A DNA stretch of 64,000 bases from Obrimoposthia wandeli (Eukaryota): NCBI GenBank assembly GCA_977020255.1, contig CDROCS010000752.1, positions 62,001 to 126,000 on the forward strand. Reading direction: 5' to 3'. The notes beneath the pieces are model-generated. The model did not search any database. It was not told the DNA's origin and saw nothing but the letters and a program-made list of their open reading frames with translations. Within the stretch, counting starts at the first letter, position 1, and each line of letters starts with the position of its first letter. Below, in pieces: positions 1 to 64,000 of the stretch. The translations under genes were made by a program, and so were the position numbers.

Positions 1-448
1 TAACATAGTTTATTCAATTTAAACTATTAATAATTATTGAGGATTCAAAAACAGTTTCTTCAAAATATAACTCACGTCCTTACTAGTCCTTCTAAGCGTT
101 TAATATTTTAATAATTTTAAAGAAGTGTAATAAACTACTTAAAATTGTATAATACAGTATTTTAGGATTCTTATATCTTATCAATAATATATATCATTAG
201 CAGTAGAAAGTACATTTATATTAAAGGTTTAGAAATATAAACGTGTTTCATAAGATCAGTTTAAATTGTTTTATTACTTCAAAACATATAAGAATTGCTA
301 CAATAATTTGTATCAATTCAAACTTTTATATATATTTTAGATATTAGTTTTATATATTTAATATTTACAAAATTGGGGCTTTAATAGGATTGTAAGTATA
401 TTATAGTTGTTATCTTTAATTGATTTTTCAAGACTCATACTCTTGCAC

Positions 449-955
449 ATGTTGACTTCTTCATCATTAAAAAGAGAATTCGATAATGAAGACGACTTGA
501 CAATTGACGATGACGACGATAGATTATTTGTCGGTTTATCCATAGATCTGAATTATGAGTCCATTTTCCCGGACACTCCGATGTCTAGTTACAGCGCCAG
601 TTCAACAAGTATCAGTGACATGAATTTCTTGGAGGACTCTGTGGTAAACTACGACAATAGCTGCAGCAGCAATAGTAGCAATTTTGTAATTAGTGATGAC
701 GATCTGAGGGAAATGTCTGTGAAGGAATTCAATAAGATAACAAAGTCTATGTCAAAAGATTCCGTTCGTTTGTTAAAGAAACGAAGAAGGCAGCTGAAGA
801 ATCGGATATACGCCAAAAGCAGTAGGAGACGGCGTGTGGAAGGATTTCGCCATGAAGACGTTCGAGACCGTCTGCAGCAGCTGACGGCGGAGGTGAGCCA
901 GCTGCGGAGGGAAAGAGACTTTTATAAAAGAATGGTGGAAGAGTCCGTCAGTTGA
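449..955 (+). CDS. Maf-family bZIP transcription factor-like protein with acidic N-terminus
   Basis: ISDDDLREMSVKEFNK...LLKKRRRQLKNRIYAKSSRRRR...LTAEVSQLRRERDFYK matches the Maf extended homology region, basic region (Maf-specific NRxY) and zipper ending ERDxYK. First ATG is at 449. Possible 5'UTR intron 392-432 (GTAAGT...TTTTTCAAG, 41 nt). Confidence 0.9.
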   Translation: MLTSSSLKREFDNEDDLTIDDDDDRLFVGLSIDLNYESIFPDTPMSSYSASSTSISDMNFLEDSVVNYDNSCSSNSSNFVISDDDLREMSVKEFNKITKSMSKDSVRLLKKRRRQLKNRIYAKSSRRRRVEGFRHEDVRDRLQQLTAEVSQLRRERDFYKRMVEESVS

Positions 956-2871
956 TTTCAGTCGGGAGCGCTCATTCGTCTTCTACAATTATTAATCTGC
1001 ATTTGAGTTCCGTCTTGTTCTCTTTTCGGTGCTGCTGTGTCGTTGGGGGTGAAGTTGGCCTAGTTGTGAGGTTATTTTACTTTGTTTAAGGTTAATTTTC
1101 GTTTTTGTGGGACATTTTTAGCGTTTTTGTGCCAAAAACCTTTGAAAATAGGGAAAATTTTTCGATTAAAGAAATATTGGTTGAGGAATTTAGATTAGTT
1201 TGTTTTTAATGAATGCAAATTTGTTTTGAATATTCAAAAAGTATAAAAATGAGAAAAAAACTGTTAAACTAAACAAAAATATCAATAAAAATGATTTTAT
1301 GCCCAAAATTTAGCACATTCTTTGTTCTAATAATAAAATCTATGATTTATTTATATATTATGATGACTTATTCTATTTAAAAATAAAAAACTGAATGATT
1401 TTTACATAAAACTGTAAAAAATCTAATTTTAGACTTTCAGGAAAATTTAATTAATGAAATGGAAAATTATGAGTATTACAAAACAGTTCAGAATACTTTA
1501 AAGATATAAATGCAACTTAAAAGTCACACTAAGATCGGTCCAATGAAAACTGGAAAGGATTTAATCAAAAATTGGGAAACTGAATATGCTGTAACTATCA
1601 AGGAGAACAAATAAAATCCGAGAATATTTATCCAAAGAATCTCATTATAGTGCAATTTTGCACAATAAATGTTCAGTTTTAATGTCCCCCATATTTATAT
1701 AAACTTCCAGAAAGTGAGAATCCAAGTTCAATTACAGGAGCAGAAAGGACGATAGTAGAGGACTGGCAGCTCAGAGATTGTGTTTACCGTGGGTATGCGT
1801 ACAAGCCGTACCACAGATTGTCATAATCGGGGAGAAAGTGTAATAATAGTGAAATATTCGGAAGACACCTTGTTGTAGGATCGCAAAGATTAAGTCCATT
1901 TCTGTCAGAAGATAATGGTGAATTAATTGTGTGGTTGCATCGGCGCTGGGGAACCTTTTACGAATTATGAACAACTAGTTTTGTATGAATGGGATTGGCA
2001 AGTGAGGCCATGTATGAAAAAAGAGTTTCCATAAAAACCATCATTGTTTGGACTATGATATTTGTAAAAAGTGTTTGAAAGTCCTTTAAAGTTTTGATTA
2101 AATCACACATCAAGACGTTTTTGTTTAGAAAATCCTGTAGTTAAATACTCAAAGTAGCTGATCAATTATAATTATTAAAAGATGAAGCTCTACAGAAGGT
2201 CCTCGCATATTCAAAACCTTTTGTGGTGCTTGTCACTTAAGTTTGATTTAAAAAGACGCTCCTCTACGACTCGAGAACTCGGGCAAGCGGTCGTTGCATT
2301 GTAATTGTAGGTGCTCTTGTTGTAATAAAAAGTAAAGGTGACCAAGTTATTTTAGGATATACAAATAAATTTTAAACTATTATAAAGATCTCTGATTTCC
2401 ACTTTTGATAACTTCTCCTGTTAGTTTATACTGACCTTGCAACTTCATTCAACATTTCAACCTAATCAGTCAAGAATGAAAAATCCATTCCAACATGTCT
2501 CGTTTGATTATCTAAAATTTGAACATTTCTTTCATTACTCTACTGAGCTTGAAAGTCGCCTCACTTGGGGAAAATTAACGACATCCTCATTTAGCGATCC
2601 AAGCATTTGAAAAAAACATCTGAAGAAAATCCAAAGAATATAATATAATTTTGGAAAAAATTTAACTTTAAAACTGCAGTTGAAAATATCAAAATGTGTC
2701 ATTCATTACTTATGTTTCTTTCTTATAATTAAAGTACAATATATTTTAATGACTCTTATTTTTGTTGTTCATAGTGATTCTTTTTCTTTCTATTTTTGAA
2801 AAATTACCTAAATCTAAAAGTAGGCTGCCTCTTATCTGGGGGTCATACATTATTCTTTGATATATAATAGC

Positions 2872-3062
2872 CCAACACCCACCACCCAACACCCAACGCC
2901 CACCGCCCAACACCCAACACCCACACCACCCACACCAACCACACCACCCATACCACCCACACCAACCATACAACCCACACCAACCATACCACCTACACCA
3001 ACCACACCACCCACACCACCCCACACCTCCCCACACAACCCCACACAACCCCACACCACCCA
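2872..3062 (+). repeat. C/A-rich low-complexity tract with ~9-bp period (CCACACCAC/CCACACCAA/CCATACCAC)
   Basis: Directly visible, lies just downstream of a TATATAA at 2861-2867. Confidence 0.85.
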
Positions 3063-3064
3063 AA

Positions 3065-4207
3065 TTGATTTCGCTGTCCCAGCCGGAGAAAGTCCTCGCA
3101 CCAGACTCAGACGAGGAGCTGTTCACCGATGACGTACCGTTGGATGGGGAGGAGGACTTGACTCCATTCATCGACGAATGGATACAGCCAAGTATCGGAG
3201 CCCCAGGAGCCAACGATTCGATGGTGGCAGAATTGGACGAGGACGAGTGGCACCTGTTCACCGACGATTGGGATGGTCTCACTCCCTCTGCTACTCCAAC
3301 TCCGAAAGCGGATAATACAACGCCTGAACCATTCAAAAGGCCGAAATCTCCGATACGTGCTGTTAGGAGAATAAAAGCGACGAATGAGGTTAAACCTCAT
3401 TTATTTTAAATGTTTTTTAATTTCATTTTCAGAAACTTTAACTGGATTTGGCACCGTCAGTGACCATGGCGGAGAGGCTCATAGAACCGCAGTTCTTGGC
3501 GAGTCAATGCAGCCAGGAGCTGCCAAGGAGTGAGCTCCGATACCTAGCGTCTCCAGATAATTTTAAGGTAAATTATTTAGATATTAAATTTAATAATTCA
3601 CATAGATGGAGAACATTCTCGAAGAGGCGATGCCTATTCAACCGGTGGATAGGAAGCAAGCGGGAGTTAAGAAACCGTAACGCCATCGAGTCAAAACCCA
3701 CACGGGATTAGTCCACCGTCAAGTCAACGACGCCTGCAGGAGACATCAAATTTGGCCAGGGCTTGGGAGACTGCATCTCCAACAATCAGCCAGAACTTGA
3801 AGAGGGCCTGGGATGAAGCTGGATTGGACGAATTCCTGGCGGAACTGGATACACCGGCAATGCTTCCAGATTCGCGAGGGAAACAGGATGTCGTCTCACG
3901 CCAGCTTCAGCGTGAGAAGGAGGAGAAACAGAAGAAAGCCTCACGGAAGAGGAAGAGGACTTCTATGTCGGGGCCATCAACATCGGTTGCACCTCCTCCC
4001 AAAAAGTTGCGGCAACTATTGCCAAAACCTGAGGGAAGGACAATTGCTGTACAACAACCGGTGAAGCCAAAAAAGAAACCGGGCCGGCCAAAGAAGAAGG
4101 AGCCAGTACCGCTTTCTCCAATAATACTTAGTCGAAGGGATTTCGATGAGGATGATCCCAATGATGACTTTGTAAAGATTTTTAAGAATATAATTTATAA
4201 AAATTAA
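3065..4207 (+). pseudogene. Three-exon accessory gene: acidic/aromatic N-terminus, basic C-terminus with AT-hook-like KPGRPKK; one nonsense, one frameshift
   Basis: GC-rich exons are separated by AT-rich GT-AG introns 3389-3432 (44 nt) and 3568-3605 (38 nt), both phase 0. In-frame TAA at 3439 and a frameshift near 3670. Start codon not located. Confidence 0.7.
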
Positions 4208-4425
4208 TTTCATGTGTTTTCTTCTTAATATTTATTTTTAAAAATATTTAAATTTAGAAATATTAAAATACTATCTTTAAATTTATTAGGTTTAAATGCA
4301 ATGATAAGTTATAGATTTATTAAACTCTCATTTGATAAATAAAAATATATCATTTAATTGGATTAAAACATATCTTAAATTTATATATATAGGTTCAAAT
4401 TTATTAATATCTTCATAATTAAAAA

Positions 4426-4704
4426 ATGGAATTCATTAAAATGAAGAGTCTGGTAACGAAGATTGAAGAAAACATTCGGAGAAATGAGAAGAAAGGAGAC
4501 TTAAGAAAGAGGGTCCTCAATCAAAATTTGTATACTGCTGTCGCGACTGAGTGGAATCGTCGGGTGGAGATACAAGATAGGCTGCTAGCAGAACGACGTA
4601 GGGTTGTGGAGTGGAATAAGAAGATCGAAATGGAAAAGAAGGTGATGAAAAAGAAGAAAAGAGTTATATCGTCGAGGAGCAAGAAAGAAAATCCTCCAGA
4701 TTAA
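4426..4704 (+). CDS. Small basic coiled-coil protein with SERTA-like motif
   Basis: Intact 92-aa ORF. SLVTKI...DLRKRVLNQNLYTAVATE resembles the SERTA consensus SLxKL...LRRSVLIxNTLRxIxxE. Family assignment is tentative. Confidence 0.6.
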   Translation: MEFIKMKSLVTKIEENIRRNEKKGDLRKRVLNQNLYTAVATEWNRRVEIQDRLLAERRRVVEWNKKIEMEKKVMKKKKRVISSRSKKENPPD

Positions 4705-4819
4705 ACCGGAAGAGGGTCTTTCTACAAAAAAATAAATGTTTGATTATTATTTTATCTATATTGATTATGTTACATAACTGTCTAAATATAAACAAATTTA
4801 TATATAATGTTTTTGTAAG

Positions 4820-5041
4820 ATGGATAATAAAAATTGGAATAAATTATACATTAAATTATCTCCAGATTTAATGGAAGATTATAAAAAAAATTACTTTTCA
4901 GAAAATGATACTCTGGAAATTGTTGGAAATAAAATATGTAAGTTAATTTCGAAATATTTAGGTATGTTTACATTTAATATAATTTATTTAATATTCATAG
5001 GAGAATTGACAATATATACCAATCTTAACATGAAAGACTGA
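4820..5041 (+). CDS. Hypothetical Maverick protein with an in-frame 39-nt intron; 3' end probably damaged
   Basis: ORF track 73 aa. AG|GTATGT donor at 4962 and CATAG acceptor at 5000. Confidence 0.45.
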   Translation: MDNKNWNKLYIKLSPDLMEDYKKNYFSENDTLEIVGNKICKLISKYLGMFTFNIIYLIFIGELTIYTNLNMKD

Positions 5042-5129
5042 ATCCTGAGTTCTTTGTTATTTTAATAAATTTTTGATTAATGGTTATTTTCGTATTAAAC
5101 AACGGGATTTGCTACAAATTTGTGTAATT

Positions 5130-5523
5130 ATGCAGGAATATATCATAGATTTTGAGGCTTTCATTAACAAAAATGGAGATTATATTATAAAAGAATTATG
5201 TATTATGGATGTATGCGACGTTTTTCATCCATTGCATTTCATATTTCAAATAGATATCCCATTTAAAAGTTTAGATTATAAGAAAAAATTTACTAATTTA
5301 TATCTAACTAATTATTTTCATTTATTATTTTGATATTGAAAATGGAATTTTTTATGTTTTAGATGAAATGGATGGCAAAAAGTATAAGAATTTTAAAAAA
5401 TATTTTCCCAAATTGAGGTTTAATACTTTAAATATTTCACCTGATCATCTATTAAAAATTCCACGAAATATTTGCTGTCCATATCGTAATTATGGTGACC
5501 ATTGCGCATATAAAAAATGTTAA
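5130..5523 (+). pseudogene. DEDD/DnaQ-like exonuclease-fold protein of the type seen in Mavericks, frameshifted
   Basis: MQEYIIDFEAF...YIIKELCI (D-x-E-x-F...I-K-E) and C-terminal CCPY...DHCAYK motif, with intervening stops/frameshifts. Confidence 0.6.
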
Positions 5524-5705
5524 AGTCTATCTTATTATTACTTGACATGTAGATAAACAATTTTTCTAATTCATAATTTTCATTCAATTACAAATAATTC
5601 TTTTGATTGGAGGAATAAAAAATATTTTTTCGACCATTTAACAGATAAACAATCCTTCTCAATAAAATTCAATTTTTTCTAAGAGCATGTGTGCATAAAT
5701 TTTAG

Positions 5706-5713
5706 TATATAAA
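5706..5713 (+). promoter_or_regulatory. TATA box upstream of spliced pPolB leader
   Basis: TATATAAA about 40 nt before ATG 5754. Confidence 0.45.
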
Positions 5714-5753
5714 CAAACACTTTCTTCATTAAAATCCCCGACTATTTGAAATA

Positions 5754-6536
5754 ATGACTATGGTAAGAATCTATATTTATTATTTCTTTATTAATATTTA
5801 TTTTTAGATTACGTGTAACCTGTTTCCAGCATATTGTGGTGCTTCGGCTCCACATGGAGGAGAGTCCTGCATGGAGATAATGTCCGCCTACTATCGGACA
5901 AAGTCTCGCAGGCTTCAATTCTTCGTCTGCCCTTCTGCAGAACAATGGAGGAGAAGGACTTTCGAAACTTCTTCGGTGAACATCGAGCTCACCTATCCTG
6001 TTTCACGGCCAACAACAAGAAGAGGGATATCGTGCAATTGGTGCGAAATTCACAGGTCGCTCCAGCTCCTGCTCCAATTCCAGTTGCAGTCGATCAACCC
6101 TTTTACGGTCCTGCGATTGGTCTCCTGTCTCCTGATTCTGCACCATCCACTCAAATGAATAACAATGAGTGGATGAACGACATCTCCCAAGAAGATTTTG
6201 AGATGGAGCAGTGGAGCGACAACTGCTGGTTGGAGACCACCGAGAAATCCGATTTCGTCGAGTTCACGAACGACAGCTGGATGGATTCTGTCAATGAAGA
6301 GGACTTCCAACCAGCTACAGTTGGATTGCCTTCATTAGGTACTTTTTTATTATTATTTTAGTGATTATTTTTGAAAATAGTAATTATATATACTTTCTTT
6401 TTTTTTTATTCAGGAAATACCGTGATACAGCCGTCGTCCGCTACGATAGCTATGCATCCCCCATCGCGAGTGCCTACGCGCCTTAGAGGTAATAATTTTA
6501 AAAATATATATTTATTTTTTAATATATTTATTTCAG
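5754..6536 (+). pseudogene. Spliced 5' exons (9-nt micro-exon, Cys/His-rich then acidic-Trp exon, short exon) joining in frame to the pPolB reading frame
   Basis: Introns 5763-5807 (45 nt, GTAAGA), 6339-6413 (75 nt, phase 1) and 6489-6536 (48 nt, phase 1). Splicing 6338 to 6414 joins ORF 5834 to ORF 6371 in frame. A 1-nt frameshift near 5933 restores CPFCR. Confidence 0.6.
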
Positions 6537-9500
6537 CAGCATCATCCTCTACAACAGCCGCTTCTTCATCGGCAATGCCAGTGAATACCTCAGCTACTCC
6601 AACTTCAATTGCAGCATCTACAACTGCAACTGTATCATCATCTGCGGCAACACCACCAACAGCAGCCCCTTCCACATCACCTGCGATTGCCTCAACATCG
6701 ACAGCATCACCAATAGCAGCACCTTCAACCTCAGCTGCGATAAATATAACTAGTTGTCTTCCCGTTCAATTAGAGGGAGTTTTGTCAGTGACTGTAGGAA
6801 GAAAGAGGCGAGGCCAATTTCTTTATAAGGTCCCACCCAAAAAACGTAGAGAAAACGGTGCTACTATAGAGTATCACCTAAATAATAAATATGTTATAGT
6901 TAAGGTGCCATTAGAAAATGAAATTTTATTAAACGTAGGTGTAGATTTAAATATTGAAAGTCTTTTAAAATCAGAAGTGACTAAATTAGGACAGGCTAAG
7001 GTTCAATTTTGCGCAACAGTGCAGTTTAAAAATGTCAATGAGGAGACTAAAACTTGGGTAATTTCACATAAAGCAACTGTCTTCTATGATAATTTTGTAA
7101 CTGAAATTGGAAGAAACCTAGATGAAAGAATTGCTAATTATAGTGAGTTAAGTAGTGGATGGACTTTAGTTAGAATTCACGATCTTAGCTTTGTTCTAAC
7201 TTAGTTCACTGACATGATATATCTTTCGGGGAGTTAATACATTCCTTCACCTAGATCTCTTCAACTTTCACGTTCCATTGTTAACATACAAAACAGTGAT
7301 AACCTTTGCTTTCTGTATAGCGTGTTGGCCATTCTCAAAATGGATGTCATTACTGAGCATAGAGAGCGTGTCAGTAAATATACCCATTTTTAAATGAATT
7401 GCAGTATCATGGAATACATTTTCCTGTTAAATTAACTGCGATATCGAGATTTGAACACATTAATAACTTCAAATATAATACTGATATCCCAGTTAATGAA
7501 ACAGATGAAGAAATATTTAAAAATCCTTTTGTAGATGATTTTATAGGAGCTAAAATGAGGGGACTCAGGTCAACTTAATTTTGCTCGAACATAATAAAAA
7601 ATTTCATTATGCTGCAATTCCTAATTTAGATCGTTTTCTAAATTTAGATAATGGATCCTTACCGGTTAGGATAAGGTGTAAGTGGTGTCATAGATGTTTA
7701 CATGGATTCTGATCCGAGCTCTCTTACAGCAAACATCTGACATTATGTTCACTAAATCCTGATGACAATACGCTATATAGCATGCCTAAGGATAAGGATT
7801 TAAAATTCAGGGATTGAGCAAAATGCATACCCGTGGCATTCAGAGTGTATGCAGATTTTGAGTCAATTCTAGCATTGCACGACCAGTATGAGAGTATTCA
7901 CCTACCGGCTTCGACAGGACTACTATTCTTAGGCCCCAATATTACACAGTATCATAAATTTTCCGGTCCAAATTGTATTTTAGATTTTATGTTAAAATTA
8001 GAAGAATTAGGAACAACAATTGTCAAACCGTGGTATGATCTCAATGCTCATCAAGCAATGATCATGACAGGCATAGACTGGGTTAACTTTAATTCTTGTA
8101 GATTATGTTATTTGTGTGGAACCCAGTCTAAGTTAGTCAGAGATCACGGTCATGTTACGGGGCGATACTTGGGAGAGGCGTGCAACCTCTGTACCTTAGC
8201 CGTCGTCTCCCTAAAAATCCACGCATTCCCATCGTGTTTCATAATCGCAAAGGATATGATTTGCATCATATACTTAAATACGCGTTGGGTACATTAAGCT
8301 CTTGGGAAATTTCATGTATACCTCAAACTTCAGAGAAATATTTATCTTTAACTGCATATACTGAATTCTGCAGTTTAAGATTCATAGATTATCTGCAGTT
8401 TTTGAGTGGGTCTTTAAAAAATGTAACGGCATCTTTAAATGCATGGCCAATCACACAGTCAGTGTTCCCAGCTTCTGTTAATGATAAGGGATTTTTTCCG
8501 TATAAATTTGCGAAAACCTTTGCAAATTTAGAAAATACAACTGAAATCCCACTCATAACTGAATTTGAGGGTGTAAGTCTTCAAGACTATAATGAGGTCC
8601 GTACATTTTGGGCGAATAATTGTCGAAATCTTCTAGAATATATGCTTTATTATATGAAGTTAGACATTTATCTTTTAGCTGATGTTTTAGAGTCCTTTCG
8701 TGTAAAATCTTTAGCAGAAGATGGGCTATATCCCATGCATTTTTTAGGTTACCTGGTCTTTCATGGGCAACAGCAATAAAAACACTTAAAATTAATATCG
8801 AGTTATTGCAAGATCCCGCGATGTATCAAATGTATGATTATGGTATACGCGGTGGAATGACTTTTGTCAACAAACATCATGTTGTCAAAAATCAATCCAC
8901 GGAGATTCTGTACATCGACATTAATAATTTGTATGGGTGGACGCTTACTCAACCTCTACCTCATGCCAACTTTATGATGAGGAAGAGTTGAATAAGTTGA
9001 TGACAGATTTGGCTACAGTTGATACAGTTTCATCAGACGTCGGCTATTTGGTTGAGGTTGACTTAACAATCCATCCCAATGTGCATGATAAATTAGATGA
9101 TCTTCCAGTAGCGCCTGTTCATCAATGCCCACCTAATTCAAAGGTTAAGAAATTATTGTTAACCCATGAAGACAAGTTGAATTATGTTGTGCATTGGCGG
9201 CTTCTTCAATTCTACTTAAAGTTGGGAGCGAAAGTTACTCGAATTCATCGTGCTATAAGCTTCAGTCAAAACCTTTTTATTTAAAGACTATATTGAGAAG
9301 AATTCTAGAAAACGTAATTTGGCCACTAGCAAATTCGATCGGGATTTTTACAAGTTAAAAAGTAATAGTCTCTTTAGAAAAGCTGTAGAGAACTTGCGGA
9401 AACGTATTTGTCTACTGTTTTGCAATGATGAGCGTAAACTAATAACATATACTAGCAAGTACAACTTCAAGCGTATTTTTACAATTGCAGCTGACTTGGT

Positions 9501-10113
9501 AGCAGTGTTATTAAGAAAACAGAGTATGTGTCTCGATCGACCGAGTTATATAAGTCAAACGGTTTTAGACATTTCTAAACTCAGAATGTACGAGCTTCAA
9601 TACATAGAATTAGAGAAATATCGACAAGAATTCAATTGTGAGATCAAATTCGCAGCTGGGGACACGGACTCTTTCTTTTTAGAATGTAAAAATGTTAGTT
9701 TAAATAATCAAATATTACCAGCAATGTTTAGAGACAACTTACTAGATACCCATGAATATCCCGCTAACCATCCTCTACACTCTATGAGTTTAAAGGATAT
9801 TATCGGGAAATTTAAGGATGAAAGCGAGGGACAGGTTTCGTATGATGATTGTATTTTCCTACGCCCTAAATGCTACAGTTTACATTCATCTAATAATACA
9901 TATTCAATGAGAGCAAAGAGTGTGGGAAGAAAAAATCTTACACATGAGGCCTACCGGAACGTTTATAATACTGGGGGTATTGAAAGCGTTGAGCAAACTA
10001 GATTTATTTCAAGAGCCCATCAACTGTATTCCCATAAATCAACCAAAATCGTCTTGAGTAGTAATGACGACAAGCGCTTTTGGGTAGAAAAAAACGCTAG
10101 CCTGGCTTATTGA
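6537..10113 (+). pseudogene. polB: Protein-primed family B DNA polymerase (pPolB), multiple stops and frameshifts
   Basis: SGW; NIQNSDNLCFLYSVLA...HYAAI (vOTU-type Cys and His boxes); C2H2-like finger; YADFES exonuclease motif; EndoVII-like CYLC..VRDHGHVTG; FHNRKGYD; KGFFPY; polymerase motifs DINNLYG, KLKSNSLF and GDTDS; RPKCY; DDKR. Confidence 0.95.
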
Positions 10114-10392
10114 CACTTCCGAATTTAAACAGTTTTCATTTTTTGATTTTTTTAGTTTAGTTTTCTAAAATTTTAGATCCCTATGGCACCTTGACTCTAA
10201 CATTTTGTTATTTCAATACATTTTTTAGTATGGACCTTATCTTTGCTGACAGATTTCATTGTGATGTTGTTTTTAATAAATGTATTAAAAAAAAATCGTC
10301 TTATGTCTTTTATTATTTTACCCTTATATTTTTTTAGGGATTTAAAAAATAATTCAAAATAAAACATTTAAAATTTTTATTTTTATAACACA

Positions 10393-10774
10393 CTAATCGT
10401 TTTGCAACGATAACCATAAAATACATAAATGTCCACAGTTTCTCGTCGCATGATCCTGATATTGTATTTTGTTGTAAAATACTCTTCTTCGTCCTTTTTG
10501 AATAGTTGAAACAGGTTTGTGTGGATAATACATTGCAAGTGGATCAAATACGTTTATTGTCCACTCTCTAACATAAATAGATATCCAATGTTCTCCCAGT
10601 AAATTCGAAGTATGAGTATTGATAATGTAACCTCCAGATTGAAAAAATGGGATCATATCAATTGGATAAACTCCATTGAATTTATCACCCAGGACCTTCT
10701 CTGCTGATTCTTGTACTTGTACTGAACTAAATAAAAATTAATAAATATAAATTTTAAAAAATGTCTTACTTCAT
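10393..10774 (-). CDS. Adenain-like cysteine protease; 2 exons (10774-10770 and 10726-10393)
   Basis: GEHW, FDPL, QYQD and NCGHLC catalytic motifs. ATG AA|GTAAGA...TTTAG|T TCA splices (43-nt intron) to MNSVQVQESAEKVLGDKFNGVYP in frame. Confidence 0.9.
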
Positions 10775-12000
10775 TCTATAATAATACAGTTCTGTTTTTT
10801 ATTGAATTGTATTTCCGAATCAAACACTCCGTAAATAAGCACCGTAGTACAATGTATTAAAGCTGCATTGAACTTAATTTCTATACGTAACTTTCCATCC
10901 TTTGGTAGTTGGCATTGGTTTATATCAAAGTCTGGTGCCAAAACAAATGTGAAGAAGGAGCAGCTGCTTTTAAACTCAGTGAAAGAAATACCATTATTTA
11001 TATTTTTATCTAGTTGGCCCAAATTCCGAATAATAGATTGCGTATAAGCCAAAGCATAAGCGTTACCTTCGAAATCTGTTTTATATGTTTCGCGATAATC
11101 AGTATTTCTTGAAAGTGTCACTGAACCTACATTAAAATTATCAGATTGAGTTGCATCTGTCGTATAATTTCCTAGAAACTTTGCAGTTTTTTAAAAAGAA
11201 ATTAAAATGAATTTCGGTAATCTTACATCACCAAAAATTTGATTCTTATTAAAAGCTTGTGTACCCGTACCTAAAGAGTAGGATATAAGTTTAGTTTCTC
11301 TTATAGGATAACAAGCATTGTTTTTTTCCATTCCTATATTTTGTGTCATTAAAACTGATTGCTCCGTTTTAACTCTTTGGACATACAATTTTGCATCTAA
11401 AATATCAAGTCTAGGTTTTAGAACGTCTGTGCTTATCAAAGAAAAATTCCATTTATTACGTTTCAAACGAAGATGTACATTAACACCCGGAATTAAATAT
11501 TTCGGTTGTTCAAAGAAATTCAATCTGAAAGACCCACACATTTCGTAAGCTTTAGAACCTGCAATCCATTCTTTGGAAGTTGCAACTGTTTTATCAATGG
11601 TTGCCAAATTAGTATTTTGAGTATCAGTACTATAATTCAAAAGACTTTCAATCAAAGCTTTATGAGCATAGGAAGAATTTCCACCTTCAATTTTGACATT
11701 ATTAAGAGTAACAATGGCATCATTAACTAAAGAATTAAAGAGATAATTTACAGGTGTTACATCGGCATTTTCTTCTAAATTAGTACCATCCCGATTTAAT
11801 ACTTTTATTTGAACATAAAGCAAAGTATCATTCAAATCTAAATACTCGCTATTGGAACCATTAATATTAAATTCTAAATCGGTTAAAGTGGTTTCTGAAA
11901 CTGAGTTAACTAGAAATATTTCTTCAAAGGAAGCATTATCTACAACTACTTGTGGAAGTGGTTTATCAAAAATACACAATTCGGTTTTGGCACAACTCAT
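10771..12000 (-). pseudogene. Double jelly-roll major capsid protein, one in-frame stop at 11191-11193
   Basis: MSCAKTELCIF...(C.KSELDLF-like), LDLNDTLLY, YLIPGVNVHLRL, FVLAPD, G.LRIEIKF. ORFs 11191-12000 and 10771-11121 are in the same frame. Confidence 0.9.
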
Positions 12001-12037
12001 TTTGCAAATTGTGTTCCTTCAACTTTCTTACGTTTGT

Positions 12038-12373
12038 TTATATTGATTTTTTGTTTCTTTTACGTTTAAATCCACTACCTCCTTGGCTTTTATTTGATTT
12101 ACGTTTTCTAATCAAATTAGCAACTTCAGGTAAAACATTATCAAGTTCATCAAGCGCATGCTTCTTAAAAGTTGGTATTAGTTTATTGTCATTAGATGAA
12201 AGGTAATATTTTCCTAATTTTGATATAAATCGCCCGAGTCTCTTTAAAAGAGGAAAGGCAAATCTACCTAATGTTCTAAGCCAGCCAGGTCCATATTGTT
12301 TATCAACAAAATATGGTAATTCTCCACCTTGTTGACTTTGACTATAAGCTTCAATTATTGCCGGATTCGCCAT
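12038..12373 (-). CDS. Basic virion core/membrane-active protein (pVI/pVII-like) with QxGG motifs and an amphipathic helix
   Basis: QQGGELPYF..QYGPGWLRTLGRFAFPLLKRLG, basic tail, and typical position between mCP and MCP. Confidence 0.7.
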   Translation of the reverse strand: MANPAIIEAYSQSQQGGELPYFVDKQYGPGWLRTLGRFAFPLLKRLGRFISKLGKYYLSSNDNKLIPTFKKHALDELDNVLPEVANLIRKRKSNKSQGGSGFKRKRNKKSI

Positions 12374-13409
12374 TTTGTTTTCTTAAATGTATTGTTAAAC
12401 TTGTCTTAGCCCCGTACGTGAAATCTATTAGTTGTCCGGAATCATCTCTAATATTTACTTCAATATTGTTTATAGAAAAGAAAGCAACTGGAAGATACAT
12501 TGGTTGATCTATATGCATATCGACAACGTCCCCACATTTAGTTTCATTTTGAGAAATCCATATTGTTCTCAAAAGTGGAACTCGTTGTCCTCCTACAAGC
12601 GTTGATTCTATTAATTTAGTATAAATATATAAATTATTAACAAGATTTAAAGGTTTTGCCTTATTTTTAGCTTTTATGGTTTTAATTGTATGGGTTTCAA
12701 AGGTATTTCTGTTTAAACCAAGGTTTTTAGTGAGTTTATCATCAAAGGAAACCCGTGTTATGCTGCTCTTTACCGCAAACGTTAATTTATCATTTAATGT
12801 TACACATTTATCCAAATATCCACTACATTCCTTCTGTATTAATTTACATAAATCCACTTCACTATCTATTTTATAATCTTTTAAAAGCTTTTTCAGTTCC
12901 ACTACAGTCTTTGGTCTCATTTCAAGTAACAACACTTTTGCTACTCTACCAGGAACATTTCTAACCGATTTAGATGAAACTATATCCCGTTTATTACTAG
13001 CTACTGTTTGTTCACTATCAAAACTAAATAGAAGAGCTTCTTTTTTAGATTCAATGTTTATTTTAATAACTTGAAGATATTTTAATCGATTTTTAAATCT
13101 GACTTTGTTATTTTCAAATATTACTTTCACTTCTTTATCTATACAATTGCAATAGAATTGTCCTTTACTATCAAACCCGATCACAACTTCAGTTGTTTTT
13201 TCATGATCAACTTCTTTTGTAAACGAAATATGTGAGTTTTTTTTAATAGTAATTGGAGAATATTAAAAAGAAAATTCTGTTAAAGCCGCTTCCCATTCTC
13301 CTTGGAGATTTATAGGATTTTCCCAATCGATAATATAGCTACTAGCGTAATTATCTGGTTGAGTCTTCGGACATCCGTTACTAGGTAAAACCATATACAT
13401 AGACTTCAT
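12351..13409 (-). pseudogene. Minor capsid protein (penton-like single jelly roll), one in-frame stop near 13263
   Basis: N-terminus MYMVLPSNGCP..QPDNYAS...GEWEAALTEFSF and C-terminus LYIYTKLIE..VGGQRVPLLR...PMYLPV...IEVNIRDDSGQLIDF...LTIHLR. The ATG overlaps the integrase stop (ATGA). Confidence 0.88.
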
Positions 13410-14431
13410 ATTATATTAGATGCTGATATCCAAGTTGGATCTGAATAACCATGCCATTTAACATAGTATTGTTTATGTTTACCGGCACCCATAGATTTTA
13501 ATATTTTTTGAATACGGAAAATTTTAGGTTTATTTGATATTACTTGTAGTTCTTGCTCGTAAAATTTACCGTGGACGATATTTTTGTCAGCATCTTTAAT
13601 AGTATACATTATTGGATTACTCTTTTGATCAATTTTACTTATACAAAATATTTCATCGCTCCAATTCTGATCAAAGTTTTTAAATGGAGTAGAGCTAATT
13701 TTCGAAATTCGAACATATTCGTTTTTCTTATATTTAGCTTTTTTAATATTTTCTTTTTTATTCCTCTCCATCCAAATATCCATAGAGTTTTTATTAGTAA
13801 CATCAACAGGTCTCATTCCCTTGAGACCTCTATATTCAGAGTGATTATATGGATGTATTATTTTAGGTAAAACTTGGACCCATTTTTTATTTCCTTCTTT
13901 TGTGAAATACTTTTTTATTTGTTCTCTTAAAGTAAGATTAAATATTTCTACTACTGCTGTTTTGTACTGTGAAAACACAGAGTAGTGATTTATATTATTT
14001 TGTTTAAATAATTATTGAACTTGCTTATTATAAAATTCTTTTCCTAAATCAGTTTGCATATTTTGTGGAATGTTCTCTTTTAATATCTCTTTAATGGCTT
14101 CAAGCATAGCTATTGAAGACTTAGCTTTAACTGGAATTGCACGAGCAAACCTGCTAAATACATCAATACATGTTAAAATATATCGATATCCCTTATTAAT
14201 GGAAGAATATGGGATCATCTCCATCAAATCCATTTGCCATAAATTATTAGGACTGCTGGTTTTGTAAGCTCTAGTCGGAAACCTTCTTCTCATCGACATG
14301 TTCAGACTGTAGGCTAACTGGTCGCTCAGCCATTTCTGCATTTTCTTGTAATTTTGTTTTGTTCTTTTTGCTAATTTTGAAACTCCGGTGTAGCCAATTG
14401 GATCTTTTGGATTGAACCATATCTTCTCCAT
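13406..14431 (-). pseudogene. int: Retroviral-type (rve) DDE integrase with C-terminal chromodomain-like region, one in-frame stop at 14012-14014
   Basis: WQMDL, IDVFSR, QTDLGKEF, VVEIFNLTL, YNHS, YYVKWHGY. Both ORF halves share one frame. Confidence 0.93.
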
Positions 14432-14489
14432 TACAACAATTTGAATATATAGAAAATTTAAATTTAGGTAAAGAAGGGTTAGCACCCAT
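14271..14489 (-). CDS. Small ORF with N-myristoylation (MGxxxS) and Cys-Cys motif, overlapping the integrase start in another frame
   Basis: MGANPSLPKFKFSIYSNCC..., 72 aa. The first 19 codons lie outside the integrase ORF. Confidence 0.4.
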   Translation of the reverse strand: MGANPSLPKFKFSIYSNCCNGEDMVQSKRSNWLHRSFKISKKNKTKLQENAEMAERPVSLQSEHVDEKKVSD

Positions 14490-14517
14490 ATCTTTAGCTG
14501 ATTTTTGAATTAATTGT

Positions 14518-14865
14518 TTATGAACGTGTTGCAGCTATAATACTACTGATAATTGAAGCAACAACTAGAATAACAGCCCCTATGAAACCACCATTATGTT
14601 TAAGAATAATATTTCGTTTCCTTTTTTTACTTTTTAAATTGGCAATATCTGGAAGAGTTTTTCTATATTTCTTTAATATATTTTTACGATTTCCAACTTT
14701 TACTCGACCCAAAACTATATTATACAAAACTTCCAATAAATCATCTACAACAAAAGATGGAAATGCTTTAAGAATAATCATTCTCTTATGAGAAGAGGCT
14801 TTGACTAAAGCTTTAAAATAGGGTATGTTTCTTTGTATTTTTTTCATTTTAATAAAAAGGTTCAA
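14518..14865 (-). CDS. Adenovirus pX(mu)-like core protein: basic body, GG-F cleavage-type site, hydrophobic C-terminus
   Basis: ...KRKRNIILKHNGGFIGAVILVVASIISSII. The likely ATG is slightly downstream of the ORF start. Confidence 0.75.
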   Translation of the reverse strand: MNLFIKMKKIQRNIPYFKALVKASSHKRMIILKAFPSFVVDDLLEVLYNIVLGRVKVGNRKNILKKYRKTLPDIANLKSKKRKRNIILKHNGGFIGAVILVVASIISSIIAATRS

Positions 14866-14877
14866 TTTGAATATTGT

Positions 14878-15017
14878 TTATATTCGAAGCCATTTAAGTT
14901 TTTTTTTATTTCTAACTACAGATTTGATTAATTTTCTCACTTCTTTTTTCTTAATGATTATTTTTTTGATTTCTTAGGCTTTGCTTTACGTTTTACTATC
15001 AACTTCGTAAAAGGCAT
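14878..15017 (-). pseudogene. Very small Lys-rich protein ending KWLRI, frameshifted
   Basis: MPFTKLIVKRKAKPKKSKK / ...VRNKKKLKWLRI* read from the minus strand in two frames. Confidence 0.35.
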
Positions 15018-15081
15018 TGCAAATTAATTTTTTATAATTGTTCTCTATTTGTTTATAAACAGTTACTCCCTTAGAATTAAA

Positions 15082-15672
15082 TCAGTCTGTTAAAACACGT
15101 AAATCATCTGGGCAAGCTTGTGTAAAGTCAATAAATATATACCCATGTGCTTGTTTAGCAGCATTGTGGAATGAATCAACTAGAAAGTTCTTATTTTGGG
15201 GAAGCGCCTGTCTGGCCACAAAATCTACATCTGTTTGATCTCTAGAATTTTTAAATAAAACTAAGTAATGTATATTAAGATTTCTTGTTCTATGGTGACC
15301 TCCTTGGTGAAAATGATTTTGAGTGATAAATATAACTGTTACTTCACGATGTCTTGCAATCTTTGTAAATAAATTATTAAAGTCCGATTCCTTGTTAGCT
15401 TCCTGATACAAATCATCAATTATTATTACTTCTTCGTTTTTCAATCTTTCACACCAATTTGCATCAAATCCTTCAATAAATTGTATTCCCTTAAACTTAC
15501 AAACTTCTGTTTTGGTTAATCCGCTTTCTCCTCCTCCACCATGATGCCAATAAATATTTTTGAAACTAGATTTGAAAAGAGATTCATTTTGCAACAATTT
15601 ACATACGAAATGTGTCTTTTCACTTCCACTGGGACCAACTATTTGAAATACAGCATTATTATTTAGCTCCAT
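15082..15672 (-). pseudogene. A32/FtsK-like DNA packaging ATPase; Walker A mutated (GPSGSEKT), 3' end damaged
   Basis: IVGPSGSEKT, Walker B IIIDD, KIARH, IFITQN, YLVLFKNSR, GYIFID. Confidence 0.9.
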
Positions 15673-15709
15673 TGCATATACTCTTTCATTTTTAATATTG
15701 TTTATATTG

Positions 15710-16051
15710 TCATAGAAGTTTCCTTATTGAAATGTACAATGTTAGAGCTATTGTAGATGAAATACAAAAATTAATTAATGAATATTTGACTATAATTTTA
15801 TTTATTTGTGTACGATTTCTAAATTCTCGAATAACGTGTGATCTAACCAATATTTCAATGTTATCTCTTGTTATATCATTATTTTTTAATTCTGATAAAA
15901 TTTCTTTACTCCTAATTTTTCCAGAAAATATTTCGTCGGAAAGACGATCCACTTCATTGTCTCTATTTATAGTATTATTTATTTGAAACAATAAGTTTAA
16001 ACGGGTTTGTTTATAGAAAAGATAACAAGATGTAATAAGATATATTTTCAA
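15710..16051 (-). CDS. Hypothetical protein with C-terminal hydrophobic helix
   Basis: ORF track 113 aa ending YSLINFCISSTIALTLYISIRKLL. True start uncertain. Confidence 0.4.
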   Translation of the reverse strand: MKIYLITSCYLFYKQTRLNLLFQINNTINRDNEVDRLSDEIFSGKIRSKEILSELKNNDITRDNIEILVRSHVIREFRNRTQINKIIVKYSLINFCISSTIALTLYISIRKLL

Positions 16052-16510
16052 AAATCAAATCAACGATGTCTGGATAATCAAAATTTTTCAATCCCAATAT
16101 CATAACTTTACCACTGGAAAATATATTTACACATAGCGGTATAAACTTCAAATAACTGAGAGCAGGAAAACTTTCTGGTTCAAACATGCATTCTTCTTTC
16201 ATTTTCTCTGCAGTTTTAAAAAGATTTATCTGTTTCCCAAGATTAGCCGAAATTGTGATTGATTGTATTGCAGTGATTCGAATTCCAAATGGTAAATTGA
16301 ACCCAGGTATTGGTATTTTGCATCCCATAACACGACAATTTCCTAAAAGAATTCAATATGAAATAAAATAAAAAATTAACCTGTAGGTAAAATAACAACT
16401 GTGAAATTGTCAAACTTTTCCACATATTGTCTCGGCTTCCATTCATTGAATGGTAAGTACGAAACATCATCTTCTGTTCTACCTTTATGATTTACATTTA
16501 CAAGTTTCAT
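16011..16510 (-). CDS. TATA-binding protein (TBP)-like protein; 2 exons (16510-16381 and 16342-16011), 153 aa, uninterrupted after splicing
   Basis: IQSITISANL...LFKTA..MFEPESFPALSY...VNIFSSGKVMILGLK is a TBP repeat. A 38-nt GT-AG intron (16380-16343) joins VVILPTG|NCRVMGCK, the end of the first repeat. Confidence 0.85.
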
Positions 16511-16683
16511 TAGACTAAAATTGTATTCTGTAAAATCTTCTTTATATATGTCTGAAACTGCTTTTTTATTGCACGTTTCTTGTAATTATCTTGCAAACCT
16601 ATTATAATTGGATGATCTTCCAATCAAATTTGATTTTTAATATGGATTTAACCAATGAGATTCATGACTTTGTTAGAAATTAG

Positions 16684-16690
16684 TATAAAA
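16684..16690 (+). promoter_or_regulatory. TATA box in the divergent intergenic region between the TBP-like gene and the 16722 ORF
   Basis: TATAAAA about 32 nt before ATG 16722. Confidence 0.45.
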
Positions 16691-16721
16691 GAATGCGTCA
16701 TTGGAGGACAAATCACAGTAA

Positions 16722-17204
16722 ATGCATTCATATCAAAGACAATTATCAACGATGGAGGATAGCCAACGGATATTAAGCGGTGACGAAGATTCGGAAATGT
16801 TTGAAGAATCGGATAAGGATATGTATGAAGAAGTGAAACAATATTTCAAATACAAAGTCAGATTTTTGAAGAAGGCTCAACTGATTGCTTTAGTAAATCA
16901 TGTGACAATTGAAAGAAGAAAGTTCAGCTACTATCTATCAAATATTCAAAAACCAGATTTTCAATATCTTAAACAGAAAGTTGAAAAGGCAGTTCCGAAT
17001 TTTACTTTCAATAATAACGAATTTTATATCCGAGGACCCGATGAAGCATTTCTAGATGACTATGAAAGATATGTTGATATTGATGCATTTCCGAAAAAGA
17101 AGCAATGGACTGTAACAATTCGACTTTATGGTTACAAGAAAGATGAAATGGGGACAAAGTTGCCTATGTGGAAAATTGAACGTGCTCATATTTCTATGTT
17201 TTAA
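16722..17204 (+). CDS. Hypothetical protein, acidic N-terminus; possible OB-fold ssDNA-binding protein (paralog 1)
   Basis: Intact 160-aa ORF. The C-terminal WTVTIRLYGY...PMWKIERA motif is shared with the downstream gene. Confidence 0.65.
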   Translation: MHSYQRQLSTMEDSQRILSGDEDSEMFEESDKDMYEEVKQYFKYKVRFLKKAQLIALVNHVTIERRKFSYYLSNIQKPDFQYLKQKVEKAVPNFTFNNNEFYIRGPDEAFLDDYERYVDIDAFPKKKQWTVTIRLYGYKKDEMGTKLPMWKIERAHISMF

Positions 17205-17348
17205 CTTTTGCGTGTAATAAATTGTAATCGGTTTTACTATGTTTCTTTCATTTGGCAATTTATAATCAGTTTTATTTTTTAAATATTTGTATCTTATATG
17301 TATTTATTTTATAAACATTGTATTTTTAATCAGTTTCCTTATTTTAGA

Positions 17349-17753
17349 ATGAATAAGAGATGTGTAGCAAATTTTTATTATCCAGAAATAATTTTAAAAG
17401 GAAAACTATGTAATATATTAAAGAAGCATCAAATTATACGAGTTATGAATCCTGTGAAAATATCAAAAGTGGAGAATAAATATCTCATCAAAATTTTAAC
17501 AACATCTGATATTGATCAATTGAAAAATATTTTGGGATTTTACATTCCTGATTATGTATATGAAGGAAATTGTTTCCAGCTTGAAACTGATCCCAGTCTG
17601 GATTTTAAAGATGATCTAGGATAATTGATTGCTCCAATTCTAGATGAAGAACTATGGAATATCTCAATACGTCTCAATGGATATTTTGCTGATGACGGGA
17701 AAATGCAACCTCTCTGGACTTTGAGTGAAGCCAATATGTTATTTTATGTTTAA
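17349..17753 (+). pseudogene. Tandem paralog 2 of the 16722 gene; one in-frame TAA at 17622
   Basis: Read-through of the stop gives WNISIRLNGY...PLWTLSEA, matching paralog 1. Confidence 0.65.
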
Positions 17754-17930
17754 TAAATGTTTTGGAAAATAATTTTGACTCGTATTTTGTTTTTTCTCCT
17801 CTAAATTATATAGATCTATTTTTCTCTTATAAATCTGACCTAAATATTTAACATGTAGTAATCTAAAATCTTTCATAAAAATAGTAGTAATATATTTGAA
17901 ATCTCGTCTGCGATAAGCCGCCGGGGTCAA
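17739..17930 (-). other. Short hypothetical ORF next to the right terminus
   Basis: ORF track only, with no ATG start. Confidence 0.2.
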
Positions 17931-18053
17931 TATGGATTCCTGTGGTCTTCTCTAACCACTTTTGAGATAAATTTCAAAGTAAAATAAAAAATATGTGGGG
18001 GGAGGGGACCCCACTTCCTCCCTCCTATTCGATGCTTTTTCAATTTTCCCCAG

Positions 18054-18140
18054 ACACACATACACAAAATTTCACTTCACACACATACACGAAATTTCAC
18101 TCCACACACATGCACGAATTTTCACTCCACACACATGCAT
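18054..18140. repeat. Subterminal 25-bp tandem repeat (~3.5 copies, CACACACATRCACGAAATTTCACTC) in the putative Maverick TIR
   Basis: Directly visible. Confidence 0.85.
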
Positions 18141-18197
18141 GGTTTTAAAGGACATTAGGAAAGGGGGTGTGGATTAGACAGGGCACATCCACCTACT

Positions 18198-19475
18198 GTC
18201 GATAAGCACATCGAAACACACACTTGACCTTCCATGATCCACAAGCGTTGTGAAATTGCTGTGATTTAAAGGTTGGGCTATTATCCATCAACAACTCATC
18301 TGGAGGCCCATGTTCTCTGAAGACATCGGTCATGGCGGTAGTCACTGAATACTGTGTCTCATCATTGAGCAACTTCCATATTGTGAATCGGCTTGGTCCA
18401 CAATCAATAATGGATAAGTAACACTTCCCTAAATAATGGGTTACATCACAGGCCAATCGACTCCAACTCGCATCAACTTATAACTCACCATGTTCCAATG
18501 GAATTGGTGCTGGATCTATACTTTTACATTTAAAACAGCGTTCTACGACAGCTGTTACTTCTTCTCGTTTCACATTGAGTTCAGGATACTGAAATTTTAA
18601 AAGATACGTTGTTCTGTCAACACCAAGATGATTCAGGTTGTGCACTGCCAATATTTCTGCTTCATTGCCGATTACGCTACTGCATACCACGCTTGTGCGA
18701 TTGAGCTACTTTTGGGGCACTCTGGTAAGCTCATCAGCTTTGTTTCCTGCAGACTTTACTAGCCTGATATTAACAGTTAGTCTGTATTCTTCTATTATGG
18801 TTTTCAATAGATTCAGTCGCCTATGCGCTAATGCCGATCCAAGACCATGCGTTTTTACTCGTTTGTCTTCCGATGTAATTGACTTTACCCAGCCATGGAC
18901 CGTAGACGAATCTGTATAAACAAAAACTCGCGACAGCCTCCATTTGATCGCACAATTAAGTCCTTTGACAACTGCTTCTAACTCTGCCAAATTGATATGA
19001 GAGGAGTCATCTTCCTTCTGCAACCAACTGAAGTCTTCAACTACCGAACCATCAATTTCCACTACGGCTCCCATTGCAAGACTGCTAGCATCACACCATA
19101 CTGTTCCTTCAATCGTATTCTTCTAAATTCGTAAACATCATTAAGGCATCACCTTTCATTCTCAGCGGAATAATTGAACTTAATTTCTTCTCCAGTCCAA
19201 GCAGATCGACCTTCAATTTGATCTCACTAATCCACTCATCCACATTCGACGTCCCATCGAAAATGCTGATGGTCTCCAGTTCCTTCATAGCCGAAATAGC
19301 TTGTAGTTAAATCCAAGATGGTGTGGAGAACGATATATTCAAATTCTGCTGTTTTACGGATTGTGGAATATTAAAACAAACATCCAACAAAAAAATGATT
19401 ACTTGGGTAATTATATTCAATGATGAAAAGATGGTACGGTACTACGAAAAGCAACTTGTAGGACGGGAACCCAAT
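18198..19475 (-). mobile_element. Gypsy/Ty3 LTR retrotransposon fragment: gag start fused by deletion to RNase H, then integrase truncated by the Maverick
   Basis: ATG 19288 IFDGTSNVDEWI..MKGDA (gag-like); WCDASSLAMG..HINLAELEAV..YTDS (RNase H); HLGVDRT..CFKC (zinc finger); DVTH..IDCGPSRF..MDN (integrase core). PBS-like TGGGTTCCCGTCC at 19473-19461. Confidence 0.85.
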
Positions 19476-20175
19476 TGATTTGGTTTTAAAGCCATATGTT
19501 CAAGTAAGCCGGGATACACCTATAACTTTTATTTTTATTAATTTTATGAGCCTAATGAAACTCCCACCTGATCAAAAAATAATCATTGAAATTTCTGATG
19601 ACATACCACAAAACAGCTCATTGCTTTTGACTATTTCTTTAGCCACCTTGAATTATATAGCAAACAACTGAATAGGTCGACCGGAACTATATACATGAGA
19701 AGTATGTATAAGAGTCGAAAACAACAAGAAATAGGCATCCCAAGCAAGGTATTACAATTACATTTAAAGATCAGTTCAAAAAGTAATCAAGAGCTGAAAA
19801 TATGCATGGGACCATTAAATTAAAATTGACTATATTTATAGTCCTTATCAAGAACATATTAGAGAAAAGCTGAAATCATATAAATAAAAGAAAAATTAAT
19901 TAATATCTAAAAAAGAAAAGAAACAAGAAATAGATAAACTCCAAAATAGAACTGATTAACCTCAGATGACCTGACTGACTATATTCCTGTTTTTAAATTT
20001 ACTAAATAGCTGCCATCTCTGGCAGCGCGTGATTAATCACAAGAATTATTAATAATAGAAGAAACTGCATCAACGTCAGAACCAATAGGGGAGAATTGCC
20101 TCTAAATTCTCCAGAAAAAAACAAACAAAAAACAACTCAGTGTAATATGGGTATAATAAATAATCAATCGCTCAT

Positions 20176-21145
20176 AATCACTCATCGATGACAAATCACT
20201 CATCAATGACAAATCACTCATCAATGACAAATCACTCATCGATGACAAATCACTCATCGATGACAAATCACTCATCAATGACAAATCACTCATCGATGAC
20301 AAATCACTCATCAATGACAAATCACTCATCGATGACAAATCACTCATCAATAACAAATCACTCATCGATGACAAATCACTCATCGATGACAAATCACTCA
20401 TCGATGACAAATCACTCATCGATGACAAATCACTCATCCATGACAAATCACTCATCCATGACAAATCACTCATCCATGACAAATCACTCATCAATGACAA
20501 ATCACTCATCAATGACAAATCACTCATCGATGACAAATCACTCATCAATGACAAATCACTCATCGATGACAAATCACTCATCGATGACAAATCGTAAATC
20601 CGATAAATTAATTTTCGTACTAAAATATCCTCTAAATTTAATCATCAAAATCATCAATTTTATTTTTTTAAGGCTCGTTATTTTTTTCAATAACTCATCA
20701 ATGACAAATTACTCATCGATGACAAATCACTCATCAATGACAAATCACTCATTGATGACAAATCACTCATCGATGACAAATCACTCATCAATGACAAATC
20801 ACTCATCGATTACAAATCACTCATCAATGACAAATCACTCATCAATGACAAATCACTCATCAATGACAAATCACTCATCGATGACAAATCACTCATCAAT
20901 GACAAATCATTCATCCATGACAAATCACTCATCCATGACAAATCACTCATCCATGACAAATCACTCATTGATGACAAATCACTCATCGATGACAAATCAC
21001 TCATCAATGACAAATCACTCATCGATGACAAATCACTCATCGATGGCAAATCGTAAATCCGATAAATTAATTTTCGTACTAAAATATCCTCTAAATTTAA
21101 TCATCAAAATCATCAATTTTATTTTTTTAAGGTTCGTTATTTTTC
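20176..21145. repeat. 18-bp satellite (TCATCGATGACAAATCAC)n in two blocks (~23 and ~20 units), each followed by the same ~100-bp AT-rich segment
   Basis: Blocks 20176-20593 and 20693-21052. The non-repeat segment starts at 20594 and again at 21053. Confidence 0.97.
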
Positions 21146-21312
21146 AAACGCATTATTTGTATTAATCTTTATTTGTGTAAACTAAGGAAACCATCTGTTG
21201 AAGATAAATCAAAACATCATCCTTCTTATTGACATATTTGACATTCCAGCATAAAACATTGAAACATTGAATCTCTTATATACTACAATGGTAGTGTTTA
21301 TTTATTTTGAAA

Positions 21313-21356
21313 CCGCGGAAGTGTTTTCGATATAGTTAAACAAAACACTTCCGCGG
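21313..21356. repeat. Perfect 15-bp inverted repeat with 14-nt spacer
   Basis: CCGCGGAAGTGTTTT ... AAAACACTTCCGCGG. Confidence 0.85.
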
Positions 21357-23589
21357 CCTTGTTTACTTATATTTAAAATTAGGTGCGATTTTAATTGCAA
21401 CAATTTGACGTAATGGATATATTAAGTAAAATAATAAACATGACTTGTTCCGATAGCTTTTAAAGCTGCAAAACAAATTGTAACTCGACCAGTAACGGTT
21501 TTAGCTTATAAATATTAAAGCCACCAGTAGGACAAGGATTGACTCCATATTGATTTCGAACTTGTGGTACCCTGTGTATAATATTTTCGTTATTCACTTT
21601 CCAGTGTTTGATGTATCCAGTCCTAGTACACTTCCTTTCCGAAAGGACTGGTTTACACACACGTATGTGTGTGGACAATGATATGCAAATAATTAATGCG
21701 CTTATAATATCATTATATATTGTGCAAGATTTAAAGAGTAATTCTTCTCTGTGACAGATGTCCGGAGTGACTGGCCGTATTTGTATAAATTTATTCCTAT
21801 CTACTGTTATAGAATATGAATACGGTAAAGTTGACATATAACACAGCCAAGCTTGATGGTGTTATTATGTATATGCAACAGGTCACTCATTTTACAACGG
21901 ACTCAAAGAGCACGTTGTTAGGATGACCAGCATCAAACCAGACATATGATGTATAATATTTTCATATGTCTTTCAATATTGCATTAAAGTAGTGCTACGG
22001 CAATATTTACTCTCGGTCCATGAGGTTGTAAAACCTAGTGTGGTTGACTGAATACGGTAAAGATCGCTAATATATTGTGTTTTAAATTTATACTCAAATT
22101 TTTTATCATATCATGTGTGAATTATACTGAATGACTTTTGTTAGGTGTAACTAACCTGTTTTATAAATTGCAAATTGTTGAATTAAGTTGTTTTCTATAC
22201 CTGACCATTTTGTGAATATGTAATCTATCAAGTTGCATATTGTGAGACACCTATCCACATGCAGTGGCGATAAAACAACATTTTAACATGCACGGCCATA
22301 AGCTACAGTAAAGCAGAAATGTATCTTCAGATAATTGAAACTAATCAGGATAGGCCTTCCACACAAGTCCTATGCCTTTTGAGAACTCACGCACTAGAGA
22401 CGTCCTTAAGAAGTGTAACAGCTGTAGTCTCAACAGAAGGACGAAAATATTTTGTGACAAGTTTGTCAAACTCATTTGAAATTGAAATATTTCATAAACT
22501 ACAAAGAAGAATAAGATTTAAAGCTACACATGATACATGAATACAGCATGGAATGTGTTGATAAGTTTGGCCGACTGACTGAGTGATATCGCATTGAAAT
22601 AAGATCAAGAAAGTGATATTTTCTGCTTCTTTTTCACATTCAATTGATGCTGCTTAGGTGAATTCACACAAATTGTATGAGATTGAAAATTCAGATAGCA
22701 GATTATTAGATATAAAAATGTTAAATCATATGAATCATAAATGGTAGTAAAAAGAAATGCGCAGTTTATAAAACTAAGAAAGTGATAAAAGAATGCAAGA
22801 CTTCTTCAAAAATATTAATAAGAAATTTAATTTTCATCATCCATAGTCCTTATTTGAGGACCATTGTTTTTTGAAAATGTTTCTTACAATATTGACGTGT
22901 TCTTTTGTACATCGTATTATTTCCACCTAAACAGTAAATATTAATCGCTTGTATACGTGAAATACGTTATATTAAAATGTCTGGAATTAAATGGGTTAAA
23001 TAAAATTAATCTTAAAATTGTTCAACAAAAGCTGCTCGCTTGCGTCAAAATTTTAAATTTCAAAACGTGCGATAAAATGCTGTTCAATATGTTTTAAAAG
23101 TAAAACTTATTATAGTTAATAAAAATACCTTTTTTGAAAATGCAAATTTGTTGATGGTGTTATTACGCAACCACACGCTACCTTGATATAAAGAGCACTT
23201 AGGTCTTGTGTAGGTCTCCTTAGATACTTGTCGGTTCTCCATCAGTATCCTGGCTCCTGTCTTCTCATTCTCCTTCTTCACCGTTTGATACTCTTCTCAT
23301 CGCAATACCTCATTAGCTTGTGATGGATTAAAGAGAAAGGAATAAACAAACAACGTACGGTCGTTATATCAATTGTATATATTGTCCTGTATTTTTGTTC
23401 TAGATTTTAGCTTTTCGAATTTCCAAAAAATTTAAATTGTATATTAATAATTTATCTTGTTTGTCGAATTTCCAATAAAAAACACTGTTAAACCACATAA
23501 CAAAATATAGTTTTAGCTACTTGGCCATCACAGAAATATAGTGCTATAAAATTTGTGTTTCTGTAAATTTGTTCATGCCTATTTTTATA

Positions 23590-24140
23590 AAAGAAAAACA
23601 GAAACGAGATAGTGTGCGAGACTGCACTTGTTGGTAGAGGAGGTCAGGGAGATGTAGTGATACTGAACACACCCGCGCACACACACAGAGCGCCGACCAC
23701 CACACGCAGTAACACAATACTCGATAGGGAATTAGACTGGTGGTAGAGGAGAGGAGAAGAAGGAAGATTTGGTTCCCGTCCGACCGTGGGCATTTCACAA
23801 GTCGTACTGGTAGCAACTGCCGTCGCTGCTGCTGTTGTTATCGCGATATTGTGCCATTCAGATATAGGCCATCATCATATCAGCAGCAGTAGTGTGAAAT
23901 GTCACTACGTCGACCGGAAGAGGTAGCGACAGTGTCAAAAGCCGTTGTGCTAGTGGCTAGGATCAAAGAAGGAGTGCATCAGTGACTGGTAGGGAGAGAT
24001 TGTCGTTGGTGGTAAAGGGACAAAGGCAATCGCTAGACGCTGTCTGGTGGGGTATTAGGAGCTGGGCGGAATTCTCGATTGTCAAAAATCACCTTATTAT
24101 CTCGGGCCGACTTCCTAATATAATAATACCTCCCTGATTG
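23590..24140. other. GC-rich island, probably TE/LTR-derived
   Basis: Abrupt GC shift and a PBS-like TGGTTCCCGTCCGA at 23770. No convincing ORF. Confidence 0.3.
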
Positions 24141-26689
24141 TGGGTATTTCAGATTTTACAAAATGTAAATTTAAGTGAATTGATTAAAATTTCAATTACT
24201 TTTTATTAGGTCTGTATCCCAAAACAGTTACCTAACCACAGTTGGCTTTTAAACATTTAATGACACGTACATTTAAACGTTGTGGTGTTCGGTAGCAATG
24301 TTACAAGGCAAGTAAACAAGCTTTATATAGGGTTGATAAATTTACAGACAGTACAAGTGTCCAAGAACAATGCAAATTTTCATTTCTGTCTTGTCGTTTT
24401 TTGTCAATCTACTTTACATTTTCTACGAATATTTTCATGGTCATTCACAGTATTGAGTAAACTGGTTTATTGTCTATACTGGTATATTTGCCGTCCTTAT
24501 CATAGGCGAAACTAGTAAAATTTGCACCCTAGATAGGAAACAACATTTACACATTTATAAAGAAAATTGTATCCACGAAGAAACCAATCAATTTTCTACA
24601 GTTTAATAATAAACACTGAAGTTTCTGAAAATAGTTTGTATTACGAACAACGTTAGTTTTTAAATTTATAATAGATTTTAAATTATAGTGAATTGAATTT
24701 TTATAGTGAATTTGAAATTTGTAAAAAATATTTTACCAGAATTCTTTTCACCATAAACTGCATCACAAGACAAAAAGACAACGTATGTAGCTACCCTTAA
24801 AACAAATTTTATCAAAAATATTTACGTTAAAAAAAGAAATACATTCCCGACAATTTTGTAAGTGGCCAACTACCAAAAATGCAGATCATCTACAACTGTC
24901 GAATTAAATATTACAATTGCCATGCTTATTCGTGGCCAGAAATATTAGTTAATTTATAAAACACTAATCTGATGCATCATTACTGTACTCAACGAAAAAA
25001 TTAATTTGACAAATTTCCTCTCCCATACAGATCTTACCACTGTTTATTGCACCACTACTGTTGCTACTCACTCTTATTAGACGTGTTTTATCTGAGAAAA
25101 TAATTGTTCACACTGGTGGGTACTTCCAAACATTGATTTAATTTGTATTGGATCCTCAAAAAGTTCAGTGTATTCTTTTTTTATTTAAATACTTCTTATA
25201 AAATGAACAACTTTCTCAGAGTCCTTGTTTTGAAGTTCTATTAATTCCATCAGATATTTATCCTTGATTTCAGAAACATCCACAGAAAAACAGTCCAGAT
25301 CACGAAATGACAAAGAAGACTTTGAAAAGAGGTCGCAAAGTTTTGATACGTTCTTTTCAAAAATGCATATAAATTCAAGATAATTTTCATACCGGTCCTT
25401 TGACAATTATACATTCCCCAACCATGTTTCCCATTATATCACTGATTAAATAACGTTTCTACACCTCGACGCAATCAGCAACCTCAAGTTTGCATTGAAT
25501 TCGGTCCCTGGCACCACTTCTGTCGTGCAAAGGAAATAGAACGTAACTAGCATAAGGCAATTTTGCAAAGTTATGAAAAAGTTGAGAATTTAGTTCATGT
25601 GAATATCTAAAAAAATGTATGACATGAGTCAGTAAATTTTTGAAGTTGAAGTTTAGAATTCAACTAAAATTTCCCTTTCAAAAAGAATTTTCTACGCATT
25701 TTCTTCGAGTGAAATTTTAGCTAAATCAGATATCCCTCCATTTATTATTTACTCATTTTTATAATTTTCACAAATTTCCAAAGTTGATACAAAATATAAA
25801 AAATCATAAAATTCGAGAAAAAGAAAAATTTATTTACAAAAATTTGTAATAAAAGTTTTACTAAACCAAAATATTTAAATCAATATATGATAAATCAACT
25901 GCAGTTAGAAAAATTAAATGTCAAGAAAATCAATGAAATCTTCAAAGAATACATTTTGTTAATAATCTTGATTTAATTAGGCAATTTCTTATTTTAGATT
26001 GTACTCCAATTTTTAAGAAATCTTTATGTTGATATTTAATAAAATTAAAGATAATCACATGTTTAATATACTTTATTTAAAATATCTATATTATATTTTA
26101 CATAAAATGTTTAAAAAATCTGAAATAGTTGTTATCAGTAACATTAGTTTGAATTTTAAAATATTTCCCATACCTCTGAAAAGCCTGGGTAGACTTGTGT
26201 GTTTATGATATATGACAAATTTTACAAGCACAATCTACAGTTTAATATCGGTGAAAATTTTGTGCTGAGGACTAAGTACTAGAACCAACAGATTTCGATT
26301 CATTGATTTTCAATTGAAATTGTTTCTCAATAATCGTTATGAAACATGGCTATTTAACTCGATATATTTTAGCTGTCACATTTACGTCTATTTTGTTTCT
26401 ATCAATATAACTGCTAGATTTAAATTTTAGTGTTAAGTTCGAATTTTGGGTTGCAAAGTCAAAAAGTCGAAGTATTAAAAGTCAGATATCAACGTATTTT
26501 AACGGGGCCTGGGCCGTATTTAGACTTGAGGAGGCCCTTGGCTAATATAATGGGTGGAGCATTCATTACGTAGAATCACCATCAACAGTTATTCAATTTA
26601 CCGAAAATGTTATTCAGTGCTTTTATCTTGACGGTCCTGATGGACTACATTATCAATTTTATGGTGTCGCTTAAGTTTCTCCCGTCTGC

Positions 26690-26870
26690 AATATTTGTGG
26701 ATGGAAAAATAGATTCAAAAAATACTGTCAAGTATTTGGAGAAAGCTTAGTACTTATAATGATAACTTTCAACGAGACAGGGGATTAGCTCAATCTGAAG
26801 AATGTCAATTATACACTTAAAATGCGGTGTTCCTCGGGATTCCATTCTTATTCAAGTCCCATTTTCGATT
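26690..26870 (+). mobile_element. Non-LTR retrotransposon RT relic
   Basis: CGVPRDSIL resembles the GVPQGSIL motif. Confidence 0.4.
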
Positions 26871-28399
26871 TAGACTTCGTGCTGACATACAACTTTATGG
26901 CAACAAGTTGTTTGAGGAATACCTTACCCACCTCCACGCATCTCTCCGCGAGAATGACTACCTCATTGTCGGTTTGAGGGGCTAATGTTTTGCTGGTAGT
27001 ATACGAGGTACTTAGTTTCAAGATAATAATATAGCCCGTGTTTATGTCATATCTGTCGCAAATATATCACAACGCGACATGTACAGTGCGCTATGTATCT
27101 AGGCTGGTCACACTATAAATGTAAACTAATGTAATTGGAGAGCCTACACCCGAATAGTTTTATATATCATATTCCGCTATGATTAATCCCTTGTTTATCA
27201 TTGCTGACTTGTACACTCTGCGACAAAAAGGGATACATCTGGCGTATATGTTAATCTACTGTTATTTCGCCATTTATAATAATATTTTTATTTACACGAA
27301 AATTATTTAAAAATGTATCTAATAATTTCGTTTAATGTCAAATTTATTGGATTTCGAAAGATGTAGATATATTGTAGATACATCCATATAGAGATCCCCG
27401 GAACATATTTAATGACTCAGAATCAACAATACGAAGATGGCGAAAGCGATATTGTAACAAAGGTATTTATCATTTCAGTTTTCAGAAAGTTTTCTAAAAA
27501 TAATAATAGAAAATCTAACCAAGGTTTCCTCAGAAGCTGAAGATTTATTGTTAAATGAAATAACAAAGAGCAACAGATTGGTTCCATTTACAAGATTAGG
27601 AAGATATTGGAAACACGATATAACCAGGACTGCACAAAAAAGATCAAATTCATTTGGTTTATATTCTTGTGTTATAGCTAAAACATTCACCAATCCTATA
27701 AAAACGGAATGAAAAGGAAACTTGATATCATGAATATTCCCATTGGAAAGATGAATGGAATAACATCAAATAAAAGTTGATTTAAGTTAGATTGTACCTC
27801 GTATGATAAATGAAAGGGTACCTTGTTGTATAAAAAACATAACCACTGTGGTAAAGAATTAATAATATGGTGTTCTATGTGGTACAATTAAAAAGTGAAT
27901 GTATCATTTTCGAAAGAAACCTTAAACACAAACAATAAATCGAAATAATAATTTTGCACAAGTTTTACCGATAATACAAGTGCAAGTCTCGTAATTCAAC
28001 AGGATTCAACAAAATACGTTCATAAATTTCCTTCCGATAATGATATTCCAGTTCTTTGTTGACCTTCAAAGAGTCCTGATATGTCTTCAATCTTTGGGAC
28101 GAAATGGGCAGATCTCAAAATTTAATTTAATCACAAAGAGCAGTTAGTATCTGTGAAAAACGAATAAAAACTTCAAGAATTCAAATATATTTCTCCTACT
28201 CAATTCTCAATATTAAAACAAACACTTTAAAAAAACATTAAATAGAATTAGAAATTATTAATCATTTCTAATTAAATGTCACAGTATCTTTCATTCTCAA
28301 TCTCTCACATTTGTTGGGGACCCAGTAGTAAAGTTATAAATTGATATATCCATTTTTATGTAATTCCTATTTCCATGCCTAATTATGTTCCCTTTTTCA

Positions 28400-29110
28400 T
28401 TTGAATTTTTGCAGTAATTTGAAGAAATTGGATCGGTAAAAGATGTACCTAAAAGTGGAAAACATACTACAATAATAACCAAAGCAAAGGTAAATTAAAT
28501 TGAAAAAAGGTTTACTAGGAGTCTGCAAGGGACTACTCTCAAGATCTGGGTATTAGCCATATAAGCGTTTTGAAGTTGCTAAAGAAAGTGATATTCCACG
28601 TTTGGTGCACACATTAAAAAATATAAATTCAAACCGACGAGTCGAATTTTCTGAGATTTTTTTGTGAAGTGTAGAAGAAGACAGATAATCTTAGATAGGG
28701 TGTGGTGGTTACATAAACTGATATATTTGTGTTTAATAGTCATTTCTAAATGTACATTTACCCGTCGTCGCTATTAGGGCTGCTACTTCATCGTCTGGAA
28801 TTATAGGACCTTTCATTTATTTAAAAACATTCAATGGTGAAAGACACCTTAACATGCAAACCAATATAATTTTGGTAACAAATTCAAAAACTGTAGTGGC
28901 CTGTCCGATGACCTATTAAGCGCCAAACCATTTATTTTTGTGGAGAGTTATTAAGGATCTCGTGTTTGCTCAGAAACTTCAAGAACTTAGAGAAACTATC
29001 GCAGAGCAATTTGCAACGATTGGCATTGAATTGTGTCAACATTTTGCCGAATTGTTTGTGGCAGATTCAAGAATTGTGCAGTTTGAAAACTAAGAAAAGT
29101 TTGCCTTTAT
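28400..29110 (+). mobile_element. Tc1/mariner-superfamily transposase relic
   Basis: SSSGIIGPFIY..TFNGERHLNM; WP; FLWRVIKDLVF..KLQELRETI, spread across shifted frames. Confidence 0.6.
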
Positions 29111-30074
29111 GTTGCTTATATGTAAAATTTGACTTCATCAAAAAGTTGATAACAAAAAGTGTTTGTTTTAACTTGAAAATCAGGTGAAACTTTCTCAAAA
29201 AAATGTATATATATCAAAAATTACATGAAAAATAAAATGGTTATTAGATGCAAATTTGGCCACGATTCAGCAGATAAATAATAAGATTTTCTTTTAAGGA
29301 AAACATCTAGAATTCGTCTGTATATATCGAGAGAAGGGACTATTATGGCTATTCAAGATCAGATTTTCAGTTTTCACTGCTCTATAATTTTCCAACTAAA
29401 CATTTGAATCGCCTCCAAATTATTCTTAACAAAGCTGCAGGATTAATATTCCAACTACAAAAAGAGATATAAGATATGGTGTTATGCTAAGACTGTATTG
29501 GCTGTCGATAAAAGTTAGAATTGAATTGAAATCTTCTTAATTATTCAGAAAAGCAGTCTTTTTTATTAATCTGTTTGATATAATTTAACTTTTCAAAATA
29601 TATGACATTGATAAGGGAAGAGTAGTCAAAGTTAATTATAAAAGCCTTGGACAAAATACAAAGACTAAATTTTAAAAGATCGTTGAAAACCGCGTTTCAT
29701 ACATATGTATTTGAATATTTTTGAAAATTATTGACCATTACTTTGGTGTTCCGTAATTAAACTGTACATCAATCATTTATTTCACCGTAGTTTTCTAAAA
29801 TAAAATTATTATTATTCGTATTCGAACATTAGATTTTTTGATAATTCATTATCAAATATATATTTATCATTCATTAAGTTTATATAATTCACAAAACAGG
29901 GATGGAAAAAAATATAGGTACTTTTTATAATTGTGTATTTTTAACGTACCCAGCGAAATTACATACATTTTAAAATATGCTAGGAGAATGTAAGAATCTA
30001 AATGAAATTACAAAAAAGTAATTATATTGTTATGAAAAAAGAGAAAGTTCTTCTGATACGCGAATCCCGATAAA

Positions 30075-30971
30075 CTACAGTTTTTCAATTAATAAGGACT
30101 TTTCGATAGTTTCAAGGTTTACATTTTCAATAACATTTTCTTCGGTATCATTGAAGTGTATTTCATAGTTTTTTCTGAACCACAAGACGGCTGTGGCGAA
30201 GAGAATGACAAACAACAGTACTAGAAATGTCAGAAAGACAATCAACATACTTCTAATACCAGAATTAGTTGAGGTTTTCGAATCCGAACTAATATCATTT
30301 TCGAATGGATTGGGACAAATTTCTAACTGGTTCTTTACTGAACACATACTCAAATTCAGTATTATTAAATCCAATTCGAAACTTGTTTTTGAAGGTTCGA
30401 GATAGTACTGACGAGATTCTGTACCGTCGGAGTTGGCATTAAGACAGGAAAAACAAGAAGCCTCAAAGGAAAGCTCCATCAGTTTGTTGGCGCTTAGTGA
30501 AGTTACGTTTATGAAGCTGGGGAGAAAACCATATTCGAACGAATTGATTCGAAACTCTTTCAATTTGTTCATGTACATAAAAGAGTCACTCGACATTTTC
30601 CCGCTTATATTCGAGATGATCAAATACTTTATAGATCTGAATTCATTTTGAAAGGATTTCCACGACAAATTGTCCACAGAAATGTTCAGATAGACATTCA
30701 AGTCAGAAGGAAGCAAATTTTCAGTTGAAATCAGTTCCACATTTTGAACCTTTTCGCCATTTCCAATTACAATGTAATTTCTATCGAGCCACTGCCTTAA
30801 TTGGCATTCCAGTTGACGAGAAGCAGATGCTGGTGGTGGTAATGTATTCTGCAAGCACTGGATCGTTTGGCCATCTTGTATGAGGAAACACTTGGTTGGA
30901 CAGTTGACGTTACCGTTGACCGAGACTGAGAAAATAATCAAAAAAAGTCCGAATATTCCAATCGCCGTCAT
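30075..30971 (-). CDS. Single-exon type I membrane protein with signal peptide, LRRNT-like cap and LRR-like ectodomain (paralog A)
   Basis: Intact 298 aa: hydrophobic leader, NCPTKC...QC cap, LxxLxIxx repeats, Cys cap, 23-aa TM, short tail. Confidence 0.85.
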   Translation of the reverse strand: MTAIGIFGLFLIIFSVSVNGNVNCPTKCFLIQDGQTIQCLQNTLPPPASASRQLECQLRQWLDRNYIVIGNGEKVQNVELISTENLLPSDLNVYLNISVDNLSWKSFQNEFRSIKYLIISNISGKMSSDSFMYMNKLKEFRINSFEYGFLPSFINVTSLSANKLMELSFEASCFSCLNANSDGTESRQYYLEPSKTSFELDLIILNLSMCSVKNQLEICPNPFENDISSDSKTSTNSGIRSMLIVFLTFLVLLFVILFATAVLWFRKNYEIHFNDTEENVIENVNLETIEKSLLIEKL

Positions 30972-31521
30972 TTCATACGTTTCGTACTTTCTTATTGTGT
31001 AACCGGAAATAGCAGGAAATATTCAGCTAAATATTATTAATTAAATGTAATCAATTTGGACACACTTTACAATGTTCAATAAACGAAATGCACAATTAAA
31101 TTCAATTAAATTTAGTTTTAAAGACACACGTTCGAATTCGATGAAAACAATTATGAGAAACACACGCACACGCACACAAAATAGTACATCTATTGTACAT
31201 TGCAAATTAAAAGTTAAAATGAAATTTTGCAATCTGCTTATTCATTTATATCATTGACATTCTGATTTAAAACTAATTCAATTTAAAACAGTAATAAAGG
31301 TTTAAATTTATATTTTTATTTACCAATAACATTGACTTTATATGTAAAATTTTTAAAAACATTTTTTATGAAATTAAAATTTTGAATTACAAATATTATT
31401 GCTAAAAAATTATTTAAATCTTCAGTATGTAATTTTATAATATAAATGTTTAAAGTAATACAATGACAAGAAAATACAACATTAATATAAAAATAGATAA
31501 ATCTAAACCTTTCTACTGGAT

Positions 31522-31829
31522 CAGAGGTTCCCAAACGTTTTTAGCCGTGAAACCTTTAAAAAAATTTCCTTAGCTTGCGGAACCCCTTTTTTTATAAATG
31601 AACCCAGTTTTATCTAACTTAAATGAGACATTAAATATTATTTTCGAACATAGGACTTCATTTACTTTCATGGAACTTTCTTTAAAAATTCGTATACAAT
31701 GAAAATTACGTAAATCATATCATAGAACAAACAAAATGTTAAATAACAGAAATAAATAAACAGCCGACGGAACTCCTAATTTTTTGGCGGATCCCTGGGG
31801 TTCCGCAGAACACACTTTGGGAACCCCTG
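31522..31829. mobile_element. hAT MITE
   Basis: TIRs CAGAGGTTCCCAAA / TTTGGGAACCCCTG. Degenerate 8-bp TSD TACTGGAT / AACTAGAT. Confidence 0.8.
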
Positions 31830-33699
31830 AACTAGATAACTACAATGCCATTACATGCGATTATTACATTAAGATTTCAAAATGCTTTACAGTTTAATAT
31901 TCCAGCTTTCAATTCAATTACTAAGAAACTATTTTAAACAAGGGCGTCCAAATTATATTCAAATTTGAAAAAGTAAAGCTCCATTAGCCACCGTTCACTT
32001 CCAGAACTCGATAAAACTGAACTCCATGGGTAGAAAGTTGAATTCTATCACCTAATATAAAATGGAATTAACAACAAACACACACTAATAAAATCTTACC
32101 ATATAATACACTTAATCCAACTGATTAGTGCCGTTGTAAAAAGTTGGCACACAATCCTATAGTATAAGAATGAAATTAATAATAATACATAGTAAAACTT
32201 ACCGATAAAAACCGTATCTATCAAAAATTAATGGTGCCTTAAAAACTGAATAATTACTTACTATAGAAAGCATACAGTCACACACCTACAGGACATGAAA
32301 AAAAAATTGTGATTTTTTACTATAGGGTGTGTTAAAAATTGAATAGTGCTGTGAAAAGCCATTAGTGCAGCTTTTTTTTATTAAAATACATAGAAAATAT
32401 ACCCCCTAGTGATAAAAAGATGGTAGTTTATGAACTATTAATTGTTTTTTGATGATTCGGAGATTATTTTTTATAATATTACATTTTAAAAAAACTTTAG
32501 GATTGACCGTAACTCTGATATTGGTCGTCTTTCAGATAAAATCATAGGATAATGTTTTATTTCATAATTTAGAACATCCTCTAAGCTCAAAGATGCCTTG
32601 ATTGGAACATAAGACGGGCATCTTCGTTTTCAGCAACTACAAATAAAGAAAATTTGTAAACAGTTAGTGCTTTATTCCAAGACTCAGTCCGTCATATTTT
32701 TCTCGAATGTAGCTAATTATATCATCTTTGGTACTACAAAAAGTATTCATTCTTATATATAAAAATCGCAATTTGGACATATCTGCTTATTTTTTTAATG
32801 ATAAAATTAATTGTCACTTAAATACACTTAAAAACTACTGTTTAGGTAAGTTACAAGATATTTTGCCACGTGAAGTCTTAACGAATCTAGGACGTTTCGG
32901 ACTGGCTTTTTTAAAGACTCAATTTTCTTTTAAAAAAAACTAAGTATTTCTTATAAATTTACTCAAATCTTATTCTTTAATAATAATGACTCAAAAAAAT
33001 TATAAATTGACCAATAAAACCTATAAATTGATTCAAATCTAACTTTTTTAAAAAAATTCTAAAAAATAACCTATTAGAACACCATTTTCAAGTAAACTAA
33101 ATTATATAAATTATATAAAATTAAAATCTTATAAATTGGCCCAAAAAACCTAGTAGAATGAACATTATATTCAACTAAACTTAATTGACACAAAATATCT
33201 TATAAATCTTAATATGAGAAGATAAAAATTATTAAAAGTCCGAAACGTCCATCTCCAAAATGTCCGCACACCAGTCTTGACACACACTATTATTAAGATC
33301 TACTTTTTTAACTGATAAATAGTAATACAGTGTACTAAACGTGTTTGAAAAAAGGTTAGGGGTCGGATGAAACAAGAAATGTTATGTAAAAAATATATTT
33401 AGTCAGATGAAAGGTTGGATTTACAAAAAATTCATACACTGTAAAATCTGACACAGGAAAATTACACACCTATACGTCACGACACTCTTAATTATCACGT
33501 AACGCCCTAGCATTTACGACCTGGCAAAGTTTTAAAAATATTGTGTACAATTTAGTGACCCTCTAAATTTATTAGTTTTGGTTTCAATTAAGTACTTATA
33601 AGTAAAAGTACTTAAATGATAGTTATTTAAGCCCCCATCTAGACAGTAAAGTAATCTGCACTTTAAAATACTTACTTTTATATTTATATTTATGTAACA

Positions 33700-36600
33700 A
33701 ATATTGTCACTTCGAGTGCTAAGTTGCCGGACAGCTCGGTGCTAAGTTGACTCAGTTACTGTGTGGATGAACATTAGCATGAAAATTTTGAAGATTAAGC
33801 TGCATGGCTGCAAAAGGATATTATAGTGAATAATGCTGACAAGATGAAAATCTCCAAGATTGGCCAATAAAGTCTAAAAAGAAAGTTGGATAATTTTAGA
33901 TTTTTATAGAATCTTAGAAAATATGTATTTTAAGCAGAATCAAGATGGAATCAGAGCGTGGTCAGGAGACAGTTGATGATACAAATAGAGATGTCTCAAT
34001 GGTTGGCGTAGTCGGTGAACTCGGAGTCATTAAGTTCAATGGTACTGTGCATAATGTTAATGTTAAAACATCTGGAAAATAGCAGATTATTCTGATGGGA
34101 TGAGGATTCAGCAATTCCTAAAGATTATGGCTTTGAGAAACCTTCAGATATGCAGTAAAGATTTATATCGCCTGCTATTGAAGGGCATGACGAAAAACCT
34201 CAAGCTCAGCTGAAAACCTGCAAGAATATTGCTTTTAGTGAAGCTGTATTATAGGGTATTATTGTTACGAAAGATTAAGTACAAGCCCTGGTTTTTATAC
34301 CGCCATGATATTCACAAGTTTATGAGAGTGTTAGGTGATGATATGGAACCAAAGTCATATGTGTGTGATGGGTTACGAGAATTTAAGAAGTTGTTGGAAG
34401 GTTGGACAGCAGCGTACACGTTATCGACGGTACGCCAGACTGAGTTAATAATATAGTAAAATGAGTCAACTTAAAGATAAATAGTATGAAAATAATTGTA
34501 TTGGATGAAGCTAATGAAATAACAATGCACGGCTACAATAGACTGCGCTACTGATGAAGGCCTAAAGGAATTTGGACAAAGGTGACAGTGAGCATTTCAT
34601 CTCTCTTTCAGATAAAGACCCAAAACTCTAATTCTTAAAGTTCGCTTTTCTATCTTTCTTTTGTCCTGTGAACTCTCTGGGATATAATACAACCTGGACA
34701 CTGTCAAATACTGTGAGGTCCCATATTCAAGGCGATAAGTACAAAGCGGTAAACATAGAAAGCCCAGTATCGAACGAAACTTAAAGAAAAAGACTCTCAA
34801 CAAGCAAGTGAGACTTATGAATGCAAGGAAACTTGAGTACCGGACAGGTGCGATCCAGAAGTCCTCTAGGCAAGTTGTATATTTAAATAGCAAAGCTACT
34901 AAAAGTAAAGTTAGAGAGATCTGACTCTGTTGAGAGAGCTTTCGCAAATCCTTTAGATGGGAAGAGCGAAACGTATGTTGCAGGTGAAGGTGGCTAGGAA
35001 AGTTACAGAAGAAGCTAAGCGTGTTAGAAGATAGAAGAAGAGTGAAAGTAGGAATAAATATCACAGACTGGATAGGATGCAGAAAGATAATAAAGGTCTT
35101 AGACGAGTTGAGTTGGGCAGAGCTGAAGTTGGTAGTGGTTTTTCATTAAAAAATTAACGAAGGTTTCTTTTGTATGAAGTACCAATACCAACTTTTAGAA
35201 GGAGTGGTTGTACGTTAAGCGCAGGTACTTGAAGGTATGGAGCTATCAGCTGTATTGCACCTGTGGGTAGGGATAAGTGGAGTAGAGTCAGTGGCCCGGG
35301 AAGATGAGAAGGACAAGGACTGCAAAGGCAATGTTGACGAGATTGTGGATACTGAGTTTTGATTATGATAGGATACCATGCTTGAAAGACCTGCGATTGG
35401 AGTACGAGGAAAGATATTTGGAGTCGGTTGAGGAGTTTACATACATGTTGAGGTTGGTGCAGAGATTAAGTGATGACGTATCACACAAATGTGTGAAAAA
35501 GGTTTGAATGAGATAGACGATAAGTATCACGAGTTAGAGGAGATAGTGATAAGCCTTACGAAGAAACAAACAGCATAATCATGAAGTAGCCAAACCAGTA
35601 TTTCTAAATTGGCAGAAATGAAAGAACAATTGCTAATAGCAAATGAAGGTAGCCCAGCGAGCGCTCAGACTACTGTTTTTCATTTTGTTTGTGTGTAGAG
35701 ATTATATATCGAGTGAACAAATTTCGTTAGGATGAGAAAGCAGATTTAAGAGGTCTAAAAAAGTTGACGATTACCATTTTGAAGGTAAAAAGGATGAGTT
35801 TGAAAAGTGATGATCAATGTTGAGTTAAGGAAGAGGTAGAGAAGTGCTGACGCATATAATTCGAGTTTGGCGAAACGAAAAGATTGGGACAAAGGGAAAT
35901 TACAAATATGTGAACATTAAACATGGTGATTGTTCAGACATGGAACACTTTTTTGATATGTTAGAAACGGTTATTATAATTTTATAATATTTGAATGAAG
36001 AGGAAGATTGTATGTTTCAGAAATTGGAGGAAGGAGCGCCCAGATGAGAACTCCTCGTGTAAGATGTGATTTACACAGTGAGGATAAGAGAATAAACAGG
36101 TGTTCAGAGCTTAAGGTGTTAAGAGGGTTACTGGTGACTTGCAGATGGTTAATTGGGGGTTGAAATGTAGAAGTTGGACACCCTACACGTTTGTCAGGTT
36201 CCTGTGGTAGAGAGTAAATGTAATGCTGATATTTTGATAAGATTTGATTATATTTATATGCCTTGATCAGTTACGGAAATTGCAAGTTACGGAGGGGAAA
36301 CAAGGAGTGACGATACTTAGGTGGATATGTCTCGGCTGGGTGCCTGGGAATAAAGAGATTCGATATCAAAAAAATTTGATCCAAATATTTCATGTTGACA
36401 CAACTAAATCAGCTAATGCACTGGTTTTGAGAGTTTGAAGATCTGATTAAATCACATGAGAATCAATCAGATGTTGTACAAAAGTTGATAAAGTGAGCAC
36501 TCGGGACAGAGAAATGATAGATAGACGGTATACGATATAAATTCCGTGAAAGATGAGTAGAGAGTCTTCAGAATAAGGTTTTTTTTTCCTATAAACTATC

Positions 36601-36780
36601 TTGATGATCCTCTTCCAAAGGCCACCAATATAAGTTCTGTAGCTTTGTTCTACGACTGCGTTCTAAGTAATTTGCCATATGCTGGTGCCTCACTGATTTC
36701 TGAACTGGTTGACTTGTTCGCACCCTTCTATCTTCTCATTCCCCTGTGTTTTCGTCTGTTATTGTTTTGATCCTCTTGTT
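33700..36780. mobile_element. Nest of heavily degraded LTR-retroelement fragments
   Basis: Purine-rich coding-like composition with many stops. Minus strand 36720-36600 reads KLQNLYWWP (integrase zinc-binding region). Confidence 0.35.
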
Positions 36781-38327
36781 TTTGGGTTTTTTGGATCATA
36801 TTTATCCAATCAATTTTCTAATTACATCCTGGCATTTGCTATTATGTTCTACTGTCTTCTTAGGTAATTGCTCTAAAGACTATTATGTATACTGAACATT
36901 TTATCACATTATAATATTCTCATATATATACACTACAAGTCACGGTCAAATTTTAATATTCTCACTCAATCTTTCCTTTTAAAATTTATCTATTTAATTA
37001 TATTATTTTTTTCGATAATTATTTGGTGATCACTCGTTTTCTATAAATAGCTTCATTTACATGTTTATTTTATTTCTCAATTAACGTATACTAACAAAAT
37101 TAGAAAAATAATAATATAGGTTAGATGTCCATTCTAATTTACCTATTCCCCGTCACCTGAGGACGAGTAAGTAGGCATCCTTAAAGCCGTGTATGTGTGT
37201 CTGAAATGAAAATTCACGCATATGTGTGTAGAGAGAAATCTGGTGCTTGAATGTAAAAATATGTTTATGTCTAGAACGTTTTCAAACTGAGACAGACACA
37301 TACTTTACAACTGTATAAGAGCAGTTTACTGGAGGCAGATGGTACAATGGTCAATGTCATAGATTAAAATGAGAAGATTAAGTTGATGGGAAACGTGTGT
37401 TCCATTGAGCTAGTTCGAGCAGGTGATTACGTTTCTTGTCCTACAATTTGAACTAGAATAGCTTTGGAAATGTCAAATATGTCTTCTCTTTAACTTTCTG
37501 ACTGTGTATAAGTCCTCACTTTTACTAACTATACCATACCACAGCCACTAAAGCACTATACATGACTATTTAAAAATGTGTTATGTGCTTAAAGTAAAGT
37601 CCATGTGTTTTACAAATATTAGAACAAAATAAGGTACTCCAAAGTAGCCACCTCTTGACCAAAGCTTGGAATGCATTATGAGCATATTCTACAGTCCTAC
37701 ATACTTTCAAAAATATGGATCTCCTAGCGAGCTCTGAAGGCTCACGAGGGCTAATTTTATGACGAGTCTGTGTGTTATTTTAACGAGTAAAGATTTTTCG
37801 AATTTCAAATTAAAATAATTCCTTTTTTACTTTTTCAGTAATCCTGTTTAAATCAATTTCTCGTAATATAGGAATATGTAATGATTTTCTGACTTTGTTA
37901 TAAATGAGTCACAATTTGTTTTCAATCATTGATACTGGGTAAAGTGAAAACCTTTTTGAAAATAATTTTTGTTTGACGAAATATTTATGAAGATTATTTT
38001 GTGCAATATAATTAAAATTAACAACATGGAAACTTGATATATTTAATTAAGATTGTCGGAAATATTTACAGATTATTTATAATACAATTCAAGTATTTAT
38101 CAGGTCTAAAACTCTAAGACACATTGTGTTTCAGTGCATTACAAGTGACACAAAGAGTACAATGAAATCATAGGTTACACACAACAAAAATAACTGACAA
38201 TTTTGTGTGTGTGTCTGTGTGTGCTAAGAAAATTTATACTTCAGCTGTGCATCAGACTCATCTTTGTGTGTAAAAATTAAAAATCAATGTAATCAATTGT
38301 TTTGTTCAGTTCAGAACACAGCGCTCT

Positions 38328-39221
38328 ATGACTACAATTGAAATATTTGGATTTTTATTGATTGTGTCACTCTTGGTCAACGGTAACGTCAACTGTCCAA
38401 CCAAGTGTTTCCTCACTCAAGATGATCAAACGCTCCAATGCTTCAACAAATTGTCACTTCCAGCATCCACTTCTCGTCAACTAGAATGCCAATTAAAGCA
38501 AAATCTCAATCGAAAATACATTATAATTGGAAATGGTGAAAAGGTACGAAATGTGGAGCTCATTTCAATGGACAATTTCCATTCTGACTTGAATATCTAT
38601 CTGAACATTTCTGTGGACAATTTATCGTGGAAATCCTTTCAAAATGAATTCAGATCTATGAAGAATTTGATCATCTCGAATATTAGCGGGAAAATGTCGA
38701 GTGACTCTTTTATGTACATGAACAAATTAAAAGAGTTTCGAATCAATTCGTTCGAATATGGTGTTCTCCCCAGCTTCATAAACGTAACTTCACTAAGCGC
38801 AAATAAACTGACAAAGCTTTCCTTCAAGGTTTCTTGTTTTTCTTGTCTAAATCGCAACCTGGATGGTACAGAATCTCGTCAGTACTATCTGGAACCTCTG
38901 AAAACCGATCTTCAAAATGCATTCTGCAGTATCAAATTGACCAAGTGTCATACCAAAGTCCTTGATACAATGTGTCCACATTCACCCAAGAGTGCCGTAG
39001 TTCACGGTGCTCAATTTGCAACAGGTTCAGGAGTTCAAACTTTGACAATCATGATCATAATCATGTCAGTTGTGACCTTCTTCTTTGCTCTGCTAATCAT
39101 TATGCTGGTGGTGTGGATCAGAAGGAAACACGAAGCCCAGATGAACGAGGAGAAGCAGAAATTCTTAGTTGAGGTTCTTGAAGACGAAGTAAACAAAATC
39201 CTCGTTAGTAAACCGGTTTAA
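38328..39221 (+). CDS. Single-exon LRR-like type I membrane protein (paralog B)
   Basis: Intact 297 aa. The central ectodomain is nearly identical to 30075-30971. Confidence 0.85.
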   Translation: MTTIEIFGFLLIVSLLVNGNVNCPTKCFLTQDDQTLQCFNKLSLPASTSRQLECQLKQNLNRKYIIIGNGEKVRNVELISMDNFHSDLNIYLNISVDNLSWKSFQNEFRSMKNLIISNISGKMSSDSFMYMNKLKEFRINSFEYGVLPSFINVTSLSANKLTKLSFKVSCFSCLNRNLDGTESRQYYLEPLKTDLQNAFCSIKLTKCHTKVLDTMCPHSPKSAVVHGAQFATGSGVQTLTIMIIIMSVVTFFFALLIIMLVVWIRRKHEAQMNEEKQKFLVEVLEDEVNKILVSKPV

Positions 39222-40987
39222 TCTGAGTTTAATTCGTAACAGATGCATTTCTTTTTATGTTCTTTCTTATAATTCCAATATAATTAGTGTTGCTTTTTAT
39301 TTCTTTATATACGTCAAAAAATTAAAGTTGTGTTTTAATTCTGAAACAAAAGAATCAGTTTATGCAGAGTTCAGCTAGCAAAAAAAAATTCGTTTTAAAT
39401 AAGTATAAAGAAAACTAACAAAAATATTAACAATTATAATGTTTTTTTAATATCCACTAGATAAAGTGCCCCTTAGTTATATAAACAAACCTGACACACC
39501 CATTTTCAAAATTATTAAGTAAATATAAAATACAACATAAACCACAAACAAATTATTTATATAATTTTTTATTTCAATATGTTCCTTGTGGTTGATATTT
39601 GCCAGCTAGAGCCTGAATAATTGGTTGGATTTCAGTTTGGCAAAGTGATTCTCAGATCATCACGTTAATCAATGTTTAATGAATTTCTATTCTTTGCTGG
39701 AATATGAGCTAACTGCCAAAATACCAGCGTCGACGAAATATGAACTAAAATAATCAATTTTGGAGATAAACGTGTTTAATCCAATTTGGCTGTCCCCAGG
39801 ATTATTTCATATTATCTGGAATGACCTAGATGTAGTTAAAAATATTATATACGTTTTAAAAACATATTTTATTTTACAACATTAGTATTTTTATTATTTA
39901 CACCTGAAACATCTATGGTACGTCGTTTGGGAAGCCTCGCATTAGAGTTTCTCCTATTATTTATTACACATTTTAAGTGGTAGACATTTTGTCGGAAAAT
40001 GTTAAGTTGGAACTTAAATTTAATTCTAATGATTTTTTTAATATCGTTGAGATCTAGTGAGTTTGATAATATTATAATCACAGATTTTTCCACTCACTGA
40101 ATGCGCAAATGAGTTTCAGTTCCGGAATTTATCATTTTCTAGTGATTAAACTTGTTTATATTTACCATTAATATAAAAACTAATCAACTCAAGTACAATC
40201 CAACAACAAAAACATAACAGCAGTCAATTAAACGCGTATTGACAAACTGTTACTTAGTGTATACAGGCTCCCGAAGGTTTTAAGTGTCTAATCAAAGAAG
40301 TTACTAATTCCACAATTTCCGGTTCGATATATATTTGCAATTTTAACTGATTGCTTATTTTAAGCCCTATAAACGCCCCAAAATGTATCCATATCTACAT
40401 TTATAGATGAAAATTTTTAAAATCATACTTTAATAATTTGAAAATTTCTTGCCAACATCTTTCATTTATTTTCCTACTCATATGTGCTACATTCAGCCTC
40501 CTCATCCAACAGTAATACATGATCATTCTAACATTTATTCTTTTCATTTCCATCTTTAAAAATGAGAGTGAAACACCGACTGAAAATCAATGAATCAATC
40601 ATAGTTTGTATCCATAGATTGTATCAGCAGTGCACAAACCATAGACACGTTTTTAATCCATTAATACTTGTATCCGTAGATTTGTAACCACCAAATACAA
40701 CAGTATATTTCGGTGTAATTATTATTACATTGTTGTTAGATTTCCCTTCATAAAATCGGACAAAACTTTCCGATGGTACCTATATTATAAATCGAATAAA
40801 GTTTTAGGTGGAGCTCATTAGAATGCATATAATAGCTACTTCGTTGAGAAGTATTCACAAAACAATAAATCTCAGTTATTTTTATTCTCAAAAATATCAC
40901 AACATATGTGTAAACAGATTTTTTTTTTTATTGTCATCAAAGTTGAATTAATCTTTGGAAAAAAAGAGAAAAGTTAAAAATCAGTTA

Positions 40988-43900
40988 TCAGTCATCTTTC
41001 GGAGTTGTCTGTAAATCGGCCGCTACCGTTCTTTGTTTTTCTTTCTTCAATTTCAGATCTTCTACTCTCGAATGATGCTCCTGGATTTTTCTCAGACGAT
41101 CTTCTTCTAGTAACTAAAATTGCATCTAAAGTTAATTAAAGAATTCTAAACATAAAATAGTTTATCGTTGACCAATATTTTTACTATTAACTTTCATATC
41201 GTTAATTTAAGATATTCTATATTTCTTATTAAAGCTTCTACCGTTCTTAGATTCAAGTTTTTAAAAATTCATGGTTTTATCTTATCTTAAAATGAAGAGA
41301 TAAAAATTATACATTTTACTTTGCGATTGTTTTAAAGTAGTATTGAAAATATATCTATCAAACGTTTACATAATCAATTAGATAGCTGACTATGCTAGTG
41401 GTCGATGAAAGCACTTATCCAAAAGATTGAAGATTTTAACATTAAAAGTACAGTGCAGTTTTTATATTGGCTAATCAATAATCAAAAACAATTTAATAGA
41501 AAATAAATTGTTAAATAGTCGATAGACATTTTGTTGATTGTATATTTTGAGAATAATAATAAGACAATAACATATTTAATATGGTGCTAATATGATTTAC
41601 ACTCAAAAGTGCTCTCTGTTTCCCATTATTTTTCACTGTTTTTAGAATTTTTTCCCATAGTTACAGTTTCTTATATTCATTGAAAGATTGTTGTAAATAT
41701 TTGAAGCATAAATTTCAAATATTCCATTACTGTTTGTTATTTAAGAGTTTCCTTACCAATCTGATGTCATCACTGTTGCTCCTAAGATGTATATACTAAG
41801 AAAATTATATAAATATTTGGGTTTTTTGTGAGAGAATACAGGTTTTGATAATATGTAGGACCTTGAATTCAATTCAAACGGTAACCAATGAAGCTTCGTT
41901 AAATGTTTACTTGTACTAGACCTTTCTATCATTTGAAAATTATTCTGAGGGCCTTGTTTAAATATCAATACAGCAATATTAAAGAGTAAAGAATTTTGAA
42001 AATGAAGTCTTGATGTAAGAATTACATGCGTTAGCATTGTAGTTATCTCAGTAGTGAGGTCATTTTTATTGGGTAAATCTTTGTATGACTGCAGTATGTT
42101 ATTATGTATGAAACTTTTTTAATGCAGTTTATTTTTTTCTTAAATCCAAATAATTTATACCCAGTTTTATTTTCATTCATCTTCAATTTTCTTGATTTCA
42201 TCCATATAGCTATTTGATTAATAAAATTTTTCATTTATGAAAATGCGATTGTGTAGTCATTAGAATCAAAATCACCCTAAAGTTGTGCGTCATCATAATG
42301 AAGTTAGAGCCACTTTACATGACCACATGAAAAGTTACAGTATACATTTTATTCTGGCCTTTTACTTCTTTTATTTCATATTCTAAACTGTGTATGACTT
42401 CCATATTCAATTACAAAAAATAATAATTTTGCTCTTATTTAAAATTCTAGGGTCAAATAAGTTATTTTATCCGCAATATCAGAGTTTTCAAAGTACCTAA
42501 ATATATTATATTAAAATTTCCATGACTGAAAAGAAACGTTTCTTATCAAAGCATTTTTAGGTTTTCGTTAAACAACTATAGAAAAAAGAATTTGAAAATT
42601 ATTTAAACAATTCACAACTATAAAATGAAAATTTAACAAACATTCATCAGTATGTGCTACAAAATGACAACAAAAAAAAACCTTAAATAAAGATGTAATA
42701 ATTTAACTTAATAATAAAATAATTCAAATGCACAGTGAATAATAATTTATATAATAATTTATTTTCATATCATGGAGCTAAGTTTTATAATTGACAAAAT
42801 GAAGATCATAGTATACTACAAAGTGGAATATTTAATTAATTCAGGGAGAGAAAAACATATTATAATATGAAATTAGTACTATAATGGCTATGCTAAAAAT
42901 GAATATTACCTATATTAAACATTGAAGAAAAGTATAGTTTTGCTTATGTAAATATACTTTGGGAAGTTTTATTTGTTTAAGAGATTCCATCTATCGAATA
43001 AGTTTTCAGTATTAGGAGTTATTCAAAATTTACTATAATTCAATTTATAAGTTCATTTTTAATTTATATTATAAAAATTAGTTTAGTGTTGTATTTTTAA
43101 AAAATAACATTATAAACACTGAAGAAAGATTTGATACATGTTTATTGTAAAATGTGCTTTCTCGCTCAAAGAAAAAACAAAGGCCCTCTCCCTGAGTTAT
43201 GAGTGATAAAGTACACTTTTTAGACAACCTGGTCAAGTTTTGGACTTTGACCTCCTGTCTGCTTGATGTGGCCATGACCTCGCGCAAGTTAAACTGCCCT
43301 GCATTTCCGGACAGCTATCATGACAAATGCCAAACCGGAAGCCAAGGTATGTGGCCAAGTCAGAAACTTCTTCAAGAAATGGAACATTCCGATTAATTTC
43401 CAAAAACCACAGCTTAGACCTACAGCTGTCTTGGAGTGTTGCGGTATGATAATTGACCTACACAAACAATAAGTCAGAATTCCAACACAGCAGTGGCACA
43501 TGATTAATGACACCATCAAAAGTCAAATTACGAATATGATGCTATCGGATTTCTAAATTACATCGGCAACATTCTCAAGTAGCCATATGCAGTGAACTAT
43601 CTAGCTACCAGTCTGAGAACTATGCTCTACAAAACTTCAAAGAAATATGCAGCAACTTGGTCGTGGACGAGAACCAATAATGCCACACAAGAAGCTATAG
43701 CCATAGTGCAAACTAGGCCACAGCAAAACGTTATCACGGCAAAGAAGATCCATCTCGATAACATTTACATTCAGGTAGCCCGAGCACTTCTAACAGCACT
43801 CTAGAACGCGGGAAAATCAGGACACAATCATGTGTGATAATATGGGTCTCGTATGGAGCACAAGAAACAGGAGAATTCCGGCGAAAATTCCACAATGGTG

Positions 43901-46900
43901 GGTACTCCTTGAAGTACAAATGTACCATATGGAATCAATTTATACGAACGGACAGCAATCCAGCAGATGCTCCAACAAGGAGTGAGAACCTCAAATGGGA
44001 GCAGCCTACAGACTGGGGATAGGACTTCGCTCTGCGTATGCACCAAGCGATAACATGAGAAAAAGAAACAACGTTCCTTTGTGTATATGTTTTGTTTAAA
44101 AAATGTATGCCTGGAATCTCGGTTAAAATTTTATGGCTTTACAATATCTTTCTCAGGTCGATTACATGACTCTCAGCCTGCCAGGCATGATGTGGTAGGC
44201 TCGACTTTTATATATAAGACTCGGCTAAATATATAGCAATTTGAAGTCTTATTTGGTGTTTTAGATAATAATTATTTATCGTTATTTATTAAATTGTTAT
44301 TTTCTCCAAATTTAAATCTACCTCTTTCCAAAAATTCAAATTTTAAGAACACAAAGAAAATACTTTAACAAATTCATTTTAAATATACATATTTAGATTC
44401 ACTTTTCAAATACTTATTAAATAAATTTATGATTACCAAAAACATTGGTTGTATTTATTCAGTAAAAAGTTGCAATGAAGTGCAATAAAATCATTAAACA
44501 AATACAACTAAAAAGCTATATACAAATGTATTACATGAAAACTATACAATTCAGTAATTTTTCAAATAATCTTCTTATTTAGTCTTGTATATCTACCTGA
44601 GACCGATACAAACTGTTCAGTAGCTGCATCATGATATTCTTCGAATAAATTGGTACAATTACATAGATGCCAACAATGACTTTGACTTCTCAAGCATAAT
44701 TGACCAAGAAAGTTCACTTACAGAGCAATTACTCTCAATTCTCACAAGAGGATTGCACTTTTTGCACGCAAAAGAAAGAAGCTAATACAGCACTGTGGAT
44801 CTTTACAAATGACTAAAGCTAGCAGTCACATATCGTTAGTGAAAGTATCATTCTACCAGTTGTGAAAATAATCACAACGTTCGTTGAGGATGAATAAACG
44901 AATGAAAAAATTTCACGAGTACCATTATCAAATGACACGGTACAGAGACAAATTTTCGACATATCTCAGAATAAATTAAGCTAGGTTATTTTCTATACAG
45001 TTTGACAGCAGGAGATAATGGAATATTCTTTATTAAAAAGAAGTAATGACAAAAAAAGTTTTAAAATGACTGATTCTAAAATATCCAATTATGTCAATTT
45101 ACCGTTGATGAAATGCAATACTTTTAGATTGAAATTGTCTTTTCAAAATATACGGTGCTCAATTTTACATTGAATTACCATCAAACAAAAGAAACTCTAA
45201 AAAATATCAATACATTTTAGAGGTTCTTCCAAATGGTGCCTTAATAAATCAATATGTTATGTTTTGTTATCAATAGAATTTTCTAACCTATAAATAATTT
45301 TTAAGTCTAATATTATTTAGTATACACTATTAATTCACATTATTGACAAAAAAGAGATTATATCTAATAAAATTGAAAAATGAACAAAAATAATGCCAAT
45401 TAAATAACAGAAACAGGACAGTGATTCCTCATTGTGACTAACACATCTGTTCTACGATAAATTTCTGGAATTTTAGAAAGAAACAAAGCAAACAAAAAAA
45501 TCGAATTTATCTTTCACTATTTTATAAATATTCTGATAAATTTTAAATAAAAGAGAATTGTTTTCATTTTTAAAACGACAACCGATTTGTAAAGATTATC
45601 AAATATGAGAAGTTAAAAGGTAATGGAGATATTAATCCTATTTAAGCTAATAATTTTCTTCAATAACAAAATTTCAAATGGAAGCTTTAAAATAATATGA
45701 AATTTCGAGTCAGCTAAACAAAATTAAAATATAAATATAAATTTGTATGCTATATTTATTTAAGTTAAATGCTTAATCATTAATAAATGGTCGCCTACAT
45801 TAGCTACTAATTACTAATGTCATTTGACATTATTTGACTAATTGAACATAAATATTTCAGATATTTGGCATAACTTACCATGATTTGTGATTATTTTTTT
45901 TAAGTATGAGTAGCTGCAATATTTTCTGGTGAACTTTTATTTCAAATTCAAATACATTAAAATATTAAAATACATTTTGGCAAATGATGTTAATATCTTA
46001 TAGAAGAATAGCAAAAAATATATATATATTTAACATGTGTAGTTTATTTTCTTCATAGTTTATATAAGTTTGAAAAAATGTAATGGATATCTTTATATAT
46101 ATGTTATACATTTTACATTATTCTTTAAAATAATTTCATGATAATAGTTTAAATCTCTTTCGAAACTTTTCCTTTTTTTACTTTAGAGATCTCCATTTTC
46201 AGTAATAAAATGTTATTTTTATGTTTAATTTTAAATTACAATAAAGTCAGAAAACACATTGAACTTAAATAATTAAATTTTAAAACATTATTTTAATATG
46301 ATTAAAATAGAAATACGTCATCTAAATAAATAAAAAAGTATTTAAACATGTTTCGGGCATGAAAACTTATCATCAGTACTGACGTAAATGAAAAGTATGT
46401 CATTAAACATGCTGAAAGTAGCATTGTGCAGCATCCATAGTTTTCTATATATGATAACACCTATCAATAGAAAACGTCTCACTCATATTTTCACAGTAAA
46501 TCCAGTGATAAAAGATAGAATACTTCCTACAAAACTACCCCTCCGTAACTCTAGTTTGAAGATGATGATTTGTCTCCCCTATAAGCAGTATCACACTCAT
46601 GATATGAATATACTATATTACAGATAATAGATTTTGGTATAAAATATTCGTTAATAACGTCGATTTGAAAATGTAACGTATTGATTTGATCATTTTTTAA
46701 ATTTCTGGAAATTTCTTGAATCGAATGAACAAAGAAAAATGTATCTTATTTTGTCATAAATGTTTTTTACTATTATTTTTGTGCCTACATAAGTTTTAAA
46801 TAAAAATAATAGATTTGAATAAGTTTTTTAAAAAAAAGTAATGTTTAATTATGAATGAAAATCCAACTACTATTAGAACCGACGATATACTGACAAATTT

Positions 46901-49900
46901 ACTACAACAAGAAAACATCTAAACTGTTACTAAAAAAATTAAGCATTCTTAGCATGTCTATTTTCATAGGGTGACTCTCCAGAATCTGAAAAATGCAATA
47001 TTATCAGACATCAGCTAAAAAATAAAATGAAAGACGTTAACGATGTTTCAAATTATAGACCAATATAAACTTACAGTGTTTTTATTAAAAACTATGAAAA
47101 GGTTGTTTGCCTACAGTTAGTGTAATTTTTAGTAGTATTGGGGTTTCTATATGAAATTACTGGATAGATCCTAGGATGGAGGCCCCACCGTGAGTTCTAT
47201 AGAAGTAGGGCTTGCTGTTGTTTGTGGCCTACTTAGATTGTGCTTACCTGTCTCAATGTCTAATCTGAAGGTTTGTTTTTGTTTGTTGTTGTGGAGATGT
47301 GTGAAGAGCTGTATATATGGTACTGGAAAATTCGCTTAGTGTTGTGTAATGTACGGAGTAGTTGCTACTAGTTTGATTCTAAAAGCTTTGTTCAAACAAC
47401 ACCGAATAACTGTAGGAAACTTTATTTTCTAAAACCCATTAAGTTACGTTTCAAAAAAATGACAATAACTAATCCTAATTCTCTTCACAAACTTCGCACA
47501 AATGGGGATGTCTTACGTATCAATTTTATCTGTCTTAACAATTACCAAGTTAAGTTTTAATTTCTTTTAATGATTTTATGGATAAAATATGGCAATTCAA
47601 TTGAAACTTTAATGATTTTATGGATAAAATATGGCAATTCAATTTTATTTTAAATGAGAAAGCAAATTTACTTTACTTTCAATCTTTTCAATTTATACCA
47701 ACACTTTTTAATTTCAAAATACTTTTTCAATTTATCCAACACGTTTTTACTCCAAATACTTTTTCGGATTATGTCACACTTTATAATACAGAATACTTTT
47801 TCAGATTATGTCACACTTTAAATTTTAAAATACTTTCAGATTATGTTACACTTTAAATTTCAAAATACCTTTTCGGATTATGTCACACTTTATAATTCAG
47901 ATCAGATTATGTCACACTTTATAATACAGAATACTTTTTCAGATTATGTCACACTTTAAATTTCAAAATACTTTTTCAATTATGTCACACTTTCTAATTC
48001 ATAATACTTTTTCACCTTTAATTTCCAATAACTGGTTACTCCACGGAGTTTGGCTGCTATCCTCAGTCGAGTTGCTAGCGTCCTGGGTATCCTTGGTCTG
48101 ACTGGTCTCGTACGGTCAAGTTGTCCTTCCAAGTGCTGATGAGTCCGCCTTGTGTTGTCTGCACAATCTCCGGTTTATATGGCTCTATCGGGTAGTACTT
48201 TTTCCTTACCTCTGTTCAATTTCCTTTTTGTGTATTTCGATACTCTGTTTCTGATTTTGGCTTTCAATAAATTATTTTATCAGATTTTCTTTTTTTGTGT
48301 CTTGGATTATTCTGAGTTAAGTTTTTATAGTATTTCCTGAAAAACAATTAGTGGTTTTCACTTAACTACTAAGTGCCACTTACCTCCAGACGATGACAGC
48401 TGCTTCGTTCCCAGTCGCTGAGTTGAGGATCTCGCTGAAATGGAATCAGCTGCTCTATTAGCCACACGATGGAAATTGCAATGATTTCTTCTTTTTTGAT
48501 TATACTTAGTTTTCTTCTTATTTGTACTTCGTTTTTCTCTTAATCACTCTCAGTCCTTTTTGGGCCTTAACATTTCCTTATATACAGCACATTCAAAACT
48601 TGACCTCCTCAAGGTCCTAAAATACTTTTTGATTTTATTATTTTATTTAAAATTTTATTTCATTTTTAACCTTGCTCCCAATGATTTATTTTACTATATA
48701 ATAATTAATTTCTTTTTGGTTTTGGTGAGCTCTCACGACTATTTGTCTTTTCAACATTATTATTTTTATTATATCTTCCTGATTTATTGTATATCTCAGT
48801 TCCTTGCTGCCTGACTGCATAATTATTGTATCTACCTGGTGACTGTTGTCTATCCATATACTGATTATTCGTTCTCCATTGCGGCGGAGTATACCCACCA
48901 CCTCTTTTCCATGGCGGGGGTGAATTATATCCTCTGTAATTATTTCCAAAATTATTATTTCCGAATCTATTAGCTCCTAATTTCTTACTTTTGGTACAAT
49001 CTCTCGAATAGTGACCCATTTGTTTACACGTATAACACATATATAACACAATTTATCCTTGATTCGTAACTTCAATAACTTCAATTTCTGCTTGGTTTAC
49101 TTCATCAAACAAATCAGTCAATTCAAAACTGTCGGTTGAAACTGCTGATTGAGTAACGTCTCTCTCCGATTCGTTTTCTTCGATTTTAGCCTCTTCTATT
49201 ACTTCTTTATCAGCTTGAAGAACCTTTTTCAACTCGGCTCAAACTATTATTATTTATATCTTCTTGTGGAATCTGACTTTGTCTTCTAGTATTAAATGCG
49301 GGTCCTTTTTTATTATTCGTTGTCTTATTAATTATGTATTCGTTTACGATATCGATTTACTTATTACTTTTATATCTTATTTCTCAACTATTATTTTACG
49401 AATTCTTATATCAATTTGTCTCTTCGAAGAACTTATCTACTCGATTTATCAATCTATTTACTTTATCTCTTTGAGGAATATATTTACACGATTTATCTTA
49501 TTTAATTTATTTAATTCTAGGAATATATATACTCGACTTAACTCATTCAATTTATTTACTTCGAGGAACGGATCAAATCGATTTAAAAATTTATTCAAAT
49601 TACTTACTTCGAGGAACAACTCAAATTACAAATTTATTCAAATTACTTACTTTGAGGAACAAATCAACTCGATTTATAAATTTATACAAATTACTTACTT
49701 CGATGAACAAATTAATTCGATTTACAAACTTATTTAATTTAATTACTTCGAGGAATATATCAACTCGATTCAAACACTTATTCAAATTAATTACTTCGAG
49801 GAATATATCAACTCGATTCAAATACTTATTCTCAATTCGCTTATCTCAATTTACTTATATATTTTTCTTATATAACTTATTCTTAAATCGCTGTTTTATT

Positions 49901-52900
49901 CTACGTGAATTTGATGTGTCCGACGAGCTATCCTCACTCGGGGCACCAATTTAATATGTTGGGGTTTCTATATGAAATTACTGGATAGATCCTCGGATGG
50001 AGGCTCCACCGTGAGTTCTATAGAAGTAGGGCTTGCAGTTATTTGTGGCCTACTTAGATTGTGCTTACCTGTCTCAATGTCTAATCTGAAGGTTTGTTTT
50101 TGTTTGTTGTTGTGGAGATGTGTGAAGAGCTGTGTATATGGTACTGGAAAATTCCCTTAGTGTGGTGTAGTGTACGGAGTAGTTGCTACTAGTTTGATTC
50201 TAAAAGCTTTGTTCAAACAACACCGAATAACTGTAGGAAACTTTATTCTCTAAAACACACTAAGTTACGTTTCAAAAAAATGACAACAACTAATCCTAAT
50301 TCTCTTCACAAACTTCGCACAAATGGGGATGTCTTACGTATCAATTGTATCTGTCTTAACAATTTCCAAGTTAAGTTTTAATTTCTTTTAATGATTTTAT
50401 GGATAAAATATGGCAATTCAATTGAAACTTTAATGATTTTATGGATAAAATATGGCAATTTTCTTATATACAGCACATTAAACACTTGACCTCCTCAAGG
50501 TCCTAAAATACTTTTAGATTTTATTATTTTATTTTAAATTTTATTTAAAATTTTATTTCATTTTTAACCTTGCTTTTAAGGATTTATTTTACTATATAAT
50601 AATTAATTATTTTTGAAAATTATTAAAATCCTAATCCTAACAGTAGAAAACAATTAAGTCCAAAGTTTAATCATTACACAAAGGATTTCATTCAACGTAA
50701 ACAACCTTATAAGGAGTATAATGAAATTATGAATTAAATTATTTAGGGAGAGTGCGTACTCATGATTTTTTGAAACCTTTTCTTTGCATTTGATACAGTA
50801 GATTATACAATGAGGTTAGGAGAATTTTATGAACTGGGTTTGCTAAATATTGAACTAATTTGGTTTGAAATTTATTTGAATTGCTTTAAACAAAATGTTG
50901 AAATTGATCAATATAGATCTGAAAGTTGTGTTTTATAATCAGGTGTTCCCCAATGATCAATTTTGTTCACAATTTATATGTAAAAATCCAAATTTCAAAT
51001 TTCAAATCAACTACAACTTGTACAATTAGGATACTCAAATAAATGTAGAATTCGATATTTTTGATTGTATAAATACTTTGAGTGAATTTAAATGTATTTT
51101 AGACGACGTTAAAATAGATGAAATGAAAATTACTTAAACTTACCAAATACAAAGAGAAGCTTTTTTCAGTTCAACAAAAATATTTACAAATTAAAGATCT
51201 TCTCTCGAAATCGGTAAACACTTAATTGAACTTAAAGCTTTGTAAAATATGCCTACTTGACTAAAATCTGATCAGGGTTCTAAAAATAAACAAAACAGTA
51301 AGGACCCAATTATGAGTTTCAAATATGAAAATACTCATTGAAACAAAACAATTTTAATTACACAACATAAATTATCATCTAAACCAGCGTTTCTCAAACT
51401 GGGGGCCGTAGGGGATTTTATAGGGGGCCGCGGGCTATATATCGAAAGTGCAGAAATTTGTATACCGGTATATAGTACGGTCTTCATTTTAGGTACTATC
51501 TAATAATTAAAGTATAAATATATTTTTATTGACTGTGTATTAAGTTATTTTTTTAAATAAATATTGTAGTTAAAACATTATGTATTATAATAGAAACTAA
51601 TATAATTGATTGTTTGAATATTTCAATTTACAAAATATTTAAATACCCCAATTTTTAAATTTTCAAAATCTTAATATCATGCCATCAACAAATACATCTA
51701 AGAAGCGTAAATACAATGATACATATATCGCATATGAATTTACCAAGATCATATCGTCGAATGTTGAAAAACCACAATGCGTTTTATGCCAAGAAGTTTT
51801 ATCATCCGAAGCACTGAAGCCTAGCAAGAAGATACACCATCTAAAATCAAAGCATCCTGCATATGTGAACAAGCCTGTGGATTTTTTTAAAAGCAAAGAA
51901 GTTTCTACTAAACAAGCTAGATTAGATTCGACAGGGGCTTTTGTGAAACAAACTGAAGCAGCTGTACAAGCTTCATTTTTAGTGTCTTATCGTATTGCCC
52001 AAGCTAAGAAGCCGCACAACATCGGCGAAAGTCTCTTACTCCCAGCCTGTATTGATATTGTGTCATCCATCCTTGGTGCTGCCAGTGCAAAGAAACTTGA
52101 AGTATTATCACTATCCAACGATACTGTCCTCCGCCGTATTCAGAGTATGTCCAATAATATTGAGGAACAAGTGATTGACCAGCTCAAAATGTCGACATGT
52201 GGATTGTTTGCGATTCAGTTAGACGAGACCACTGATGTTGCAGATTGTGCACAGCTAATCGTTTACGCTCGCTATGTTTATAATTCGGAAATCAAGGATG
52301 AGTTCTTGTTCTGCAGCGAACTAGAGTCTACGACTACGGCACAAGATATATTCAACAAAGTCAACGTATTCTTCGAAGTTAATGGCATTAATTGGGAAAA
52401 TCTATGCGGAATATGTACAGATGGAGCTCCCAGCATGGTTGGTATAAAGTCCGGATTTCAACAGAAAGTTAAGGAAATATCTCCGAATGTTATTCACACC
52501 CATTGTATGATTCACAGGCAAGTGCTATTTTTGTTTAATTTTTATATGTTTCACAGGCAAATGCTAGCATTAAAGACGATGATGAATGATCTCATTAAAA
52601 TGGTGAACATAAAGAAATTGGCATTAAACAGTCGTATTTTTCAAAAATTATGTTTTGAAATGGGAAACGATTACGAAGGATTATTATATTATTCACACGT
52701 CCGGTGGTTGTCCAAAGGAAATGTCTTACAGCGTTTCTACAGTTTGAAGGAAGAGATTGCGGAGTTTTTCGAAAAGAACCTTTTAACCTTGAAAACGAAA
52801 TCTCGTTATCGATTACTAGTGGAATCCGATCTCCGATGTGCGTTATCGACAACCAAGCCCAATATCAGTGAACTCGCGTCGAAAATGCAGCACCATCCCT

Positions 52901-53979
52901 CTCATTAATAGTCTTACTGTATTTTTTAATATAATGTTACGCAACAAGTTTTATAAGTGTTTGTTCGTAGAGGGGCCACGGGTGGGTTGAACTTTTTAAA
53001 AGGAGCCACGAATAAAAAAAGTTTGAGAACCACTGATCTAAACTATATTTTCAAAATTCGCCTCGATACAATACTCCCGAATGTAACTGTAAAGGATTAA
53101 GAATGATAAAAAATTAAAAATGCGAATTTATAAATATCAAACTGAAAAAGTTTGGTTGGTTACCTGTTAGAGAAAAACATAATAAAATAATGATAAACGT
53201 AAGGAAGTATTTAGTAGAGAAGCAGTCAAGATAATAACAGAATACAAGATTGAAATTCCAAAACATTTGAAAAATGACCGAATTTTAAAAAATCGATAAG
53301 AAAAAATATTTTCAATATTTGTTTCATAGGCGTGTAACACATTGGCCAACGAAATTCTGGAAAATTGAATAAACAAAACTTCGGGAAATTTTAAATCAAA
53401 TTTATCAGTCTTAAAATTTTAATATAAATCTATAGTGAAATAGTTCATTTTAGAAAATGTACTAAACTTTATACAAATTTATAAGTAAATTCGTGATATT
53501 AATTTTATAATTTGCTCTTTAACTCTATACTATTAATCTTTAATTCATTATTATCGTAAATGAATATTACAAAAATTTTACATAAATTGCTCATAAAATT
53601 GAAAATCCGACATATCTAGATTTACGAATTACGCTTTAAAGAAGAATAAAAAAATTATTGTTTCAATTATAATTATCAAATTTTAGGTTGTTAAACCTAT
53701 AACATAACCAAATTTGGATTAATATTTTAACACTGAAATAAAAATAAATTCACCCACCTTTTTACGATCTTCGACAATTTTTTGCCTAACTAAAATATCT
53801 TCTCTGCTCATTTCTTTTCGTTCCTTGAGTAGACGTTTTTTCAACCTCTCTGGAATTGGTCTGACTGGGTTGTTAATAATGGAGTATGTGACACGATTTA
53901 TGTCTACCAGATCTTTTTCTTCTTCAAGATTGTTTTCAATGAGATCCTCAGCCATCAATAGTTCTTTTAATTTGAGCAT
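40988..53979 (-). CDS. Stathmin-domain protein; coding exons 53979(or 53989)-53758 and 41113-40988, with a 12.6-kb intron
   Basis: VTYSII..P..IPERL..EMSREDILVRQKIVEDRKK|LLEEDRLRKIQEHHSRVEDLKLKK. AAG|GTGGGT donor and TTTTAG|TTA acceptor are both phase 0. 5' end uncertain. Confidence 0.7.
41800..42310 (-). mobile_element. CR1/L2-type LINE RT 3' relic
   Basis: YDDAQL, WMKSRKLKMNENKT, KLHWLP. Confidence 0.7.
43200..44050 (+). mobile_element. Degraded RT/RNase H-like retroelement fragment
   Basis: HLDNIY and RTDSNPADAPTR (NPAD..SR-type RNase H end), plus a GC shift. Confidence 0.35.
44530..44980 (+). mobile_element. hAT (Buster/Charlie-like) transposase relic
   Basis: HIVSESIILPVVKII...ISRVPLSNDTVQRQIFDIS. 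Confidence 0.7.
47745..47995. repeat. ~36-37-bp tandem repeat inside the LTR element (core GATTATGTCACACTTT)
   Basis: About 7 visible copies. Confidence 0.85.
48705..49230 (-). pseudogene. gag: gag-like nucleocapsid region with CCHC zinc knuckle, acidic upstream segment
   Basis: CYTCKQMGHYSRDC, followed by an N/G/R-rich tail. Stops and frameshift upstream. Confidence 0.75.
49440..49860. repeat. ~45-48-bp tandem repeat in the LTR-element leader (core TTACTTCGAGGAA)
   Basis: About 8 degenerate copies. Confidence 0.75.
51385..53035 (+). mobile_element. hAT Buster-family element, internally deleted, with intact TIRs and TSD
   Basis: TIRs CAGCGTTTCTCAAACT / AGTTTGAGAACCACTG. Perfect 8-bp TSD ATCTAAAC with central TA. 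Confidence 0.95.
51679..52908 (+). CDS. ZBED5/Buster-like transposase, open frame but lacking part of the catalytic domain; contains a 39-nt GC-AG intron (52518-52556)
   Basis: BED finger CVLC..HLKSKH, LDETTD, CTDGA, HCMIH, VRWLS and C-terminal SH. The STxxCExxFS segment is absent. Confidence 0.88.
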   Translation: MPSTNTSKKRKYNDTYIAYEFTKIISSNVEKPQCVLCQEVLSSEALKPSKKIHHLKSKHPAYVNKPVDFFKSKEVSTKQARLDSTGAFVKQTEAAVQASFLVSYRIAQAKKPHNIGESLLLPACIDIVSSILGAASAKKLEVLSLSNDTVLRRIQSMSNNIEEQVIDQLKMSTCGLFAIQLDETTDVADCAQLIVYARYVYNSEIKDEFLFCSELESTTTAQDIFNKVNVFFEVNGINWENLCGICTDGAPSMVGIKSGFQQKVKEISPNVIHTHCMIHRQVLFLFNFYMFHRQMLALKTMMNDLIKMVNIKKLALNSRIFQKLCFEMGNDYEGLLYYSHVRWLSKGNVLQRFYSLKEEIAEFFEKNLLTLKTKSRYRLLVESDLRCALSTTKPNISELASKMQHHPSH

Positions 53980-54705
53980 CTTATGAATACTGCATCAATA
54001 TTCTGAAATCAATATTGAATTATAAAATAATTTTAATAATTATTTAACTAAAAAAATCTATGGAATATGACTGATCTTCATTAATATTTAGATATAATTT
54101 TTGAAGAAAATCATCTATTATGTTCAGTTGACCTTTGTTCATTATCGTGATTTTAAATATAGATAATATTTTTGGCCTAGAATATTGAAACCCTCAATTG
54201 TTAGTTCTTTACGAAACCAGAATTATGGTCGTCTTTATATACTTTGAATCAAAAGAGTTATAAAATAAATAATGCATTTCTTTTATGAGAAAATAGTTCA
54301 GGAATTTGGGTTTATAGTTATCAATAAAATCCCAGGTTGAATAATTGTATTCTTTAACATAAATATTTTTACATTATCTTAATAATTTATTGTGATCTCA
54401 AAAATTTGTGAACATACTTTACAGTTTTTAATCTGTATTTGACTAATATTTGTAAAGGTTGAAATATATTTCCTATAAATTATCAGAAACAAGAAAAAAC
54501 AATTAATAAATAGATAAGATAAAAGTACATAATCAAATATTATTTTTTAATTCTTAAAATAATTAGTCAATTTTTTACACATCAAAATAATAATCAATTA
54601 TATTATTATTATGCATTGTTTAAATATTTGTAAAGGTCAGTCGTGTTATTACATAACTGCTTATTTCAAATTCTCGCTGTTGCTTGATAGTCTTCATTAT
54701 TTAGC

Positions 54706-54904
54706 ATGGACTGTCAACCATTATTCCCAAGACTTTGTATAGTAAAGAATTGGGGAAAATCTTACGGATTTAAGCTCGCATCTAAGAAAATAAACGAGAA
54801 AACAACGTATCACTATGTAAATTACGTGGCTGAGAATTCTAGTGCTATGTATGCCGGATTAGAAAAAGGAGATCGACTTATTGAAGTTAATGGTGTCAGT
54901 ATAG
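54706..54904 (+). CDS. NHERF/PDZK1-type PDZ domain exon (paralog 1)
   Basis: PRLC..WGKSYGFKL...V..NSSA..AGLEKGDRLIEVNG. Acceptor at 54704, donor at 54905, upstream 69-nt intron from 54636. Confidence 0.8.
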
Positions 54905-56819
54905 GTAAGAACTTATACAAAACTGATTTTTATTGATTAACACTCTACAACTGACTTATATACATCAATAATTGAAAGTAATAAAAAAAAATATCTAGTA
55001 TGATTTTAAGACTGAAAAGTGCTCTACAATGGAATTTTAAATATAAAGCAATCTAAACTGGAAAAAATTTGCCTAAGCATCTACAACTTTGAACTTTTAG
55101 AAATTTACTGACAATTGAGACTGAAAATTATTCTTGTATAATTTGAAAATTTCAAGATTAATAAAAATGCTTTCATGTTACAGAATTTTAAGCAGCCAAT
55201 ATTTCGTATCAGGTTATTAAAGTTAAAAAGCGAAATGATTTTTGTAAATAAGAAATGCAGATGTTTGAGAAAACACAAAATCAACATAAAACATAAAATC
55301 AATATTTTAATAGTAGTCTGTAAAGTTTGAGGTAAAATAGCCATTGATACAAACACTGCTTGGCTAGCTTTATAACTATCTACAACATTTCCATTGTATT
55401 AAACACTTAACTTTTTGGAACCATTGAAAGATCAAAACTATGGTTCATTTTCACAAGCCTATAAAGTTGTGTAAATTTGCTTAGTGTGCAACGTTCTCTC
55501 TGTAAAATATGGCAACATGAATGTTTAGCAGCCTGTTAAAATATTACACGCCTCTTTTTGAGCATATAATTTATCTAAGAACTTTCTATAATGTGACAAC
55601 CTTTATTGACTGAAGTACATTGTTATATATAGATATAATTATAAAAATTATTTTGAAAATTTTACTGCAAAACATTCTTTCTTGTGTCAGTTTTATTTTT
55701 CTTTGGTTACGTTTTCTTAGACAGAAATTAATATAAAGGTATTACACAACATTTTATTGAATATTTTGTTGCAGAATTCTTAGATATACTTTCGTTCTAC
55801 TTGTTTTTCGCAGAATAAAAGCGTTAGAGCACACGGGGAATTATATGTTGAATTCATTTAGAATACATTTGAAATATAAAGTGACTGTCTTTTATACTTT
55901 ATTAATTATATTATAAAACATTGAAATTAGGTCATTTTAATCGAATTATAGCAACAACAAATAGTCAAGTCATGTGTTTATTTTTTACATATTTATAGTA
56001 AAATGACGGTAGTAATAACCAGGGGTAAAACATCAAAGATTTTAAAAAGAATTAGAAAATGTTCCGCAATATATTAACTTTAACATTTTAGAATTTTACT
56101 ATTTGTTGTCAAAAAAAGTAATATCGAAAATTTAATTAATATCATAATTGATACAATACTTACGCTCTAAATGATTTACAGTGACGTAATAAAATATGGA
56201 CAAATGTTTGATTCATAAACGATATAACATTTGACTTCGTCTCATTATCGAATCTGTATTTCGTGACCATTTTATAATTCTGAATTAAATGTATGCATAT
56301 TTTATAACTACTTTTATGTAAATTCAAAATTTAGAGTTTATGAAAATAAATGTAATACTTTCAAAAGCAAAGGCTATTTTTAAAATTTTTATTTTCAATA
56401 TTCACAACTTTTACTATCAGTGTTGAGTTTTTTAAATCTAAGTTTTGTTTATCAAGTGAAAAAATCCATTCTAAATTATATTATTTGTTATATAATTTAA
56501 TGAAAATAATTTATAGATAAATAATAATAACAGGCAAGTTTAAGTCAAAAATAAATTTATTTATTTTTATAAAAAAATAAATACAATACTTTCAAAGACA
56601 AAAAACAGTTTTTCAGATTAAAGTTTTTACGAAAATAACATCAAACTTTGTAACAATGTCACAGGTTTTTTTCAACTTGTTTACTTTTCTAAATCTATAT
56701 TTTAATTACCAAATAAAATTATGAACAAATTAATAAATTATTTTAATTAACTTGTTGTGTAATTTGACATATAATTTGCACATAATGAATACTAACAAGC
56801 AAATTTAAGCAACAAAGAA

Positions 56820-57310
56820 AAATTTCTATAATAGTTTTTTAAACAAAATCAAATATCTCAAATTCGTATTATTTTGCTAATAATTTTGTATTCATATTGG
56901 AAAAGGAAATCTTCTATTTTAAACGTTACACTTTTTAATAGACAACCCTGTAATTAATAGAATAAAATGTTTGATAATATTAACAAGCAGTTCAAAATAT
57001 GAATAAAACATAATATTTTTTAGTTATTTACTTAGCAGGAAAAATATTTTTTACTATAAAACCTTCAAAATTTCTATAATAGTTTTTTAAACAAAATCAA
57101 ATAACTCAAATTCGTATTATTTTGCTAATAATTTTGTATTCATATCAGAAAAGGAAATATTCTATTTTAAACGTTACACTTTTTAATAGATGACCCTGTA
57201 ATTAATAGAATAAAATGTTTGATAATATTAACAAGCAGTTCAAAATATGAATAAAAAATAATATTTTTTAGTTATTTACTAAGCAGGAAAAATATTTTTT
57301 ACTATAAAAT
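56820..57310. repeat. Tandem duplication, 248-bp period, 2 copies
   Basis: AAATTTCTATAATAGTTTTTTAAAC starts at ~56820 and again at 57068. Confidence 0.9.
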
Positions 57311-57515
57311 ATTCAAACATACATCACTATTATAATTAATTATTTATGTATCAAAAATACTATATTGTTTTTGGTTGGTTACTTCGATAATGGCCAATTT
57401 ATATAAAGATTTATTAAAACCGTAAACTAAACAATTTCTAGAAATTTAAAATTGATAAAATATATATGAATTTTATAACATTTTTAAAAGTGTTTTTAAA
57501 TTTATTCCAAATTAA

Positions 57516-59059
57516 CACTAGAACTGCCAACATTTTTTTAAATATATAAACCTCCAAAAACAGTCTTTGTGACTGCTATTATAAAAAAAAACACAAAAAA
57601 AATAAAATGAACTAAATTTGTTTCATGCAATGAACGAAGATATATCGCATGATGGAAATAGAAGAAAATAGAATAAAATAATTGGAGATGATTATATTAT
57701 TGAAGAAAATGATGAGTTTAGTGAAGAAGAGAAAATTGATCATGTACCAGCAGTCGATGGTCAAAAAAATAATTATGAATCTAGTGACGGTATTACTATT
57801 ATTACTACTTGGAGTGCTTGTGATATTACTAATGTAGAACGTTTTACTTCTGAAAATGTATTCAAAGTTAATACTGACTTAAAATCATTTGTTAAAAAAA
57901 TTTTATGTGAAGAAAATAAGTTTAGTTCTTTTTATTATCTTTTTATACAGCTATGGTATCACATATTTCAATATTTACGACAAAGGAAGGATGACGACAG
58001 TTTACAAAATGATAATTATAACGTAACGGAACAGAAAATTCTTGGTTTGATTAGATTATTTATAATAAGAGGAGTGACAGGTAATTCTAAAATGAATTTA
58101 GAAGACTTGTGGTCAGATAATGGGTTATGGAAATATTCAGAGATACCTTTTCTCGAAAGAGATTCCGTGATATAATGTGATTCTTTGTAACAGAAAACAA
58201 CTTTCTATCGATATGTAAGATATAGAAAAGAAAATGGATTTGCATAATTCTAAAAGAAAACAATGCATTTTTGACAATATTTAAGTGTAAACCCAAAAAG
58301 GTGGTCACAATTCTGAGCACGTTTCATCAATCCCACAGTATCGATAAAAATCATAAAGGGAAACTTCCGGATGTAGTAAAATTTTATAATTACACAGAGA
58401 CCGATGTTGATAGTTGCGATCAAATGTCTCGGTTATATACAGCTCGTTCAGGGACTCGAAGATGACCAGTAATGGCATTTGGTAATATAATTGATTTTGC
58501 TGGAATAAACTCCTGGATAATTTATAGAAATGCTACAGATTCAAATATTAGTCGTAAAGCTTTTTTTACTAGCTATAGGAGAAGAGTTATGAACACCTTA
58601 ATATTAGGTAGACAACAGATCAATGAGAATCCAGCAATATTAGAGTAAAGAATACAGAAACGAAAACAATGTCAAATAACTAGCCATAGCAACAAGTCAT
58701 TTGATCTATGTTCAAATTGTGAACAGATTTGCTGTGGATCATGTATATGGACAAAATCAACACTCATTAAGTGTGAAGATTGTATTTTAATTCTATTAAT
58801 ATATTTTTAATGCATTTACATTTGTTAATAATTATTGTAACTTAAATATTACCCTTAATTTTTAAACAGTCCGAATGACTGTTTCGGCGGTTTATGTATA
58901 AATTTAAAATAATCCATTATTTGTGCATATTGAAGCGTTAATGTATTGATATTCTGAAAGTAGAGCAAAAATTAGTAAAAGTAATAAAATATCAGAAAAA
59001 CTTATATAAAATGAGTATGTTACAGTTCATTTTATAAGATTGCTTTGGCGGATCTAGTG
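57516..59059 (+). mobile_element. piggyBac element, internally deleted, degenerate PGBD4-like transposase
   Basis: TTAA|CACTAGAACTGCC ... GGCGGATCTAGTG|TTAA; LPDVVKFYN...VDSCDQM...TRR; Cys-rich C-terminus. Confidence 0.88.
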
Positions 59060-59300
59060 TTAATAAATTAATTTATATTTGATTAATAATGATAAATAAT
59101 AACGCAGAAAATCTATAACATTGAGTCTTTATAAAGCTCGTATTGTAATTTATAATAAATACAGTGTGTTACAGACATTGCGTTTTAGAAAAATCAAACA
59201 CTTATTAGCTAAAATTGTTTATTTGACAAAATTCAGCTACTTACAATATGTTAATCCCCAATTAGAAATTCTTAATTAGATTATAAGGAAGGATTACAGA

Positions 59301-59373
59301 CCATTGATAGTTCAGTGGTAGATATGTGACTTGCAAGTAGTGAAATTCGTAGTTCACTTCCCAGTTGTGACAA
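59301..59373 (+). pseudogene. tRNA-like sequence (pseudo-tRNA or SINE head), degraded
   Basis: GATAGTTCAGTGGTAGA A-box/D-arm, TTGCAA loop; homologous to 61145-61073. Confidence 0.55.
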
Positions 59374-61072
59374 CTAATACTTTCCCGAACTCAATAAAAC
59401 TTATTTCAAAAATGATTCTTTAGCATATTATACATTATTTAAAATAGTTAACAATATTTAAAGATATTTCTATTTTAAATATATTGATGTTCAATATTAT
59501 ACAGAATTATTTGTATAATTCGAAAATTTACCCAATTCAGCATATTTTATGTCAGCCACGTATGATTCCCATAATTTATGTACAATTAAGTTTACATATT
59601 AGAAAGATTCCTCTGATTTGACACATTTTATTTCTTTTTAAAACTATTTGTGTACATTTATAGACATATTTTTCCATTTAAAACATTTATTTATGATAAA
59701 TTCGTTTTAATTCTATTCATATTCATATAACATTTTGAATCATTATTTATTGTAGAATAAAAGTAACAAATTCAACTAAATGTATATAACTTAATGAAAT
59801 TAAAATTGTTTTAAATCGAATTATGTATAAAGAAAACAAAATTTTACAATGTAAACACAAAAAAGTATGTTCACTACAAATATTTTTTGATAAAAACCAC
59901 AACGTGAGTTGGTTTTTCTGTGTTTTTTATCCATCACACTTTGAACTTTGACAGATTCCGGTAAATAAAAGTTGTGAAGTATTTAACTTTCGACATATGG
60001 TAATCTACGTTTGCAATAATATTGATCATACAGATTGTTTAGTTTCATTGCAACAACTACAACACCACAGAAGGGAAGAATGCAGAATGTAATCTTCTAC
60101 GACACTTTGTTTTGATTGGAAATTCACATATCAACTGTTTTAAATCGTCCGCTTGATTTCTATTCATCGTAAAAAGCAACCATTTCTGGTTTCCCTTCGA
60201 TAGCGTAGTTTTGCTTTCCGTGTTTATCTGTTACCATGGTATCGTTTCTTTTGTCCCACGTACATTATAGAAAATTATCGAATCACGTATTTGTCGTCTA
60301 ACATAAATTTTCTTTATGTGTAAAGTCGTTTTTGTTTTCTCAAACAGTTCATACTTAGGAAAACTTGTTCTCTAAAATACATTCCTTGAGTGAAATTAGG
60401 TGAAGAAACTATCACTCGTTCTAGTTCGAAATTATTTTAGATAATGGTAACAAACTTTCCTGGCGATTGCTTCACTTATTGGCGTCTTTTTCTTCTAGAG
60501 ACAGTTCCATCTCCAGAGTTAATGCATAGTTATTGAAATTATTTAATCCAAAATACTAGATCCATCAATGTTAAAACTTATTTGTCTTTAAGGCTCGTAA
60601 CCCTATTCAAAATTTCGATGCAAAACCATGCCAGATTTACCCTCAATTAAGCTTTCCATATCTTAATACACTTACGTTACTTTCTTGGTTTAATGATATC
60701 ATTTTCATTAGCATTATTTCATGTGCAACACCATCAGGTTCTATCTGATCTGCAAAGAAATATTTGACTGAAATTTTATAATTAGTAACAAAAATACATG
60801 AATGAATATGTACTCTGTAAAGAGAATAGCTGTTTTTCAACCAATATTATAAGAATATTGATTTTTAAGCCTAATATTAATAAAAATCGTTATATAGCAT
60901 TGATATTTTAAACTATCCACATTGTATATTACTATAAAAAACGAACGTTTACATTTAATAAATCATATTCTTGTAATTTATTTTAATTTATTATGCGTTT
61001 TTATAAGCTTAATCATATATTTATTAAACGTATAGTTTATTAAAAAATTGTTAGGTTCAGAAGAAAATTAGT

Positions 61073-61145
61073 TGCCACGACCGGGAAATGAAGCTCGGGC
61101 CTCAGTACTTGCAAATCGTGCATTCTACCACTGAACTATCGCAGC
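61073..61145 (-). pseudogene. tRNA-like sequence (Gly-type D arm, TGC at anticodon position, unpaired anticodon stem)
   Basis: Acceptor stem GCTGCGA/TCGTGGC and D stem GTTC/GAAT pair; T arm is degenerate; anticodon stem does not pair. Confidence 0.6.
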
Positions 61146-62365
61146 TCGTTATCTTTCCGGTAACCCAACTAAGAATTTCTGACTGATTATGCACTTATAA
61201 TTGTCAGTAACTAATTTTTATCAAATACTTTTTTAACTTACTTCTAAGTAATTATTTAAATTCATTCAGTTAGACAGTAAGCTTAAGTCAACGTTTATGA
61301 GTTGGTTCTTAGTTGTTACGAATTAGGTATTTTTAATATTAAAAAAGTATATCAAAATACATCAATGCGTAAAGCCTACCTAAACTCAACATATACAAAA
61401 AAGGATTAAATTTATAATTTAGTTCGTCTAATAAAATTATATTTACAAGTGAAAAATATTGTTATTTCTGAAAATTGTAATTTGTGTATCTTTAATAACG
61501 TATACTTTCAAATTTTCTTAAAATATGTTTATCTTAATGGGGTGAGTTGATTAGATTTAGTTTTTTATCCTTTATATATATAGAAAACGAGAATCACAAG
61601 CAAATCGTTAAAAGAATTCATATGAACAGCTGTTCCGTATCAATTCTGGTTCTCAATGAGGAAGATTATGGTGTGTTTCTTAACAGTGGATTCTCTTCAC
61701 GAATGCCTTTTGCCACAGTTTTAGAATCTCCAGAAAAGAAACTTGCAAGTAAGCTCATTTTGTTCAACATAAATAAAAAATAACTGAAATATTTTTACAG
61801 TGTTTTGTGTTCATTGGGAAGTATCTAAATGTTGATTAAAGTAGCTTTGTAAACCTTATTAAGATGTTAAAGAAAGTAATAGTGTTTTTATTAAAATCAA
61901 TGAACTGTAAATTTTAGGACATTTAGATAAAATTGGTATAACAGGTTATTCTGTTTATATTAATTATGTATCATGGGGATTTATTGAATCAGGATTATAA
62001 TGTGCACGTGTAAATCTCTATAATTCAATCAAATTCAAAAATAAATAAATAAAATATATAAATATTTTTGTATAGATTATTATTAATTTTTTGTTTTTAA
62101 AATTTACTAAAATATTTCCATTTAATTCTTAAATTACCTAAAATAAATCATAAATTCTTCTTCTATTTTTCTTTCCTCTAAGTTAATATATAATTTTTTA
62201 TTTATTTATCTCAAATACACTGTAAAATGCATTATTTAAAATACACAAAAGTGAAGTTTAATTAATTTTAATAATGTTTGTTTAAATGTAAATGAAGGTC
62301 AGTCGTGTAATTTCATATCAATTTCATTCAAAATCGTAACAGTTTTATGAAAACAGTTTTACAGA

Positions 62366-62564
62366 ATGAAGCGCCAAAAAGTGTCTCCTAGACTCTGTGT
62401 AATAAAAAATTGGGGAACTTCATACGGCTTTAATTTAACTACTAGGAAATTCAATGATGGCCTGGAGTATCATTATATCAACGACGTAGCTGGATGTTCT
62501 AGTGCAATGCATGCTGGACTAGAAAAAGGCGATAGAGTTATTGAAGTTAATGGTGTTAGCATAG
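62366..62564 (+). CDS. NHERF/PDZK1-type PDZ domain exon (paralog 2)
   Basis: Same 199-nt length and splice phases as 54706-54904, with the same upstream AAG|GTCAGTCGTG donor. Confidence 0.8.
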
Positions 62565-63050
62565 GTATGTGATTGATCATAGAGTTTTTAATTATAATAA
62601 TTGTGCCCTTTATCTTTGGGCTCTTTTAATGATTAGTTTGAGTTTAACTCTGATAAAGTTTGTGTGGAATATTAATTCCTTTCTTTTAGAATACTTATCG
62701 CCAATTCGAACGTTTTCACATACCCGTTATTACTCATTTACCAAAGTTTAATTTTGCATTGTTCTTATCTTCTTTTTAGTGTGAAAAGTCGATGGAATTA
62801 TTGAAGTTAATGATGTTAGCATAGGTATGTGATTGATCATAGAGTTTTTATTTATAATAATTGTGCCCTTTATCTTTAGGATTTTTTACTGATTAGTTTG
62901 AGTTTAACTCTGATAAAGTTTGTGTGGAAGATTAATTCCTTTCTTTTAGAATACTTATCGTCAATTCGAACGTTTTCACATACCCGTTATTACTCATTTA
63001 CCAAAGTTAAAATCAATTTTGATTTTGTCTTATCTTCTTTTTAGTGTGAA
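62538..63050. repeat. Tandem duplication, 260-bp period, copying the PDZ exon 3' end and donor site
   Basis: TTATTGAAGTTAAT at 62538 and 62798. Confidence 0.9.
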
Positions 63051-63689
63051 AATGAGTTTATTAACTGAATTATCGTGTGCTGACTTAATCCATGCATAAA
63101 TAATACTTTTCTGCACCACGTTTCTCTAATCCTATTTCTTATTTACAAACAAATTAATCTTTTTTTGGAATTCATCAAATAAGCCATTTATATTTTCAAA
63201 TATTTTATTGTAGAAGTTGTTTATGGGTTGATTTAAAATAAATTTCACAAATAAGAAACATTAACTGAATATAAAAAGAAGGCGTAAATGTACAAGTAAA
63301 AATGGAATAAACATCAAATGCACTGAAATATGACTTTAATGTCTAATTCACACATCACATCCGCAATTAAGTTAGAAATAAATTAAAAAATATCAATTCT
63401 TGGGTATATGGGTTTAAAATGATTCGAAAGTTAAACGCTGAAATATTTGAATTATGTTGCTTGAAGTAAAACTCTAATAAGCACAACAACTTTTGAAGAA
63501 ATGATAAAGAAGAAAGATTTTTCATAGAAAGAGGGTCACAAGTTCAGAAATTTTCTTTCTTTAAAATCAATTGACTCTTCGAATACCTTAATAAATATTA
63601 TGAACAGAGTACATCACTATATTGTAACAGGATTTGAAAATATCAGAATAAAAAGAAAGAATTTGTTTGGTATAAGAGTTATTTACTTT

Positions 63690-63910
63690 TGCACAAACAA
63701 TCTGCTATAATCAATGACACTGTCTCAGATCCTAGATACATAACATGTGGGTCGATTCTTGGTACTTTCCTTTTTTCGATTAATATTTCGTTAATCGCAG
63801 CGATTAATAATATGATATTCATTTCCACCTTCATTAATAAAAGTAAATGGATGAAATCAAGTCAATGGAAGAGGAATGAACAGAACACTGAGGCTATATT
63901 ACATTGATCT
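63690..63910 (+). mobile_element. LINE RT relic
   Basis: CGSILGTFLFSINI (GSILGPLLF-like) and WMK. Confidence 0.4.
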
Positions 63911-64000
63911 AAGACTAACATATAATTAACTTTATCAATACGAAACTGTCCTTTAAGTTAGTCATATGATGCAGCATGTTTAGTTGTATAATGTCTCTTA

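Follow-up and report, generated by a model that had tools for sequence, protein, structure and literature searches.

The core genes of Mavericks/Polintons are described as intronless in vertebrates (PMC8097293), in nematodes (bioRxiv 10.1101/2022.07.12.499685) and in adintoviruses (PMC8502044), with introns confined to the cargo genes of the nematode elements; a statement in an earlier note on the present locus that these core genes are usually described as intronless agrees with all three reports. Intronless core ORFs are a described trait of the vertebrate elements (PMC8097293), not part of the definition of the Maverick/Polinton family. Endogenous polinton-like viruses have been surveyed with prokaryotic gene callers, a choice justified there by their stated lack of introns (PMC10120064). 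Spliceosomal-type introns have been reported within polinton-like proviruses of dinoflagellates, where they are introners, that is, repeated transposon copies that mostly arrived after integration (PMC11957031). Mirusviruses, which belong to another virus realm, are DNA viruses described as intron-rich and as drawing on splicing in the host nucleus, also for morphogenesis genes, with homing-endonuclease introns and trans-splicing (PMC12768974).

The element analyzed here lies in a 64,000-nt stretch of the Obrimoposthia wandeli genome (the window). With animal Mavericks/Polintons it shares a protein-primed DNA polymerase B (pPolB), a retroviral-type integrase with a chromodomain, an A32-type ATPase, a cysteine protease and a double jelly-roll capsid; two further shared features, terminal inverted repeats that start with AG and a target duplication of 6 bp, were seen on a sister copy. 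It differs from them in that its protease and polymerase are interrupted by putative introns, so that it lacks the fully intronless set of core ORFs by which a vertebrate Maverick is called “intact” (PMC8097293), and in that the protease intron is conserved clade-wide. In contrast to the dinoflagellate introners, the short, AT-rich introns of the window are each unique, show no relationship among themselves and are apparently shared by descent. With mirusviruses they would share the use of host nuclear splicing but differ in being of minimal size and absent from the capsid gene.

A decayed Maverick/Polinton copy

Positions 3062-18197 of the window hold a decayed, left-truncated Maverick/Polinton copy of a family, designated A, that is present at high copy number in the host genome. 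Homology to sister copies starts at 3062 within an accessory gene, the left end being gone, and runs to the right terminus, the only end that the window copy retains. In the right terminal region (17950..18197, minus strand), the outer ∼85 nt, which begin AGTAG when read on the minus strand, correspond to the repeat found inverted at the two ends of a sister; the sister copy on C646 has matching AGTAG-starting ends with the same 6 bases flanking both sides (read by eye). The host genome is repeat-rich.

The gene complement is that of a Maverick/Polinton, and the polinton-class identity proposed earlier stands on polymerase, integrase, ATPase, protease, capsid and terminal repeats alike. A pPolB fragment matches PF03175 (E 4e-10), and relatives have long single polymerase frames. 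The integrase (13406..14440, minus strand; one in-frame stop in the window copy) matches PF00665 (E 3e-10) and, weakly, a chromodomain, and the packaging ATPase (15082..15672, minus strand) matches PF04665 (Pox_A32; E 2e-6, above the cut-off). The protease, assigned to the adenovirus-type cysteine proteases, had no match in a Pfam search of the window element; its profile weakly matches the ASFV protease S273R (E 0.003) in an alignment that pairs His, Gln and Cys, and the gene sits at the expected position. These three residues and an Asp are invariant across four families. A search among 5.8 billion proteins returned no homologue of the protease, although 17 metagenome loci carry one. The major capsid gene (10771..12000, minus strand) has one in-frame stop in the window copy; its double jelly-roll fold was modeled on a family-D relative (pLDDT 95), which is matched best, among solved structures, by PBCV-1, iridovirus and virophage capsids (E as low as 2e-16). 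In the viral contig collection, the capsid profile was confirmed in 0 of 115 candidate stretches. A conserved ORF at 12351..13405 (minus strand) had no Pfam match and is, from its position, a candidate for the single jelly-roll minor capsid (PZ) gene; no intron was seen in it, nor in the capsid, integrase and ATPase genes of the copies examined. A minus-strand segment at 15963-16002 was ruled out as an intron, as the 17 sisters examined have a start codon within it.

GT-AG segments and their conservation in sister copies

The earlier note placed nine AT-rich GT-AG segments within the element. All nine do begin with GT and end with AG at the coordinates and lengths that it gave, with a GC content of 0.06 to 0.20, but only eight lie inside the Maverick/Polinton: the 41-nt intron candidate at 392..432 (plus strand) falls at the 5′ end of a host bZIP-Maf gene (ORF 407-955, PF03131) with a single match in the genome. 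The proposed size range of 38 to 48 nt holds for the other segments but not for 6339-6413, which is 75 nt long here and 72 to 128 nt in sisters.

By itself, the motif pattern is weak and barely above chance. Scanning for the motif alone gave 10 segments where block shuffles averaged 4.7 to 5.3, and picked up only four of the eight element segments; 13 and 19 of 200 shuffles yielded 10 or more. Support comes instead from conservation. The segment is present at each of the 224 sister junctions aligned, in a sample that favors segment-bearing copies since most sisters were ranked by DNA similarity to the window, and both GT and AG are retained at 211 of the 224. Only 11 of 922 GT/AG cells (1.2%) depart from the column majority, compared with 3.7% for intron interiors and 4.9% for exons. 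Frameshifting indels that are shared number 17 in 343 intron columns versus 3 in 1032 exon columns; private indels are likewise enriched in introns (34 versus 19; shared versus private, p 0.10), so that slippage in A/T runs accounts for part of the excess. Exon lengths keep phase in 18/22, 20/21 and 24/26 sisters while intron lengths drift. The sister alignments proposed in the earlier note gave conserved positions, diverging lengths and exons that keep frame, and did not show the absence from sister copies that the note had named as counting against its view.

The window segments are 0.60 alike mutually versus 0.58 in shuffles (maximum 0.73; 99th percentile of shuffles, 0.72). They are unrelated to one another, and the many similar copies that characterize introners are not found among them. 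They possess GT-AG ends, a GTRAG-like donor and a T-rich acceptor, and their positions are fixed, their interiors drifting and their flanks matched in phase, all of which supports the view that they behave as U2-type introns.

A minimal intron class of ∼40 nt, postulated for the host, was recovered at 36 to 53 nt in 20 of 81 predicted introns of nine myosin genes, along with introns of 40 and 48 nt in CCT4 and of 47 and 48 nt in TBP genes; these predictions derive from spliced alignment, and some in the CCT4 and myosin sets are clearly wrong. Matches to an intronless 550-aa chaperonin and a stop-free COX1 share contigs and were set aside as bacterial, not host. CCT4 homologues gave 60-66% with many animals, which does not single out one of them as host lineage. 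The suggestion that the element has adapted to the intron size of its host is consistent with this class but no more than that, because relatives in other datasets have the same 37 to 47 nt.

Interrupted protease, polymerase, TBP-like and accessory genes

The protease intron (10727..10769, minus strand; 43 nt, phase 2) lies in codon 2. It is preceded immediately by exon 1 (10770..10774), an ATG plus 2 nt that overlaps the capsid stop codon, and followed by 110 open codons; exon 2 (10393..10726) has no start codon of its own near its 5′ end, before its conserved N-terminal motif. The intron position is common to seven genome families and 11 metagenome lineages: the intron was found in families A, B, D and E, in three further families (30/30 loci picked by an outside capsid query) and at 15 of 17 metagenome loci. 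The capsid proteins of these lineages are just 46 to 62% alike, and the ATG, donor and acceptor keep exactly to phase in 15 lineages. In 13 of 14 lineages the donor conforms to GTRAG, and intron interiors are 0.61 alike across lineages versus 0.59 in shuffles. Unspliced, the start codon opens a frame of one or two codons in 15/15 lineages, which would make splicing a strict requirement for protease output. At one locus, L254, a protease start without the segment stands directly 3′ of the capsid stop; quick trees do not separate loss from an ancestral state there (AU p 0.49).

The segments at 5763, 6339 and 6489 (plus strand), for which the earlier note had assigned no gene, split the 5′ part of the polymerase. 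The likely pPolB start (ATG, 5760..5762), with a second ATG two codons upstream, adjoins intron 1 (5763..5807; 45 nt, phase 0), which is present in 25/25 sisters and 47 nt long in 22; in family B an intron also directly follows the ATG. Exon 2 (5808..6338) encodes a Cys/His-rich domain, is frameshifted in the window copy and shows weak homology to the N terminus of family B and D pPolB ORFs (blastp E 3e-4 to 1e-5). Intron 2 (6339..6413; phase 1; 23/23 sisters, GT and AG in 20) contains two stops and is flanked by 173 open codons before and 262 after. Exon 3 (6414..6488; 75 nt) measures 69, 75 or 87 nt in 20 of 21 sisters, and intron 3 (6489..6536; 48 nt, phase 1) occurs in 22/22 sisters at 31 to 50 nt, with GT and AG in 21. 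Exon 4 (6537..10113), with several stops and frameshifts in the window copy, comprises a Ser/Thr/Ala-rich linker, an N-terminal region and the polymerase body, and matches the family B and D polymerase frames (E 2e-22 and 3e-17). Introns 2 and 3 were seen in family A only, and the polymerase starts of loci L258 and L261 have no upstream intron.

The TBP-like cargo gene (minus strand) consists of exon 1 (16381..16510), a 38-nt, phase 1 intron (16343..16380; 28/28 sisters, GT and AG in 25) and exon 2 (16011..16342; PF00352), with 68 open codons before the segment and 109 after. An uninterrupted homologue, P0001, is covered by the two exons at residues 2-43 and 45-149, and the segment cuts a conserved motif. 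Three of four families carry the intron, B and E at the same site as A; it is absent from family D, L271, P0001 and P0002, and the intron-free relatives align across the site. In the host TBP-family genes examined, no intron occupies the viral site; theirs lie elsewhere. The TBP profile identified two distant loci in the viral contig collection, in no Maverick context.

An accessory gene of unassigned family contains two phase 0 introns on the plus strand, of 44 nt (3389..3432; 29/29 sisters, GT and AG in 29) and 38 nt (3568..3605; 27/27 sisters at 35 to 45 nt, GT and AG in 24). They enclose a 135-nt exon (3433..3567) whose length is divisible by 3 in 24 of 26 sisters. The weakest of the eight candidates (4962..5000, plus strand; 39 nt, phase 1; 30/30 sisters, 40 nt in 27, GT and AG in 28) precedes a last exon of only 12 codons. 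Both it and 6489 read through in frame in the window copy, and the frame break is visible only in sisters, where they are mostly 40 and 47 nt, respectively. Removal of the TBP-like, protease and 6339 segments restores the reading frame, as had been reported, and annotation by ORFs only would, as predicted, truncate the protease (with loss of its start codon), the TBP-like gene and the polymerase N terminus.

Probable origin and possible role of the introns

Taken together, the alignments make it highly probable that this is a decayed copy of an abundant Maverick/Polinton with genuine introns, inherited and likely spliced by the host at minimal size, in its polymerase, protease, TBP-like and accessory genes. 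Transcription of the element genes in the nucleus by host RNA polymerase II and removal of the segments by the host U2 spliceosome would follow on this reading. The protease intron would represent one early gain near the clade root, and those of the TBP-like gene and the polymerase 5′ extension later lineage-specific gains or losses.

The word “colonised” in the earlier note, which implies recent or ongoing invasion, does not fit introns that are mutually unrelated, one of them, in the protease, apparently older than the divergence of its lineages. Secondary insertion into such elements is published (PMC11957031), the genome is rich in repeats, and 6339 and 6489 are known from family A only, which would be compatible with entry of introners or other small repeats after integration, as in the dinoflagellate proviruses. 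But every aligned sister carries the segments, the protease segment stays at a single site in lineages whose capsids are so divergent, including those from other datasets, and the window segments resemble one another no more than shuffles do. Recent insertion is thus very improbable and, judged from sequence, already contradicted for the protease and TBP-like segments; the introns appear instead to be old and vertically inherited. Arrival with captured host genes, such that the introns mark cargo as in nematode Mavericks and were not gained by the element, has equally little to recommend it. Nematode cargo genes do have introns (bioRxiv 10.1101/2022.07.12.499685), the TBP-like gene is of cargo type, and the polymerase linker and the 3389/3568 gene are of unassigned origin; however, the interrupted protease and polymerase belong to the core set, and this reading does not account for the protease intron. 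Furthermore, the TBP-like intron differs in site from those of the host genes examined and is absent from the relatives named above.

Unlikely, too, is a reading in which the segments are AT-rich spacers that separate distinct small ORFs and have GT and AG ends by chance, with downstream parts translated from their own starts or by reinitiation. The approximately twofold, nonsignificant enrichment in the motif-only scan, the read-through of 4962 and 6489 in the window copy, the place of the protease segment where a post-capsid intergenic spacer would be and the starts of L258 and L261 would all accord with spacers. Conversely, the two sides of the TBP-like segment, which interrupts a conserved motif, follow an uninterrupted homologue collinearly, no start codon precedes the conserved motif in protease exon 2, the phasing of ATG, donor and acceptor is exact in 15 lineages, and the GT/AG columns are the least variable.

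If the segments are inherited introns, a tentative and rather doubtful further possibility is that a clade of animal Mavericks has kept the codon-2 protease micro-intron since its early radiation as a switch gated by splicing. Capsid and protease would come from a shared transcript; unspliced RNA would give only the one- or two-codon frame at the capsid stop, and host splicing would set the timing and amount of protease. The junction, lying no more than ∼40 nt from the capsid stop, would leave the capsid message unmarked for decay, and the start-proximal polymerase introns might gate replication likewise. Adenoviruses are also spliced nuclear DNA viruses, with long alternative splicing from shared leaders, not start-codon micro-introns.

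An old intron fixed throughout a clade, in a core gene of virion maturation, would mean that the intronless rule for these viruses is not general, and databases based on gene callers would miss the protease start. The finding favors nuclear expression of these elements by host polymerase, and their many families and many copies offer a clean system in which to follow how a virus-like lineage gains and loses introns. Finally, junction-specific RNA tests could reveal Maverick late-gene expression, which bears on whether Mavericks form virions.

The element and its copies

The element at ~3062-18197 had been assigned in the earlier note to the Maverick/Polinton class, and Pfam matches to polymerase B, an rve integrase, a weak chromodomain, a Pox_A32 ATPase, and TBP agree with this assignment. 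The protease profile weakly matched ASFV S273R, and in a related family, structure comparison of a predicted capsid model gave a double jelly-roll fold. The 1.35-Gb assembly (G000) holds many near copies of the element (family A, the sisters), with a median pairwise identity of 0.966 among 41 distinct protease-region copies. Homology to six long sister stretches starts no earlier than 3062 and stops at 18197 or slightly before. As judged by eye, the right end of the window copy matches a terminal repeat present at both ends of one sister copy, which also shows a 6-bp flank duplication. The window copy lacks its left end, and its capsid, integrase, and polymerase genes are broken by stops or frameshifts.

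The expansion is very large, with at least seven Maverick families in the assembly. First-look candidates (not copy numbers) came to 28,252 for the protease, 42,207 for the TBP-like gene, and 43,345 for the capsid; all 150 scored protease matches are 93 to 100% identical to the window protease. At G000:C141:1283740-1287778, the protease region occurs five times in tandem at ~927-nt spacing. A neighboring family B element upstream of the window (L051:7944-8969, L052:91-660) encodes an apoptosis inhibitor of BIR+RING type along with a dual-specificity phosphatase; a BIR+RING-like frame is found in family E, too. An LTR-retrotransposon fragment (integrase, RNase H; 18193-19310) adjoins the right end of the element, followed by an 18-nt tandem array (20014-21100) and, further on, by a transposase-like frame (51643-52908), presumably of hAT appearance. 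Two intron-free frames of 315 codons, containing stretches that resemble signal peptides and transmembrane segments, form an inverted duplicate (30075-31022, minus strand; 38274-39221, plus strand), and a Pfam search of the former returned no match.

Candidate introns in family A

The nine GT-AG segments reported previously were all found in place, each starting with GT and ending with AG, at GC contents of 0.06 to 0.20. The one at 392-432, which had been counted with the element, belongs to the host because the bZIP-Maf gene at 407-955 is single copy in the genome. Absence of the segments from sisters, part of what the earlier note would take as refutation, was observed in 0 of 224 aligned junctions for the remaining eight, and GT and AG are both intact in 211. 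Among loci aligning across both flanks, distinct copies with the segment number 29 (3389), 27 (3568), 30 (4962), 25 (5763), 23 (6339), 22 (6489), 40 (protease, 10727), and 28 (TBP-like, 16343); 48 of 50 protease loci passed the alignment-length filter. Most loci were picked by DNA similarity rank to the window, which biases these counts toward segment-bearing copies. Two sets are free of that bias, namely, an exon-2 protein search (30 loci, 28 aligned) and an outside capsid query (30 loci). All 30 loci of the latter contain the AT-rich protease segment: an automatic pattern recognized 25, and inspection by eye classed the other five as intact but offset (two), changed in the donor (one), or changed in the start codon (two).

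Across sisters, phase is held by the lengths of the predicted exons, not of the introns. The exon 3' of intron 5763 (505 to 619 nt) is 1 mod 3 in 18/22 sisters, the exon between introns 6339 and 6489 is 0 mod 3 in 20/21, and that between segments 3389 and 3568 measures 135 nt in 24/26. Shared frameshifting indels number 17 per 343 intron columns versus 3 per 1,032 exon columns; private indels are intron enriched as well (34 versus 19; shared-versus-private contrast, P = 0.10), so that slippage contributes to the excess. The GT/AG cells are the least variable (1.2%, versus 3.7% in intron interiors and 4.9% in exons). The weakest candidate is segment 4962, constant among sisters yet followed by only 12 codons.

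The 5' portion of the polymerase gene is interrupted by segments 5763, 6339, and 6489. The exon after 5763 weakly matches the Cys/His-rich N terminus of family D and B polymerase frames (E values of 3e-4 to 1e-5), and the same domain opens two metagenome polymerases (1,304 and 1,224 codons); the exon after 6489 matches family B/D frames strongly (2e-22 and 3e-17). Family B has an intron directly after the same polymerase ATG, and in family D (C5934, C1027, C2398, C5989), a GT-AG segment of 55 to 61 nt lies immediately upstream of where the polymerase begins. No counterpart of introns 6339 and 6489 was seen in families B and D. In family E (C3836, C238, C2398), two segments of ~38 to 50 nt lie in an accessory gene upstream of the polymerase, one of them stopping directly at the polymerase ATG. 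Metagenome locus L271 (reverse strand, 30-377) shows, by eye, three phase 1 GT-AG segments (45, 53, and 49 nt) in a different 5' extension running into its polymerase frame.

Protease and TBP-like introns across families

The protease intron follows the start codon plus two bases and is common to families A, B, D, and E (capsid identity to family D, 49 to 56%) as well as three further families of the genome. The capsid profile had 7,601 relatives at an E value of 0.001. A metagenome scan yielded 30 loci; 17 extend to the protease, and the intron sits at this position in 15 of them (11 lineages). Its length is 37 to 43 nt in 14 lineages and, by eye, 47 nt in L262; donors are GTAAGT (8), GTAAGA (2), GTGAGT (2), GTAAGC (1), and GTAATT (1). 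Interiors are 0.61 alike across lineages versus 0.59 in shuffles, a pattern of fixed position and diverging sequence. Among the 17 loci, the intron is absent from L254 and L272; in L254, the protease start codon comes after the capsid stop and reads directly into the conserved N terminus. Quick trees, the second omitting rows without protease, placed all intron-bearing rows and L254 in one clade (SH-aLRT, 99 to 100), with L272 apart. A constraint grouping the 15 intron-bearing rows without L254 was not rejected (AU P = 0.49); a single origin thus suffices, and this test does not demonstrate loss in L254.

The divergent two-repeat TBP-like cargo gene (16011-16510) occurs in families A, B, D, and E, as well as in L271, and a database search found only two homologues. 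Its exons are collinear with residues 2 to 43 and 45 to 149 of one uninterrupted homologue, P0001. The intron occupies one common site in families A (35 to 41 nt), B (38 nt), and E (36 nt), with partial deletions in two family B copies, and is missing in 4/4 family D copies. The encoded protein may target viral or host promoters. At G000:C238:871798-874002, the host has a back-to-back pair of TBP-family genes in opposite orientation, each with a 47- to 48-nt intron between its repeats; TBP-related paralogues on C60 and C1092 have no introns.

These data make it very probable that the segments are micro-introns of old, inherited origin that sit in both core and accessory genes of an unannotated Maverick clade. 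Chance spacers, insertion of introners, and capture together with host genes fit worse. The GT-AG pattern alone proves little, given high AT content and weak motif-only enrichment: a scan of 3062-18197 found 10 matches versus 4.7 to 5.3 in block shuffles (13/200 and 19/200 shuffles reached 10) and recovered four of the eight segments. Introners are described in dinoflagellate proviruses (PMC11957031). As for capture, the TBP-family genes examined in the host run uninterrupted across the viral intron site; the TBP-like intron was therefore not inherited from them.

Predicted host splicing and significance

Our own spliced alignments predicted 81 introns in nine host myosin genes: 20 of 36 to 53 nt, some recurring at sites common to paralogues, 3 of 26 to 27 nt (likely artifacts), 10 of 56 to 100 nt, and 48 longer. 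A further 57, many uncertain, were predicted in 13 chaperonin genes, including 40, 48, and 677 nt in the well-matched CCT4. The short myosin and CCT4 introns place the element introns within the minimal class of the host, as the earlier note had expected. A multicopy COX1 (G000:C109 and at least seven other contigs) gives its best reading when AAA codes for Asn (NCBI table 9), suggestive of a flatworm-type host. On the 27-kb contig C5352, a second animal COX1 agrees with table 5, and many contigs appear bacterial, indicating other organisms in the assembly.

Spliced DNA viruses are common and include the intron-rich mirusviruses (PMC12768974). The element would be transcribed in the nucleus and its introns removed by the host U2 spliceosome, and the protease, full-length polymerase, and TBP-like protein would need splicing. 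Unspliced, the protease ATG opens a frame of only 1 to 2 codons in 15/15 lineages; a phase 2 GTRA donor gives an early stop automatically, so the stop alone is no proof of regulation. By eye, the donor is ~1 to 40 nt downstream of the capsid stop codon, with an overlap between the two in families A, D, and E. Hypothetically, the intron may tune protease relative to capsid or shield the capsid message from decay, which follows a 50- to 55-nt rule that may not hold in this host group.

In a literature set with few subscription journals and Repbase reports, searches turned up no paper on conserved spliceosomal introns in animal Maverick core genes. Matched passages of PMC8502044, PMC11296320, PMC6431247, and bioRxiv 10.1101/2023.08.22.554363, 10.64898/2026.07.28.741278, and 10.64898/2026.10.13.758929 contain no relevant statement. 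The weight of the finding lies in a protease intron fixed across ~18 lineages, set beside the explicit intron-free assumption of published surveys.

Follow-up and report, generated by a model that had tools for sequence, protein, structure and literature searches.

The window analysed here comprises 64,000 nucleotides of the Obrimoposthia wandeli genome (contig CDROCS010000752.1, positions 62,001 to 126,000), in which a Maverick element encoding a small TBP-like protein, hereafter mini-TBP, lies beside a Maf-family bZIP gene. The original prediction had described a complete Maverick core carrying a coordinated four-gene module for the takeover of host transcription, made up of the Maf gene, an acidic AT-hook gene, a SERTA-like gene and the TBP-like gene. 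All four open reading frames were located where it had placed them, within the following arrangement.

1..2600, no strand: island of unique DNA, likely host, outside the element; runs on for ~1.5 kb left of the window
449..955, plus strand: single-copy bZIP gene of the Maf family encoding 168 aa, the N-terminus acidic and Ser-rich; putative 5'-UTR intron at 392-432
2869..3061, no strand: remnant of the left subterminal CCACA repeat, 84% over 202 nt against the left arm of copy C691; deletion junction at 3062
3065..4207, plus strand: remnant of a spliced, acidic, disordered accessory gene of family B
4426..4704, plus strand: small basic helical ORF, possibly a remote SERTA/IER-like hairpin; many copies, restricted to family B; TATA-type sequence upstream
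5755..10113, plus strand: protein-primed PolB region in fragments, its spliced N-terminal exons Cys-rich/acidic; homologous to the intact PolB of L118 (PF03175) and of L076
10393..15672, minus strand: fragmented structural/packaging block; rve, Chromo and Pox_A32 matches, tblastn to intact relatives
16011..16510, minus strand: mini-TBP gene, exons 16510-16381 and 16342-16011, putative GT..AG intron 16380-16343
16722..17760, plus strand: pair of paralogous ORFs from a conserved family that mostly adjoins mini-TBP, the second broken
18090..18197, minus strand: right TIR, ending at 18197, then GTCGAT and LTR-retroelement RNase H remains

The structural block encodes a protease, the major capsid protein, a pVII-like protein, the minor capsid protein, an rve integrase with chromodomain, a small MG- ORF, PW and an A32-like ATPase. 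Integrase (PF00665, 41.4 bits) and ATPase (PF04665, 27.9 bits) score above the cut-off, the protease matches PF02902 at E 0.05 only, and the capsid, PW and pVII labels are putative ones given by homology, for capsid also by position. The polymerase pieces match the intact protein-primed PolB of L118 (PF03175, E 2e-21) at 36-40%. The ORFs for PolB, capsid, integrase and protease are all in pieces and only the right TIR is retained, so the core is not confirmed as complete. For the ORF at 16722, an SSB was considered after a model of the neighbour in L118 looked OB-fold-like (ASFV CP312R, Z 7.2; pLDDT 71); this reading was dropped because the homology of that protein to the window family is non-significant and the Atlas gave nothing.

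The acidic gene exists, with 22% D/E in its first ORF, but only as a remnant: the promoter and the first ~120-130 codons, present in other copies, are missing, and it carries a ~305-bp deletion at 3703. In those copies the N-terminus holds two YID(L/I)(T/H)SQDS SIM-like motifs, and the promoter is of the TATA/CCAAT/Inr type. The proposed AT-hook reads KPGRPK instead of containing the RGRP core (PGRP or PARP; strict pattern in 0/6 left arms), and an LxCxE Rb-binding motif of the E1A-like/Oncoid kind occurs in none of the three forward frames of six left arms. The SERTA-like ORF exists as well, and its nearest ESM Atlas clusters are SERTA (scores 0.75-0.78; 10/10 family matches in the same family/clan; low recognition score). 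Yet it has no Pfam SERTA match: PF06031 gave nothing over the cut-off in three copies of the ORF, nor genome-wide (sub-threshold noise). Judged against the published consensus, helix 2 has one mismatch and helix 1 fits poorly. A phmmer search found no relatives among 1.84 billion representatives, and a scan of 62 accessory ORFs, mostly chosen among the 107 representatives of metagenomic ORF clusters, gave no SERTA or bZIP match. We treat the SERTA identity as a lead only.

Boundaries of the element and the setting of the Maf gene

The left end of the window element lies at ~2869, and a TIR search from -19,570 to 18,090 in window coordinates found none. Two intact copies, C6351 and C6665, have both TIRs and the 6-bp target-site duplications of an adintovirus-type Maverick/Polinton (ATTAGA and TGAATT, respectively). 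Their left TIR stands ~1.1 kb left of 3062, upstream of the match to the acidic gene, and thus to the right of 955, which the original prediction had itself named as the outcome that would speak against a Maf gene inside the element.

The bZIP belongs to the Maf family: with its extended homology region, basic region and zipper, ORF 449-955 scores 61.3 bits against PF03131 (cut-off 22), and MafB is its best match of solved structure (E 6e-13). Maf occurs in 0/7 copies of the element, and its DNA has a single match in the whole 1.35-Gb assembly. The surrounding island likewise has no second match in the assembly and is missing from all seven copies; it lies in one 5,746-nt unitig (depth 39, run X1) that probably extends to ~2900, and is flanked by two different truncated Mavericks. 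PF03131 has four matches in the genome; a word search for Maf relatives, in itself uninformative, gave none at E<=0.001. Adjacency of Maf and a Maverick is expected, since at least 26% of arbitrary DNA in the assembly is Maverick and the two other Maf-like genes of the genome also have Maverick fragments within ~5-7 kb. Maf is situated outside the element and is likely an ordinary gene of the host.

A single element holding all four genes, possibly a 37.9-kb composite with TIRs from -19,673 to 18,197, would have Maf between outer TIRs that do point towards one another, matching at 81% over 114 nt. The outer flanks differ (AATGAT and GTCGAT), so this composite has no target-site duplication, its two halves come from different families with different gene order, and Maf is single-copy; we regard such an element as extremely improbable. 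The acidic and SERTA-like genes do co-occur in 7/7 family-B copies, which had been picked by a match to these very genes. They are specific to family B: in the stretches read of families C and D, mini-TBP is present without either of them or Maf, and homologues of each of the three were found in 0/80 metagenomic mini-TBP loci, most of them on short contigs. Taken together with the position of Maf, this leaves no coordinated four-gene module.

The mini-TBP and its distribution

The TBP-like assignment stood up, with 44.5 bits against PF00352 (cut-off 22.9) for the minus-strand, two-exon gene. Family C has an intronless form of 144 aa, and the window copy carries a substitution at a lobe-1 position that is invariant in the rest of the family. 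The protein is compact (~145 aa) and two-lobed. Its AF2 model (pLDDT 94.4) superposes on human TBP with Z 13.6 and an rmsd of 2.4 over 144/144 residues, the next non-TBP match reaching Z 6.8. The model thus predicts the two-lobed saddle of the TBP family, with all 144 residues forming the saddle.

Conservation was counted over 35 mini-TBP sequences, with lobe-1 residues mapped by eye. F39, F98, F114, E96, P24, M47 and N112 are invariant (35/35), followed by P99 (34/35) and R45 (33/35). Three of the four intercalating phenylalanines are retained (in 35, 35 and 34 of 35 sequences); at the N-lobe loop position of the fourth, again mapped by eye, 26/35 sequences have K. The N-lobe lacks its helices, and near-invariant, family-specific residues line the concave face (N4, N6, R45, M47, S69, T71, N112). 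Judging from the alignment, the acidic C-lobe stirrup for TFIIB appears to be kept (E/D94 and E96, each 35/35). In TBP, the C-lobe Phe pair inserts at base pairs 1-2 and the N-lobe pair at 7-8 (PMC3142196); the remodelled lobe of mini-TBP is the one that faces box positions 7-8. Mini-TBPs form a clade separate from the TBP genes of the host (96/94, long branches) and show dN/dS values of 0.08-0.25 for the four pairs with finite dS out of 15 (five dropped, one wrong-frame sequence; six saturated).

At least four Maverick families of the assembly carry a mini-TBP, with 19,768 first-look candidates. We further collected 43 short homologues and 80 metagenomic loci, 35 of which contain a Maverick core gene (22/30 among loci of at least 3 kb). 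The only TBP match in viral_contigs, L069, has no Maverick gene. Searches for TBP-less Maverick controls returned no loci from viral_contigs with capsid, ATPase and integrase queries, one with PolB, one 3-kb fragment from genome_contigs and none from phage records. One whole polinton-like record, a single control from a distant element that is not an animal Maverick, had no TBP match and the box described below before 0/9 genes.

Two promoter classes and their possible readers

The element carries two kinds of promoter sequence, exemplified by the following sites on the minus strand.

15699..15706: TATAAACA box, 33 nt ahead of the ATPase ATG
14875..14882: TATAAACA box, 34 nt ahead of the PW ATG
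14515..14522: CATAAACA box, 32 nt ahead of the small ORF preceding the integrase
13470..13477: CATAAACA box, 67 nt ahead of the minor capsid ATG
12035..12042: TATAAACA box, 41 nt ahead of the major capsid ATG
16540..16548: canonical TATA box TATATAAAG of the mini-TBP gene, as read from the sequence

Upstream of ATPase, PW, capsid and exonuclease genes, ATAAAC stands in sense in 49 of 60 distinct regions, which are related by descent and hence not 60 independent origins, mostly 31-41 nt before the ATG. By gene, it precedes ATPase in 21/25, PW in 9/11, capsid in 10/12 and exonuclease-like genes in 9/12, against shuffled means of 0.5-1.0 per gene (maxima 3-4). It recurs in 34/42 metagenome-only regions and in 8/12 regions of the distant clade. 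The same 60 regions contain neither antisense ATAAAC nor TATAAAA (0/60 each), and GTAAAC once. T or C precedes the motif in 52/56 sites and A follows in 49/56. For integrase (4/15), pVII-like (3/10) and protease genes (0/7), the box is rare in the interval 18-60 nt before the assigned ATG; in the window copy, some of these have it farther upstream or ahead of a small upstream ORF.

The mini-TBP genes form the second class. TATAAAC precedes none of 51, and a canonical TATA is found in 22 (shuffle 2.7) and absent in 29. Inr-like sequences mark 37/51 mini-TBP genes versus 13/60 structural-gene regions. TGTTTTA lies upstream of 13/51 mini-TBP genes, and the Cys-rich/PolB promoter TATATAAACA is compatible with both classes. 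In the paralogous pair at 16722..17760, the first ORF has CCAAT and TATAAAAG and the second a TATAAACA box at 17310; across this family, whose starts are uncertain, ATAAAC was counted in 3/16 and TATA in 2/16 upstream regions.

The following A makes the site ATAAACA, which matches the Forkhead consensus (RYAAAYA), and a host Forkhead site would have no relation to mini-TBP. However, the missing antisense matches and the single GTAAAC speak against it, the narrow position and the preceding T or C suit a core-promoter element, and we consider a Forkhead site highly improbable. TATAAAC also differs from the canonical TATA by a single base and may therefore be read by host TBP. In that case the box could serve host TBP, or some other host factor, as a weak TATA on amplified templates, while mini-TBP would be a decoy, sequestering TFIIB or dampening transcription of the host. 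The retained stirrup, with E96 in 35/35, and the loss of one phenylalanine and the N-lobe helices would fit a decoy, as would the precedent of TLF/TRF2, a paralog that does not bind TATA and sequesters TFIIA (PMC3142196). Yet the concave face has not decayed, its near-invariant residues suggest base reading, and the strict C at position 7 is hard to square with host TBP as the reader. We judge this reading unlikely.

With a probability of roughly 60%, we instead favour mini-TBP as a late-gene switch that reads TATAAAC before most packaging and capsid genes, Maf being outside the element and likely a host gene. The predicted use of the element's own TBP on its own boxes is supported, but its target is probably the TATAAAC of the structural genes and not the canonical TATA, which stands before TBP and putative early genes. 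"Late" is a label that we infer from gene function.

A proposed late switch compared with known systems

In the favoured reading, host TBP/TFIID would first transcribe genes with canonical TATA (plus CCAAT and Inr), namely mini-TBP and, in family B, also the acidic and SERTA-like genes. Mini-TBP would then bind TATAAAC, its conserved C-lobe reading TATA and its remodelled N-lobe accepting C at position 7. Since the acidic stirrup is kept, it could recruit host TFIIB, probably retained, and Pol II. Lacking N-lobe helices, it may also evade regulators of the convex surface such as TFIIA, TAF1 and Mot1. The acidic SIM-bearing and SERTA-like proteins would stand outside this conserved switch and probably modulate the host early on, in a lineage-specific way, through SUMO binding and possibly through PP2A-B55. 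SERTA domains and adenovirus E4orf4 bind PP2A-B55 (PMC11446282); no B55 of the host was recovered by a pattern search.

More tentatively, a widespread animal Maverick clade may run its early-to-late cascade through one ~145-aa protein, the smallest TBP whose specificity has been re-programmed (to TATAAAC), which escapes host TBP regulators through N-lobe helix loss and co-opts TFIIB, while a family-B SERTA mimic recruits PP2A-B55 like E4orf4 and thousands of copies seed the genome with mini-TBP-responsive promoters. A literature search found no account of the way in which Mavericks, which have no RNA polymerase of their own, time the production of capsids. If true, the switch would be strong evidence for a regulated viral cycle in Mavericks; it would also mean that the herpesvirus vTBP strategy was invented independently here and that a TBP of altered specificity exists in nature. 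One protein and one box make a directly testable system, and the TATAAAC box also aids the annotation of Maverick genes.

Giant viruses with TBP-like proteins mostly have their own RNA polymerase. Their proteins (such as Heterosigma virus TBP and the ASFV B263R homologue) are the best viral fold matches of mini-TBP, from E 3e-8 onward, but are larger (186-500 aa) and 10-22% identical. With cellular TBP and TLF(TRF2) (PF00352), mini-TBP shares the saddle, the C-lobe EPE(L)FP and IF(S)SGK motifs and three intercalating phenylalanines; it differs in its N-lobe, which lacks the helices and the loop Phe, in invariant polar substitutions and in its separate clade. The SERTA-like ORF resembles SERTA/IER hairpins in being small and helical with a K..VL..N pattern, but stays below Pfam detection.

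The core genes are those of adintoviruses and MELD viruses (Starrett et al. 2021, PMC8502044), in which accessory genes of the IAP and Oncoid types lie upstream of PolB; unlike the Oncoid type, the acidic gene here lacks LxCxE. The Fig. 5 legend of that paper includes "TBP" as a label in a MELD virus or related element, whereas its available text describes no family-wide TBP, promoter motif or mechanism.

By analogy, the switch likely works like the vTBP/TATT system of beta- and gammaherpesviruses (KSHV ORF24, EBV BcRF1, HCMV UL87). As far as the available portions of PMC12529657 and PMC4893493 go, both systems combine a TBP-fold protein, reliance on host Pol II and a TATA variant common to structural genes, and both proteins have a DNA-facing surface more polar than that of cellular TBP. 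Unlike vTBP, the saddle-only mini-TBP has no room for extra Pol II-binding and C-terminal domains, and the 144-aa model accordingly appears to lack the herpesvirus-type domains for Pol II binding and TFIIB replacement. It keeps the acidic TFIIB stirrup that ORF24 lacks (PMC12529657, available part). The structural genes of the Mavericks have a dedicated TATA-variant box, as a herpesvirus-type vTBP would require, with a motif that differs from TATT in varying at position 7, not 4.

The window element and the Maf gene beside it

The original prediction saw a complete Maverick core with four regulatory genes acting as one transcription kit. The window (G000:C752:62001-126000) belongs to an AT-rich, 1.35 Gb animal assembly, and the features concerned are (minus positions lie left of the window):

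449-955 (+): Maf, a bZIP gene
3065-4207 (+): acidic gene
4426-4704 (+): SERTA-like ORF
16011-16510 (-): mini-TBP, a compact TBP-like protein
3389-3605, 5755-6537, 16343-16380: short GT-AG introns predicted in Maverick genes
-19673 to -2810 (L003-L004): second truncated Maverick, family A, with a BIR+RING IAP, dual-specificity phosphatase, spliced mini-TBP and exonuclease-like gene; contains a nested family-B-like fragment
14271-14489 (-): small ORF preceded by a box of its own and conserved between families; it overlaps the integrase start and begins MG, which may allow N-myristoylation
20170-21050: two blocks of a tandem array with an 18-bp unit
30078-31022 (-) and 38274-39218 (+): two paralogous ORFs of 315 aa in inverted orientation, whose starts resemble signal peptides
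51643-52905 (+): 421-aa ORF that by eye resembles a hAT-type transposase

The window Maverick (family B) is degraded, with PolB, capsid, integrase and protease fragmented. Its right TIR ends at 18197. Over 30 kb leftwards just one other TIR is present, at -19,673; it is 81% like the right TIR across 114 nt but is part of the family A element, whose gene order is unlike that of family B and which stops short within PolB at ~-2810. The flanks of these outer TIRs differ (AATGAT at -19,673, GTCGAT at 18197). Seven family-B copies were retrieved by their match to window 3060-4720. Two of them, C6351 (16.0 kb) and C6665, are bounded by TIRs at either end with matching 6-bp TSDs, and a left TIR was seen in two more; the element's left end falls 0.85-1.45 kb upstream of the position equivalent to 3062. 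Of this left end, the window copy retains just the subterminal repeat (2869-3061); the TIR, the acidic gene's promoter and start, and ~305 bp at 3703 are gone. With core genes in pieces and the left TIR gone, the core is not complete.

Maf was found in none of the seven copies by blastn and tblastn, and has a single DNA match genome-wide; PF03131 has four matches in the genome, versus 19,768 TBP candidates. The surrounding DNA (~-1500 to 2600) is unique. In run X1, which may be the source sample, this island is a single 5,746-nt unitig of depth 39 that begins at the family A junction and, judging from its length, probably extends to ~2900; adjoining Maverick DNA has depth sums of 2-7 x 10^5, although depth does not equal copy number. 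Maverick pieces also lie near the genome's two other Maf-like genes, and in 20 arbitrary stretches of the host assembly (L180-L199; not a random sample) at least 26% of the DNA is Maverick (50,154 of 192,208 nt; protein matches in 13/20), so that the adjacency of Maf and Maverick needs no explanation. The genome holds 31,070 first-look Maverick ATPase candidates, and Maverick-driven genome expansion is reported for Dugesia flatworms. Capture of Maf is rejected; its intact ORF and single copy suggest a functional host gene.

The acidic and SERTA-like genes co-occur in 7/7 family-B copies, all chosen by their match to this very region. Since Maf occurs in none, the four genes do not travel together, and we reject the coordinated kit, which we regard as extremely improbable. 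Homologues of the acidic and SERTA-like genes were found neither in 80 metagenomic loci (mostly short) nor within the stretches read of family C and D elements. The fuller acidic protein carries two motifs in 5/5 other copies, which we take to be SIM-like; it has no LxCxE, and its only AT-hook candidate is PGRP. The SERTA-like ORF (14,557 candidates genome-wide) gave no SERTA match in Pfam and 0 relatives by phmmer, and its Atlas neighbours are SERTA clusters (scores 0.75-0.78). SERTA identity is thus a lead, and we give true homology slightly less than an even chance. PP2A-B55 is described as a target of SERTA domains and adenovirus E4orf4 (PMC11446282; bioRxiv 2023.08.29.555174); were the likeness real, the protein would be likelier a B55 recruiter than a transcription factor.

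A compact TBP of Mavericks

The AF2 model of mini-TBP (35 sequences) reached a pLDDT of 94.4 and aligned to human TBP over 144/144 residues (Z 13.6); its best viral structural matches are giant-virus TBPs. Each TBP lobe is described as having one short and one long helix (PMC5809078); positions 12-61 of the model contain no helix of at least 4 residues. Lobe 2, as mapped from HMMER alignments, still has its two Phe, its Pro and the acidic stirrup. Lobe 1, mapped by eye, retains one Phe, has lost the loop Phe and has gained near-invariant Q26, R45 and M47. S69, T71 and N112 replace canonical TBP residues.

The gene is present in at least four Maverick families of the host and has 43 short homologues. 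Families A and B have a spliced form, family C one without introns (144 aa). Of 98 metagenomic matches, 80 were retained; a Maverick core gene accompanies 35/80, and 22/30 among loci of at least 3 kb. dN/dS was 0.08-0.25 for the 4/15 pairs with finite dS (5 dropped because of a frame error, 6 saturated). The mini-TBPs cluster separately from the TBP genes of the host, a grouping to be read with caution given the long branches. On C238 lie two host TBP-like genes in divergent orientation (L009/L010); the host also has two intronless divergent TBP paralogues (L012/L013; C60, C1092). Further loci contain:

L118, L135, L092, L113, L098: accessory genes located inside or close to mini-TBP Mavericks (KilA-N, PLA2-like, C2H2 fingers, E2 ubiquitin-conjugating, RING, LRR)

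Two promoter classes and their possible reader

We collected the 80 nt upstream of homologue-anchored ATGs from own-genome copies and the 80 metagenomic loci. Once regions more than 70% alike were removed, the four genes below were represented by 60 regions out of 87.

ATAAAC 18-60 nt upstream of the ATG (shuffled-sequence means 0.5-1.0)
ATPase: 21/25
PW: 9/11
Capsid: 10/12
Exonuclease-like: 9/12

Boxes in the window copy: 33, 34, 32, 67 and 41 nt before ATPase, PW, small MG-ORF, minor capsid and major capsid

The motif lies mostly at -31 to -41 and recurs in 34/42 metagenome-only regions and in 8/12 regions of a distant clade with 25-38% identical ATPase. It occurs in sense in 49/60 regions and in antisense in 0/60; GTAAAC occurs in 1/60, and a Forkhead site seems a far-fetched reading of the box. 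Integrase (4/15), pVII-like (3/10) and protease (0/7) genes carry ATAAAC more rarely, which counts against the box model. A whole but distant polinton-like record (L201+L225, 19.8 kb; n=1) gave no TBP match and has the box before 0/9 genes.

Upstream of mini-TBP genes, TATAAAC occurs in 0/51 regions and ATAAAC in 2/51, canonical TATA in 22/51 (shuffle 2.7), CCAAT in 12/51 (shuffle 4.0) and an Inr-like element in 37/51. TGTTTTA replaces or accompanies TATA in 13/51 (metagenomic examples L073, L103, L111), possibly a third promoter class. The mini-TBP/TATAAAC pairing is real as a sequence pattern. Overall, the original observation is confirmed in part and its interpretation has partial support, but the intact core, the kit and Maf capture do not stand.

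We favour a two-stage scheme (probability roughly 0.6). Host TFIID would express mini-TBP early; mini-TBP would then bind TATAAAC of structural genes and presumably bring host TFIIB and Pol II to them. Very short 5' UTRs would be expected. On TATA DNA, insertion at bp 1-2 is described for the C-lobe Phe pair and at bp 7-8 for that of the N-lobe (PMC3142196). The conserved lobe would accordingly sit opposite TATA, which is unchanged, with the changed AAC-A facing the remodelled lobe. Alternatively, host TBP might read the box, with mini-TBP a decoy; canonical TATAAAA occurs in 0/60 of the four-gene regions, and we consider this unlikely.

The openly accessible literature searched yielded no account of a TBP mechanism or promoter in Mavericks; in the part of Starrett 2021 (PMC8502044) available, a figure legend carries the label 'TBP', with no function given in the text. 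The closest parallel is herpesvirus vTBP with its TATT box (PMC4893493; PMC12529657), which, as far as described there, works as mini-TBP and its box would. Mini-TBP is nevertheless not a member of that system: it is a saddle only, keeps the stirrup and is paired with another box.
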